Assembly (NCBI GenBank): GCA_030704615.1
Contig: CM060732.1
Location: forward strand, 16,244,001-16,308,000
From: Takakia lepidozioides
Lineage: Eukaryota > Plantae > Bryophyta
Direction of reading: 5' to 3'
DNA: 64,000 bases
The translations under genes and the position numbers were made by a program. Shown one piece after another: positions 1 through 64,000 of the stretch. Under the pieces are notes generated by a model, which worked only from the letters and a program-made list of their open reading frames with translations, was not told the DNA's origin and searched no databases. Within the stretch, counting starts at the first letter, position 1. Each line of letters starts with the position of its first letter.

Positions 1-35
1 GTGCGCATTCTTGACAGACGAAAATTCAGCAGGAT

Positions 36-3000
36 TTGGCACATGCGCGGAGGTTCTACATGGAGTCAGAGGAGAAGAATCTAACCCTCCCGGCACTCGA
101 ATCATATCTCAAAGCTGCGGAGGCCATGGCCTTCTGTACAGGTACATACGCGATGCCTTCCTTTCAAGTCCTTGCATTTCAGGATGTTAGAGGCCTCATG
201 TGGCGCATGAAAATTGGTCTTTGGGAAAATGGCGCCGAATTTCCAGTTCAGGGCTCCGAAAATGGCTAAGTCCCTAGGGTGCCTGGCCCTGAACTGGAAA
301 TTCGGCGCCATTTTTCCAGTTCAAGGCCATATTACCGTTCTGGGACTTAGCCATTTTCGGGCCGGAAATGGGAAAATGGCGACGAATTTCCAGTTCAGGG
401 CTCCGAAAATGGCTAAGTCCCTAGGGCGGCTGGCCCTAAACTGGAAATTCGGCGCCATTTTTCCAGTTCTAGGCCCTATTACCGTTCTGGGACAGCCATT
501 TTCAGGCGGGAAATGGGAAAATGGCGTCGAATTTCCAATTCATGGCTCCGAAAATGGCTAAGTCCCTAGGGTGGCTGGCCCTGAACTGGAAATTCGGCGC
601 CATTTTTCCAGTTCTAGGCCCTATTACCGTTCTAGGACTTAGCCATTTTCGGGCCGGACCAGGGAAAATGGCGCCGAATTTCCAGTTCAGGGCTCCGAAA
701 ATGGCTAAGTCCCTAGGGTGGCTAGCACAAAAATCCGAAATTCGGTGCCATTTTTTGAGTTTTAGGCCCTGACAGTCTTGGAACTTAGCCATTTTCGGGC
801 CAACCGGGAAAAATGGCGCCGAATTTCCAGTTCCGGGCTCCCAAGATGGCTAAGTCCCTAGGGTGGCAGTCACCGAAAACCGAAATTCGGCGCCATTTTC
901 CATTTCTAGGCCCAGTCAGATCCGCCCCAACCTGGGAAAATGGTGCCAAATTTGCAGTTCAGGGATCTCATTGTGTTTTTCATGAATGCAGGTATTGCAA
1001 GTTCTCCCTTTTGGAGAAAGGTCATCTGTCTTTCGAGCCACAATTCTTCTCCTGGATGGAGGAACCGTGGGGCTGACTCCATGTACACTGACGATATTGT
1101 GAAGGAGTGGCATCTGGAACATTTGCGTGATTGCCCTTGGTATGTGGACCTTCCGCCCGGCTCGCTCGACCCATCCGAGTTTCAATTGAAGCTGGATGAT
1201 GAGGCCCGATGAAACTAGGCTCCGCTGCCTCCGCTGGATGCAAAAGAGGCAAAAGCGCTTGCGAACTCCAGGAAAGCGGCAGAGCTTGCTCAGGCAGGAA
1301 TTCAGGAGAAATTGAATGAGAAGAATAAAGGCCAAAGGAAAAGGACAAGGAAACAGGTGAGTACAGTAACACCCAAAAAACAGAAAACCATCGGGGCATC
1401 GGAGGAGGCGCAGGAGGGGACCAAGGGAGTGACTCGGACGACGACTTTGTTCAAGGTCCTGCGACTGCTGTTGCTGCTACCAAGTCACCGGTCGTCCGGG
1501 TTCTCAAGTCAGTTCGGAGTGGGACTGGCTCTACCAAGAAGTTGGCATTTGAGGGCGAGCCTACACGGCGGTATTCGGCGGTGACGTTTACGCACAGGCC
1601 AAAGCTAGAACCTCCAACCATCATCCAATGCGTCAATGAGAGCTTCCTTGACGCTCTCGCTGCCAGGGCAAAGAAGGTGGCACACAACAAGTCTCTGGCG
1701 GAGCAGAAGGGGAAAGCCCATAAGAGGGCTGCCGGTACAGAGCCTAAAGACACCCCTGGTTTTGAAGCCGTGATGGAATTCACGGCTGTGAGCACGGATT
1801 GCAAGAGCACTCGGGGGGGGGGGGTTGAGGTGAAGAGAGCTTGCAATATGATTCTCCTCGACATTCCAGATGGGGAGCTGCTGGAGGGCCTGGATGGTGT
1901 GCCCACTTGGAACAGGTTTACTGAGGACCACTGGAAAGCCGGGTTTGGGCTGGCGGGATGCTCCTGATGACGTGGATGATTGTGGTTGTCCTTGCCACAG
2001 AGGGAAGACCACAGAGAATGCGGTGGCAAGGTGGACACCGAAAAGTGTCACCCCGGTCCTCCTCAGAAAATGGTTCTGCATCAATACACAGGGGTTGCGA
2101 ACAGGGGGCCAAAGTGTAAGTATTCATCTATTTGCATTCACCTCATATTGTGGTGTATCTAAACTAAATCCCGGAGTTGATCCCTCTTTTGTTGGATGTG
2201 CAGCCATTGGTGTTTGAGGCATATTGCTTTATGAAGAGAGGGTCTACGTTCAAATTCCGCAACGACGGTCGTCTTAATGATGCCACTGTGGACCCTGTTA
2301 CCTACAATGTCCTCTAAAACTATGTGCCCCACTCCAGTATGCCGAAGGACACAAAGACAGGCAAACTGTGGCGGTACAGCCGGACCCGGAGCCCTGCTTT
2401 CATCCAAACCTCATGGAGACGTGCTCGGATGTCCAAGGAGGATTCTGGACCTCACATGCGGCGGCGTAAGCCTTCACGTGCTCAGTTTGTCCCCTGGCCC
2501 GATTTGCAATTGCATGCCGCAAGCTATTAACCGCCCGCTTTGTTCCTCAGGTGCTTCATGTGTGGCCGCAGGGACGTTGTCCGATAGGCATGTGTTCGCC
2601 TTCGAGCCAGATACTGCCCTCACAACTCGGAACTTGCAGCGGCTGAATGTCTGCCAAAAGAGGAAGAGGCATCCTCGGAGGATGAGGAAAAATCCGAGAA
2701 GGAGCAGGGGGAGGAACAAGTTGGGATCGAGGCCGAGGAGCCCCCGGTGGACGAGTGAGTGGTCGCATTGTAAGTTGATCAGATTTTGTGAGGCACCTCC
2801 CTTCGCTCTCTTATTTCATTGAAAACCCTTCTTTATGCTTCTGCTGGTATTGACATCTTTGAAGTGGATTTGTTCTTACTGTAGGATGCCAAGTATGGCA
2901 GGAGGGACGTCTACACCGGAGTTCATGGAGGAGGAACGTGCCTTTTTTTGCCAGGGGGGGATTTCATGCCTAGTTCAGAAAGGGACTACATCTTCCTACT

Positions 3001-3200
3001 TATGCTGTCCGGCTTGCTTAGGGTGTCCATTAGGAGGTGCTTCCGAACCTAGTCATGTACAAACAGATTTTAGACGAGGCAAGCCTCAAGAAAATGAGAT
3101 GAGGGGAGAGGAGGCAGCAGCTATTAGAGCCCGTCGGGCTCGTAGATTTGTCTTGGATTCTGCTGAGGAAAGTGGGGGAGAAGAGGCAGAAGATTCCTAG
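36..3200 (+). pseudogene. Decayed multi-exon gene of unknown function, probably cargo in the 3' internal region of the LTR retrotransposon
   Basis: ORF pieces 36-216, 992-1450, 1542-1967, 1870-2115, 2204-2755 and 2886-3200 can be chained through GT-AG introns, stops and frameshifts. Splicing 217-991 joins MKI-G-IASS in frame. It has Cys clusters (CGCPCH, CFMC, CCPAC) and K/R- and E-rich tracts. Confidence 0.5.
223..965. repeat. Tandem array of about 5 x 146-bp units with interleaved inverted repeats, filling a predicted intron
   Basis: A(A/G)ATGGCTAAGTCCCTAGGG recurs near 261, 408, 553, 700 and 845 (spacing 145-147). Units contain AAAATGGCGCCGAATTTCCAGTTCAGGGC and its reverse complement. Confidence 0.95.
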
Positions 3201-3607
3201 GAGGTGAGGTGGATAGTCCCCCAAGGAGAGGACGGCATTTTTGAGAGGCATATTGCAACCGATGCATCACAGAGCTCGGAGGTGGGGGGGATGAGGGGGA
3301 TGGGAAGAAGGGAGGGCCAAGTTCCTCGGAAGGTGTAGGAGAGTAGTTTCCATTCCTGCTATGACAGTTAGGACACACTTGTATAGACGTGCTTGCCCAC
3401 AAAAATTTGCAATAAAATGTTGCATTTCATTGCTACGATGAGTCCACATGACCCTATTTCCGTGCCTCCTAACCCTATTTCCGTGGACAGACAATGGCCC
3501 GCTCATGTTTTTTTTTTTCCCGCTCATGCTCATGCCACTCATGAAATAGCAGCCCCCGTGAGGATGGACTGGCAGGGCAACACCAGTCTAAGAGACAGAG
3601 GCGGGGT

Positions 3608-6403
3608 ATGACTATAGTGGCGGATCCACTGGCTTCACGGAAACCGCACGATAATGTTTCCCAAGCTCTTGTGCAAGATGGGGCACAACAGCACATAGAG
3701 CTGTTATTATTGGAAGCACAGCCTTCGGAAAGGGAAGAGGAAGTTACTTCAATACCACAGCCACCACAACCAATTGACTCAGTTGTTTTAGAGGTTCCAC
3801 AGTTCGTACATGCTGTGACATCACCCCCAATTGCTCTCGAAGGAGAAAGGTTGGACATTCCCACTACAGAGCAAGTCGTGGCTGAAATTGAGAAGGGTGA
3901 CCTTCTCTATGAAAACTCTGGTTTGGTAAGGGAATCAGTGATTCCAGAGGGCAGCGGTTGTCTAGGGAAAACCCTGCTGTGCATGTAATACCCACACCTG
4001 TGACGGAGGTACCAGGGGTAGAATATCAAGACATTGCAGCACCTGTGGCAGATGAGGTGGTTCAGGAAGAAAATCTGGTGGGGCAATGGCCTGAATGGTT
4101 GGTGAGGCATCACACTGTCGAGGATCAGGAAGAACAGCAGCAAGCTCACCATGATGACCCTCAGCAGGCCATGCTTATGAGTTCCATAAGCAAAACACTT
4201 AATTTGTTGGGCACTTATGTGAAATCCCATGTTCCATCTACCCAATTGGCAGCTTTGAAGGAGGAACTCAGGAAGGAGTTTGAGGCTCGATTTGCCACTG
4301 AGTGTGCTAACAAGGTAGATGAGGAGGTCAATCTCAAGTTACAGCAAGAGTTAGAGGACACAAAGGCTGCTTTGCAGTTGGCCAAAGGACACCTGATTGA
4401 AGCCGGCCTCGAGCAGGACCAGTTGCATGAAGCACATAAGCAACAGCTATACCAAATGCAGGTAAAGCATGAGGGCAAGTTGCAAGAAGTGAATGCACTA
4501 CATACGGAGTTGCAGGCAGTACATGAGAGGATGACCATACAATGTGCTACACTCACAACTACTCTTGAGCAAACTGCATTAGAAGTTAACAGACAAGGGG
4601 AGAGATGTATGAAGGCAGAGGCAGAGATAATCGAGCAGACAAAACTCATTGTTGATATGAAGAATACAATCTGTCGCAATGAGAATACTTTCAAGCAATA
4701 CAGACAGGTTGAGGCTGACCAAGAGAGGTACATCCTGGAGTTGCAACAAACAGTCATGGTCAATAGAAATGAACTCTCTGTGGCTAACAAGGCTTGGAAG
4801 GAAGCCAATAATCTGGCTGCTGCCTATGCGAGTTTGGTTGAACCTCATGCGAAGCGCATGGAGGCTTTACAGCAGCAGTTAGATGTGTACAAGCTCACCG
4901 AGGAGCAGACTCTCAGGGGTGCCACACACGACTTGGTGGATAACCACCTTATGCAAGTCTAATTAGCACAAGGGCCGGTGGAAGGCAAAGCACCACGGAA
5001 GCTCACCCAGGGCGAGATGAATGAGCTCAGACTGCAGGTGCAGAACATTGCCACAACTACTATAGACAATGTCTATAGTAGGATAGCGGAGCTACATGAG
5101 GATGTGGAAGGCCTGCAGACTCAGGTGGATGACTTGAGTTCAAATATTGACAAGAGAGTCTTTGTACCTGAGGAGCAGCTGATGGCTACTTATTTACAGG
5201 CCAGAACATTAATTTTTTCAGTCTTCTACGCAAGGGGTGCAGGAGATGCCAGTGGTAGAAGGGCCAGTGGTACCAATACCACAACAATTGACTGTGCAGG
5301 TAGCTGACCCTGTTGTTACTACAGCCACACCACAGCCTCAGGTATGGGGGGATGCTGCTTTTAACCCACCTAAGACTCATGTTGCACGAGAGTACACTCG
5401 GGCTATGATTATGCCCTTCAACCAAATTCCCATTGTGTTGGATTTGGCTTGGAAGGAATTTAGTCCGCCACAGTCGTTGGCTCATTACTACCAGATCAGG
5501 CGCATTTGGCTGCCAGTGACGACTAGGACTAAGGTTCTTCCGAACAATCGACCCATTGAGGATCATCACTTTGCGAGGTACTGGTCTGAAGCAGGTACCA
5601 TGTTGAAGGAATTAATTACCTTCCAAGTTGTACATGAGTACATTTATACCAAAACCAAGGAGGTATCAAGTATTGTCATGGGCTGTGGATTATACTATGC
5701 TGCTTGTTTTCTGGCACGTTATCACATTGAGCAGCAGAAGATGCAATCGCGATTTCTGAGTTATTCCAGTGGGGATCATTGGGTCTTACCTTCAGTGCCA
5801 CCTCATATGTACCTATATGATGCAAAAGTTATGATGCAGAAGGATTCCCAACTTCGTTCATGGTTTCATTTGGCTTGGAACAATTTGATAACACAGAAAT
5901 TCGGCCCTGACGATATTTTCTTTAAGGGACATGAGGCATGGAAATACTTGCACTGTTCCCAAGTCATTGGCACACCTCTTACCTATACAGATAAGGAGTT
6001 CATGACGTTCACTAATTTTGCGTGCCAGCGCTTACAACAAGTTGTGCAATTTAAACTTCCAGATATGGTTGGACAACATTGTATGCCACACAGGATTCCA
6101 CTTAAAGTTCGGCCGTTAAAACACCTGAGGGGCGACGAGGATTCTGATACTACTGTTTCTTCAGCGGACTCTTTTGACATGGCAGAGGACTATGCAATTC
6201 AGATGGCAGAGAAGAAACGACGGGGATCTCCTATGCCTGAGAGGTTACCTCATTATCAGCCAAAAGAGGGTCAGACATTTCCAGGTAGTGCTCAATCATC
6301 TCCATCAACCAGTGACAGGATTCGGGCTCGCACAAGGAGTCCTTCACGAGACTCTCACCGTCAGAAGGGTGCTCGCTCAAAAAAGTTTGCTAATCCCAAA
6401 TAG
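3608..6403 (+). pseudogene. Ancestral ORF of about 930 aa (acidic N-terminus, long coiled coil, C-terminal globular domain) ending just before the PPT; extra retrotransposon ORF
   Basis: ORFs 3608-3988, 3958-4962, 4978-5307 (same frame as the previous one, one TAA between) and 5237-6403 overlap consecutively. Heptad-rich E/Q/L segment. The stop lies about 25 bp before the PPT. Confidence 0.65.
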
Positions 6404-6427
6404 TAAACCGTGAGGACACGGCTTTTT

Positions 6428-6441
6428 GAGAGGGGGAGGGG
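6428..6441 (+). other. Polypurine tract
   Basis: GAGAGGGGGAGGGG, preceded by TGAGGACACGGCTTTTT (typical Ty3/gypsy 3' end) and followed 4 nt later by TGTTA. Confidence 0.8.
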
Positions 6442-6445
6442 TAAA

Positions 6446-7671
6446 TGTTAGAGGGCTGCTTGGGACTTAGACGCTTTTACGGGTTCTGTGGGGTACCCTT
6501 AATTTTTGCGCAGACTAAGACCAACATGAGCCTTAGGGGTGGCAGCAGCAGGCTTTAGGGGGGTTACACAGCCCGACACAGCTTTACACAGCCCGTCACA
6601 GCCCGTCACAGCCAGTCACAGCCGCCACAGCCCGACACAGCCCGTCACTGCCAACACAGCCCGTCATAGCCAACACAGCCCGACACAGCCCGTCACAAGC
6701 GACCCAGCCCGACCCAGCCCGCCACAGCTTCGCACAGCCCGACACAGCCAACACAGCCAATCACAGCCCGACACAGCCTTACACAGCCAGTCACAGCTCG
6801 GCACAGCTTGACACAACCTGTCACAGTACATGGGGAACTATTATCATTGGCAGGGAAATGGCAGGGAACGACTGTGAGGGAACGACATCTGCAGAAGGAA
6901 CGTGTTACTTCAGGGATGACGGTCAATTAGTTAGTTGGTTAGAACAGCTTGCGGGCAGATAAGGGGAGCGGCAACGGAAAGATGACACTTCACGGGGAGC
7001 GCTTCTTGGTCATGTAGGAGAGGAGATTAGACGGAGAGCAAGAACAAGAGCACGGAGAAGGAGGAGAGATGAACACTAGATGCTTGTTACATGCAAAGCT
7101 GTAGTGAAACTGTAGGGCAGATTAGAGTCACCATGACATTGGCCTGATACCTGATAAATCGTAATCTGATACTTATTCGATACGAGCACACTGTGTAGAG
7201 TGACATGAGTGAAGCTGTGAAATGAATGCATGATTAATTGGAATTAAGTAGATACTGAAGCAATCTGATGCTTCAGTATCAGATAAGGTGAATTGATAAC
7301 ATGAAGGCAAGAAGGAATACAAATGGGAAGTACAACCATGATTCACTAGCTGTAGGTCATGACTGATTGTACTGAGCGGGCTGAGTGCTTAGAAATATCC
7401 AACTCTTCTATCTTGGAGTTTCCACCTCGGATAGCGAAGGGATGGGTGAGTAAAAGCCGTTCGACATGAGTCTGTGACAGGGAACAACTTATCAGGTATC
7501 TACATATGGTTGGTTAAGTGGTTGAGATATTGTGGTGCGGGGGATGCAAGTGAATCCGACAGTTGCATACGAAGCAGATTACTAAGCCGTTTGGGCTTTG
7601 TGGAGAACAATGGAACACAACGAACATGCTAGAGAGGCGACTGTGCACCGCACTCTGTTTGTGACGTAACA
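6446..7671 (+). mobile_element. 3' LTR (about 1.2 kb) of an LTR retrotransposon whose gag-pol lies left of the window
   Basis: Follows the PPT; termini TGTTA...TAACA. The partner LTR is not in the window, so the right end is inferred. Confidence 0.7.
6566..6826 (+). repeat. Roughly 10-bp minisatellite (ACAGCCCGAC/ACAGCCCGTC) inside the LTR
   Basis: More than 20 degenerate CACAGCC-core units in tandem. Confidence 0.92.
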
Positions 7672-9558
7672 TTTAAATGGTGGTCGTGCATTACAGTGTT
7701 TGTTGATCGTGGACAACATCAAAACCAAGCCTCATACTGCGGAACGACAGACGTCCTATAATGCATTCAGCGGATACGCAGAGTCATGCAAATCATTCAA
7801 TTCACTCATGCTACTGATGTAAAACATTACAGAAGAAAAGTCTCTGGCCAGTGACCAAGAACACCAACAAAACATGAAATCCAGTAGACCCAAACTGAAA
7901 TAAATCACGCCACCAAGTCTGAAACATATCGCCCCCGTTGTGTGTGTGCCTCCTATAATTATTGACCCCACAGTCTGACCCCATTGCGACCGTGCAGCGA
8001 TGGTAGCACGCCGTCCCAATGCTCGACGCCATCTGGTAGTGGAATAGAAGGCCTTGGCAATATGGTTTGTTCAGATCCACCCAATCGCACGCCAAAACAT
8101 GGCCCGACTGAAAAGAGAAATCCGGGTTACGAAGCTTCGAATATCATTGAAATGAGGTTGTAGAGACAAGTACAGACACAAAATGGAAGTGCGAAGGAGA
8201 TGCACAATTGTCACAGGTTGAAACCAATAGGACATGGGAGCTTGAGGAGGTGGTACCAAGCAGCATAACCATACAGATTGCGGGTACTTTTGCCCACATG
8301 CAGCAAGTTTCTTGCTGCAAGCGGAAAGACAGAAAAAGTGAGGGACGGCCTCCCTCCTATGGATTCCGCTCTCTCCCAACCAACAAAGGACAACTAACCT
8401 CATAGCCTACAATGGGTTCCAGTCAATCCTATATGTCATACATTCCATTGAGATCTCCAGAAAAAATAAGAAAGCTTGGAGATTTTGTTGTATCCATGCT
8501 AGGGTCCACAGTGAACATAGACATATAACCATTTACACATCCCAGGGTGGTGGTGGGGGCTGGTCTACCAGTACTCTCTGGTCAAATGCTACAGTAGGTC
8601 TGTATCAATCATATCTACCATACATTCCGTTGGGGTATCTTGATAAAATAAAATGAAATTTGCAGCATTTGTGGTATCCATCTGATTGAATTGAGTTCTG
8701 GTATTCAAATAACCACTTACACATTCAGCCAGTGCCATGGGGGGCTGTTCTAAGTAGGGGAGAGCCCATGAATTAAGCTTTTTGTATGACAAAACAACTG
8801 AGAGAACACCTGATGGTGTTCTCTCTCATGTACATATGAGAGATGACCTGCCCCAAGCTAGAACAGCAGCAGGATGAGTTAAGTGAATAATGAAGTGGTG
8901 CAAGGCCTGCAACGCCTGCAGGGCAGCAACATGGTCTTACTGAATGTACAGCTCCTTGCTTGAGCCAATCACAGATGCATGACTCTACAAGTGAGTCACA
9001 TGATATTACATGTCGGGCCCAAGACAAACTGTCCATAAAATGATAGGGAGCAAAGAACCCATAGAACCAACCAGAGCATCATCTACGCGGATTGGCAACC
9101 TCTTTTGGGCAAAAATTCAAACATGATAAGTAGGGACCAAGCTTAAAGCAGTCCACTAGTATTCAATGGTCCATAAACATGTCTCTGGCCAATATAAGAA
9201 CCCCAAAATCACTGTGGCAAGTATGTAATATTGACTGGAAAACACATGCGCACTTCCAGTTTAATTCTGTGAACAATGTACCAAGAGCCAGAATTTGTGT
9301 AAATCTGCATGACATTTCCTGCTTCTAGAGTGAGAGAAATGCCACGTCACGTTTGTGAGAGACACGCCATGTAAGTTGGATGCCTCCAACACCCTGCAAA
9401 AATGACCCCCCCCCCCCTCCCCTTGGTGCCAGTCTTACAAAGCCCACATTATAATTCAAGGAACCGAGATTACATATACAATTTTCCCCAAGACGACTCT
9501 TCATATACTCCAGATAGAAAAAGGCAGTTGGGGGGGTGATACCTCATTCCAGATACTA

Positions 9559-12500
9559 CTACACGTCCACATCAACCAGCTCATCATCACTGGATTCTGT
9601 ATCTTCATCGCAACTGTCCTCCATGGGACATGGATGTGCTTCCTCAGATCGCATGTCTCTGTAAAGTGAAGCAACCTCTTCAGGTGTCACTTGGATGGTC
9701 TGGCCCACCCTCTCACCAGCAACATTGGTCCCTTCAATCTGATTGGGGGCTAAGAGGCCTGATACACTTGCAATATCATCGTTGCAAATGCTGACATCAC
9801 AAACAGCCCTGTGTGACCTGGGGCTTTTTTCCAGCACCACATTCCATCTCGGTTCATTCACACACTCAGAAATGACCTGTGATGGGAGCCCAAAAGGTTG
9901 TTCAAGTGGAGGCAACATGTCACGGGAGAAATTCACCAACGTGAAGCCACAGTCATCTTGCTTCATTGACACAGGCTGAGAACCCACACGTCGTGCACCA
10001 TGAACACAATAGCACCGTGGTGTGTGTGGAGCCATAATCCAATTCTAAAATCTCCTTTATGACGTACGCTTTCCACCACGTGCTCACTTGAAATGCCAGA
10101 AGATTCATGCTGGAAAATAGTAGACACCCTGAGTCATATGTCACAAAGGGACTGTTCAATCCATCTGAAGTAACCTTGAAGTGGTTTCCATAAGCCGACA
10201 TGCTCTTGTATGATGTTGCGATGAATGATGGGGGTTTGGACATGTCCAACAATTCTTTGCAGATTGAATCAGATGCATGGTTGGCAACACTCGACACATG
10301 CACGCGGACAGCCGTTACTAGCCGTTCTGCAAAGTGAGGGAGAGCGCGGATCCTATTCGGATTAGCAGCATTTTCAGTGTCCACACAGGATTTCTCCACC
10401 TCATATGACCTGCCAACACACGCACCACCACATGAGTTTCTCTAGTGCAACCCCTGCAGCAAATGGAAGAACAACTGCACCCACACCTGTACAAAGCATA
10501 CCCATGCATGCATAGCCAGTGCCAGAAGTTGTGACATCCACGGGGGGGGGGGGGGGTGGTCACTTACTCCAACATAATGCTCAAACTTGGATGGTTCTGA
10601 ATGACGTAGTCGTGGACAAGCTGCAACAATTCGACGGTCAACCTCCGTGGTCGACCAAATCCTTCCAACACCCAGCCGGACACTGATTCCTCCTCTCCTA
10701 CATCCCACACTCTCCGCCTAGTAGCATCAACAGAAGATAAGTACTTTGTACAAAATCCCAGTGCCTCGTCAAACACGTAGCCCTCCGCCATACTGCCCTC
10801 AGGCTTTGCCAGGTTTTGCACATACCCTTTAAAATCCTTCATTGCTCTCTCCACCGGGTACATCCACCGAGAAGCTACAGGTCCACACAAATCCAGCTCA
10901 TACACCAAGTGGACAAGTAAATGTGTCATAACATCAAAAAAGGAGGGTGGAAACTCTTTCTCTAGAAGACAAAGAGTTATTGCCACCTCCTTCTTCAATT
11001 CCTCATGCTCGGTGGGATCAATGAATTTTGCACAAAGCTTGCAAAACACACGAGACACTCTTAGTATGGCATTGCGAACCCCAGGCGCCATTAACCCACG
11101 TAGAGCAAGTGGGAGGATCTGTTGCATGAGCACATGATAATCATGTGATTTCAATTGGCTCAACTTTTGTTTGACCACATGCTTTTTGAAGGCAGTGGCA
11201 TAGCCAGTGGGTACTTTCAGATTGGTGATAATCTCCAGGAAAACCCACTGCTCTGGTTTTGTGAGCACATATGGCGTATCAAGCATTACCAATGTATCCA
11301 CTCTAGTGGGATGACGTCGTAACCACAGTGGCTTTCGAATGCCCTGCAATTCCAGATCATGACAAACTTTCATCGTGTCCTTTTCTCTGAAAATAGTCTT
11401 GATTATGTTCTCCGTCACGTTCTTTTCGCAATGCATGGTGTCAAAAGTGTGGCGGATGAGAAGATGTTGCACCATGTCGTGTTACAAATTAGGTACTTTG
11501 CAGTGCTTTCATGAATTATGCCCACCTTAAGGTTCTGTAAACAAACGATCATGGATAATGAAAACCAATGCACTGCACTCCCCAAAACACAGGTGTGGTA
11601 ATCGCACCTCCCAGTAAGGCAAGTCAAACAGAATGGACAGTCGTTTTACACCATGGAGCTTGGAGGGGTCGTTCTCTGCGCCTGCAGCCCCACCATCATC
11701 GATCCATTGTTTGTAATGTCGTGCACGCTCCTTGATTTCGGTGGCTGTCACTGTATGTGGAGCAGGTCTCATGTCTCGCGCCCCATTAAAAAGTCTGGAT
11801 CTTCTATAGGCATGATTGTGGGGAAGATAGCGTCGATGCCCCTGGAATATCAATTTCTTACAAGCTGGGGAGTATCTGGAATCGACTTGAGGTCCACATG
11901 CTGGACAAGCAATGTACCCTTGGCAAACCTGACCTGATAGCAAGCCATAGGCGGGGAAGTCATGTATGGACCACATGAGGACTGCCCGCTCTCCTTCACT
12001 GGTTGCCACATCCAAGGCTGCAACTCCCACCCACAATGTCGCTAGCTCCTCCACAAGTGGTTGCAGGTAAACATCCACATTTTCACTTGTCATAGATTCC
12101 TTCCCAGGAATCAGGAGTGTTAACATGACAAAAAAATTCTTCGTTACCAACCATGGGGGCAAATTATAATTGAGCACCATGATGGGCCACGTGGACCAAG
12201 AAGCAGATTTTGTGCCATAAGGATTCACCCCATCCAGCGCCAATCTAAGACGCAGATTTCTTGGATCTGATGCAAACTCCGGCCATGTGTTGTCAATATG
12301 GCACCAAGCCTTACTGTCTGTAGCATGTTGGACCATGCCATCTGCACTTCTGTGATTGATGTGCCACTTCATATGCTCTGCAAGCGTCTTAGCTCGGAAC
12401 ATCTGTTTCAATCTTGGTATGAGAGGAAAGTGTCGCAACACCTTCTTGGGCACCTTTCCACGGCTGTCCATGTATCGGGGACTCTGGCACTTGGGGCAAT

Positions 12501-14050
12501 TTGATGCCTTTTCGAGGTCTCCACGAAACGATAGACATACACGCTCACAGGCATGGATCTGTTTGTATCCTAGGCCCATCATGCCGATTATATTTTTGGC
12601 CTTGTACGGCGATTTGGGCAAGGTGTTATGTTTGGGCAAAATCTCCAGCCTCAACAATGAAAATAACTCATCCACAAATGCGTTGGTACATTTGTGAGTG
12701 GTGCACAAATTGAGCAACATCAATGTGGCTATCAAACGGCTGTGACCGCTCCCATCGTATAAGGGGATTTGGGACTCTCGCATGAGTGTTTCATGGTGAA
12801 GATCATTTGGCGCGCCCGCTTCCTCTCCGTCGATATTTCTGCCATCAGGGATTTCAAAGGGATTTGCGCCACTCTCAACAGCATCGTCATTGTCCAAGTG
12901 AGGGGCATTTGGGGCAGGTGTGGGATTTTGCCGAAGGGTATCTGCTATTTCAAATGCATCCTGCACAGCACGAGCAATCTGGCCCCGTAGCCCATTTCCA
13001 GCTTCTCCCTGCAAATGGTCGTCATTCGCAACACTCTCTACAGTAGTTTTAGCCTCCACTTCATCATCGGATGTAATGTAGCCCTGCCAACTCAAATCAA
13101 ATCACAAATTGCTAGAGTTTGATGAACATGCATCTTTCAGAACTCCTAGACAGCGAAATTTCATTTAAATGATCTACTGTAAGCAATGACTTTGAACAAT
13201 TGCACTAGTTCAGTATAGGTGAATGCAACAAATCTCCCCCACACTTGCAAAACTGGAGATGACAGTGGGAAGCCACAGACTTGATTTCGAAGCAGCTTGT
13301 GGAGCTCAGATACAAAGAAGAATGAGACTACTCATGTATAATACGGCGAGCTAGGAACTCTGTGATAGAGGGAGACATCCCCACACACAGACACACACAT
13401 AGATACACCGACAAAGTGAAAACTCTTATCAAATATGCCCAAGTGGGCAGTGCGTCACATGGCAGCAAACTGCCAAAAGCCCAAAATGCGTGAAGGCTTA
13501 ACACATGCCAGTCATCCGCGATCATGTAGTCATGGCCCTGACTACTCCTTAGAGGCACTCCAGACTACATAACTTCATGACTATGACTACATGACTCCAG
13601 CAGAACCAACGGAAGCCACGTAGTTAATATGCCCATCATCCACGGTCAAGAAGTCATGGACATGACTACTTCGACGCACTCCCAACTACATGACTCCAGC
13701 ACTACGATTCCATGACTCCAATACATCCAACGGAAGAATGACACGTAATTCAGACTCCAGTCACTCCCATGACTCGACAAGATTAAAAAAATAGCAAAAA
13801 AAAATGCGGACATGCGCGGGCGTGCTTCGAGCATGTCAGACTGCGTGCACGATGCAAGGTGTACTGGGACTGTACAGTGCCGTAGGTTTGGGTCCCTGCC
13901 ATACTTCGTAAGGTGCTTTTTGGCCATTTGTAGAAACTGCGGGATGCCTCCATGACAGACTCTGCAGTTGCACAATATTTTGCTTTGTCCATGTGCAATG
14001 GCATGCGCCTCCTCTAGTCGCCAAAGTTTCTCATCTTTCCTGCACACACG
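9559..14050 (-). mobile_element. CACTA/En-Spm transposase gene (TnpD-like), intron-containing and decayed
   Basis: Domain order: transposase-associated CNCRVC (13850-14047); Transposase_21 (LALDGVNPY, STWPIMVLNYNLPPW, WSIHDFPAYG; 11527-13095); DUF4218 (DTMHCEKNV, LKSHDYH, FPPSFFDVMTHLLVHL, RWMYPVER, PEGSMAEGY; 10564-11475); DUF4216-like (EILELDY, DDCGFTLVN, QPFGLPSQV; 9559-10399). Frameshifts, and a probable acceptor mutated CAG>CAA near 11467. TIRs not found. Confidence 0.93.
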
Positions 14051-14744
14051 GAGTCATTGAGCTGTTAGCCGAAACCCCGCTCTCGTTCTATACATTATAC
14101 TTATACAGGGGGTGTGCAAGGGTATTTCCAGCTGATGTCAGACTGCCATGGTCAGACCCTCCCCGTGCGGTCCCCTGACTGCGTATGAAAAGCTAAGGGA
14201 GAGCTGCATTGCTTGCAACAAAGAGGTTGAGGCGGAGTTGTTTGGCTCGCACCCACTGTGAGTTCACTGACAGATGGCTCACCCTAGTGTTATGGCCGTT
14301 GTCTCGCAAGAGAGCATTTGTGCTCAACCGGAGTGCTTGACTGACCGGAATACTTTAGTTTACAGTTGTCAGACAAAGCATTGCAGGGCCTTCTCATTAG
14401 GGTTTTTTTAATAAAATCTGAGGGCTACGGTTTCGCCTGCAATTGCTCGCATTAATGTCTTTTGGGTTTTTGGGTTTTCCTAGATTCCCACTGATGGGAT
14501 TGCGTTGCTAAGTGTCCAACTTGTTTGTGAGGGTTCGCCTCTCTCCACACTTTCATGGCGCACCATGAAGAGAGCGGGATTGGTTAACTTCTTGATGGGG
14601 CGGGGCTTGCAGGCTCGTTGCGCCCAAACCAAAGCGTACTCGCCGTCGACCTCCACTACCCAGTGCTCCACCTAGACGCAGCGGAAGGCTAAAAACGATG
14701 GCTGACGAGGCACGGCAGTATGTCGACGAAGAGGACGAGGAGGA

Positions 14745-15070
14745 TTTGTTGTCTAACCCTGCAAGCATTGCATTCCACGACACCACATTTCGTTCAGCCA
14801 TATTGTCGAACACTCCCTTTGCATCCTCGAGATGCTCCCACAGTTGGCATACTTGTCCACTAGGGCAGTGTTCAGGATCACATCTGGTACAATTCCAGCT
14901 CTGACGATGTTGACCCCAACCATACTTATTACACGCGTTCCTATGCTGACTTGCGACTGCTTCCAACAAGCATTCACCTTTTTGTCTCCATTGTCCCACC
15001 ACTGACTGGGGTCGGAAAAGTGTTCATTCCAAAGCTTCTCCTCATCGCTATTATCTATTTTGGATACTTT
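14745..15070 (-). pseudogene. PPR (PLS-type) gene fragment preceded by a PDF/OSB-type motif
   Basis: EEKLWNEHFSDPSQWWDN..KKVN, then DVILNTALVDKYANCGSI / LEDAKGVFDNMAERNVVSWNAMLAG across a frameshift. Confidence 0.85.
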
Positions 15071-15649
15071 CTTGGTGCCCCATCGGCAGTAACTTGTCAA
15101 AGTCACTCCAAACCACCACAGATCCACCCAACGAGCTAACTTACAGAATTCAGTATGCAAATTCAGGGCCGAGTTTGATGAGAGGGAAAAACAGGCTGAA
15201 ATAGGTCGAAGAAGAAGGTGCCTCACCACATTGTCCTTGACCTTGTGTCAAGACGAATGGAGAATTTGACTGGCCATGAATACATCCTCACCCTCTTGTG
15301 TGTGCTGCTTGTGGATTGGATTGGGCTGTGAGAACCACCAAGGTGCAGCTGAGCAGGCAGAGATTGAAACACAGCCGCTAAGACCAAGCTGACTCTCCCA
15401 AGAACCTTGTAAACATCGGGAAGAATACCAAATCATGGTACTAACAGGAGCCAAGAGCCTTCATTTGTAGGATGGAACCCCCTCCAGAGCTCCTAATCAC
15501 TCCTATACCACCATAGATCCACCAACGAGCTAACTTGCAGAAACTTAGGGCCGACTCTGAAAACAGGGAAAAACAGGCTGAAATGCATTGAAGAAGGTGC
15601 CTTCATTAGTAGTGCCTTGTACTATCAAATGTGTTGTTGTCGCTGCTGT

Positions 15650-16065
15650 TTCCAGTTGACCATCTACCCACGCAGATTTCTTGTAGCTATTGATTTACAG
15701 GGAATCAGAAGTAATCTTGGTGAATCTGGACCTGTACCCTTGGTCCTTCAGCTATCCCTGCCTATGTACAAATCATGAATACATCCGACACAGATAGCGT
15801 GAATAGCAGCCGACACTGACGGCGTGAAGTTCTTCTGGCAAACACCCCAACCCTACTTGCTACAGTAGTTCCAATTCTGAATTGCATCTGCTTCTCTCTG
15901 AGTCCAACGGGCATTCACCTTGTGTCTCCATTGTCCCACCATTGACTAGGGTTGGAAAAGTGTTCATTCCAACGCTTCTCCTCATCTCTGTAATCTGTTT
16001 CTGGATACTTTCCTGCTGCCACATCGGCAGAAACCTGTCAAAGTCACCCCAAACCACCACAGATC
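15650..16065 (-). pseudogene. Second, duplicated PDF-motif fragment
   Basis: EEKRWNEHFSNPSQWWDNG (about 15925-15985), and the downstream half PD-..KITSDSL*INSYKKSAWVDGQL (about 15655-15735). DNA is paralogous to 14960-15130. Confidence 0.7.
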
Positions 16066-16069
16066 CACT

Positions 16070-16790
16070 GTACGGCGAAATCATGGTTCAATTTATTTTT
16101 GGTTTGAAGCTTGAAATTTTTAAGCTAATTCCCAAAGGTAATTTTTTTGAGGTGAATCACTGTGTGTGTGAATTTCTGCTAAAGCCCAGGGATGAAGTTA
16201 GTGATCCCTCAACGATGAATGGCGGGTACATTCATTGTTGATCCCTATAGTTTCGAGAAGGTGTGCTGCAAGCCGTAGGGTAGCTGATGTAAGCAGTGTT
16301 GTAATGGAGGTGCGGACAAACAACCAACTCGCGACTTGATGCAAACCAATCTGTTCAATGGTTTGGGATTCTCAGTAGATGGGAGGATGGGCGTTTTCGG
16401 CTGGGGTAGTGGGGTGTTTATTGTACGAGCTTTATTTGGAAACAGGAGCTTCAACATGGTGATAAGGATTGTCAGGCGATGCGGCTGGTGGTGGATGGCT
16501 GATGGATATAGGCTAGGCGGGCGAAGCTGGAGTTTTTTTTTTTTTTTTTTTTTTTTTGGTTGTAAAGGTGAGAATGAAGAAGAATGGAAGGGGGTGAGTG
16601 AGGAAGGGTAGAGATGGAACTGATACCAAGGAATGTGGAAGTAGACATGGTGGTGGAACGGTCTAAACGATGATGTTCTCTAGTGATTGTTGGTCTGAAT
16701 AAAATGACGGACAGTGTTTGGGGTATTTTGTAATGCTCAGAGTGGGTTCACGTTCTGCTGCAGAGAAGCAGCTCTTGTAGGGTTTAGGTG
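16070..16790 (-). mobile_element. Remnant of a different LTR retrotransposon (LTR end, Met-PBS, A-rich leader, decayed gag)
   Basis: TGGTATCAG on the minus strand at about 16620-16628, an A run at 16533-16557, and an ITNFIPGL gag-like remnant. Confidence 0.4.
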
Positions 16791-17460
16791 TCCTCCCCCA
16801 AGATCCAAAGTTGATGTCCCCATCAACGCTTCTTCCGCTTTTGAGTTCGCCCTTCGAAAGCTGCAACCGCCTCGGATGCGTTTCCCATTTCTGAGGCACG
16901 CACCCAAGTTGCCTCCACTTGATGATAGCCCTTCCATTTCACGAGATACTCCGTTTCTCGATTCTTGAACCTCCTCGACTTAAGCACTGCCTCCACCTCG
17001 TACTCAGGTTCATTTTCATGATCCAATAGCACAGGTGGCGGACGCAACACTTGATGCCGATTCGCACGCGCTTAATCTTTGAAGTAAGGCTTCAAAAGGG
17101 AAACGTGGAATACCGGATGTACCTTGCTGTTTACCGGTAGCTCCAATTCATACACATCCTCATTCATAATCTTCCGGATGCGAAAGGGCCCCGCATACGG
17201 AGGTACGAACTTCGGACTCACTTCCGGAGGTAATCAAAATTTTGGATGTTCAACCAGAACTCTGTGCTTGCCTCAAACTTAACTTCCCTCCACTTCCGAT
17301 TCGTCTGCCGTTCATACCATTTTTTAGCTTTGGCAATGTTGTACTTTGCGAGCTCCAACAAACGCTCGCGTTCTTCCAGCACCGCTGCTGCTGCCGATTC
17401 CTCATCGTCCTAGGCGGCCCAACTTGTCGGCACCAGAGGTGCTTTTCCATAGACCAATAC

Positions 17461-18099
17461 TGTCGCGCACCTCACTTTGGTAAGCTCCCCTTCAAGTCAT
17501 AGTTACTCGCTTTGATGCGCGCCTAACTCCCAACCTGGCCGCCGGGCCAACTCGGAGCTTCGGCTGCTCACCGGGACATAACGGTCCCCCTTTACTCTTC
17601 CAAAAGACCCTCCACTTACTCACTAGTTTTTGGTCACCAACGGGCTTGCACCGTTCTTGGGGTTACTACTCCCTATATATACTTCTGTGACTGTCCGCGG
17701 GGGTTTCACAAACAACCCTGCCATTTTTATGGCGAACTACCACGAAGACCCTCGACTCCCGGTGATGAGTCGCGGTGAGTCTTGGCCCACCCACCACGGC
17801 CCCATTGGACCGTGATGAGTCCCAAGACTCCCCACGACTCCCACCACAAGGTCTCAGCCCCATGGTGAGTCCTATGCCACCCCCACTAAGTCCCACTAAG
17901 CTACCACCACCCCTTGTGGAGTCACCCACACCGCAACCCGGTGTGCGGGGCTCCACCTAGTGAGCGCCTCTGCCTCCTTGAGTGCCTTGGGCACTCAAGG
18001 GTGCTTCAAACCCCCGTATCTATTGCTGCCACCGCCCCCACCACAGGGGCAGCCCCTCTGCGTCCCGACCCCCTGCCCTCAAGGCAAAGGGCCGCAACA
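17461..18099 (-). repeat. 3' LTR of the inner element (internal deletion of about 85 bp)
   Basis: TGTCGCGCAC...GGGCCGCAACA; homologous to 23743-24473; a PPT-like GTAGGGGTGTG precedes it on the minus strand. Confidence 0.93.
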
Positions 18100-18237
18100 C
18101 ACACCCCTACCAACAGGGAGTTGATGTCCTCATCGACTTGTCCATTTTGTAGAAACGAACATCCAAGTTGTGGCGTCCCACATCAAGGAGTTTGTTTCCG
18201 CACCATGGCGTCCCATGGCAAAGAACCAAACCCCACA

Positions 18238-18960
18238 TGTCGCGCACCTCACTTTAATAAGCTCCCCTTCAAGTCATAGTTACTCGCTTGATGCGCGCGC
18301 CTAACTCCCAAACTGGCCACCGGGCCAACTCGGAGCTTCGGCTGCTCACCGGGGCATAACGGTCCCCCTTTACTCCTCCACTAGACCCTCTCCCAATTTG
18401 GGCCTAGTGGAAATTCCCTTTGGTCGATGGCAGTCCGGAATAGCTCCCCACACCTTGGTCGCTTTCCGGCTCGCTCGCTTACTCACTAGTTTTTGGACAC
18501 CAACGGGCTTGCACCGTTCTCGGGGTTACTGCTCGCTATATATACTTCTGTGACTGTCCGCGGGGGTTTCACAAACAACACCACCATTTTATGGTGAACC
18601 ACCACGAAAACCCTCGATTCCCGGTGATGAGTCGCGGTGAGTCTTGGCCCACCCACCACGGTCCCCTTGGACCGTGATGAGTCCCAAGACTCCCCACGAC
18701 TCCCACCACAAGGTCTCCGCCCCCATGGTGAGTCCTATGCCACCCCCACTAAGTCCCACTAAGCTACCACCACCCCTTGTGGAGCCACCCCCACCGCAAC
18801 CCGGTGTGCGGGGCTCCATCTAGTGAGTGCCTCCGCCTCCTCGAGTGCTTTAGGCTCGAGGTTGCTTCAGCCCCCCGTACCTATTGCTGCCACCGCCCCC
18901 ACCACAGGGGCAGCCCCTCTGCGACCCAACCCCCTGCCCTCAAGGCAAAGGGCCGCGACA
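18238..18960 (-). repeat. Extra internal LTR from a different subfamily
   Basis: TGTCGCGCAC...GGCCGCGACA; the flank 18961-19097 duplicates 18100-18237. Confidence 0.93.
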
Positions 18961-19849
18961 CACACCCCTACCAACAGGGAGTTGATGTCCTCATCGACTT
19001 GTCCATTTTGTAGAAAACGAACATCCAAGTTGTGGCGTCCCACATCAAGGAGTTTGTTTCCGCACCATGGTGTCCCATGGCTAAGAACCAAACCCCCACT
19101 TGACTCTTCTCTCCACTAGCTAGTTCGGCCGACTTCCTCCAAGTCCCGGCCAAGGGTGGAGCCTCTCAAGCTCCTCCCAGTGCACTCTTCTTGACCCACT
19201 TCAGGGCCAAGGATCGAATCGCCTTACTGCGACAACATTTGCTTGCGACCGCTCGTGATGTCGCTTTTGGCATCACCTTGAGCAAGGGTTCGCCTTGAAC
19301 CCTTTTTTACTAGGAAGATAACCTTGAACCAACCGTGTGCCTCAATCACTACAATTGGGTCCGCTTTGGAATGCTGGCCTGAGGTACGAGAACACGCTGA
19401 AGCTGCACTACGACTTCGTCCCGAGGCTACATGATTATAGTACGTGAACGGAAGCACGTAGCTTCCGCATTAGCCCGCACTACAAGGCAACCCCTTCGGT
19501 AGCGCAGTTATAGTACGCGCACGTGCCAGGTGCGCACTAGCACGTGTACTCCCAACGAAGGTGCAAGTTTCCTTGCCCCTTGGGTGGGAGTCACCCGATC
19601 TCGGCACTACACAAACACATGATTAATCCAATTTACCTCTCCCATTTTGTAAGCTTAGCATGCATTCTACACACTAGCCAACCATACCATGCATCACCAT
19701 TCCAAACAAAATAAGACGCACAACATTTGGAAACCATTTCTTTTATAACAAAATTTGTACAATGCAAGTTTTTGCAATTGGAATTTTAAGTTAGCTAAGC
19801 CGGGCTAAGCATGCATTTCCTCCCCCACGCTCTAAGGTTGATGTCCCCA

Positions 19850-22800
19850 TCAACGCTTCTTCTGCTTTTGAGGTCGCCCTTCGAAAGCTGCAACCGCCTC
19901 GGATGCGTTTCCCATTTCTGAGGCACGCACCCAAGATGCCTCCACATGATGATAGCCCTTCCATTTCATGAGATACTCCGTTTCTCGATTCATGAACCTC
20001 CTCGACTTAAGCACTGCCTCCACCTCGTACTCAGGTTCATTTTCATGATCCAACAGTACAGGCAGCGGACGCAACACTTGAGGCCGATTCGGACGCGCTT
20101 CATCTTTAAAGTAAGGCTTCAAAAGGGAGATGTGGAATACCGAATGCACCTTGCTGTTTGCCGGCAGCTCCAATTCATACACATCCTCATTCATAACCTT
20201 CCGGATGCAAAAGGGTCCCGCATATGGAGGTACGAACTTCGGACTCACTTCCGGAGATAGTCGAAATTTTTTGATGTTCAACTAGACCTCCGTGCCTGCC
20301 TCAAACTTAACCTCCCTCCGCTTCTGATTCGCCTGCCGTTCATACCGTTTCCTAGCTTTGGCAATGTTGTACTTTGCGAGCTTCAACAAACGCTCACGTT
20401 CTTCCAGCACTACCGCTGCTGCCGGTTCCTCAACGTCTTGGGCGGTCCAACTTGTCGGCACCAGAGGTGCTTTTCCATAGACCAATACGAAAGGGGAAAC
20501 GCCTTTTGCGGAATGTTTTGTGTTATTATAACAGAACTCTGCCGCATCCAAGTGCTTCACCCAGTTCGATTGGTCTGCCGACATGTAATTCCGCAAGATC
20601 TGTTTCACCACGGAATTCACCCTTTCCGTTTGGCCGTCCGTCGTAGGTCGGAAGGCGGTGCTCATTTTGAGCCTCGTCCCTATTTTCTTCCAAAGTACCC
20701 TCCAAAATTTACTAGTAAACTTTGGATCGCGGTCCGAGACAATATCCTTCGGGAGTCCATGATGCTTGAAGACGTGGACAAAGTAAAGTCGCCCCGTCTC
20801 CTGCGCCATTGCCGTCTCCTTGGTGGGGATGAAATGACCCATTTTACTGAACCTATCCACCATCACCATGATTGCGTCGAATCCTCTTGACAGCGGCCTA
20901 GCAGTCATGAAGTCCATCGAGACACTTTCCCAAGGCCCCTCTGGAATCGGCAAGGGTTGTAACAGCCCCGCTTGCTTTTTGTACTCGCTCCGGTTTTGTT
21001 GGCATGTGGTGCATGTCTTGACATACTCCTCGGCCTCCTCCCTCAGTTTGGGCCAGAAATACTCTTTCTTCAGGAGTGCCGCGGTGCGCTTGGCTCCGCC
21101 GTGGCCCGCAAGCGGGCCATCTTGACATTCTCTCAAGAGACTATCTCTGATCCCTCCCATTGGCACATAGAGACGTTTTTGCTTATACTGGAGCAGTCCA
21201 TTTCGCAAGTGGAACTACGATTTAACCCCCATCCTCAAGTCCCGCGTCACAGACTTCGCCATCTCATCCTTCTGGTAAGCCTTCCGAATCTTCCTTTGGA
21301 GCGCCGTCTCGCCCCTGTACACCATCATGAGCTGCTGCTTTCTACTTAAAGCATCGGCCACCACATTGTCCCATCCCAATTTGTACTGGATATCCACGTC
21401 GAACAGTGCCAAAGTGTCTTGTCACCTAATTTGTTTTGGAGACAATTTAGGCTGCGTGGCAAAATACTTCACCGTGACATTGTCCGTGAACACCTTCACC
21501 GGGTTAGAGCCAATATAATGGCGCCAAAGCTCAAGGCAATGCACCACCGCCTTCATTTCTTTCTCATGCGTTGGCCACCGCCGCTCCACTTCATTCAGTT
21601 TCTTACTTTCGTAAGCCATTGGACGTCCATCCTGCATGAGTACACCTCCAATCGCGAAGTCCGACGCATCCGTATGAATCTCAAATGGGCGGTCGAACTC
21701 CGGGATTTTCAGGACTGGAGCTTCCGCCATCCGCTGCTTCAACTCGGCAAAAGCTTGGCCACAAAAGATGTTCCATACCCAGACTTTGGATTTATACATG
21801 AGGTTTGACAGCGGCCCCTCGATCTTTGCGAAATTTCTCACATACTTTCGGTAATAGGAGGCGAGTCCTAAGAAGGATTGCACTCTTAGGATCGAAGTCA
21901 GAGGCTCCCAGTCCAAGATTGCTCTCACATTTCTGTCATTCATTTTGATCCCATCCTGTGTAATCACATACCCCAAGAACTCCACTTTTGTTACCCCGAA
22001 TTCGCACTTTGAAGCTTTGGCATACAGCTTTCATTCCCGTAATTTCTAGAACACCCTTTTGAGGTGCTCCGGGTGCTCTTCATTTGTTTTCGAGTACACC
22101 AAGATGTCGTCGATGTACACGATCACAAAGTCGTCCAACCACTCCTGGAAAAGGCTGTTCATTAGCGTGCTAAAGGTTGCGGGTGCATTAGTGAGCCCAA
22201 AGGGCATCACCAAGAACTCATAGGAGCCATACCTTGTCCTGCACGCGGTCTTTTCCTCATCTCCTTCCGCCACTCGAATTTGATGATATCCGGAGCGCAA
22301 ATCGATCCGGCTGAAATACTTCGCTCCTGCCAACCGATCGAAGAGGTCATCGATCCTTGGCAAAGGGTATTGGTTTTTGATAGTCACCTTATTCAGAGCC
22401 CTGTAATCGACACACATCCGTAGCGTCCCATCCTTCTTGTCTGCGAATAGCACCGGGGCTCCGTAAGGTGACTTACTCGGCCGGATGTACCCCTTTGACA
22501 TTAGATCCTTGAGCTGAATCTTTAGCTCGACCAACTCTCTGTGGCTCAACCGGTAGGGTGCCTTGGTAGGCGGCTCCGATCCCGATATCAGCTCAATTTT
22601 TTGGTCAACTCCTCTTCGCGGTGGCAAGCCGCTTGGTAAATCCTCCGGCATCACATCCTGATATTTCTCCAAAATCCCCTTGATCCAATATGGGCTCGGC
22701 TCCCCATCGCCTTTTTCCTTCACTTGTCTTACGTAAAGCAAAAATTGGGGCTCGTGTGGCTCCTCCACGGCCCACTCCCTTACTGACAGAAGGTTTATTC

Positions 22801-23500
22801 GCCCTCCCACGGGGTTGGGCGTTTCCGACACTCGTTAAACTTCGCCACCATTCCCACACGGTAGCGTGACTACTCTTTTGTGGCCATCTATGACCGCTCC
22901 GGATCTACTCAAAAAGGTCATCCCCAAAATGAGATCCACTCCATCGATCTCGCAAATGGTGAAGTTCTCACGTCCCTCCCAACTCCCGAACTGAAGAGGA
23001 ACATTGAACGCCAACCTCGTCGCCAATTGTGGTTCTCCTTTGGCAGAACGCATCTCAATCGAGGCCCCCACATCACTTGTCGGGAGTCCCAGCTTCCGTG
23101 CCGTTGCTGGTGTCATGAAGGAGTGCAACGCTCCTGTGTCCACCAACAACGAACATTAGTTCCGGAGATTATCCCACTCACAAACATTAATTGACTCCCT
23201 TTACGCAAGGCGCGAGTTTCCTGATACAACTCACAAGAGTAGTTGCCTACCTTGCAAGTCTTGGTGACCACCGCCTCCACCAAGCGGCTGATGGAGGCTT
23301 CGGATAACTCCGTGGTTGCCCGAGTCATGTTTAATTGTCGGGGATTTGTACACTTCTTGGCCATGTGCCCGGGCTCCCCGCAATTAAAGCACACTCCATC
23401 GAAGGTCGCCTTCTGTCCGCCATAAGCCGCCGCACCTGGTTTCCCTTTCGGGGCACCGGGTGTCGTCTTGACGTGTGAGGGCCCTCCCTTCGATTTCCAT
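19850..23500 (-). pseudogene. Zinc knuckle and pol of the inner element (PR-RT-RH-INT-chromodomain), with stops and frameshifts
   Basis: CFNCGEPGHMAKKC; LVDTGA; [15 protein letters not shown]; IHTDASD; GH..C..CQ and VSMDF..IVSDRD..GQTERVN; chromodomain at 19850-20050. Confidence 0.96.
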
Positions 23501-23728
23501 GTGCCATTGTCGCCGCGTGGCCTATGCCCGACTCCTCAGATTCCTCCCGTCCTTGAGCGGCCTCGCTTCCAAAGGCATGCATTGCTTCCTCAAATGGCCG
23601 CTTTGGTGACACGTCGCCCCCATCGGGCTCACCAGGATCATCATCTTTCGGGCTGTTCCGCTTTCGCTTAGGCTTGCCCGACCCCATGATGAGGCCGATC
23701 CCAAGGACGATCGCATACTGAACTCTAA

Positions 23729-23740
23729 GCTCTGATACCA
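23729..23740 (-). other. Primer-binding site for initiator tRNA-Met
   Basis: TGGTATCAGAGC on the minus strand, 2 nt from the LTR end. Confidence 0.95.
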
Positions 23741-23742
23741 AG

Positions 23743-24473
23743 TGTCGCGCACCTCACTTCGGTAAGCTCCCCTTCAAGTCATAGTTACTCGCTTTGATGC
23801 GCGCGCCTAACTCCGGTCCCAACCTGGCCGCCGGGCCAACTCGGAGCTTCGGCTGCTCACTGGGATAGAACGGTCCCCCTTTACTCTTCCAAAAGACCCT
23901 CCACCAATTTGGGCCTAGTGGAAATTCCGTTTGGAAGATGGCAGTCCGGAATAGCTCCCCACTCCTTGGTGGCTTTCCGGCTCGCTCGCTTACTAACTAG
24001 TTTTTGGTCACCAATGGGCTTGCACCGTTCTCGGGGTTACTACTCCCTATACATACTTCTGTGACTGTCCGTGGGGGTTTCACAAACAACCCTGCCATTT
24101 TTATGGCGAACCACCACGAAGACCCTCGACTCCCGGTGATGAGTTGCGGTGAGTCTTGGCCCACCCACCACGGCCCCATTGGACCGTGATGAGTCCCAAG
24201 ACTCCCCACGACTCCCACCACAAGGCCTTCGCCCCATGGTGAGTCCTATGCCACCCCCACTAAGTCCCACTAAGCTACCACCACCCCTTGTAGAGTCACC
24301 CACACCGCAACCCGGTGTGCGGGGCTCCACCTAGTGAGCGCCTCTGCCTCCTTGAGTGCCTTGGGCACTCAAGGGTGCTTCAACCCCCCATACCTATTGC
24401 TGCCACCGCCCCCACCACAGGGGCAGCCCCTCTGCGACCCGACCCCCTGCCCTCAAGGCAAAGGGCCGTGACA
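23743..24473 (-). repeat. 5' LTR of the inner element (731 bp)
   Basis: Adjacent to the PBS; TG..CA ends; followed by the TSD. Confidence 0.96.
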
Positions 24474-27400
24474 AATACGATTGGGGAAACTCCCGTTGCG
24501 GAGTGTTCTATGTTATTATAACAGAACTCTGCCGCATCCAAGTGCTCCACCCAGTCCGACTGGTCTGCCGACACATAGTTCCGCAAGATCTGCTTCACCA
24601 CGGAGTTCACTCTTTCCATTTGGCCGTCTGTAGTAGGTCGGAAGGCCATGCTCATCTTGAGCCTCGTCCCCATTTTCTTCCAATGTGCCCATCAAAATTT
24701 ACTCGTAAACTTTGGATCGCGGTCTGAGACAATATCCTTTGGGAGTCCATGATGCTTGAAGACGTGGACAAAGTAAAGTCGCCCCGTCTCCTGCGCCGTT
24801 GTCGTCTCCTTGGTGGGGATGAAATGGCCCATTTTACTGAACCTATCCACCACCACCATGATCGCATCAAATCCTTTTGACAGCGGCAGAGCAGTCATGA
24901 AATCCATCGAGACACTTTCCCAAGACCCCTCTGGAATCGGCAAGGGTTGTAACAGCCCCGCTTGCTTTTTGTACTCGCTCCGGTTTTGTTGGCATGTGGT
25001 GCATGTCTTGACATACTCTTCGGCCTCCTCCCTCATTTTGGGCCAGAAATACTCTTTCTTCAAGAGTGCCGCGGTGCGCTTGGCTCCGCCGTGGCCCGCA
25101 AGCGGGCCATCATGGCATTCTCTCAAGAGACTATCTCTGATCCCTCTCTTCGGCACGTAGAGACGCTTTTGCTTATTCCGGAGCAGTTCATTTTGCAAGT
25201 AGAACTGCAATTTAACCCCCATCCTCAAGTCCCGCATCACGTACTTTGCCATCTCATCCTTCCGGTAAGCCTTTCGGATCTTCCTTTGGAGCGCCGTCTC
25301 GCCCCTGTACACCAATATGAGTTGCTGCTTTCTACTTAAAGCATCGGCCACCACATTGTCCCGTCCCGGTTTGTACTGGATATCCACGTCGAACACTGCC
25401 AAACTGTCTTGCCACCTAAGTTGTTTTGGGGACAATTTAGGCTGTGTGGCAAAATACTTCACCGTGACAGTGTCCATGAACACCTTCACCGGGTTGGAAG
25501 CAACATAGTGGCGCCAAAGCACAAGGCAATGCACCACCGCCTTCATTTCTTTCTTGTGCGTAGGCCACCTTCGCTCCACTTCATTCAATTTCTTACTTTC
25601 GTAAGCCACTGGAGCACACCCCCAATTGCGAAATCCGACGCATCTGTATGAATCTCAAATGGACGGTTGAACTCCGGGATTTTTAAGACTGGAGCTTCCG
25701 CCATCCGCTGCTTCAACTCAGCAAAAGCTTGGCCACAAAAGGTGTTCCATACCCATACCTTGGACTTACACAGAAGGTCTGACAGCGGCCCCGCGATCTT
25801 GGCAAAATTTCTCACATACTTTCGGTTATAGGAGGCGAGTCCTAGGAAGGATCGCATTCCCGGGACCGAAGTCGGAGGTTCCCAGTCCAAGATCACCCTC
25901 ACCTTTCAGTCATCTATTTTGATCCCATCCTGCGTAGTCATATGCCCTAGGAACTCCACTTTTTTGACCCCAAATTCGCACTTTGAAGCTTTGGCATACA
26001 ACTTCCCTTCCCGCAAGTTTTGGAACACCCTTTTGAGGTGTTCCAAGTGCTCTTCCTTCGTTTTTGAGTACACCAAGATGTCATCGATGTACACGATCAC
26101 AAAGTCATCCAACCACTCCTGAAAGAGGCAGTTCATCAAGGTGCTAAAGGTTGCTAGTGCGTTGGTGAGCCCAAAAGGCATCACCAAAAATTCGTATGAG
26201 CCATACCTTGTCCTGCATGCTGTCTTTTCCTCATCTCCTTCCGCTATCAAAATCTGGTGGTAACCCGAACGTAAATCGATCCGGAAATACTTTGCTCTTG
26301 CCAACCGATCGAAGAGGTCATTGATCCTAGGCAAAGGGTACCGGTTCTGATAGTCACCTTATTCAGAGCCCTGTAATCGACACACATCCGCGGCGTCCCA
26401 TCCTTCTTATCTGCAAATAGTACCGGGGCTCCGTAAGGTGACTTACTCGGCCGGATGTACCCTTTTGCCATTAGATCCTTGAGCTGGGCCTTCAGCTCGA
26501 CCAACTCTCTGTGGCTCAACCAGTAGGGTGCCTTGGCAGGCGGCTCCGATCCCGGTATCACCTCTATCTTGTGGTCAACTCCTCTTTGCGGTGGCAAGCC
26601 GCTTGATAAATCCTCCGACATCACATCTTGGTATTTCTCCAGGATCCCCTTGATCCAATCTGGGTTTGGCTCCCTATCAACTTCTCCTTCCACTTGTCTC
26701 ACATAAAGCAAAAACAGGGGCTCGTGTGGCTCCTCCATGGCCCACTCCTTTGCTGTCAGCAGGTTTATTCGCCCTCCCACTCGGTTGGGCGTTTCCGACA
26801 CCCGTAACACTTCGCCACCATTCCCATACGGTAGCGTGACTATTCTCTTGTGGCCATCTATGACCGCTCCGAATTTGCTCAAAAATGTCATCCCCAAAAT
26901 AAGATCCACTCCATCGATCTCACAAATGGTGAAGTTCTCACGTCCCTCCCAACTCCCCAGCTGAAGAGGAGCATCGAACGCCAACCTCATTGCCAGTTGT
27001 AGTTATCATTTGGCAGAACGCACTTCAATAGAGGCCCCCACATCACTTGTCGGGAGCCCCAGCTTCCGTGCCGTTGCCGGTGTCATGAAGGAGTGCGACG
27101 CTCCTGTGTCCACCAACAACGACACGTTAGTTCCGGAAATTAACCCAGTCACGAACATTAACTGACTCCCTTTACGCAAGGCTCCAAGCTCCTGATACAA
27201 CTCACAAGAGTAGTTGCCTACCTTGCAAGTCTTGGCGACCACCGCTTCCACCAAGCGGCTGATGGAATCTTCGGACAGCTCCGTGGTCGCCCAAGTCATG
27301 TTCAATTGTCGGGGTTTCGCGTACTTCTTGGCCACGTGCTCGGGCTCCCCGCAATTAATGCACGCCCCATCGAAGGTCGTCTTCTGTCCGCCATAAGCTG

Positions 27401-28259
27401 CCGCACCTGATTTTTCTTTCGGAGCATCGGGTGCCGCCTTGACGTGTGAAGGCCCTCCCTTCAATTTCCATGTGTCATTGTTGCCGCGTGGCCTATCCCA
27501 CTTCTTTTCTGGTCGGAAGGAGTCATCCTCCCGCCGGACCTTCTTGTGGTTCAGCTCCGTACGGCCTTGTTTTTGCCCCTAGGGACATCCGAGAAGCATT
27601 CAGCCCTTTCAATTGCCTCATTCAAAGACTTTGGTGGCTTCTCCTCCAACTTCCGCCTGGTCCATGGGGCCAGTCCCACCACAAAGTTGAAGACCATTTT
27701 TGATTCCGTCATATCCGCGACTTCGAGCAGTAGCACATCGAAAGCCTGAACATATCCTCGAACGTCATCCGTTTGCTTCAAATTTCTCATCTTGTCCCGG
27801 GCGAGCCAGGACGCGTTGAGGGGCACGAACTGTTTCTTCATAAGTTCCTTGAACCCACTCCAGCTCAAGGTCTCTCGGTCTGGCCCTTGGTCCTGAAGAC
27901 GTTTCTGCCGCCATTGTTGAGCATAACCCTCAAATAGGTGGGTGCCACTTCCACCCGATCCTCGTCATTTAACTTGGCCGCCCGGAAGTACTGCTCTAGC
28001 TCCAAGAGCCAGGTGTTGAGTGCCTTCCGATTTCGGATGCCCTTGAAGGTGCCGGGTTCCTTAGGCTTCACCTTAAACTTTGCCTTAGTGGAAGTGGCGT
28101 TGGCAGCTTTCATTACGTCCTTCAGTGTCCCGCCAAACTGTGCAGAAGCCCTTCCCAAAAGGTTGTTGGCATGGGAGGCATCTGTTGGTCTGACGGAACC
28201 TTTGGGAAGTCCTCGGGCTCCGTCCCCTCAAATTCCTCCCGCTCTCGAGCGGCCTCGCT

Positions 28260-31200
28260 ATCAGAAGTCTGCAGCAGACTCGCCCCCAACACGAACGGTC
28301 ACGGGTTGTGCCAGGGAAACGGTCTACTCAGCAAAGTCCCCACACCATCAGTAGTTCAAGCAAGAGTGAGTCTGATGAGCCCAGTAAGTCTGGTGAGCCC
28401 TCCCAAGAGATCATCCGGAATGATGACTTTGGAGGGGTATCATCTCCCGTTGACATTCTCTTGCCGGACCAGTCTCAGGCCCATGTGGAGGAAGTCTAGT
28501 TGAAACAGACTAGTGAGGTAGTCTGTCCTGGCACATTGCGTCTCATTCCTTTTGGGCTTTTGCCATCGGTGTGCCCAGCAGTGGACGATCCAAATTTTTT
28601 CCGTTTTTTTTCCAGTTTCGTCAAGTCCGGACAGCTGCACAAAACTGCCCGAGCAATGGAACAAAATTGGTTGAGCTCTCTCAAAGATTAGGAGGAGGAG
28701 TCTACCAACAAAGACGAGGAGGTAATGCCCAATCTGTCCACACAGTCTACTTGGTCTGCTCGGTCTGCTGCATCAGTCTGCTGGTCAGTCTGTTTGTCAG
28801 TCCGATGCATCAGTCCGTAGGTTGAGTCTGCTCGTCTTCCTTTGTAACTCCAGCAGTACAGTCCACTGTGGGAACGTGAGTCATGTCATTCAGTCTGCTG
28901 GTGAGTCTGTGCTTACGTAAGTGAGTCCTGTCCGGTGGATGAGGATGGTTTAGTCTGCTGGTGATGTTCTTATCTTTTTTCTTTCCTATACCAGAATGAA
29001 CGAGCGTCTATCCGGGAGGCCATGTGTGTTTGGCGGACAGCGAGCAGGGACCCTCCTTTAGTAATAGATGCGGTGCGTCGGGAGGTGGAGCAGGTGCGGG
29101 AGTACATACTCTTTAAGTATCCTGCTTCTGCCGATGCAATAGCAGCATTGTACTCTGGAGACTCCGAACGGAGTCCTGTCAACACCACACTTACTGCACA
29201 CTCGGTGGACACAGGTGACATCCACCAGACTCCCATCCACATAAGTCCCACCCAGCAGACTCCCATCCACCAGATTGTCCAGCAGACTACTACTCCCGCC
29301 CAACAGACTCCCCTCAACAAGGGGACACAGACACCCATCCAGCAGACTACTACTCAACGGACTCCCATCCAGCAGACTGCTACTGAGAATATGCCGACCC
29401 ACCAGACTGTGTTCCAGCGGACTCCCATGCAGCGGACTCCAGCAGACTGTGGTCAGCCAGTGGACTCCCAGGTAGCAGACTCCCAATCTCATTTCCACCA
29501 CGGGCCTCTTTGGAGTTTAACGCTCGCCATTGCTGGCAATTGATCCAAAAGCTGTAGACCTGACACTTGCCCAACTGAGGGTGGGGGAAATCAATACCCA
29601 TGTTGATTGGTATAATGAGCTCCACCGCATTGTCACGGACGGACAGTGGCCATTTGTTCCCTTCCATTATTCTATGGATTTTAGTATTGGAGAAGCGAAC
29701 CATGTTTTGGAAGGCGCACAGTCTGTTGCCCATGCAGCCACGAAAGTGCATAATGCACCGCCACTGCTTGTGTAGCTCATCCTCATGGATGACCCATGCC
29801 CTCAAGAGCTGAGACATATGCCCATGGCACATCCAACCTTTGGGGTGCGGGGAAAGCACTTGTTTGGACTATCTGAAGAGTATTTTGATCGCATTGCAGC
29901 TTTCTTCCTTCAACATCAATGGATGCAGTTTGGCAATTTTTGTTCAGACAGTAAATTGCTAAATGACCTGCAAAGTTTGAGGAAGTACTTGTTTGATGAA
30001 GAGGATGATGCGGGTAAGAAGAGTGTTGTCGATGAGGCCTTGCAATGGTTTGCAACGGTGATGGAGCGAGCAGTGTTCGACATTGTCTTGAACAAACCAG
30101 ATGTCTTCAAAGTCCTCTGGTGTGGGTCCCCTTTTGAACACCGGCTGCCGGCAATTCGCCATCTCGATGGAGCATGCTTGGAATGCCAAATCAAAGATAT
30201 TGGTCTCATTGGCAACCTCCTGGAAGGTAATTTCCTGTTCTTCTTTTTCCGTTTTGAAGTCCATCGGGTTTTGGTTCGAGTCTACTGTGAGGCAGACCTT
30301 TTGGAACCCATTTGTTTCAGGAGTGTCTGATGTGGACGAGCACATGCAGTCTGCTTTCGATTCCCTTGCCAGAGGTGCATGGGATGTTGTCCTGGCATTA
30401 TAGGGAGTCCATGAGACCGGTCGCAAGAGTGCACAAGAAGACATTGCGCAGCAGACCAACCCACTGCAACAGACCGAGCATGGACAGCAGAATGTGTCAG
30501 TGCAACAGACTGACCTAGTGCAGCAGACTGAACCCATGCAGCAGACTCAGCTAGTGGAACAGACTGTCGAGAGTATCCCAGTGATAGTCCAGCAGACTGG
30601 GCGCAGTACAGAGGAGACTGACAACATGAAGACTGATGACCAGACTGTACCCCAGAACGTCCAGCGTACTGCCGACAACGCTGTCTACCAGACCGTCCAC
30701 GGGATTGCCAACGAGGCTGTGCACCAGACCATCCAGCAGACTGACGAGCAGACCCGACATAGCACTGTTGACCTGGCTGTGCAGCAGACCGTCTTGCAGG
30801 CAGAGACTACTCCGCACATTGAGCAAACTGTACAGCAAACGGCCGTGCACACTGACCCATCAACACTTCCTCTCCATCAATATGGTTCATGGCTCGTTGA
30901 TCAAAGTCGGTTGGAGTGGCCTCAACAGGCCCGTGTGTCTGAATTTATCCGAAGTTCTATGAGGCAATTGATGGAGCCTACTTTTGCCCCAGGGCTATCT
31001 ACACACTTTGGCGCATCGATTGAAGATGTAAACGAGTCACCGGTAAATCAATCCTCGCCAGTAGCCCATGGCCTACCATCTATTTCCATTCAATTGAGCC
31101 CGGTTTTGGTTCGATCACTGGCAAAAGTCTTAGATGATTCTTACGTGAGCGAGCATAATTTCGGAACTCAAACCCGTATCATTGACCTTACTGAAGAACC

Positions 31201-31400
31201 AGAGGACGTACTTGCGGTAGATGTCCAGATGCCGGAATAGCAGACACAGCAGATAGCAGACTACCCAGATCGAGGAACAGACTGAGCAGACTGGCCGGAC
31301 AGAGAAGGAGACTGAGCAGCAATCTGAACATGGACAGACTGTCGGCAAACATGCCATGCACACACAGTCTGGTAGAGTACCTCCGCCCACAACACTCCCG
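28260..31400 (+). pseudogene. 3' part of the second gene of an older MULE copy (paralog of 38440-41900)
   Basis: Shared peptides IIRNDDF.G..SPVDI.LPDQ, VREYIL.KYP, LRVGEIN.H.DW.NELHRIV, MDDP.P..LRHMPMAHPTFGVR and QIKDIGL.GNLLEG, with matching intron positions. Confidence 0.88.
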
Positions 31401-31759
31401 GAATTGGGTGTTCAACCAGGGGAGTAGTCTGCACATGTGCTTGTTTCCGATGAGGCGGTGAAGGTTGTGCCTGTCCTCATTCGCGTCTGTTCTTTCATAT
31501 TTTTGCAGCTTCACTGTTTCACTGAATTGACAGTTGTCTGCTATCCCAACAGGGTGTTGGAGGCAACGAGGCCGGTCCTCCCTTCCCCTCCTAGTGCATT
31601 CCACATCCCAGCCATGTTGCGAACGTTGGTTCCACAACCGGAAGAGGTCCTGCAAGTGTGAACAAACCTGCAGACAAAGTTGTGTTGCGCAGTATGGCAC
31701 AATCTGCTCACTCGTGTGGCTCTGCTGCGTCCTTCCACTCTGTTACTCCATTCAGTATG

Positions 31760-31880
31760 AGTCTGCTGAGATTTTTCTACATAACACCCTTGTCAATATG
31801 TATGTTAAGTGCAAGAGCATCCTCAATGCTTAGTGCTAAGTGTTTAACACAATGCCTCAACAACATTTGATAATGTCGAA
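31760..31880 (+). pseudogene. PPR repeat fragment flanking the gypsy LTR end
   Basis: EIFLHNTLVNMYVKCKSILNA..VFNTMP. Confidence 0.7.
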
Positions 31881-32058
31881 TGTCGCGGCCCTTTGCCTTG
31901 AGAGCAGGGGGTCGGGACACAAGAAGGGTTGCCCCTGTGGTGGGGGCAGTGGCAACAATAGGTATGGGGGCTGAAGCACCCTTGAGTGCCCAAGGCACTC
32001 AAGGAGGCGGAGGCGCTCATTAGATGGAGCCCCGCACACCGGGTTGCGGTGAGGGTGG
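31881..32058 (+). repeat. Inverted terminal piece of the outer gypsy 5' LTR
   Basis: Reverse complement of the last ~180 bp of the LTRs (TGTCGCGGCCCTTTGCCTTGAG...). Confidence 0.92.
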
Positions 32059-32763
32059 TAAATTGCCTCTTCCAGTTGCCGCTCCGGTGACACGTTGCCC
32101 CCACCGGGCTCACCGGGATCATTTTCTTTCGGGCCGTTCCGCTTTCGCTTTGTCTTGCCCGACCCCATGGTGAGGCCGATCTCAAGGACGATTGCGTACT
32201 GAACTCTAAGCTCTGATCCCAAGTGTCGCGCACCTCCCTTCGGTAAACTCCCCTTCACGTCATAGTTACTCGCTTTGATGCACGCGCCTAACTCCCAAAC
32301 TGGCCGCCGGGCCAACTCAGAGCTTCGGCTGCTCACCGGGGCATAACGGTCCCCGTTTGCTCCTCCACGAGACCCTCACACATTTTGGGCCTAGTGGAAA
32401 TTCCCTTCGGTTGTTGGCAGTCCGGAACAGCTCCCCACACCTTGGTCGCTTTCCGGCTCGCACGCTTACTCACTAGTTTTTGGTCACCAACGGGCTTGCA
32501 CCGTTCTCGGGGTTACTACTCCCTATATATACTTTTGTGACTGTCCGCGGGGGTTTCACAAACAACACAGTCCTTTTATGGCGAACCACCACGAAGACCC
32601 TTGATTCCCGGTGATGAGTCGTGGTGAGTCTTGGCCCACCCACCACGGCCCCAATGGACCGTGATGAGTCCCAAGACTCCCCATGACTCCCACCACAAGG
32701 TCTCAGCCCCATGGTGAGTCCTATGCCACCCCCACTAAGACCCACTAAGCTACCACCACCCCT
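32059..32763 (-). mobile_element. Displaced gag start, PBS and partial 5' LTR (32223-32763) of the outer gypsy
   Basis: Homologous to 23580-24290; PBS mutated to GGGATCAGAGC. Confidence 0.92.
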
Positions 32764-34440
32764 CGTGGCCTCCCGAGCAGACCTTAAGGCCTTTTCTCTT
32801 TCCTTCTTCTGGGCCCCATCACTGAGTTTCCTTTTTCTGGGAGCCACTGGTGATGAGAGGTCCTGCACATCTTCCATTGAAAAGGATGCATTGGAAACCA
32901 CCCCATACCGTGCGCGCACTTCTCCCAAAGTGCGGGCCTTTGGTTGTGCGCCGCGGAGTCTAGCGGTGGCCGCATTCACCACCCTCATAGAGCTTGTTAC
33001 CGGCCACAGCTTGAAACCAGGTGGGATGTGGCGCTTGTTTTTGCAACCCGTATCAACACAATGGCGGTTTAGCTGCACTTTGTCCTTGATAGTTTCCTTG
33101 CAGAAGGGACAGTGGAGCCTATCCTTCTGTCAGTTGGAGCCTGCAGGCTTGACTGCGCGGAGGTCTAAGAATGCTTAGTTTTGCATCATACTCCTCTAGT
33201 GAGTAATAGTACCTTCGCTCCTTTAGCCTGGACTTGTGCACAAAATGCAACCAGTCCGCTCCACCCTTTTCATAAGCACCCTCCATGGCTGCAGAATTAG
33301 AGAAAGGATGCAGACACAATGCTCAGAATAAGAAAACATAGTACATCGGAAGAAGACAATGGGAAGAAGGCAAAGCACAAAGTAGACAGCTCACCGGGCC
33401 GAGGACGTGTTGCAGAGGCGGAGACGTCGTTGTTGGCGACAATTCGTGGCTCTCGTGACTCTCCGCGCCTGGAAAAACTAGCATGCACAAATGAACGCGG
33501 GCACGTAGGGGAGTTAGGAGCCCCAAAACGAAATAGTGCGAAAGAAGTCCAGAGAAAAGAGGAGAACTGGTATGCCGGAAGGAAGCCGTTGCATGCCGCG
33601 GAGTGACGTGACAACTTTTTCCTGGCGCCGCCTTTTTGCCACTCGCTTTGAATAGGTACGCAACAATCACACGTGTGCCATTGCACTCCACACGTGTGAG
33701 TATGAACGGACAGACTCGTATGTCACTGCACGAACAGTCCAGCAGACTGGCGGTTCAACAGACTGGCAAAGAGCAGATTGGCGGTTTGACAGACCGACAA
33801 GGATCAGACTAGCGGTTCAACAGACTGACGAAGAGCAGACCGGGGTAGACTAAGAAGAGACCGACAGGAGACTGACTGAAGCAGATTGAGGCCAGACAGA
33901 CACGAGATGGAGAACGTGGCACGAGATTACTGGGCGTCCTTGCCGCCGTCGCCGCATTTATTATGTCGAGCAGACTTATTTATGAAGACAAAGACAGCCT
34001 AACAGACCCACCGCAAACAAACGTGCGCCACTACAGATTCTTATGCCACTGCAAAGACAGTCCAGCAGACGGAAGGTTAAACAGACTGACGAAATTGATG
34101 ATGTGGCCCGACATGACTGGGCATCCTTGGCGCCATCGCTACATTTATTACGTCTAGCAAACTTACAACAGACTCCAATTACGGCCAAACAGACCCACTG
34201 AAAACAGACTTGCGCGACAACAGACTCATTTTAGACATAATGATATCCCAACAGACAAACTGTTCACTAGGCGAATGTGATGACAATGACGGCTCAACAG
34301 ACCCACTGCAAATAGTCTTCCGCTACAACAGTCTCCTCCTGCCGTAGCTGACTAATATCAGAAGAGACCCAGTGACCACCAGACTGACGGCTCAGCAGAC
34401 TCAATGGAAAAGCAATGCGAATGAAAGTGCGGTCCATCGG
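32764..34440 (-). pseudogene. 5' part and CAGAC-rich upstream region of the older MULE second gene
   Basis: MEGAYEKGGADWLHFVH and QLNRHCVDTGC..RKRKLSDGAQKKER match ORF 37890-38675; 33700-34440 resembles the reverse complement of 36840-37420. Confidence 0.88.
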
Positions 34441-35568
34441 TTTTTAATGCAAAACACAACATGCCCACCATGCCCGCAATGATAAACCCCAAACCCCAAA
34501 CCTCAAACCCCAAAGTAGAAACGGAAGCCAGCAAATGTATAACATATTTCTCGTCTGCCCCTCCAGACCCAATGAACTCCTGCCTCGTTCACCACTACCG
34601 CCTCCTGCTAACGCTATGAACGCCCCGTCGCTCCCCTTCGTTGTCTTCCCGTCAGAACCTCGCCAGAGCTCTCTGTATGAGCTCGTCCAGTTCCGCAATG
34701 CAGGGGTAGTTGTCTTCGGGCTTCCTGCTGCTCTCTATCAGGACTACGACATATCCCAATGCTCCGATGTAGCAGCGCCAACAGTCGTGCTCGTCTCTAG
34801 TGTAGTGCACGAGGGCGTTGATGGACTGGTCGAGTTGCTCCTCGCTCATCTCCTTGTTTGTAAGCTTGGCGGGCATATGCTCCAGGTTCTTGCCCTCCGG
34901 TGGCTTTGCTATGGATTCACAGCGCAGCGCGTTGGGGGCAATTGCAATGCGAACTCAAGACAATATACAAGAACCTACCTAACGAGATGGCAACAACAAT
35001 CATGCAAGACACGGACTGACTGCACACTTGTTTTCCTGCAGAACTCCCTTCGTATCCTCTTTTACTCCCCCAAGGCAACTCCAATTAGAGTTCCTGAATC
35101 CTCTATCCTACCAATGCAACGGGTCTCAGCCCGGGGAATTCCCTAGAATGGTGCCTCTCTGTTGAGTACTACTCCATCTGGCTACCCTCTACGTCTTCCT
35201 AGAACATGCCGTCTATCCCCCTCTTAACTCACGAACTACCTCATTTGTCCTCCTAGCTACTGCGTCCCCCGTTCTTGGAGTCTTTTGGAGGGTCTGCCCA
35301 GTCCGCTAGAAGGTCTGCCGCGGTAGATGAACAAGGACTTAGAATTTTTTTAGAATCCGGCGGACATGGTGAATGGGCGGTGGGCTTATGAGCTCACCCC
35401 ATGGCCGTACTGGCGGGGCACACAGACGCATTGAAGATGCTATTATTAAAGAATCGTTGGCGTACAACGCTGGTCCATACTAAGCGAAACAGTTATGTGA
35501 TGACAAAAAAATAAAAAATAAAAAATATGTGATCTGATCCATAGGACGAATATATGTATATTTCCTCA

Positions 35569-36048
35569 CCTCTCATTTTAAGATAATATGGTCTTCAATG
35601 GGCACGTGCGATGTGGCCGGTGGGCCCTGCGCAAGGACGCCCGGCTCCCCAGCACCCCGCCCGCCCCACTCACGCCCCCGTCCGCCGCGCGGCCAGTCCC
35701 CCGCCCATGAGTCCGCTGTTGGCCAGTCCGCTGCCCGGCCAATCGGCCAGTCCCCCGCCCATGAGTCCGCTGCCCTCCAGTCTGCCAGTCCGCTGCTGGC
35801 CAGTCCCCCGCCCATGAGTCCGCTGCCCTCCAGTCTGCCAATCCGCTGCTGGCCAGTCTGCTGCCCAGCAGTCCGCCAATCTGCCCGCCAGTTCGATGCT
35901 GGCCAGTCCGCTGCCCAGCAGTCTGCCAGTCCGCCAGTCTTCCCGCCAGTCCGCTGGCCAGTCCCCTGCCATCCAGTCCGCTGACGGCGCAAGATCGCCA
36001 CCGTCCATTCCCATAACCCATCCGAGCCCTCCATTTTTAGGGCTGCGA
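35569..36048 (+). repeat. Left TIR, GC-rich with internal CCAGTCCGC repeats
   Basis: Inverted match to 45438-45816, with a different number of internal repeats. Confidence 0.93.
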
Positions 36049-37889
36049 AAATGGCAATGATCTTGCCACCACATCCCGGCCGCTCTCTTTCGACGGCTGT
36101 TTGTTGTCTGATGTTGCGGTAGGCGTTTCTATGCACGCGACTGTTCCTCTTTTGCGCGCGATGTTCATGATGATGATGAAGCGTGTGCTTGAACATGAAA
36201 GGACTGTCTCGGCACTACAGCCACCATCGTGCATATGCTTCCACTATTTTTGCCTTCTTGTTGTGCTTTCGGGAACCTTCGTTTTATGGTTTGGTTCTAT
36301 GTCATAAATATGGAAAATGCAGACATCTGTCGTCGATAATGTCCTCTGCTTGTGATCCGTCATGATACGTTTAGCCCCTTCGTACTGCATCCCTCATGAG
36401 AGCCTTCACAAGTTTAGTTCGTTAAAGGAACCCATGGGTAACATGGGCGCGAAAATGGCGGAAGCGTATGCACATGGGGGCGTGTATTGCAGATTTCGTA
36501 TCGGACGATGGGACTGTTTATGTGACCAAGTATAGCGGCTTGCATCCGTCGTGCATAAGTTGTGGAAAAGGGTGGAGAATCTGAAGAAACCCAGCTTTAT
36601 GATGGATCCACATGGTATTATATAAGGGATGTCAGCACAAAAAAGCAATTCGAGTCGTCACGGAACACCATCCAGTCCTAAGGTCCTCAAACATCCACAC
36701 GCACCTGCTGAATGCAGATGTCTGAGCCACGACGGGAGTAGGTGCAGAATCGGTACATTGTCACATTTGCCAGGAGACGGATCAGGCTGAGACAATTGCA
36801 TCTGCAAATGCGCGTGGATGTTTGAGGTCCGTTGTGTCGCGAGTCTGTTCACAGTGGGTCCGCTGGCCCGTCAGTGCTCCGGATATTCCCCTTATCGCGT
36901 GCATAACAGTCAGTTTGGAGGTGGTCTGCTGGAAGTCCGTCTATTGGGATATCAGTCTGTCGCACTTGTGAATTTGTCAGTCTGTTGTGTCGGAAGTCTG
37001 TTGCACTAAGTCTGTTTGACTTCTTATTTTCCCTCCGGTCAGTCTCTTGGCTTGTTCTCCCGCCAGCTACTCTTAGTAGTAGCTTGATTGCAGAGTACAA
37101 CCCAGATTAATGTTTACTGTGCCACGAGTCTGTTTGCTATGGGCGTGTTCGACTTTCCTGTTCTCCCCTTACTCTCTTTTGTCTTCATTCCACCCGCTTC
37201 TTTGCAAACCAGTCTACTGAACTGGAGGTGTGCTCGACAATTGTTCCTCGATGGATATCAGTCTGTTCATCTGGTACTTTGTCAGTCTATTCTGCTCCCA
37301 GTCTCTTTTCAGTGTGTCCGCTAGCAGGGAAGTGCCTCCAATATGAAGCCGCTTCGCCTCAGCAAAGCGAATAGTCCGCTGGATTGGCGGTCCGGTGGAC
37401 TCTCGGCCCGATGGGAAATGAGTCTGCTGCACGTGCGAGGACCATGGATGAATTTAGTACGATGTGTTCGTTCGGTGGACGTATTCAATGCGATGACGGC
37501 GGATAGTTGGCGCCTGTGAAATCGCGCCACGTTGGTAGTGCCATGCCCGCTTTCCCCCTGCTACTTCTACTTCTTCTCATGTTCCCTGTGCGATCGACTC
37601 CATTCTCTTCTCGCCTGTTTCTTTGCACTGTTTTGTTTTCATCTTTGCAATTCCATCACCGTAACGAAAGACGGCCGTTCTTCCCAGGTGTGGAGAGTCG
37701 CGGTGAGCCGTGAAGCGTCGCAAACACGCTCGCCTTCGTAACAACTCGAAGTTCATCGGCTCGGTGAGGTTCTCATTTGCTATGGTGTTTCCATTCCATT
37801 ATGTGTCCTCTTCTTGCTTAGGGTGAGTCTTTTCATAGGACTTCTATCTGTCGCTCATTGTCCTTGCACCCTCGTTTCATTCTGCAGCG

Positions 37890-40800
37890 ATGGAGGATGC
37901 TTGTGAAAAGGGTGGAGCGGACTGGGTGGATTTTGTGCACCAAACCAGACTGAAGAAGGAGCGAAGGTATTGGTACTCACCAGACGAGTTTGATCATAAA
38001 ATAGTGGAAGCATTTGTAGACCTCCGCGCCCAGAAGCCCAAAAACTCGAATTGGCAGAAGGACAAGCTCTTCTGTCCCTTCTGTGAAGAGGTTATCAAGG
38101 ACAAAATCCAACTAAATCGGCATTGTGTTGACACGGGTTGCAAGGAGACTGTTGCAATGATTCCACGGGATTTCAAGCCTTGGCCGATACAGAAAGAAAT
38201 GTCGATTGTCAAAGAGGCCACAATGCGCTTGCACGGATCAGTGCTTGACCCCCGCACTTTGGAATTAGACGAAGTGCGCGCACGGTATGGCGTCCATTCT
38301 GGTGGTCCGTCAATGGAGGATTTGCAAGTGCAGGGAACGCCGGACGCTGCCAGAAAACGTAAACTGAGTGATGGGGCCCAAAAAAAGGAGAGGCAAAAAA
38401 AGGAGAAGGCTGCAAGGTCTGCTTGCAAGGCAAGGGCAAAATCTACACAACAGACTAAACCCCGTCCTGGGCGGCAGACCCACACCATCAGTACTGATAC
38501 TGAAAGTGAATCTGCTCAAGGCGGGCAAACCATTATCCGGAATGATGACTTCGAAGGCCTGGAAGGGGTGACAAGTCCAGTGGACATTGACTTGCCTGAC
38601 CAGACTTGGCAGCAGACTCACACAAATATCGCGACCCATGCCAGAGGTTTAGGGTCAAAACCAAAAACTCAATAGAGCACTGAAGGGCCAGTCTGCCCTG
38701 GCACATTGCGCCTCGTTGACTTTGGGCTATTCCCACCGGAGTGCCCACCAATTGGGGATCCAGACTTCTTCCGTTATTTCTATAGAGTTGCCCAGTCAGG
38801 TCTGCTACGCACATTCATCCAACAGGCGGAACAGAACTGGTTGAACAGCTTTGAAGATGAAGATGACGATGATGAAGTAGAGGAGGTAATGGTCAGTCTG
38901 ACCGCCCAGTCTGTTCTATGTGCTGTTTGAGTCCATCATCGGGGTCACGTTGCCTATTCAGTCTGGTCAGTCCGCTGTGTTCTCTCCTCAGTCCGCTGGC
39001 TCACTCCGCTCGTCAGTTAGTCTGTTTTATATCGCTGCATTACTTACTGAGTCCGTTTGTCAGTCCGCTAGTCCAGTCCATTGGTACAGTCTACTAGTTG
39101 CCTCCACCCTACGTACGCACGTTACGTCTGTCAGCCTGCTGGTCTGTGAGTCCAGTCCGCTGCATGAGGTGAATATAAAGTCCACGTCCATGTTCCTGAC
39201 GTCTAAGTTCTCTGCCGTGTACCGGGATGAATGTGTTTCTATTCGTAGGGCCATTCAGGCTTGGCGGATAACTAGCAATGATGCTCCTTTACAAGCGACT
39301 ACAGTGCGTGCGGAGTAGACCGCGTGCGAGAGTACATATTATTGAAGTATCCTGGGTCATCTGCTGCTATAGCGGCATTACATATTCAAGACGCGTCGGG
39401 GGGGAATGCGTCTAGGACAGCCGAGTCTGCCATCCAGCAGACTCCCATTCAGCAGGTCGTCATCCAGCGGACTCCCGTTCAGCAGCCTGTCATCCAGCAG
39501 ACTCCAACGAAGCAGACTCCCAACGAACAGCCTGTCATCCTGCAGAATCCTCTCCAGGAGCCCATCATGCAGCCCATGCCAATGGGAAGTCCTGTCATCC
39601 AACAGACTGCGGACCAGCAGACTGACCAGCAGACTGCCTTTCTCTCACATAGCACGGCGCTTTTTGCAGTTTGGCGATCGCCATCACCGGTAATTCGACC
39701 CGGAGCTGAAGACCTCATACTTCCCCGGCTTAGGGTGGGAGAAATTAATCCCCATTTGGATTGGCATAATGAGCTCCACCGGATTGTTGCGGACTGCCGG
39801 TGGTCATTTGTACCCTTTCATTATTCCATGGAGTTTTCTATTGAGGAAGCCAACCATGTTCTGGAAGCCGCCTCTGTTGTTGCCATTGAAGCCACAAGCG
39901 TCCAAAATGTGCCGCCTCTACTTGTGCAGCTGATTCTCATGGATGACCCACGGCCTGAAGACCTCAGACATATGCCTATGGCACATCCAACCTTTGGGGT
40001 GCGAAGAAAGTACTTGTTCGGATTGACTGAGGAGGACTTTGAGCGCATGGCAGCTTCCTTCCTACAACACAAATGGATGCAATTTGACAATTTCCGCTCA
40101 TACAACAAGTTGATGAAGGATCTGCATAGTTTGAGGATGGACTTACTCCATGGAACAGACCATTCACAGAAGTTTGTGGTGGATGACGCATTGCACTGGT
40201 TTGCATTGGTGATGGAGCGAGCAGTATTCGACATTGTTTTGCAGAATCCCAATGTCTTCAAAGTCCTGTGGTGTGGGATCCCAACTGAAGACCGCATCGG
40301 CGCCATTGCTCATCTCGATGGAGCATGCCTGTGCCGGCAAATCAAGGACATTGGCCTCGTCGGAAATCTCTTGGAAGGTAAAATGTTATGGGCAACTTTC
40401 GTGTTTCAACTCAATTTTTTTTGCCAACTTTTTTAGAAGTTCACATTTGCATAAACATGTGTTGCATGGTGAGTTGATCTGGGAGACAAGCAAGTGCAGG
40501 CTACTTTCGACTCTTTTGCCAGAGGTGCAAGGGACCTTGTCCTGGCTTTACAAGGAGTTCGGGAGACTGTCCAGCAGACTGGCCATAAGAATGTCCAACA
40601 ATATATTCCCCACGACACATGTGGGCAGACTGCCCAAGTGCTGGAGACCAAGCATGTGCACCAGACCGTCCCGGGTAATAGGCCGGATCACTCCCAGCAG
40701 ACTGCCCCGCACACACATACTCAATATGTGCAAACAGTACTGAGCGGGCAGTGAACTTTGTAGACTTTGCAGCAGACCGGAGAACAAACCGGCCAACAGA

Positions 40801-42293
40801 CTGCCCCTCAGCCGACTGTGCAGCAGACCAGCGAACATGGCCACCAGACTGCCCCTCAGCAGACTGTGCAGCAGACCGACGAATCCAGCCAGCAGATTGC
40901 CCCTCAGCAGACTGTGCAGTACACTGGCGAACCCACTCAGCAGATGGCCGAGCAGACTATCCAGGAGACTAACAGCCAGTCTATTCCCTGGATTGTGCAA
41001 CAGACTCGGATGCGCTGGCCTCACCGGGACCCTGTGGACGAATTTCTGCTGAGTTCCCAACAACATGTTTTTGGATCTGCCAGTATGAGTGTTTTGACCG
41101 AGTCCACTTTTCCCCCAGACACATTCACTGACGACATCATCAGGTCACCGGTAAAGCATTCTTATCCAGCTCCCCGTGGCCTGTCTTCTATGATCTTCCA
41201 GCTTAGTCTCGTTTTCGTGCGCTCAGTGGCGAAAGCCATAGATGAGTCTTACGTGATGACCGAACTCAATCTAGAAACGCAAAACCATATCATAGATCTT
41301 ACAGAAGAGTCTGAGGAAGCAATTGCCGGTGGGTCTTCCATACATGTTCTTGATGTTTCCCAAGTCCATGGAGATCCGAACACCCAGCCGGCTGTCCACC
41401 AGACTGACAGCACACTGAACTATCGACACATGGAAGGACTGCCGAGCAACTTGTGGCGGGGCAGCATACTGTCTTCATTGATGAGCAGACTGAACCGCAG
41501 ACTGACCAGCAGACTGCACAGGTCACAGATGGAAGGACTGACCAGGATGGCTCGGAGCGGCAGACTGCACAGCTCAGCTCTGACTGCATAGTTCAGACTG
41601 CACGGCCTGACCAGCACACTGCACACTTCACAGAGGGAAGGACTGACGACCAACCTACCACCGAGCACACTGCCCGCATTGAGGAAGAGACTGAACCGCA
41701 GAGTTGCCAGCAGACTGCACAGTTCACAGACGAAAGGACTGACGAAGAACCAGCGGCCGAGCAGAGTGTCCATATTGAGCAACAGACTGAACATGCTGGC
41801 AGACACACTGACAAGGAACCACATGCGGCGCAGACACCGTCTGGTATAGCGCTGGATTACATGGAGTCTGCTCCCTCACCCCTTGGGCAGGTTGTGCCAT
41901 TTCCTCTTTCAACACTGTTGTTTATGTTTTAGCACATTGTGAAATTGGGCTAATTCGCCATTTTGCTCGGAATCCTCACAGGATGTTCGTCCCTCTGTCG
42001 GCAGACTGTCTACCACTCGTGAGCATCCTACTCTGGCTTCTGTCCGTGGTGCTAATGTGGTGAAAACTGAGAGCATTGAGCTTTCTAGTGTTGACAACGA
42101 TGAATGTGTGGTTATTAGATCCAGTAGTGGAAGGCGGGAGAGCATTCCGGGAAAATCTGCTTCACCTCCACAGAAATTGCGCCGAGGGGAGTTTATGGGC
42201 AACAACGTTAAATTTGCACAGCCCGCTCAATCTATACTGGATGTGCTGAAGCTTCTGCACCTAGACTCCAGAACGTCATCTTACATGGTATAA
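37890..42293 (+). pseudogene. MULE second gene: multi-exon, with N-terminal CxxC..H..C zinc finger, basic NLS-like tract, conserved unknown domain of about 220 aa and QQT-rich repeats; partly decayed
   Basis: ORFs 37890-38675, 38706-38886, 39324-40377, 40494-41889 and 41982-42293, with probable donors GAG|GTAATG (38887), GAAG|GTAAAA (40378) and CAG|GTTGTG (41891). Conserved against the second copy. Confidence 0.8.
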
Positions 42294-42900
42294 TCAACTT
42301 CTAATATCCGAACTCCATATCGGAGTCTCTGTCTTGAAATATTACGGATTTTGACATAGCCAATAATATCACCTCACTCACATGGTTTGTGGTATGGGAA
42401 TGGAGGGACTGTGGGGAGGGGTTTTGGATCAGGGTCAGGTTGGGGAACTTAAGAGATTTGTCTCTCCGTTGTGGCTGGTTGGGTGGGAGATGCGGAGTGG
42501 TCCAGATGGCAGGGCATGCTCTTGTGGGTGGTAATGTGGGAACATTGTGTGTGGCTTTAGAACCAGGCTAGTGAACTGAGGGCACGCAATGTGCATTGTA
42601 GAGTTGATGAAGCGGAATCTTCTTGAGGAATCGCAGACCTCTGATAAACAGTGAGTATCCCAGCATCACGGCCTGAGTGTTCATGCTTTTGCTACACCTC
42701 CAGTGTGATTGAATTTTTTCCAACAGAGGGTATTTTCTCCCGTGTGTATGGCATGATGGTTTAGTGTGTTACATGGTTGGTCCATCTGTCTTGCATAGGT
42801 TGATTTGCTTGCTTGCCCTTCCACTGTAATGGATGCCTATGCCTATCCCTGAAGAGCTGAATTGGCAACCACACAGTTGGGAAATGCCATCCGCAAGAAT

Positions 42901-43412
42901 TGGTCGGCGCCGACCATACACTATAATGCCTTTGAAGTGGATGTGTTCACTGTCTTTAACTCTGTAAATTTCTACGAATTTCAATAATTCCATAAGGTCG
43001 GTGCCGACTTGGATTTCATTGACTGCCTCCATGCGGCACAATCCGCCACAACATGCGCCAATTTCTGTAGTCGGTGCCGACTACACCCTCACAATGCGGG
43101 AAATGGTTTTAATTTCATCCGAGTATCTTCCAATATTTCAAATCGAATGTGCACATTAAAGGAAATTTGAAGGTCGGGCCCGACTACAAACACATTTAAG
43201 CCAAAAAATCAATTGGAAGGCAAATTGGTGCGTTCGTAAGGAAGTCGGCAGCGACTACAGTGCATTAATGGAAAGCGCTTGTCGATTTAAGCAATAGTCG
43301 TTGCCGACTATTCTGTTTGCAAGCCAAAAGCCACATGAAATGAACATCTTTAGCGACCTTGGCAGATCTGTTGGTCGACTTCAACAAAAACTGGTATAGT
43401 CGCCAACGACTA
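42901..43412. repeat. Seven spaced palindromes (T)AGTCG-N4-CGACT(A)
   Basis: At 42901, 42995, 43067, 43171, 43242, 43293 and 43397. Confidence 0.85.
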
Positions 43413-43679
43413 CTCTGATTCGTCTTCCAATTCAATGTAAATCTGCCTGATCACATGACATCTTCCGCCCATGTCGCAAACGTGGGATCGACAACCAAGA
43501 AAGGTATGGGGGTGAGCACGCCCCCCGATGCGTGGGTCAGTTCTACGCATGCGACCCACGAAGTTGCAAAGACAGGTCCAGCAAGTGTAAACAAACCTGC
43601 TGACTAGCTCTATTGCGAAGTAGGGCGACTGCAGTGGACCTCGACAATGGACCGATGGTGTGGACCAACAGACTTACCG

Positions 43680-45290
43680 AATAGCGTTGAGTTCTGTTTC
43701 AGCATCGTCCACAATGAAGGCATTGGATCACCAGCTCGGCAAATCTGCGAGGAGTGAATCGCGCAAGGCTCTCATCCACGGAACCAGGTCTGTTGTCCGA
43801 TTCCTCGCGGATAGGATATAGGCAACTGATATACCATTCAACCACTTGTCGAAGACCATCAATGTGTACAATGGGAACTGTTGGAATGCACAATGTAAGA
43901 TGGTCAGAGCATGCAAATTCCGCTCAGTTCTGCACGAGAAGACTTCATAAGAGTGATGAGGTCTGCAGAGGTTCACAATGGGTCTGCCCCTTGGTCTTCC
44001 GCAACGTACACATGAAAACATACAGAAAGGGTCAGCACACCAAATTTTATGTGAATGTTGCATGGTACTATGCTATCATGCTCGTACAAGTCCATGGAAT
44101 CGTCCAAATAGTATCTTGTCATGATTTGTCCCAAAGGTCGCATCACATGCAACGATACGGTCATGTCCTAGTTCTAGCATTCGTCGTTTCTGCCACGGAG
44201 TCTGTATGCCAATAGTGAATGTCAAATCTCCATCAAAATGCTCGAATGTTGGCTCTAATTTCTCCTCTTGATAGAAAAAAACGGACGCAGGATTTTGGTC
44301 TCTCCACATGCGCACACTCTCCGCATCATCGGCGTGCTTTTTGAAGGTTTGCCACGCACGTTTCTCGGCAAGGTTGCGAACATCTTGCTCCAACAAGAAA
44401 TCATCGCGGGTCCATGCATCGCCCAAGCCGGTGTTGCTCATCACGTGCTCTTTATGCTCCATCATGATTTGGGCGACCGACAGGCCTCAGCACAAACACT
44501 CGACGACCCAGGCTTTCAATTCCTCGCTAATGTGTGGTGCATAGGCGTGGCGGGTGTTCCTGAACTCTGCGGACTTCCCATGCGAGGGTTTCCCTTGCGC
44601 ATCTGTATGCTCCATGTTGTTGTAGTACGTGAGGACACAGATGTCAGGGGTGAGATAGCATTGCTGGACCTTGAAACAGCATTGGCAACCACGCTTGTAA
44701 GACTCTCCATACTCCGACTTCTTTCTCCTTGGGCCTTTATGAGGGCAAGATGTTCCAGCACCCACAAGAGGTCCTCCACGCTTCTGTTTTGGATCCTCCA
44801 CTATTGCCTTGTTGGTACGCTTGTCATCAGGACCGTAACAGCATTGATACCTGGACAGAAAATTCTAAAATCGATATCCAACGACTTGAGGAAGCATAAA
44901 ATCAGAGAACTCGTGAAACAAAAAATGGCAACAGACATGCAATGAAACGTAAAGGATTGAGGATGATGCACACATAATACTGGACAGAAATGTGTTGGCT
45001 CTGGGTGCTTTTCGCGAGCCGGGTTCCACTTTAGAATGGACATTCACCCAAAACTGAGTGGGGTAGTCCTCCAAACTCTCCTCTCCCAGGACAAAGTCAC
45101 CAACTCTATCCCAAGGTATGCAGGCCTTTTCAACATTCACTCGCACACCCATAAACCCATATTGCGTCTCACTCTTCCAATGGAGATCCTTCCTGTTGAA
45201 GGGTCCTGGTTTTGCTGTTTGCAAACATTGTCGAAGAGGCCGTATAAGCGGGCTTTCCGTGATCAGTATATCATCGGGTTTTGCTTCCAC
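43680..45290 (-). pseudogene. MULE transposase of the At1g60560/At4g13970 (plant SWIM zinc-finger family) type; spliced, frameshifted, C-terminally truncated
   Basis: ACIPWDRVGDFVLGE; YGPDD; KRGCQCCF.V..H.D..G..HG; APHISEEL; TRDDFL; DAESVRMW..FFYQ; FTIGIQTPWQ; ACDATFGTN..K/FPLYTLMVFD; FIVDDA..E.NAI (first two catalytic Asp motifs). Confidence 0.88.
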
Positions 45291-45437
45291 GTCCGTGCCC
45301 TATACAGTACAAATGACACGCTTCTGAACATGCAAGAAACGCGCCACAGTACAGGACACGATCGACAACGTGCCAGGAGAACAGTGCGCACGTTCGCGGC
45401 TGCTGGCAAGTGGCAGGCGGCAGGGATAAAGGTTTGA

Positions 45438-45816
45438 ATTGCAGCCCTAAAAATGGAGGGCTCGGATGGGTTATGGGAATAGACGGTGGCGATCCTGCGC
45501 CGTCAGCGGACTGGATGGCAGGGGACTGGCCAGCGGACTGGCGGGCAGACTGGCGGACTGGTAGACTGCTGGGCACCGGACTGGCGGGTAGACTGGCGGA
45601 CTGGCAGACTGGAGGGCAGCGGACTCATGGGCGGGGGACTGGCCGCGCGGTGGACGGGGGCGTGGGCGCGGTTGCTGCAGCCGCGTCCGCGGCTGGGCGA
45701 CCGTGCGCAGCGGCGGGCGGGGCGGGCGGGGTGCTGGGGAGCCGGGCGTCCGTGCGCGGGCCCACCGGCCACATCACACGTGCCCATTGAAGACCCTATT
45801 ATCTTAAAATGAGAGG
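45438..45816 (-). repeat. Right TIR
   Basis: Reverse complement of the left TIR. Confidence 0.93.
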
Positions 45817-48108
45817 CTATTTCCTCACCTCATCAATGATAGCCACGGCTTCCATCCCCTTTTTAAAAAAATAAAAAAAACTATTTCTCTTTTATAAAAC
45901 TGTATAAATAATCCTAGCACGAACTACTTGTAAAGTAGTAGCATGTTGCCATGTGAATTACTACTCGCTCAATTCTCCATCGTATGTAGGTAGGTAGTAG
46001 TTGTGAGGAAAGCTGGCACGGTTGTGGCTGCTGAAGCATACCCCCTTGGTACATAGGCCCTTAGGGTCCGGGGCAGACGAACCAGTGTAGGCACTAGGCA
46101 CAGATAGCGTATGACCTTGGGACTAGTAAAAACGACACACCACATCGGCGTGAACCAGACAACATATCCCTTGGAGACAAGTCAGATACACGGGGAAACA
46201 CAGGGAGAATAGGGAGAAAAGAGTGGGTAGTCCAAGCAAGTATCTAACAACATCCTGTCCGCGGGAGGCGGATTCTGTATCTCGAACCGATTGGGTTCCT
46301 TACCTGGGTTTACTCACGTGGATTTCAGAAATAGCAGTTTTGGTGCAACTAGGGAAGAGTTTCTACACAGGGAGAGAGTACTCGTGAATAAACTGATGTT
46401 AGCTAGGAAATCGATTTAGAACGGGGTGGAGTGGATGTGCACAGGCTGAGCTTAACGAGGCGTGAAAAAGGATGAGTGAAAAATTTGGAGGTCAGGTCGA
46501 CATAAAAGGAGCTTCTCGGGATTGAACTTCCGGAGGTAAATCTTTGAGCACAAACTTCATAGGTAAAGAGTCAAAAGTCAAATAACTGTGTCCTAAGATT
46601 TTAGAGCTTGAGAGAGAATCAGAGAGAACTGAGAAATCAGGTGTTGCGGAGGTAGACGTGTTGCATGATATGCTAGAAATTAGTGTACATGCAGACTAGA
46701 AAATTAGCAGGAGCTCAGAATGGGTTAATGGCGTAGATGCTGCTGGACCATCTCTATGGAGAACTGGGACCTTTCTGTAAAACTCAGACTACATATGAGC
46801 CGCGATGATTTTAGTAGGATCAAAAAATCGTCCCATCGTGTTGGCTGTCAACGACCTCATTCTATAGGTGAATTTAGTTCCGCGGCATTTCTCTTGTTCT
46901 ATGTGCAATGGAAATATCAGCTACCTTACTAAGTAGTTCAGGGATGCAGGCAACTCCATGTAGTCTTGTGGCATGAGATGTGAGTGCATATTTTTGCAGT
47001 TGTTAGAGTGGAACAAACTGGAAGAGTGGTATCTTTTCTATAGCTCCTAAGTGGGATGCTGAAAAATGTGTAATCTATATTCAAGGTGGCATGAAATGTG
47101 AGTTCAGGTCTTGTAAACAAGTTTTAGCAGGATGCTTCAGATGCCTCGCGAAACACAGATGTTAAGGATGACCCCAACATAGCTGTTGGGAATGACTTTC
47201 ATTCACTATGTCAGAGTTAGTGAAGGATTTGGATCTGGAGCTAGAAGCTATGCAAAGAGTGAGATTTTCAGTGAAGGAGTTAGAGCTAGAAGTGCAGCAC
47301 GGAGGTCTGAAAGGAAATAATGTATCCTATGGATGCCATGAGTTGGTTCCAGGGGAAGCCTTCATGATACAAAAGCCTTATTCCCAGGTGACACTCACTC
47401 ATCAAGCATGATGCAACCTGATGATCCCTGTAGTTGCAACAGATTGCAGGAGTAAGACCTGATGGTCTGATTTTCCATCAGTATGTGTGATTAAGACAAG
47501 TGAGCCAAGCTCTCCTATGATTGGAACTCTCTCACTCGGTAAACCCCTCCCTGTTCTGGACTTGCCATGGGCTGCATACTTGTTTCGTTTATGCATCTCT
47601 TCAAGGCCCTAGCGTGCTATAGTTTGTATCTATCTATTAGTTACTTGTTCTGGAGTGAAGCCAACCAAAACCAGTTTCTATGTTCTGTTTTAATTTTTTT
47701 TTCTAATTCTTAAAGCCCATTTGGAAATGAACAGGCACTGTGCGATACACTTGGTTCTCTCAGTGGTTTTGTGAGTGTCAGTGTGTCTGAGTGAGGGACG
47801 GATAGACCATGCAATTGTGTGGCCCAGGTGTGGTATAGCCTTCCATGTCTTTCTGCTGCATGCCTCCTTCAAATGGCAAGATGACAGAGGTTTGCCGAAG
47901 TGGTTTCTGCACATAACTGAGGCATAGACATATGGCTTGGTTTGTGGGCTAAGCTCCTGCGAGTGTTTCTCTCACCCCTTCAGTGTTGTCTGGCTCAAAG
48001 CTATTGGGCTGCCAAAGCGCATGTGCATGCAAACCCCCCTTGCAGCCTAGACTCCCATGATTTGAGGCCACAAGGCAGATTAAGGCACATCCGAGACAAT
48101 GAGAGAGA

Positions 48109-51100
48109 TTGTACTCATAAGACGTTGTTTGCCGTAGCCTTGTGGCCATTGACCCCGCGCCCAGTTTGAGCGGGAACAAAAGGGACAGAACCTACCTCTG
48201 TCAGGGGCTGACGTTGGTAGTAAGACTTACCTCCATATAAAGAATTAATCCGGGTTTTCCAGATATCCTCTAGAAATCCCTTCACACAAGCATCAATCTG
48301 CTGTGTGTGATTTGCCCAAAAACTAGGCCTCAGGAGGGCCTGGGCTTTTGGCTCAGCCTCGAGACTTTCAAAGTTGGTAAACAGGGGTACAGGCACAATT
48401 CCCTTAATAGATTTGAAGAGAGCGTCTCTTTGGTGAGAGAACCCCGGACAGTGTATCAGAAAATGAATACTGTCTTCAGATTGCCCACACAACGGGCAAT
48501 TGCACTCTCCCTTTCCTCTCTGCTTCTGTTTGCTGTTCAAAGGTAGGCTTCCTGCCCTGAGTTTAAATTTCAGTCTAGTGCCGAGAGTGGGTAGACCCTT
48601 GAGGTCATCCAAGATGTCCTCCCCCATGTCACAGACTGGAAACAAGTTCAGGGAAGTTTTCTGCCTAACTTCATTTTCATCAGACAATCTCATGGCAACA
48701 GACATGGCTGAGGACACTACAGCCTCTAAGTCAGATTTATCCAGCAGGGTCAAGACTTGCGGATCCAGGTCCAGGTCCTTGAGGATCTCTTCTACTCTCT
48801 TCTGCCAGGACTTAGCCTGTTTGACAGGGCGGTCCTGTTTCCAAGATATAGAGTCGATTAACTTAGGATATCTGGTGTTGGGCATATGTTGCAGCTGACC
48901 CCACCATCTGACCTTGAATTCATCTCGTCAGGAGCTTAAGGACGGAACGCCAAACTCACCCCGAACAGCCACATTGGCTGTTTTGGAGCATGCTGACATA
49001 CACTCCTTAAGCACCCCCACTTGAATGGATTCTAGAGACTTAGCCTGGTTGGAGTTATCAACCCATATAGCAGATCCGTACTCCAAGGCAGGTCTAATAA
49101 CGCGACAAAGCATGGTTTTCTTAACCTCAGAGTTGACCCCTCTGCAGTGGAAAAATTTAGTGAGCCCCAGAGCTTTGCCCTTGCCAGTTTGAACAACTTT
49201 CCGGATATGTGCATCCCAATTACAATTGGAGGAGAACTCAACGCCCAGGTAAGTGTAGGAAGGGAGGACCGGGATCTCTTGGCTACCCCACTGCCACTTA
49301 AGATCACTTCCTCCCTCTCCTCTGTCGTTGAATGCTACCACTGCACATTTGCTGACATTAGCCTCTAGCCCCCAAAGATCAAAGTATCTCTTCGCGCAAT
49401 CAATCAACTCCTGGAGATTGGTTGGAGTCTCCCCTATGCCTGCAAAGTCATCCGCAAACATAAGGGCTGGTATGGTGGTATCACCCACCCTTAACCCAAA
49501 TCCCTCACTTTCCACATCCTCGAGGAGTTGATTGATGAAAACATTGAAGAGCAGAGGGGAGAGAGTACATCCTTGAGCTACACCTTGGTCTATGTCAAAG
49601 AAGTTGGACTTCTGTCCGTTAACAGTTACACAGCTTTTGGTGTGAGCATACAAGTTGTGGACAACTCTCCACATCTTTCCCTTGATCCCATAAGACCAGA
49701 GGCGGAACCATAGGCCATCTCTCCACACTGTGTCATAAGCCTTTTTGACATCCAGGAAAAAGACATAAGTGGGTTTCCCTTCTTTTTTCCTTCCCTGGAT
49801 AATCTGGCTTAGAGTGAAGATATGATCCACACAGCCCCTGTTTCGCCGAAAGCCAGCTTGGCCTTCGTGGAAACAACCTCTAGACTCCAGATCAACCTCG
49901 AGACGAGTACTTATAACTCTGCAGAATGTCTTGCCAACAGCATTGAGGAGCGTGATGCCACGGTAGTTCCCCGGTTCTTCTCTGTCACCCTTCCTGTATA
50001 GATTGACAATGACCCCCTGTCGCCAGCGAAAGGGGATCATTTCAGTCTTCCAGATAAGGTTAAAGAGGAGAACTAGGGCCTCTATCATGGGATCGCCACC
50101 GTGCTTGATAAGCTTGTTGACAATACCATCAGGTCCACCAGCTTTATATCCATTTAAATGTTCAATTCCTTCCACAATCTCAGAAGAACTAATGGGAGCA
50201 TTATAAGCCATTGAAATATACTCCAGTTCATCAGGGCTGTTTTGAATCATAGGAACAGTTTTTCCAAGTGTGTCCCTCCATTCAGCAGAAGACCCCTCAC
50301 TGTTAGACCTAGAAGTTCTGCCAAGGATACTGTAGTGAGTTTCAAAGGTTTTGACAATGTCAACCGATGAAGTCACCACTGCACCTTTAGTAGTCTTCAG
50401 CGCTTGTACTTGCTGACCGTTTTTCGGCTTGTACAAACGTTGAAGGGCCAACCAAAATTTCTTGTCATTACCACCATGGTGGTTTGAGTTTATTTCACTG
50501 TATAACTTGTCCCAGTATAATTTCTTCTGAGACCTAACAAGCTGATTGATATCTTTACGGAGCTGGTAGTACCTCGCCCACAATTCTCTGTTGGTTTCCA
50601 AATTGCAGCACTCTTTATAGAGGGCTCGTCTCTCAGCTATCTTGAGTTTAATCTCATTAGTCCACCAATTAACTGCTCTACCGCAGACAATTAGTTTCCT
50701 CCCAATGATCTTGTCAGCCACGGAGGAAACGAAACTCTCCCAAGAGTCCACTGCTCTTTCGACTTCATTTCTTGCGTTAACAGAGCGTGACTGAAGTTCT
50801 TGGAGCGATTGGACAAAATGAGGGAGAGCCTCTTGCAAGGCCTGGACGTACTCAGCCTTGACCTCCTCATTGTGGAATTTTTCTATGCGCCACTTCCGAA
50901 TCGAACGTTTCACAGATCTCTTGGTGGTGGGAAAACACCTTTTGATCTCAGTCCAAACCAGGAAGTGGTCAGAGGTACCAATATCAGTTCTGTTGATCAA
51001 CACATTGGCACACTGGGGGAACAAAATTTTGTCCATTATGATATAGTCCACAATGGAACGTTCCCCAGTTTGGGGTTTCTCACGAGTCCACTGCACTTGG

Positions 51101-52514
51101 TCACCTCTTGTCCTGTTATTCAAGGTCAAAAGCTGAAGCTCTTCTAGACAGTTAATTAACCGTCTGCCATTAGAATTCAGCTCGTCCTCACCAAAAGGTC
51201 CAATGATATCGTCCTGATGGATCCCTTTGCCCACCCGGGCATTGAAGTCCCCCAATAGTACCACCTGACCTTTGGCAAGGAACGAAGCACAGTCCAGCTT
51301 TACATCTTCGAAGGCCTTGTCTGCGTCAGCACTAAGGGTCCCCTCTGTGGGCATGTAAACACAACCAACAAAGAGGTCCTTTGTACTCATGCCGCCCTTC
51401 AAATTCAGTTTTAGCCAGATACTATGCTCGTACCTCAAACCCTTGTTGATAATTTCACAATTGTTCTGTGGGCATGTAAACAACCGACAAAGAGGTCCTT
51501 CCTACTCACGCCGCCCTTCAATTTCAGTTTCATCCAGATACTGTGCTCATACCGCAAATCCTTGTTGATAATTTCACAACTGTCACACAAGAAATCTCGG
51601 ACAAAGAAGCCAACACCTTTTTGACCACAATTGGCAGAGGCCACCTTAAGCCCACACATCTTACCAAACCACGTATAACCGTTGACATCTCCAACCAGTT
51701 TGTCTGAAGTTTCCCATGTCTCTTGCCCTGCACAGGTATGAATACCATTTGCCTGAAGAACTTATCCCACTTCAAATTGTTTCCTAGCCCCGAGTAGTTG
51801 AAAGTGCCCAGCCGCAAGCCAGCCTTTTGCATATGGAGTGTTTGCCGTCTAGGTGGCCTATGATTGCTCCTGGACGACCAACCGATCTGCAAAGGGGGGT
51901 CAATTACCACGTGTGTAGATTTTGATCGTCTTGTGTAAACTTTGAGGATTGGCAAACTGTTCAGAGTACCATATCCTTAAGTCACTCGACGCTCAGACTC
52001 AGCACACATAGGGCAGCTAGCCTGTCTGGCTGCTTGGTATCAAGTATCAACCTCATCAAGGGCTTCAATCTGGTTAGAAACTTTCAAGTTGAAGTCCGCA
52101 CCGTTGGCTGTCTTCCTAGAGGGCCTCGTTGAATCACCAATGTCTAGAGTACCTCTTGAATCTAGTCTCGGGATGGAGCCATTAGCCACATAATCCAAGC
52201 CTAAGCTGGAGCAGGAGTTCTAAAGGACACATCGTCCATCCTGGGATTCACTTCAAAAAACTACACATGAAGCCCTAGATTTGGCATATGTAAGGAATGA
52301 CCCTCAGGGGAATCAGGGTGATTCCCGTGTAGACAAATTCTAAAGAGGGAGAGGCCCCAAACTCTCCAACAAATCCAATGTACTACCTTACCCAAAGCAG
52401 AGTGCTTCAGGTCAAAACAAACAAAGACATGAGGTCAGAAGGCCAGCGTTAGTCAGAGACCTTTATCTACTCCCATATCAAGTCCACCCAATGGCAATAG
52501 GCTTCCTAGAGGGC
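48109..52514 (-). mobile_element. LINE copy 1 (APE-RT-C-terminal CCHC; RTEX-like), near full length, chimeric 5' part, flanked by (GA)n
   Basis: APE motifs LGTFN, QETW, GVGFF, VLLGDFNARVG, SIVDYI, TSDHFLV; RT NYRGITLL, QAGFR, LDVKKAYDTV, GVAQGCTLSP, MFADD, YLG; AVRGEFG; CPLC..HFLIHC. GAGAGAGA at 48101 and (AG)9 at 52515-52532. Confidence 0.95.
48115..51483 (-). CDS. LINE endonuclease/reverse transcriptase ORF, open except for one in-frame TGA at 48928-48930
   Basis: The 851-aa and 256-aa ORFs are in the same frame, linked by SS*RDEFKVRWWGQLQH. Confidence 0.9.
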
Positions 52515-53178
52515 AGAGAGAGAGAGAGAGAGCTCTCACTGAGCAATCCCAATGACACTCAGTCACAACTATCTTTAGGCTGGCTCAAAATTTCTTGATC
52601 TTGCACAGTTGACAACAAGTGAGGAATAAGTTCAGAGTGCTGGTTTAAGGGCTGACATTGCACCATACTGGAACATCATGTTGATAGCATCACTGCTTCT
52701 GTAGCCTTCCTGAACAGAGAATTCAGACCGAATTTTACTGCCATTTGAATTTGTACATTAGGGCTATGTGGGAGAGGGGAGATGGGGAGAGGTTTTATTT
52801 CAGGGGGTGTGGGGGGAGGGACGGCGTTGATGTAGGCGGAGACTGTAGTACACAAAGTGAGAGAGTTCCAATCTTAAGAATCGAGTTGGATTTTAGACTC
52901 TGCTCTTCCCTCCCATGTTTCTCAAGGCCTTATAGTTCTCATATGAAGACTGTCTTTGTGGGTTTTCAGACATACACTGTTTTCAACATGGCGGATTGAT
53001 GTGAGTGTCTTCTGTATCCTTTGACAGGTTGGGTTCAGGGAGCGGTACAATAGAGGTGAAGAGGCAACCGGGAAATGGTGTTACATTTGCTCTGACGAAG
53101 AAGTGGAATTAGGAAAAGTGGAATTACACCTGAAGGAGAAACTGCTGCTGCATGGTTTCACTGTGATAGTTTTTGTAG

Positions 53179-56100
53179 AGTGTCCCCAGGAGTTGACATG
53201 ACACAAACAGAAAAAATGGACCTCCCAGTAGGCAGAGAGATGAAGGAAAATGAGGATAAGCTTCTACCTTCTCCTGGAGAATCTCTAGGAATGGGGCCGC
53301 CACATGGGGAAGGAGGCATTGACTCCCCTGTGGACGGTCTGACTAACAAAAGAATAGGAAGACATGAAGTGGAAGGAAGGCAGCCTTTGTCTGTAGATTC
53401 CAACTGTGAGAAAGTGGAATTGCTTGAGCAGCCTGTTGATGAAGTTATGACCGAGATGGTGGAAGTAGTCACTATGACTAAGGCAGAGAAGGTGGACGTT
53501 TTATTCACTAAGGAGGTCACACAGCAAGCCATAGAGCTTCATCCCACTTCAGAGATGTGCATAGAATCTGGATTTCTCTCTGCTGAAGGGGTGAGCGTTG
53601 ACCCACAAGGCAAACAACACAAGGGTGTCACCAATGCTGGCAGGGCTCGGGAAGGGCTTACTAATGAAGAGATGTTAAAAGGTCTGCCACAAGCTTTTGA
53701 AGGGGTGGTAGGTCCTGAGGACCAAAAGGATGATGTTTTGAATGAGGCAGAACCACTGGAAGTTGTAGTCACCAAGGAGGGTATAGCAAGGCAGCAAAGT
53801 GTGTGCTTGGAGATGGGCAGTAAAGATAGAGATGAAGCTTTGACAGTTGATATGTCCTCCAAAGTCAAAGGGATGGTAGTTGTAGTGGACGAGAATAAGT
53901 TGGACAGAAAGAATTCAGTGGCTGAGGAAGTCTTTGTAGGGCCTTGTAATGCAGCAGCAGTCCAACTGAAACATCTTGAGATAGGGCTAGAAGCCCCCTC
54001 AAAGTTATCGTTAAATGTAGGGACCTCTCAAGTAGCTCTTGACCTTGACTTGGAGAAGCCTCTTCTGTCAGACAGAAATCAGCCGGATGCGGTAGATGGA
54101 ATTGCATGGGTTCCAATGCAATCAAGTGAAATAGGGGCTGCAACACCTGTTATACTGAAGCCTGTTGAACTGGAGGGAGTCAATGTCCAAGGGGATGAAG
54201 AGGATGCAGTTGCCATGAGTGGATATGAGCATGTTCCAATGACTGGAGGGATGGCTGATTTGGAGAGTGTGTCTGTTTCTGTTATTGCAAGCCAGGCCAT
54301 TGCAGAGGACAGCATGAGGGATTTCACAGCCAATGGTAGTCCAGTAGATGAGATTGGTCAGGTCTCAGTGAATGCAAACCTTCCCAATGCAATGAATGGC
54401 ACGGAGCCTCTTCCATCAAATAGAAACAACGAGAAACATTTAGCTCCATCTGTTGATGTGGTAGAAGAACCCACTCAAGTTTCTGAATTGGGTGCAGAAA
54501 TATTAGTGGGTTCTACACCAAGTCTGATAAGTGGGCATTCTATGGGTGCTGTGGAGCCAGTTTCATCTGCGGAGCCAAATTCTAAGGCAGAACCATGGTC
54601 AGTGCCTTCCTCTGTCTTTCTGGGATGATGCACAGCAAGCCCAGGTGTGGTCTCAGATTCTTGTTTTTTGGGGGCTCAAGGGAAGTGTGTTGACTGGATA
54701 AATGCTTTTGTTTGATACTGCCCTGTCCATGGCCGTGTTCACCTCTATATCTGGCATAGCCCTATAGGGAAAGGTCGGTGCTTATGACTGTGTTTAAAGG
54801 CATAGTGACATGTAAAAGGTGCTCTGCTGAATTAGCTATGGAGAGTACATGGCTCACGCCCATGTTCTCTTAGGCTTGCTCTGGCTTTATATAGGCCGCT
54901 GATGTCATTCATTGGGGGGCGGGGGGACCACTGTAGCAGCAAAGTGACAGTGCTTGAAGAACCTTTGACAGCAACAGCTTGTGTTGGCACCACCAAAGGT
55001 TTGCTCCTCATTAGGGTCCCCTCAGTTGCTGTTAGCCTTTCATGTATGTCTGTTCCTTCCAGTTCGATTTTGATTTTAGTTTTCTATGCATTATGAGATA
55101 GGCTTTTCTTTCAGTGGCATGCATTACATGTTGCTTGAAAGTATGTATAGTGTGGGGGTCATTCGCCCACATAAATGGCATGAGTGGGGGATGGGGTTCC
55201 AAAAGAGTTCAGTTATGGCTTTATAGTTTACATGAAGTCCTGCTTTCCATGACTGTCCCCGCTGGTGAGCATCATTGTACATCTTCGAGGCCCAACTCAT
55301 CCTAGAACCGCAAGTTTGCCACTTTCTTCCCCATGCACAATCACAGAAAACCACAGTAAAATGTGTCTGTGATCAGTCCTTATGGCTGTGTTTTATACCT
55401 CCAGATTGTATTTCTTTCTCTCAGATGGGGTGGCCCAGGACATTCCAGTCAAAGTAGTGTGGAGCAAACTGACAAACCTACTACACTAAATTGGAAGGCA
55501 ATGGATGCTATACCATTGGCACAAGTGGAAGCTGTGAATGCTGTGGCTAGGTTTCATATAACAGTGCCCTGATATGACAGGAGCAACTGGAGTGAATGTA
55601 GCAGGCGAGGGTAACAGCACTTTAATGGGAAGGCCAAGTTCTGTGGAGCCCAAATCAAGAGAGAAGAAGAGAGCTCGTATGCAAGAGCCAGCAACAGTCA
55701 TGGCTCAAGTGCCCACAGCTGCTGGAGAGACACCATGTGTGTCTTCAGGGCCTTTGGTGGTCATGCCAGTAAATCCGATGCCACCAGATCCCAATGACGT
55801 TTCTTGCTATGCAACTCTGGGTCCTTCTGTTGCACCATCTCACTTTGTGTTTCATAGTTCTGCCCAGGCTACTGGGATTCAGCTTCGGGTGGACACTGAG
55901 AAGCAACTGCAACAGGCACAAACTAGTGCACAAGACGCAATGGTGACTGCAACCTCAGCCCTTGCCCAAAGCCATGTTGCATGGGCGCGCATTCAATCTC
56001 AGGATCCTTCAGATCTAGGGGCTGCGCGGGAGGCGCAGATAGCTTCGTTAGCAGCAACTGTTGCAGCTGCTGCATCAGTTGCCAAGGCTGCTGTTGAGGC

Positions 56101-59100
56101 TGCTAAAGCTATTGCGGAGGCTTCCACTGAAGCTTTCATGCAGGCTGGTCTAAGTCATGAGGGAGCTGTGATGCGAGGTTCAATTGGGTCTGGATTCATA
56201 TCACCTCAGCTTGCATTTGAGAGCACCCGGAACAGGGACCAGCAACCATCGCAGGTACGTGCTTTTGTCATGCATCAATGTTATCTCATCTTTTGTGGGT
56301 CCTTATATTTAGTAAGTAACTATGGCCCCCATTTAACCTACCGATAGGTTGAATTCTGGTTGCTGTAAATAGCATCAATTTGCAAGGGCATCAGTACTTG
56401 GGTTGGTTCTAGTGATGGAGATCCGTGCAGTTGGGGGAAGTTCCATATAATAGATGATTTGTTAACCCCCTAACCTGCACTGTTAGTTACAGGTGGAGTC
56501 CAACCTCGGATATTCTCTTCACCTAGCCAGAGGTGCTCAGTCAAATGGTCTGATGGTCAAATGGTCAGGGGGTGTGGGTAACCCTGTTAGAAGGGTCCAT
56601 TAAAATTTGGAGTGGTCTGCACAGTGCAGAATTATTGAAATAAACACAGATGGTGATGGCTGGTTACTTGAGATGGTGGGATGGTGATGGCTACGGGTCA
56701 CTCAGTAAAGATGAGGGACAGGACTGCACGTCTCATCCACGAAGGAAATTTAGACTTTTATAAACCATGATCTCAAGTTTGAAGAACCACTGTATAATTC
56801 TGAGGCCTGCATTTTGCCTGGTAGGCTGGGTGTTGTGCTTAGACCCTGGATAATATTCTTCAAAGACTGGAAACTTGTGAGTGACGTTGTATAGAGCCCA
56901 CCCCTGACTGGGTCAATAAGGGAAGTGGCTCTTGTTTAAGCTGGCTTCTGCCAAGTTTTTTCTCTCTCTCTTTTGATGTCATATATTTTTTCATTCTTAA
57001 TGGCATTCATTCTGTTATGAGAGGCTGGTTCCTGGTAGCTTTTATTTAGACTGTAGTTGTTGTGGGCTAGCTGCTATAAGAAATGAAAGGGCCTCTTGTG
57101 GTCCATACAATGGTTGTCACTGGTTACTGGTCTCAGATGTACAGAGAGAGATAAACTCCTTGGCTAGCAGTTTTCCCCTGCAGTAGCCAGTTGGCTATAG
57201 AACCTGCACCTAGTTTGACTGGTGTGGAATGCAAAGATTCAAGGAGGGATAGACAAGAAGGGGAGGGTGGGGGGAAGGAAAATGAGCTTATATTTGCCTT
57301 TTGCAGGTGGCACGTGGGAGCCTGTCTGCTGCTGCCAGAGGAAAAGCTAGGAAGAAAGCCACAACAGCTACTGTGGATACACTAGATGCGGTGGCCCAAG
57401 CAGCTGGATTGGCAGCAGAAGCTGCGTCACAAGCAGGAGCTGTTATAGCTACAGGGAACCCCCTTCTGCAGGCAGCGGGCATGGAGGGGTTCTGGAAGAC
57501 CACAGCAGAGGGGGAAGCAAATCAGCAGGGAGAAAGGGGAGTTTCCAAGAAAGGATTGTCTCATAAGGGGAAGGGAGTTAAAGGGACACCCTGTGTGAAT
57601 GGAACCACCCAAAAGCAGATAGATTCACCCCCAACAAAACCACACAAGAAGATAAATAATGCGAAGGCCAAGGAAGCTTCAGTGAAGAAAGACGGACCCA
57701 AGGCTGTATATGAAGACCAAGCAAAGGATTCTCAGATGCCAGATTTCATGGAGCTTGGATTTGGCAGTAACCCTAGAGAGAATTCAGAGATTATCGGAGA
57801 GGGATCAGTTGTTGAGGTCAGTGATTTTCATTGGCCAAGGCGCCTGGCAAGACTGTTATTTATTGTTCTAGATGGAAAAAGTGTATACTTTGGGGGATGA
57901 TGTTCTTGTTTAGGGTGACTCGGCAGGTTTGACCACAACTCTTGTCGAACAGTGCTGTTCACGAGAGGATGGTTTGTTCAGGAGTGGATAATGGTACCTC
58001 GGTCACCTCCATTTCTTAAACTGCTTAACATGTTAAACCTAAGATATCCTGTGCATGCAGGTCATGTCTGAAGAAGAGGGCCTGCGCGGTGGTTGGTTTT
58101 CTGGGAAGGTCCTTGTGATGACAGAAAAAGAAGCTTTGGTGGTTTATGATGAGCTCCTTACGGATGATGGTCTCTCTCTCTCTCTCTCTCTCTCTCCCGG
58201 AGAGAAACCCACTTATGTCTTTTTCCTGGATGTCAAAAAGGCTTATGACACAGTGTGGAGGGATGGCCTATGGTTCCGCCTCTGGTCTTGTGGGATCAAG
58301 GGAAAGATGTGGAGAGTTGTCCACAACTTGTATGCTCACACCAAAAGCTGTGTCACTGTTAACGGACAGAAGTCCAACTTCTTTGACATAGACCAAGGTG
58401 TAGCTCAAGGATGTACTCTCTCCCCTCTGCTCTTCAATGTTTTCATCAATCAACTCCTCGAGGATGTGGAAAGTGAGGGATTTGGGTTAAGGGTGGGTGA
58501 TACCACCATACCAGCCCTTATGTTTGCGGATGACTTCGCAGGCATAGGGGAGACTCCAACCAATCTCCAGGAGTTGATTGATTGCGCGAAGAGATACTTT
58601 GATCTTTGGGGGCTAGAGGCTAATGTCAGCAAATGTGCAGTGGTAGCATTCAACGACAGAGGAGAGGGAGGAAGTGATCTTAAGTGGCAGTGGGGTAGCC
58701 AAGAGATCCCGGTCCTCCCTTCCTACACTTACCTGGGCGTTGAGTTCTCCTCCAATTGTAATTGGGATGCACATATCCGGAAAGTTGTTCAAACTGGCAA
58801 GGGCAAAGCTCTGGGGCTCACTAAATTTTTCCACTGCAGAGGGGTCAACTCTGAGGTTAAGAAAACCATGCTTTGTCGCGTTATTAGACCTGCCTTGGAG
58901 TACGGATCTGCTATATGGGTTGATAACTCCAACCAGGCTAAGTCTCTAGAATCCATTCAAGTGGGGGTGCTTAAGGAGTGTATGTCAGCATGCTCCAAAA
59001 CAGCCAATGTGGCTGTTCGGGGTGAGTTTGGCGTTCCGTCCTTAAGCTCCTGACGAGATGAATTCAAGGTCAGATGGTGGGGTCAGCTGCAACATATGCC

Positions 59101-61601
59101 CAACACCAGATATCCTAAGTTAATCGACTCTATATCTTGGAAACAGGACCGCCCTGTCAAACAGGCTAAGTCCTGGCAGAAGAGAGTAGAAGAGATCCTC
59201 AAGGACCTGGACCTGGATCCGCAAGTCTTGACCCTGCTGGATAAATCTGACTTAGAGGCTGTAGTGTCCAAAGCCATGTCTGTTGCCATGAGATTGTCTG
59301 ATGAAAATGAAGTTAGGCAGAAAACTTCCCTGAACTTGTTTCCAGTCTGTGACATGGGGGAGGACATCTTGGATGACCTCAAGGGTCTACCCACTCTCGG
59401 CACTAGACTGAAATTTAAACTCAGGGCAGGAAGCCTACCTTTGAACAGCAAACAGAAGCAGAGAGGAAAGGGAGAGTGCAATTGCCCGTTGTGTGGGCAA
59501 TCTGAAGACAGTATTCATTTTCTGATACACTGTCCGGGGTTCTCTCACCAAAGAGACGCTCTCTTCAAATCTATTAAGGGAATTGTGCCTGTACCCCTGT
59601 TTACCAACTTTGAAAGTCTCGAGGCTGAGCCAAAAGCCCAGGCCCTCCTGAGGCCTAGTTTTTGGGCAAATCACACACAGCAGATTGATGCTTGTGTGAA
59701 GGGATTTCTAGAGGATATCTGGAAAACCCGGATTAATTCTTTATATGGAGGTAAGTCTTACTACCAACGTCAGCCCCTGACAGAGGTAGGTTCTGTCCCT
59801 TTTGTTCCCGCTCAAACTGGGCGCGGGGTCAATGGCCACAAGGCTACGGCAAACAACGTCTTATGAGTACAATCTCTCTCTATTTTTCTAGCCTAGGACA
59901 TGGGTGATGCCATCATGGATGACCTCAAGACTTTACCCACTCTAGGCACTAGACTGAAATTTAAACTCAGGGCGGAAAGCCTACCTTTGAACAGCAAACA
60001 GATGCAGGGAGGAAAGGGGGATTGCAAATGCCCGTTGTGTGGGCAACCTGAAGACAATATCCACTTTCTGATTCATAGTCCTGGGTACTCTCACCAGAGA
60101 GACACCCTCGTCAAATCCATCAAAGAATGGTTTCTGTACCTCTGTAAACCAACTCTGAAAATCTCGAGGCTGAGCCAAAAGCCCAGGCCCTTTTGGGATC
60201 TAGTTATTGGGCAAATCACACACAGCAGGTTGATGTTTGTGTGAAGGGATTTCTAGGGGATATCTGGAAACCTTGGATCAATTGTCTGTTTCAAGGTAAG
60301 TCACACTACCGGCATCAGTCCCTGACAAAGGTAGTTCCTGTCCCTTTGTGTTCCGCTCAAACTGGGCGCAGGGGTCAATGGCCACAAGGCTACGGCAAAC
60401 AACATCTTATGAGTGCATTCCTTTTGTAGCCTAGGGAAGCAAAGTAATCTCTCTTTTCCAGCTCTGTTTTTCGCTATCCCGTTAGTGGAGGACTACATTG
60501 AGTACACTTGTCTCTCTTGCCCCCAGCCTCAGAGCTTGTGATGGGGAAAACCTTGTGATCCATTGCGGAACTCTTACTGTGCTCCCCTACAGAAGCCTCT
60601 TTGGTGCTATATGTTGTTGGGATTGTCATTCAGCTACTTGCTTCTCAGGATCAACCATCCCTAGGGAGCAGCTCTGGCAATCTCTGGCCAAAATGCCAAC
60701 TCATGTTGAACTTTGTTGAATGATGATGCATATTTAGCATACAATTCTATATAATCTTAGGGTACCTTTCCATCTAAACCCCACTCCCCCAGGATTCGCT
60801 ATTTGGAATAATGGGTGATCACCAAAAAATAGTGGGTAAAGGGTTTCCATCTACCCAAGCATAGTGGGCACCCACTATTGGGAAATGCTGGCTAGCACTG
60901 GGAGGTTGTGTTGACAACGCGGTTACTGCAGCCAAAAGCCCACAAAGTTGCTCACCTACTATAGGGGGTGCAATGACCTACATGTTCCGGTGATCTTGAA
61001 ATAGTTGGTGCCCACTCTCCTGGTTGGTTGGGGGGCGCACCCACCAGCAGAGTGGGTGAGTAGGTGTAGATGGAATGGCACCCTTAGCTTCCATTGCTGG
61101 CACTTACAGACCAGAGATCATTGGATGAGCATAGTCCAGCATGATTATCTGGGATGTGAATCCTTTGCTCTTCAATCCAGTTCTGGAGATGTTTAGTATG
61201 AGCAGCTTAAGTAGGCTTGATTGTTTGATGTTAATCACAATTTGCGCAAGTAGCAGGAACCTACTATTTGTTTGATTCTGATAGATCATAAAATTTGTTT
61301 TAAGTATTCTTCGTGAGTTTGGAACTAGGACTTTCCTTCTGGCCTGCATAATATCTTTGCAATGATATGCCAAATTCCTATTATGAAGATGTGGCTCTCT
61401 TGCTTCAGGGGCTTCCAAGCTCAAAGAGTGGTTTCCACTCAGTGCTTCAGTAGGGGAATTGTCTGGCACTTGGCGACAAATGCGCCCAGTTCACCCTTTC
61501 AGCTTTGTTGAGGAAGCTGGCTCAAGGAAGCGACGCCGTGTAGCCATGGGCTCTCAAGCCTGGAAGATAGGAGACCATGTGGATGCCTTCATCCAGGATG
61601 G
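53179..61601 (+). CDS. SWO1: G2484-1/SWOLLEN1-like Agenet (plant Tudor) domain gene, partial. Exons about 53179-54597, (55425-)55574-56254, 57307-57816, 58061-58169, 61409-61601; continues beyond the window
   Basis: EAQIASLAATVAAAASVAKAA; LDAVAQAAGLAAEAASQAGAVIATGNPL; IGEGSVVE|VMSEEEGLRGGWFSGKVL..YDELLTDDG|ASKLKEW..RPVHP..RKRRRVAM..WKIGDHVDA. The last four exons splice in frame with GT-AG introns. 5' exons are uncertain, with a possible frameshift near 55570. Confidence 0.85.
58171..58196 (+). repeat. (TC)13 microsatellite starting within the splice donor
   Basis: GATG|GTCTCTCTC... Confidence 0.95.
58200..59872 (+). mobile_element. LINE copy 2, 5'-truncated, nearly identical to copy 1
   Basis: Same RT and C-terminal peptides as copy 1; ends TTATGAGTACAA-TCTCTCTC. 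Confidence 0.96.
59897..60420 (+). mobile_element. LINE copy 3, older 3' fragment
   Basis: MGDAIMDDLKTLPTLGTRLKFKLR..CPLC; ends TTATGAGTGCATTC; TTTT(C/G)TAGCCTAGG on both sides (TSD-like). Confidence 0.92.
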
Positions 61602-61638
61602 GTAAGAGACTCTCTCTCTCTCTCTCTCTCTGTGTGTT

Positions 61639-61672
61639 AAGGCTACGGCAAACAACGTCTTATGAGTACATT
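61639..61672 (+). mobile_element. LINE copy 4, about 34-bp 3' tip between (CT)n tracts
   Basis: AAGGCTACGGCAAACAACGTCTTATGAGTACATT follows the (CT)n at 61610-61631 and is followed by CTCTCTCTCT. Confidence 0.85.
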
Positions 61673-61680
61673 CTCTCTCT

Positions 61681-63483
61681 CTGTTCCGCTCAAACAGTGA
61701 AATCAACTCAAACCACCATGGTGGTAATGACAGGAGATTCTGGTTGGCCCTTCAACGTTTGTACAAGCTGAAAAACTGTCAGCAAGTACAAGCGCTGAAG
61801 ACTACTAAGGGTGCAGTGGTGACTTCAACGGTTGACATTGTCAAAACCTTTGAACCCACTACAGTATCCTTGGCAGAACTTCTAGGTCTAACAGTGAGGG
61901 TCCTCTGAAGAATGGAAGGACACAATTGGAAAAACTGTTCCTATTATTCAAAACAGCCCTAATGAACTGGAGTATATTTCAAAGGCTTACAACGCTCTCG
62001 TTAGTTCTTCTGAGATTGTGGAAGCAAGTGAGCATTTAAACGGATATAAAGCTGGTGGACCTGATGGCATAGTCAACGAGCTTGTCAAGCACGGTGGCGA
62101 TCCCATGATAGAGGCCCTAGTTCTCCTCTTTAACCTTATTTGGAAGACTGAAATGATCCCCTTTCACTGGTGACAGGGGGTCATTGTCAATCTATACAAG
62201 AAGGGTGACAGAGAAGAACCGAGGAACTACCGTGGCATCACGCTCCTCAATGCTGTTGGCAAGATATTTTGCAGAGTTATAAGTACTCGGCTCGAGGTTG
62301 ATCTGGAATCTAGAGGTTGTTTCCACGAAGGCCAAGCTGGCTTTCGGTGAAACAGGGGCTGTGTGGATCATATCTTCACTCTAAACCAGATTATCCAGGG
62401 AAGGAAAAAAGAACAGAAACCCACTTATGTTTTTTTCTTGGATGTCAAAAAGGCTTATGACACAGTGTGGAGAGATGGTCTATGGCTCCGCCTCTGGTCA
62501 TGTGGGATCAAGGGAAAGATGTGGAGAGTTGTCCATAACTTGTATGCTCACACCAAAAGTTGTGTCACTGTTAATGGACAGAAGTCTAACTTCTTTGACA
62601 TAGACCAAGGTGTAGCTCAAGGATGTACCCTCTCCCCTCTGCTCTTCAATGTTTTCATCAATCAACTCCTCGAGGATGTGGAAAGTGAGGGATTGGGGTT
62701 AAGGGTGGGTGATGCCACCATACCAGCCCTTATGATTGCGTATGACTTCGCAGGCATAGGGGATACTCCTTCCAACCTCCAGGAGTTGATTGACTCCAAC
62801 CAGGCGAAGTCTCTAGAATCCATTCAAGTGGGGGTGCTTAAGGAGTGCATGTCAGCATGCTCCAAAACAGCCAATGTGGCTGTTTGGGGTGAGTTTGGCA
62901 TCCCTTCCTTAAGCTCCCGATGAGATGAATTCAAGGTCAGATGGTGGGTTCAGCTGCAACACATGTCCAACACCAGATATCCTAAGTTAATGGACTCTAT
63001 ATCTTGGAAACAGGACCGCCCTGTCAAACAGGCTAAGTCCTGGCAGAAGAGAGTAGAAGAGATTCTCAAGGATCTGAATCTGGATCCGCAAGTCTTGACC
63101 CTGCTGGATAAATCTGACTTAGAGGCTGTAGTGTCCAAAGCCATGTCTGTTGCCAGGAAATTGTCTGATGAAAATGAAGTTAGGCAGAAAACTTCCCTGA
63201 ACTTGTTTCCAGTCTGTGACATGGGGGAGGACATCATGGATGACCTCAAGGGTCTACCCACTCTCGGCAGGAAGCCTACCTTTGAACAGCAAACAGAAGC
63301 AGAGAGGAAAGGGAGAGTGCAATTGCCCGTTGTGTGGGCAACCCGAAGACAATATTCATTCTCTCTAGTCCTACTACTGGAGTGAGCCCTCAGAAAGGTA
63401 GTGTATGTTCCCTCTTGTTCCGCCCGAACCGGGCACAGGGTCTGTGGCCACAAGGCTACGGCAAACTTCTTATGAGTACATTC
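61681..63483 (+). mobile_element. LINE copy 5, older, 5'-truncated, with internal deletions and stops
   Basis: Homologous to copy 1 from about 50500 to the 3' end; deletions near 62792 and 63268; ends TTATGAGTACATTCTCTTGCTCTCTCTC. Confidence 0.93.
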
Positions 63484-64000
63484 TCTTGCTCTCTCTCCCT
63501 CTTTCCTTTTCTCAATGATAGTCATGCTTTCTGTATAATATTAAGCTCCACACTTCCTGACAGTTCCTGACAAAGCTTTTCATGCTATGAGAGTGTTGGG
63601 GATTTATCACCGTCAAGCTACAGCCTCCGTGACTTTAACATTGTAATCATATCCATTTGAGTCTTACACAAAGTTTCAAGTTTCCTGAACCCAACATGTA
63701 CTGTGTTTTGACTTCAGGTGGTGGGAAGGCGTTGTGAAAGAACTGAATGACGTGGATGAAAGCAAGATCACTGTTTACTTTCCAGGTATTCACATCAAAC
63801 ATATGACAATGCCCTTTGCCAGATGTCCCCGATAGACCACTGGCTCTGAGGATCATAGGCTATAAATATGAATTGCAGCGCTCTCGATGTCAGACCAAGC
63901 ACTACTTCAGCATGGAGGAAATTTTGATTGTGGGCTTGTAAGTTGGGATTGTTCTTTATCTCATGGCTTTCCAGCAATATGGCTCAACCTCATTATTCCT

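Follow-up and report, generated by a model that had tools for sequence, protein, structure and literature searches.

A putative RTE-X-type LINE family with a probable preference for TCT in CT tracts in Takakia lepidozioides

Insertion beside simple repeats is known from LINEs of several clades. In RTE-X, RTEX-1_Ec32 and RTEX-2_Ec32 of Ectocarpus have (C)n ends and C-rich target duplications, according to supplements 2 and 3 of PMC12477816. LINE/RTE-X elements are also annotated in Marchantia, for which centromere-proximal accumulation, not target sequence, is described (bioRxiv 10.1101/827881). In other clades, the fish LINEs Kibi, at (TC)n, and Koshi, at (TTC)n, belong to Tx1 (Kojima and Fujiwara 2004, as summarized in PMC3812793), and in insects and snails insertion into microsatellites is described for Waldo/Mino of the R1 clade and Dong of the R4 clade (PMC3812793). 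An earlier note on the present DNA, made from the sequence alone, knew of no plant family of this kind, and we likewise found no CT-targeting plant LINE described in the literature on RTE-X with microsatellites, target specificity, mosses and Chlamydomonas.

The stretch analysed here (the window, 64 kb of the T. lepidozioides genome) contains one LINE family in five copies: one on the minus strand, of about 4.4 kb, and four on the plus strand, all 5′-truncated. They are probably members of a young, very high-copy RTE-X-type family of a bryophyte-like land plant that prefers TCT in CT tracts. Such landing fits the habit of algal and animal relatives and of fish and insect LINEs. As seen in the window, the family shares with Kibi and Koshi the APE type, the same dinucleotide repeat on both sides and a single orientation, and with Waldo/Mino and Dong simple-repeat insertion and the lack of poly(A), although the latter belong to other clades and enter (ACAY)n, (AC)n and (TAA)n (PMC3812793). 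The comparison with Kibi/Koshi and Waldo drawn in the earlier note holds for function but not for kinship, the closer precedent being the RTE-X clade itself.

Five copies with a common 3′ end

A 27-nt 3′ motif occurs four times in the window with at most one mismatch (48113-48139 on the minus strand; 59842-59868, 60388-60414 and 61641-61667 on the plus strand), where none is expected by chance, and is present with a 3-nt deletion in copy 5, which ends at 63481. BLASTN with copy 1 as query found no further copies in the 64 kb, so that motif search and BLASTN over the whole window bear out the earlier description of five copies with a common 3′ end. The family ORF terminates in ...ATANNVL followed by TGA, and its stop lies 7 nt before the element end (about 6 in the earlier note); as that note also stated, the window's copies lack an A run or poly(A) at the 3′ end. 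Instead, TCT or TCC directly adjoins the end of each of the five copies. Copies 1, 2 and 4 continue into (TC)4, (TC)4T and (TC)5T, respectively, and copy 5 into TCTCT and then a CT-rich tract, confirming four copies that run into CT repeats; copy 3 continues into TCC and then T-rich sequence.

Copy 1 (48109..52514, minus strand) was delimited by BLASTN, Pfam and translation. It is near full-length (about 4.4 kb) and defective, and its length agrees with that of relatives L003 and L004 (4.4-4.5 kb). A 5′ leader of about 180 nt precedes a broken single ORF that comprises an N-terminal region, an APE endonuclease, a reverse transcriptase, a CCHC motif and a C-terminal GRGVNG motif, with Pfam matches to Exo_endo_phos_2 and RVT_1. 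The ORF is interrupted by a stop, frameshifts and a duplication and is otherwise collinear with the 4.4-4.5 kb relatives; the single-ORF relatives P0002 and P0003 align with it from residue about 172 on. The duplication is an internal tandem repeat of about 120 bp, 88% identical, in the endonuclease region (51344..51583, minus strand). The premature TGA (48928..48930, minus strand; translation and contigs) is common to copies 1 and 2, and the site reads CGA in nearly all family contigs (48930 A>G, nearly all depth).

Architecture and motifs, read by eye against the supplement of the Ectocarpus paper, fit RTE-X rather than Tx1. The translated CCHC motif has the pattern C-x2-C-x7-H-x4-C, and GRGVNG lies a few residues before the stop; in the printed sequences, inspected by eye, CCHC plus a terminal GR(G/V)VNG is found in RTEX-1/2_Ec32 and is absent from RTE-1/2_Ec32. 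The CCHC after the reverse transcriptase, as in L1/Tx1, and the TC-repeat association, as in Kibi, could suggest that the family is a plant counterpart of Kibi within Tx1. We regard this as extremely unlikely, because there is no separate ORF1 and the relatives are single ORFs, and because the terminal GRVVNG motif, the stop at the extreme 3′ end and the simple-repeat termini are those of curated RTE-X elements. The relatives' ORFs and the collinearity of copy 1 point to a single EN-RT ORF; since the relatives' ORF begins about 200-260 nt from the 5′ end, there is no space for the ORF1 of the two-ORF Tx1 architecture. An RTE-X-type terminus, with no poly(A) and a simple-repeat or short 3′ end matching the composition of the duplication, was found in the window, in the relatives and in Ectocarpus.

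The Takakia family resembles RTE-X LINEs such as RTEX-1/2_Ec32 (PMC12477816) in its single EN-RT ORF, CCHC after the reverse transcriptase, C-terminal GR(G/V)VNG and lack of poly(A), and also in a 3′ terminus made of a simple repeat whose composition the target duplication matches, its very high copy number and its truncated or non-autonomous derivatives with a common 3′ end. It differs in its junction, TCT/(CT)n here and (C)n there, and in its host, a land plant. The closest database relatives (41-44% protein identity) are single ORFs of 1340-1423 amino acids on contigs of 4.4-4.5 kb, the best match in the protein collection being 44% identical. Metagenome contigs contained no match to the 27-nt 3′ motif, and the protein collection none to a C-terminal query of 135 aa; a PDB search returned generic similarity to L1 ORF2p and R2 only, and the ESM Atlas generic EN-RT clusters. 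Relatives from ENA, JGI and Logan assemblies (L001-L006), whose hosts carry animal-type genes (Calx-beta arrays, a furin-type protease), share with the Takakia family the order of stem-loop, about 15 nt and an ATGAG-type end, with the stop at the extreme 3′ end. Their target duplications of 15-17 nt begin in register with the terminal repeat, which, unlike that of the plant family, is (TTA)n, (CA)n or (TAA)n.

The 3′ stem-loop (59828..59850, plus strand, in copy 2; 48131..48153, minus strand, in copy 1, with coordinates carried over from copy 2) consists of 3 bp, a bulge, 5 bp and a tetraloop, lies about 22 nt before the element end and overlaps the last codons. Across the alignment, 98.4% of cells are paired and two pairs show compensatory changes, and the covariation score was reached by none of 500 shuffles. 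Folds of the whole 3′ region did not exceed shuffled sequences in stability (z -0.4 to -1.9); the short hairpin alone has support, which comes from covariation. A covarying 3′ stem-loop, together with defective copies 1 and 2 that share the 3′ end and the stop, fits a stringent-type LINE, as judged from sequence.

CT tracts as re-used landing sites

On their 5′ side, copies 1, 2 and 4 are directly preceded by CT tracts of 18, 26 and 22 nt, respectively, all of them on the sense strand of the element. That these tracts always read CT in element sense, despite the opposite strand of copy 1, had been claimed before and is upheld here. They are the only three CT/AG tracts of at least 12 nt in the 64 kb, and each immediately precedes a copy; none of this length was found free of a LINE anywhere in the window. 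Of the 1948 TCT sites that lie outside LINE bodies, only 3.1% fall within runs of (CT)4 or longer, so that the association of copies with CT is far beyond chance. At copy 1, the 18-nt (CT)n tract occupies 52515..52532 (minus strand), unique-flank contigs cross it and continue into the element, and the (TC)4 immediately after the element end (48101..48108, minus strand) is read as the 3′ half of an 8-nt target duplication.

Copies 2-5 sit in sense orientation in introns of one plus-strand host gene. One of its exons (58061..58166, plus strand, with limits set by eye) encodes an Agenet-type domain, with a match just under the Pfam cut-off (E 1.2e-05, exons searched singly). Copy 2 (58201..59872, plus strand; 1.67 kb) is 5′-truncated, is 99.6% identical to copy 1, carries the same premature stop and has a few filler bases at its 5′ junction. 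The 26-nt (TC)n tract on its 5′ side (58171..58196, plus strand) begins 2 nt past the host splice donor, and the (TC)4T that follows it (59873..59881, plus strand) is read as the 3′ half of a 9-nt target duplication. Copy 3 (59884..60418, plus strand), also 5′-truncated, is older and 85% identical to copy 1; its 5′ boundary could lie anywhere within 59884-59898, since the flanking repeat overlaps sequence partly homologous to the element. The 3′ member of its direct repeat (60422..60435, plus strand) is 14 nt long and, by eye, identical at 13 of 14 positions to 59884-59897; extended to 17 nt, the repeat begins with TCC at 60419. We rejected the possibility that this repeat is mere element sequence, as both members agree, by eye, at four positions that differ from the element. 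Insertion of copy 3 away from CT was likewise rejected: the 5′ member of its duplication abuts the CT tract of copy 2, and copy 3 therefore landed at the tract edge.

The third tract, 22 nt of (CT)n (61610..61631, plus strand), lies upstream of copies 4 and 5 and begins 8 nt past a host splice donor. Copy 4 (61639..61671, plus strand) is a 33-nt fragment of the element 3′ end flanked by a 13-nt direct repeat, (TC)5TGT (61621-61633 and 61672-61684, plus strand), which includes non-CT bases and takes in the first 2 nt of copy 5. Copy 5 (61683..63481, plus strand) is 5′-truncated and 91-94% identical to copy 1, has internal deletions and is followed by its CT-rich tract. It starts with 13 nt of the element 3′ region joined to element position about 2040, a junction that looks like a template switch.

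Direct repeats thus flank copy 1 (8 nt), copy 2 (9 nt), copy 3 (14-17 nt) and copy 4 (13 nt), and, being duplicated target DNA, they imply that the CT run is no added tail. A short CT run does follow four of the five copies, and relatives bear simple-repeat tails, but a reading in which the run is element-encoded or added by the reverse transcriptase, with essentially random integration, is very unlikely. The long CT tracts precede the copies at their 5′ ends, an impossible place for a tail; the direct repeats span target bases other than CT as well as the CT run; at copy 3 no CT run separates the element end from the duplication; and double hits in the same orientation within a few base pairs are unexpected under random integration.

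Two tracts were each hit twice by unequally diverged copies, and the younger copy lies upstream both times: identity to copy 1 is 99.6% and 85% for copies 2 and 3, and 97.6% and 91-94% for copies 4 and 5, respectively. These observations support re-use of the CT tracts as landing sites, with copies always in one orientation. The insertion itself could also create or expand the long 5′ tracts, for example by slippage when the template jumps to CU-rich RNA ends, in which case the true target would be a short TCT-type site. The lack of LINE-free CT tracts of at least 12 nt in the 64 kb would agree with this, as would the template switching at the 5′ junction of copy 5, the tandem mini-copies in genome contigs and the consistently much greater length of the 5′ tracts (18-26 nt, compared with 8-11 nt on the 3′ side), an asymmetry that the re-use of existing tracts leaves unexplained. 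Nevertheless, we consider tract creation unlikely: tracts begin 2 and 8 nt past splice donors, abutting host intron starts, copies 3 and 5, which are older, already occupied these tracts when copies 2 and 4 inserted, and the 13-nt duplication of copy 4 represents 11 nt of CT already in the target. The long 5′ CT tracts probably existed before insertion.

Junctions in genome-wide contigs

The genome-wide view comes from one set of de Bruijn contigs, with junction flanks taken from the best 24 of about 2,500 loose ends. These contigs hold thousands of truncated family copies. Summed contig depth, which is not copy number, is about 640,000-840,000 at the 3′ end of the element and about 5,000-10,000 at its 5′ end, with a reference depth of about 25 in unique flanks. 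At many contig joints, a truncated copy begins straight after the end of another copy and its short CT run. Among the best 24 loose ends, 3′ flanks most often diverge immediately after TCT; the continuation is heterogeneous, pyrimidine-rich and T-rich (agreement 0.36-0.5), and the ends are purine-rich on the plus strand, that is, pyrimidine-rich in element sense.

These flanks bear on whether the family, like Kibi in fish, inserts essentially only into CT microsatellites, through an endonuclease that recognises (CT)n/(AG)n as such. All five window insertions fall within CT tracts or at their edges, and all three long tracts are occupied, whereas the best 24 of about 2,500 contig loose ends share TCT only and mostly diverge after it into T-rich, non-(CT)n sequence; the duplication of copy 3 is also mostly non-CT. 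We consider strict microsatellite specificity quite unlikely. Because the contig flanks share only TCT and pyrimidine-rich sequence, they indicate a CT preference and do not show strict specificity. The earlier note had proposed a sequence-specific, RTEX-like LINE for (CT)n. Of this, a poly(A)-less, APE-type element of RTE-X type with target-derived CT runs stands, and strict (CT)n specificity is not supported by the contig flanks that diverge after TCT (best 24 of about 2,500) or by the TCC and T-rich flank of copy 3. Kibi and Koshi differ on this point, being described in PMC3812793 as strictly microsatellite-specific, and they belong to another clade and have two ORFs; the common denominator here, from the best 24 of about 2,500 loose ends, is apparently TCT in pyrimidine-rich DNA.

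A possible insertion route and its consequences

Under the preferred reading, a TCT preference in CT tracts, insertion would begin with the element protein binding its RNA at the conserved stem-loop that lies within the final 50 nt. The endonuclease would nick the bottom, purine-rich strand immediately 5′ of a TCT as read on the top strand, with a preference for the interior or margin of a CT tract, and the exposed ...AGA-3′ end would pair with the U/C-rich 3′ terminus of the RNA, priming reverse transcription inside (CT)n. No tail is added, as the flanking duplications show, and synthesis mostly aborts, yielding the 5′-truncated copies that are observed. A top-strand cut 8-17 nt downstream would then give the observed duplications, beginning with TCT. 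Most of the CT tract would remain 5′ of the new copy and the tract could therefore be hit again, newer copies stacking upstream of older ones in the order seen at two loci. Defective RNAs may be mobilised in trans, as the premature stop common to copies 1 and 2 suggests.

More tentatively, across RTE-X the landing site might be set largely by pairing of the nicked target with the RNA nucleotides that follow the hairpin and ATGAG-type end, making it RNA-guided and programmable and not endonuclease-encoded; we regard this as possible but on balance doubtful. If it were true, a change in these terminal nucleotides (UCU here; UAU/UUA, CA and UAA in the animal-type relatives; C in the brown alga) would redirect a whole family to another simple repeat, and the plant family would be one state of such a preference.

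The insertion mechanism is not new and the RTE-X group is already known; the literature suggests that what is new is a land-plant family with CT-tract landing. If the preference holds genome-wide, this would be a land-plant LINE with sequence-predictable sites, TCT in CT tracts on one strand. It would explain the sense-orientation pile-up of copies in pyrimidine-rich introns, the CT tracts beside LINE ends in the T. lepidozioides genome and the origin of ordered head-to-tail stacks. The clade comparison further suggests a simple rule, in which the last nucleotides of the RNA correspond to the target motif, and such a rule would bear on how APE-type LINEs gain or change target preference.

Identity and copies of the LINE family

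The window element encodes an APE-type endonuclease and a reverse transcriptase (Pfam), and its nearest proteins in a large collection, one that lacks the window's own organism, are only 41-44% identical. These nearest relatives are single ORFs of 1340-1423 aa. Their contigs are either 4.4-4.5 kb long or large, the large ones with genes of animal type alongside (Calx-beta arrays and a furin-type protease). Past the reverse transcriptase, the window ORF carries a CCHC motif and a C-terminal GRGVNG motif; the curated RTEX-1_Ec32 and RTEX-2_Ec32 proteins of Ectocarpus have the same CCHC motif and GRVVNG a few residues before the stop, and the curated RTE-1/2_Ec32 proteins have neither. For RTE-X elements that curation lists one EN-RT ORF, 3' termini of (C)n and target duplications rich in C (PMC12477816, supplements 2 and 3). 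Judged by architecture and motifs, including the single ORF of its relatives, the family is classed as RTE-X, in agreement with the RTEX-like reading of the earlier note; membership of Tx1 fails because the ORF structure does not fit.

A BLASTN search with copy 1 locates five copies: copy 1 itself (minus strand, 48109-52514, about 4.4 kb), copy 2 (58201-59872, plus, 99.6% identity to copy 1), copy 3 (about 59884-60418, plus, 85%), copy 4 (61639-61671, plus, 33 nt only) and copy 5 (61683-63481, plus, 91-94%, with internal deletions). No further copies were found in the other 48 kb of the window by sensitive BLASTN or by TBLASTN with relatives. A 27-nt 3' motif matches four times in the window with at most one mismatch (48113-48139, minus; 59842-59868, 60388-60414 and 61641-61667, plus) and never in shuffled sequence, and the fifth copy, ending at 63481, retains it less 3 nt lost by deletion. 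The ORF closes with ...ATANNVL and TGA, the element ends 7 nt past the TGA, and no A run is present at the 3' end of the window copies. All copies terminate in ...GAGT(A/G)CA(A/T), followed by TCT in copies 1, 2, 4 and 5 and by TCC in copy 3. The shared 3' end, the stop close to it, the absence of poly(A) and the continuation of four copies into CT, as proposed from sequence alone, therefore all hold. Inside its endonuclease-coding region, copy 1 also has a stretch of about 120 bp duplicated in tandem (51344-51583, the two units 88% identical).

Copies 2-5 lie within introns of an Agenet-type gene, in sense orientation; the exon next to copy 2 has a match to the Agenet domain (exons searched singly), from which the host is plant-like. 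Two introns of this gene (58167-58196 and 61602-61631) begin with GT and, very soon after it, a long CT tract (2 nt past the donor in the first, 8 nt in the second), and both tracts bear stacked LINE copies in sense to the gene. About half of the gene region's words are contained in the probable RNA runs.

CT tracts and target duplications

A window-wide scan detected just three CT/AG tracts of at least 12 nt, each immediately 5' of a copy and with CT on that copy's sense strand: 52515-52532 (AG on plus, CT on minus) at copy 1, 58171-58196 (plus) at copy 2 and 61610-61631 (plus) at copy 4, exactly the copies for which sense-strand CT had been claimed on the 5' side. The next-longest CT runs, of 8-11 nt, are mostly those trailing the copies' 3' ends. 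Only 3.1% of 1948 TCT sites outside LINE bodies in the window fall in runs of (CT)4 or longer, so the clustering of junctions there exceeds what a simple TCT rule or chance would give. A G-rich low-complexity stretch of GGGGAGAGG type (52760-52830) lies just beyond the 5' flank of copy 1.

If the CT run were merely an element-encoded tail, it would be confined to the 3' side; among the window copies this reading is contradicted both by the long 5' tracts and by flanking duplications. The two flanks have in common (TC)4 at copy 1, (TC)4T at copy 2 and, at copy 4, the 13-nt string (TC)5TGT, non-CT bases included. Copy 3 is flanked by a 14-nt direct repeat (59884-59897 and 60422-60435, plus, 13/14 identical) that begins TCC when lengthened to 17 nt. 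These repeats identify the CT run past each 3' end in the window as duplicated target DNA, and at copy 3, where the target had no CT run, none was added.

The 26-nt tract now preceding copy 2 adjoins the 5' member of the copy 3 duplication. Copy 3 thus inserted at this tract's right-hand edge, and copy 2, which is much younger, later entered its interior. The copy 4 duplication extends over the two leading bases of copy 5, and copy 4 thus arrived after copy 5, again in CT 5' of an older copy. Two tracts were therefore each hit twice, in the same orientation and a few bp apart, with the younger copy upstream. That insertion itself makes the long 5' tracts is less likely, since older copies were already at the same tracts and the copy 4 duplication contains 11 nt of CT. 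At copies 1, 2 and 4, no more than 2 nt separate the end of the duplication from the right-hand boundary of the tract. This regular asymmetry leaves most of the tract 5' of the new copy and open to another hit. The first 13 nt of copy 5 (61683-61695) match the element's 3' region exactly and are fused to an internal position that lies about 2.3 kb further upstream, which points to a template switch in reverse transcription.

Genome-wide copies and their flanks

For a genome-wide view, contigs from four runs of the source organism, two of DNA and two probably of RNA, were aligned to 47700-52750. Summed contig depth, which does not equal copy number, is about 640,000-840,000 over the 3' end, falls steadily to about 5,000-10,000 at the 5' end and is about 25 over unique flanks; clearly, copies of the family are very numerous and most are truncated at the 5' end. 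Depth also dips over the tandem-duplicated region of copy 1. Many joints return to 48101-48104, where truncated copies follow directly on another copy's end and a short CT run, at times with a few filler bases; tandem mini-copies of 40-50 nt among them suggest that template-switch events like that of copy 5 are common. At 48930, where copies 1 and 2 have TGA, the base in nearly all contigs makes the codon CGA; these two copies therefore descend from a defective lineage whose mobilisation continued, presumably in trans. In the probable RNA runs X5 and X6, summed depth is about 12,000-52,000 over the 3' end and near zero over unique flanks, and the family, or host transcripts carrying its copies, may be abundantly transcribed, the RNA label being a guess.

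The best-supported 3' loose ends fall at two positions: 48106, which directly follows TCT (84-86 contigs in each DNA run), and 48110 (last-base variants). The consensus of these ends is weak (agreement 0.36-0.5) and rich in purines on plus, that is, pyrimidine-rich in sense; at 48103-48104 the continuation is CT-rich. Strict microsatellite specificity, as the earlier note implied, is not supported by these flanks, which are heterogeneous past TCT in the best 24 of about 2,500 loose ends. Because loose ends diverge after TCT into pyrimidine-rich sequence, this sample indicates, and only indicates, that the genome-wide common denominator is TCT in pyrimidine-rich DNA, with perfect (CT)n a favoured special case that is not required. 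The plurality continuation after TCT begins ATTC in three of the four runs (48101-48110), and copies 1 and 2 likewise have ATT after their CT run; the cause may be slippage at the ...ATTCT with which the element itself ends, or else an additional target preference.

The 3' stem-loop, a proposed insertion mechanism and related elements

Some 22 nt short of its end the element has a stem-loop of 3 bp, a bulge, 5 bp and a tetraloop (copy 2: 59828-59850). When three plant copies were aligned with five relatives (a six-sequence version was also made), 98.4% of cells were paired, compensatory changes were seen at two stem pairs (CG/AU/GC and CG/UA), and the covariation score was reached in 0/500 shuffles. 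Since conserved codons overlap with the stem, some of this conservation may be at the protein level. Folds of the whole 3' region are not unusually stable.

We propose that the element protein would bind this stem-loop in the RNA and that the endonuclease would nick the AG-rich bottom strand ahead of a top-strand TCT, freeing an ...AGA-3' end that could pair with the U/C-rich extreme end of the RNA. Source copies are each followed by TCT, and read-through RNA would thus carry it. Reverse transcription would often abort, and the top strand would be cut 8-17 nt downstream.

Microsatellite-inserting APE LINEs are known from animals (Kibi, Koshi, Waldo, Mino and Dong; PMC3812793), and simple-repeat termini with matching duplications are already curated for RTE-X of the brown alga Ectocarpus (PMC12477816). 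LINE/RTE-X is annotated in Marchantia with no target sequence stated (bioRxiv 10.1101/827881). Our literature search found no description of a land-plant LINE with a CT-tract preference, consistent with the claim that no such plant family was known.

The database relatives (L001-L008, contigs from ENA, JGI and Logan; 31-44% protein identity) are found in assemblies that contain genes of animal type, and (TTA)n, (CA)n or (TAA)n stands at their ends. They retain the stem-loop; an ATGAG-type end also occurs in L001 and L005, L002 and L003 keep only TTGAGTA of the conserved end, and L006 has neither. L001 has a T/A-rich end and a 17-nt duplication starting TATT, and L002 a (TTA)n end and a 15-nt duplication starting TATTA. 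The terminal repeat is (TTA)n in L003, (CA)n in L005 and (TAA)n in L006, and the 5' flank holds (TTA)n in L004 and (ATCA)n in L008. The plant family's TCT/(CT)n is one further state of these varying terminal repeats, and it seems to be a general trait of this clade that elements are flanked by a simple repeat specific to the lineage.
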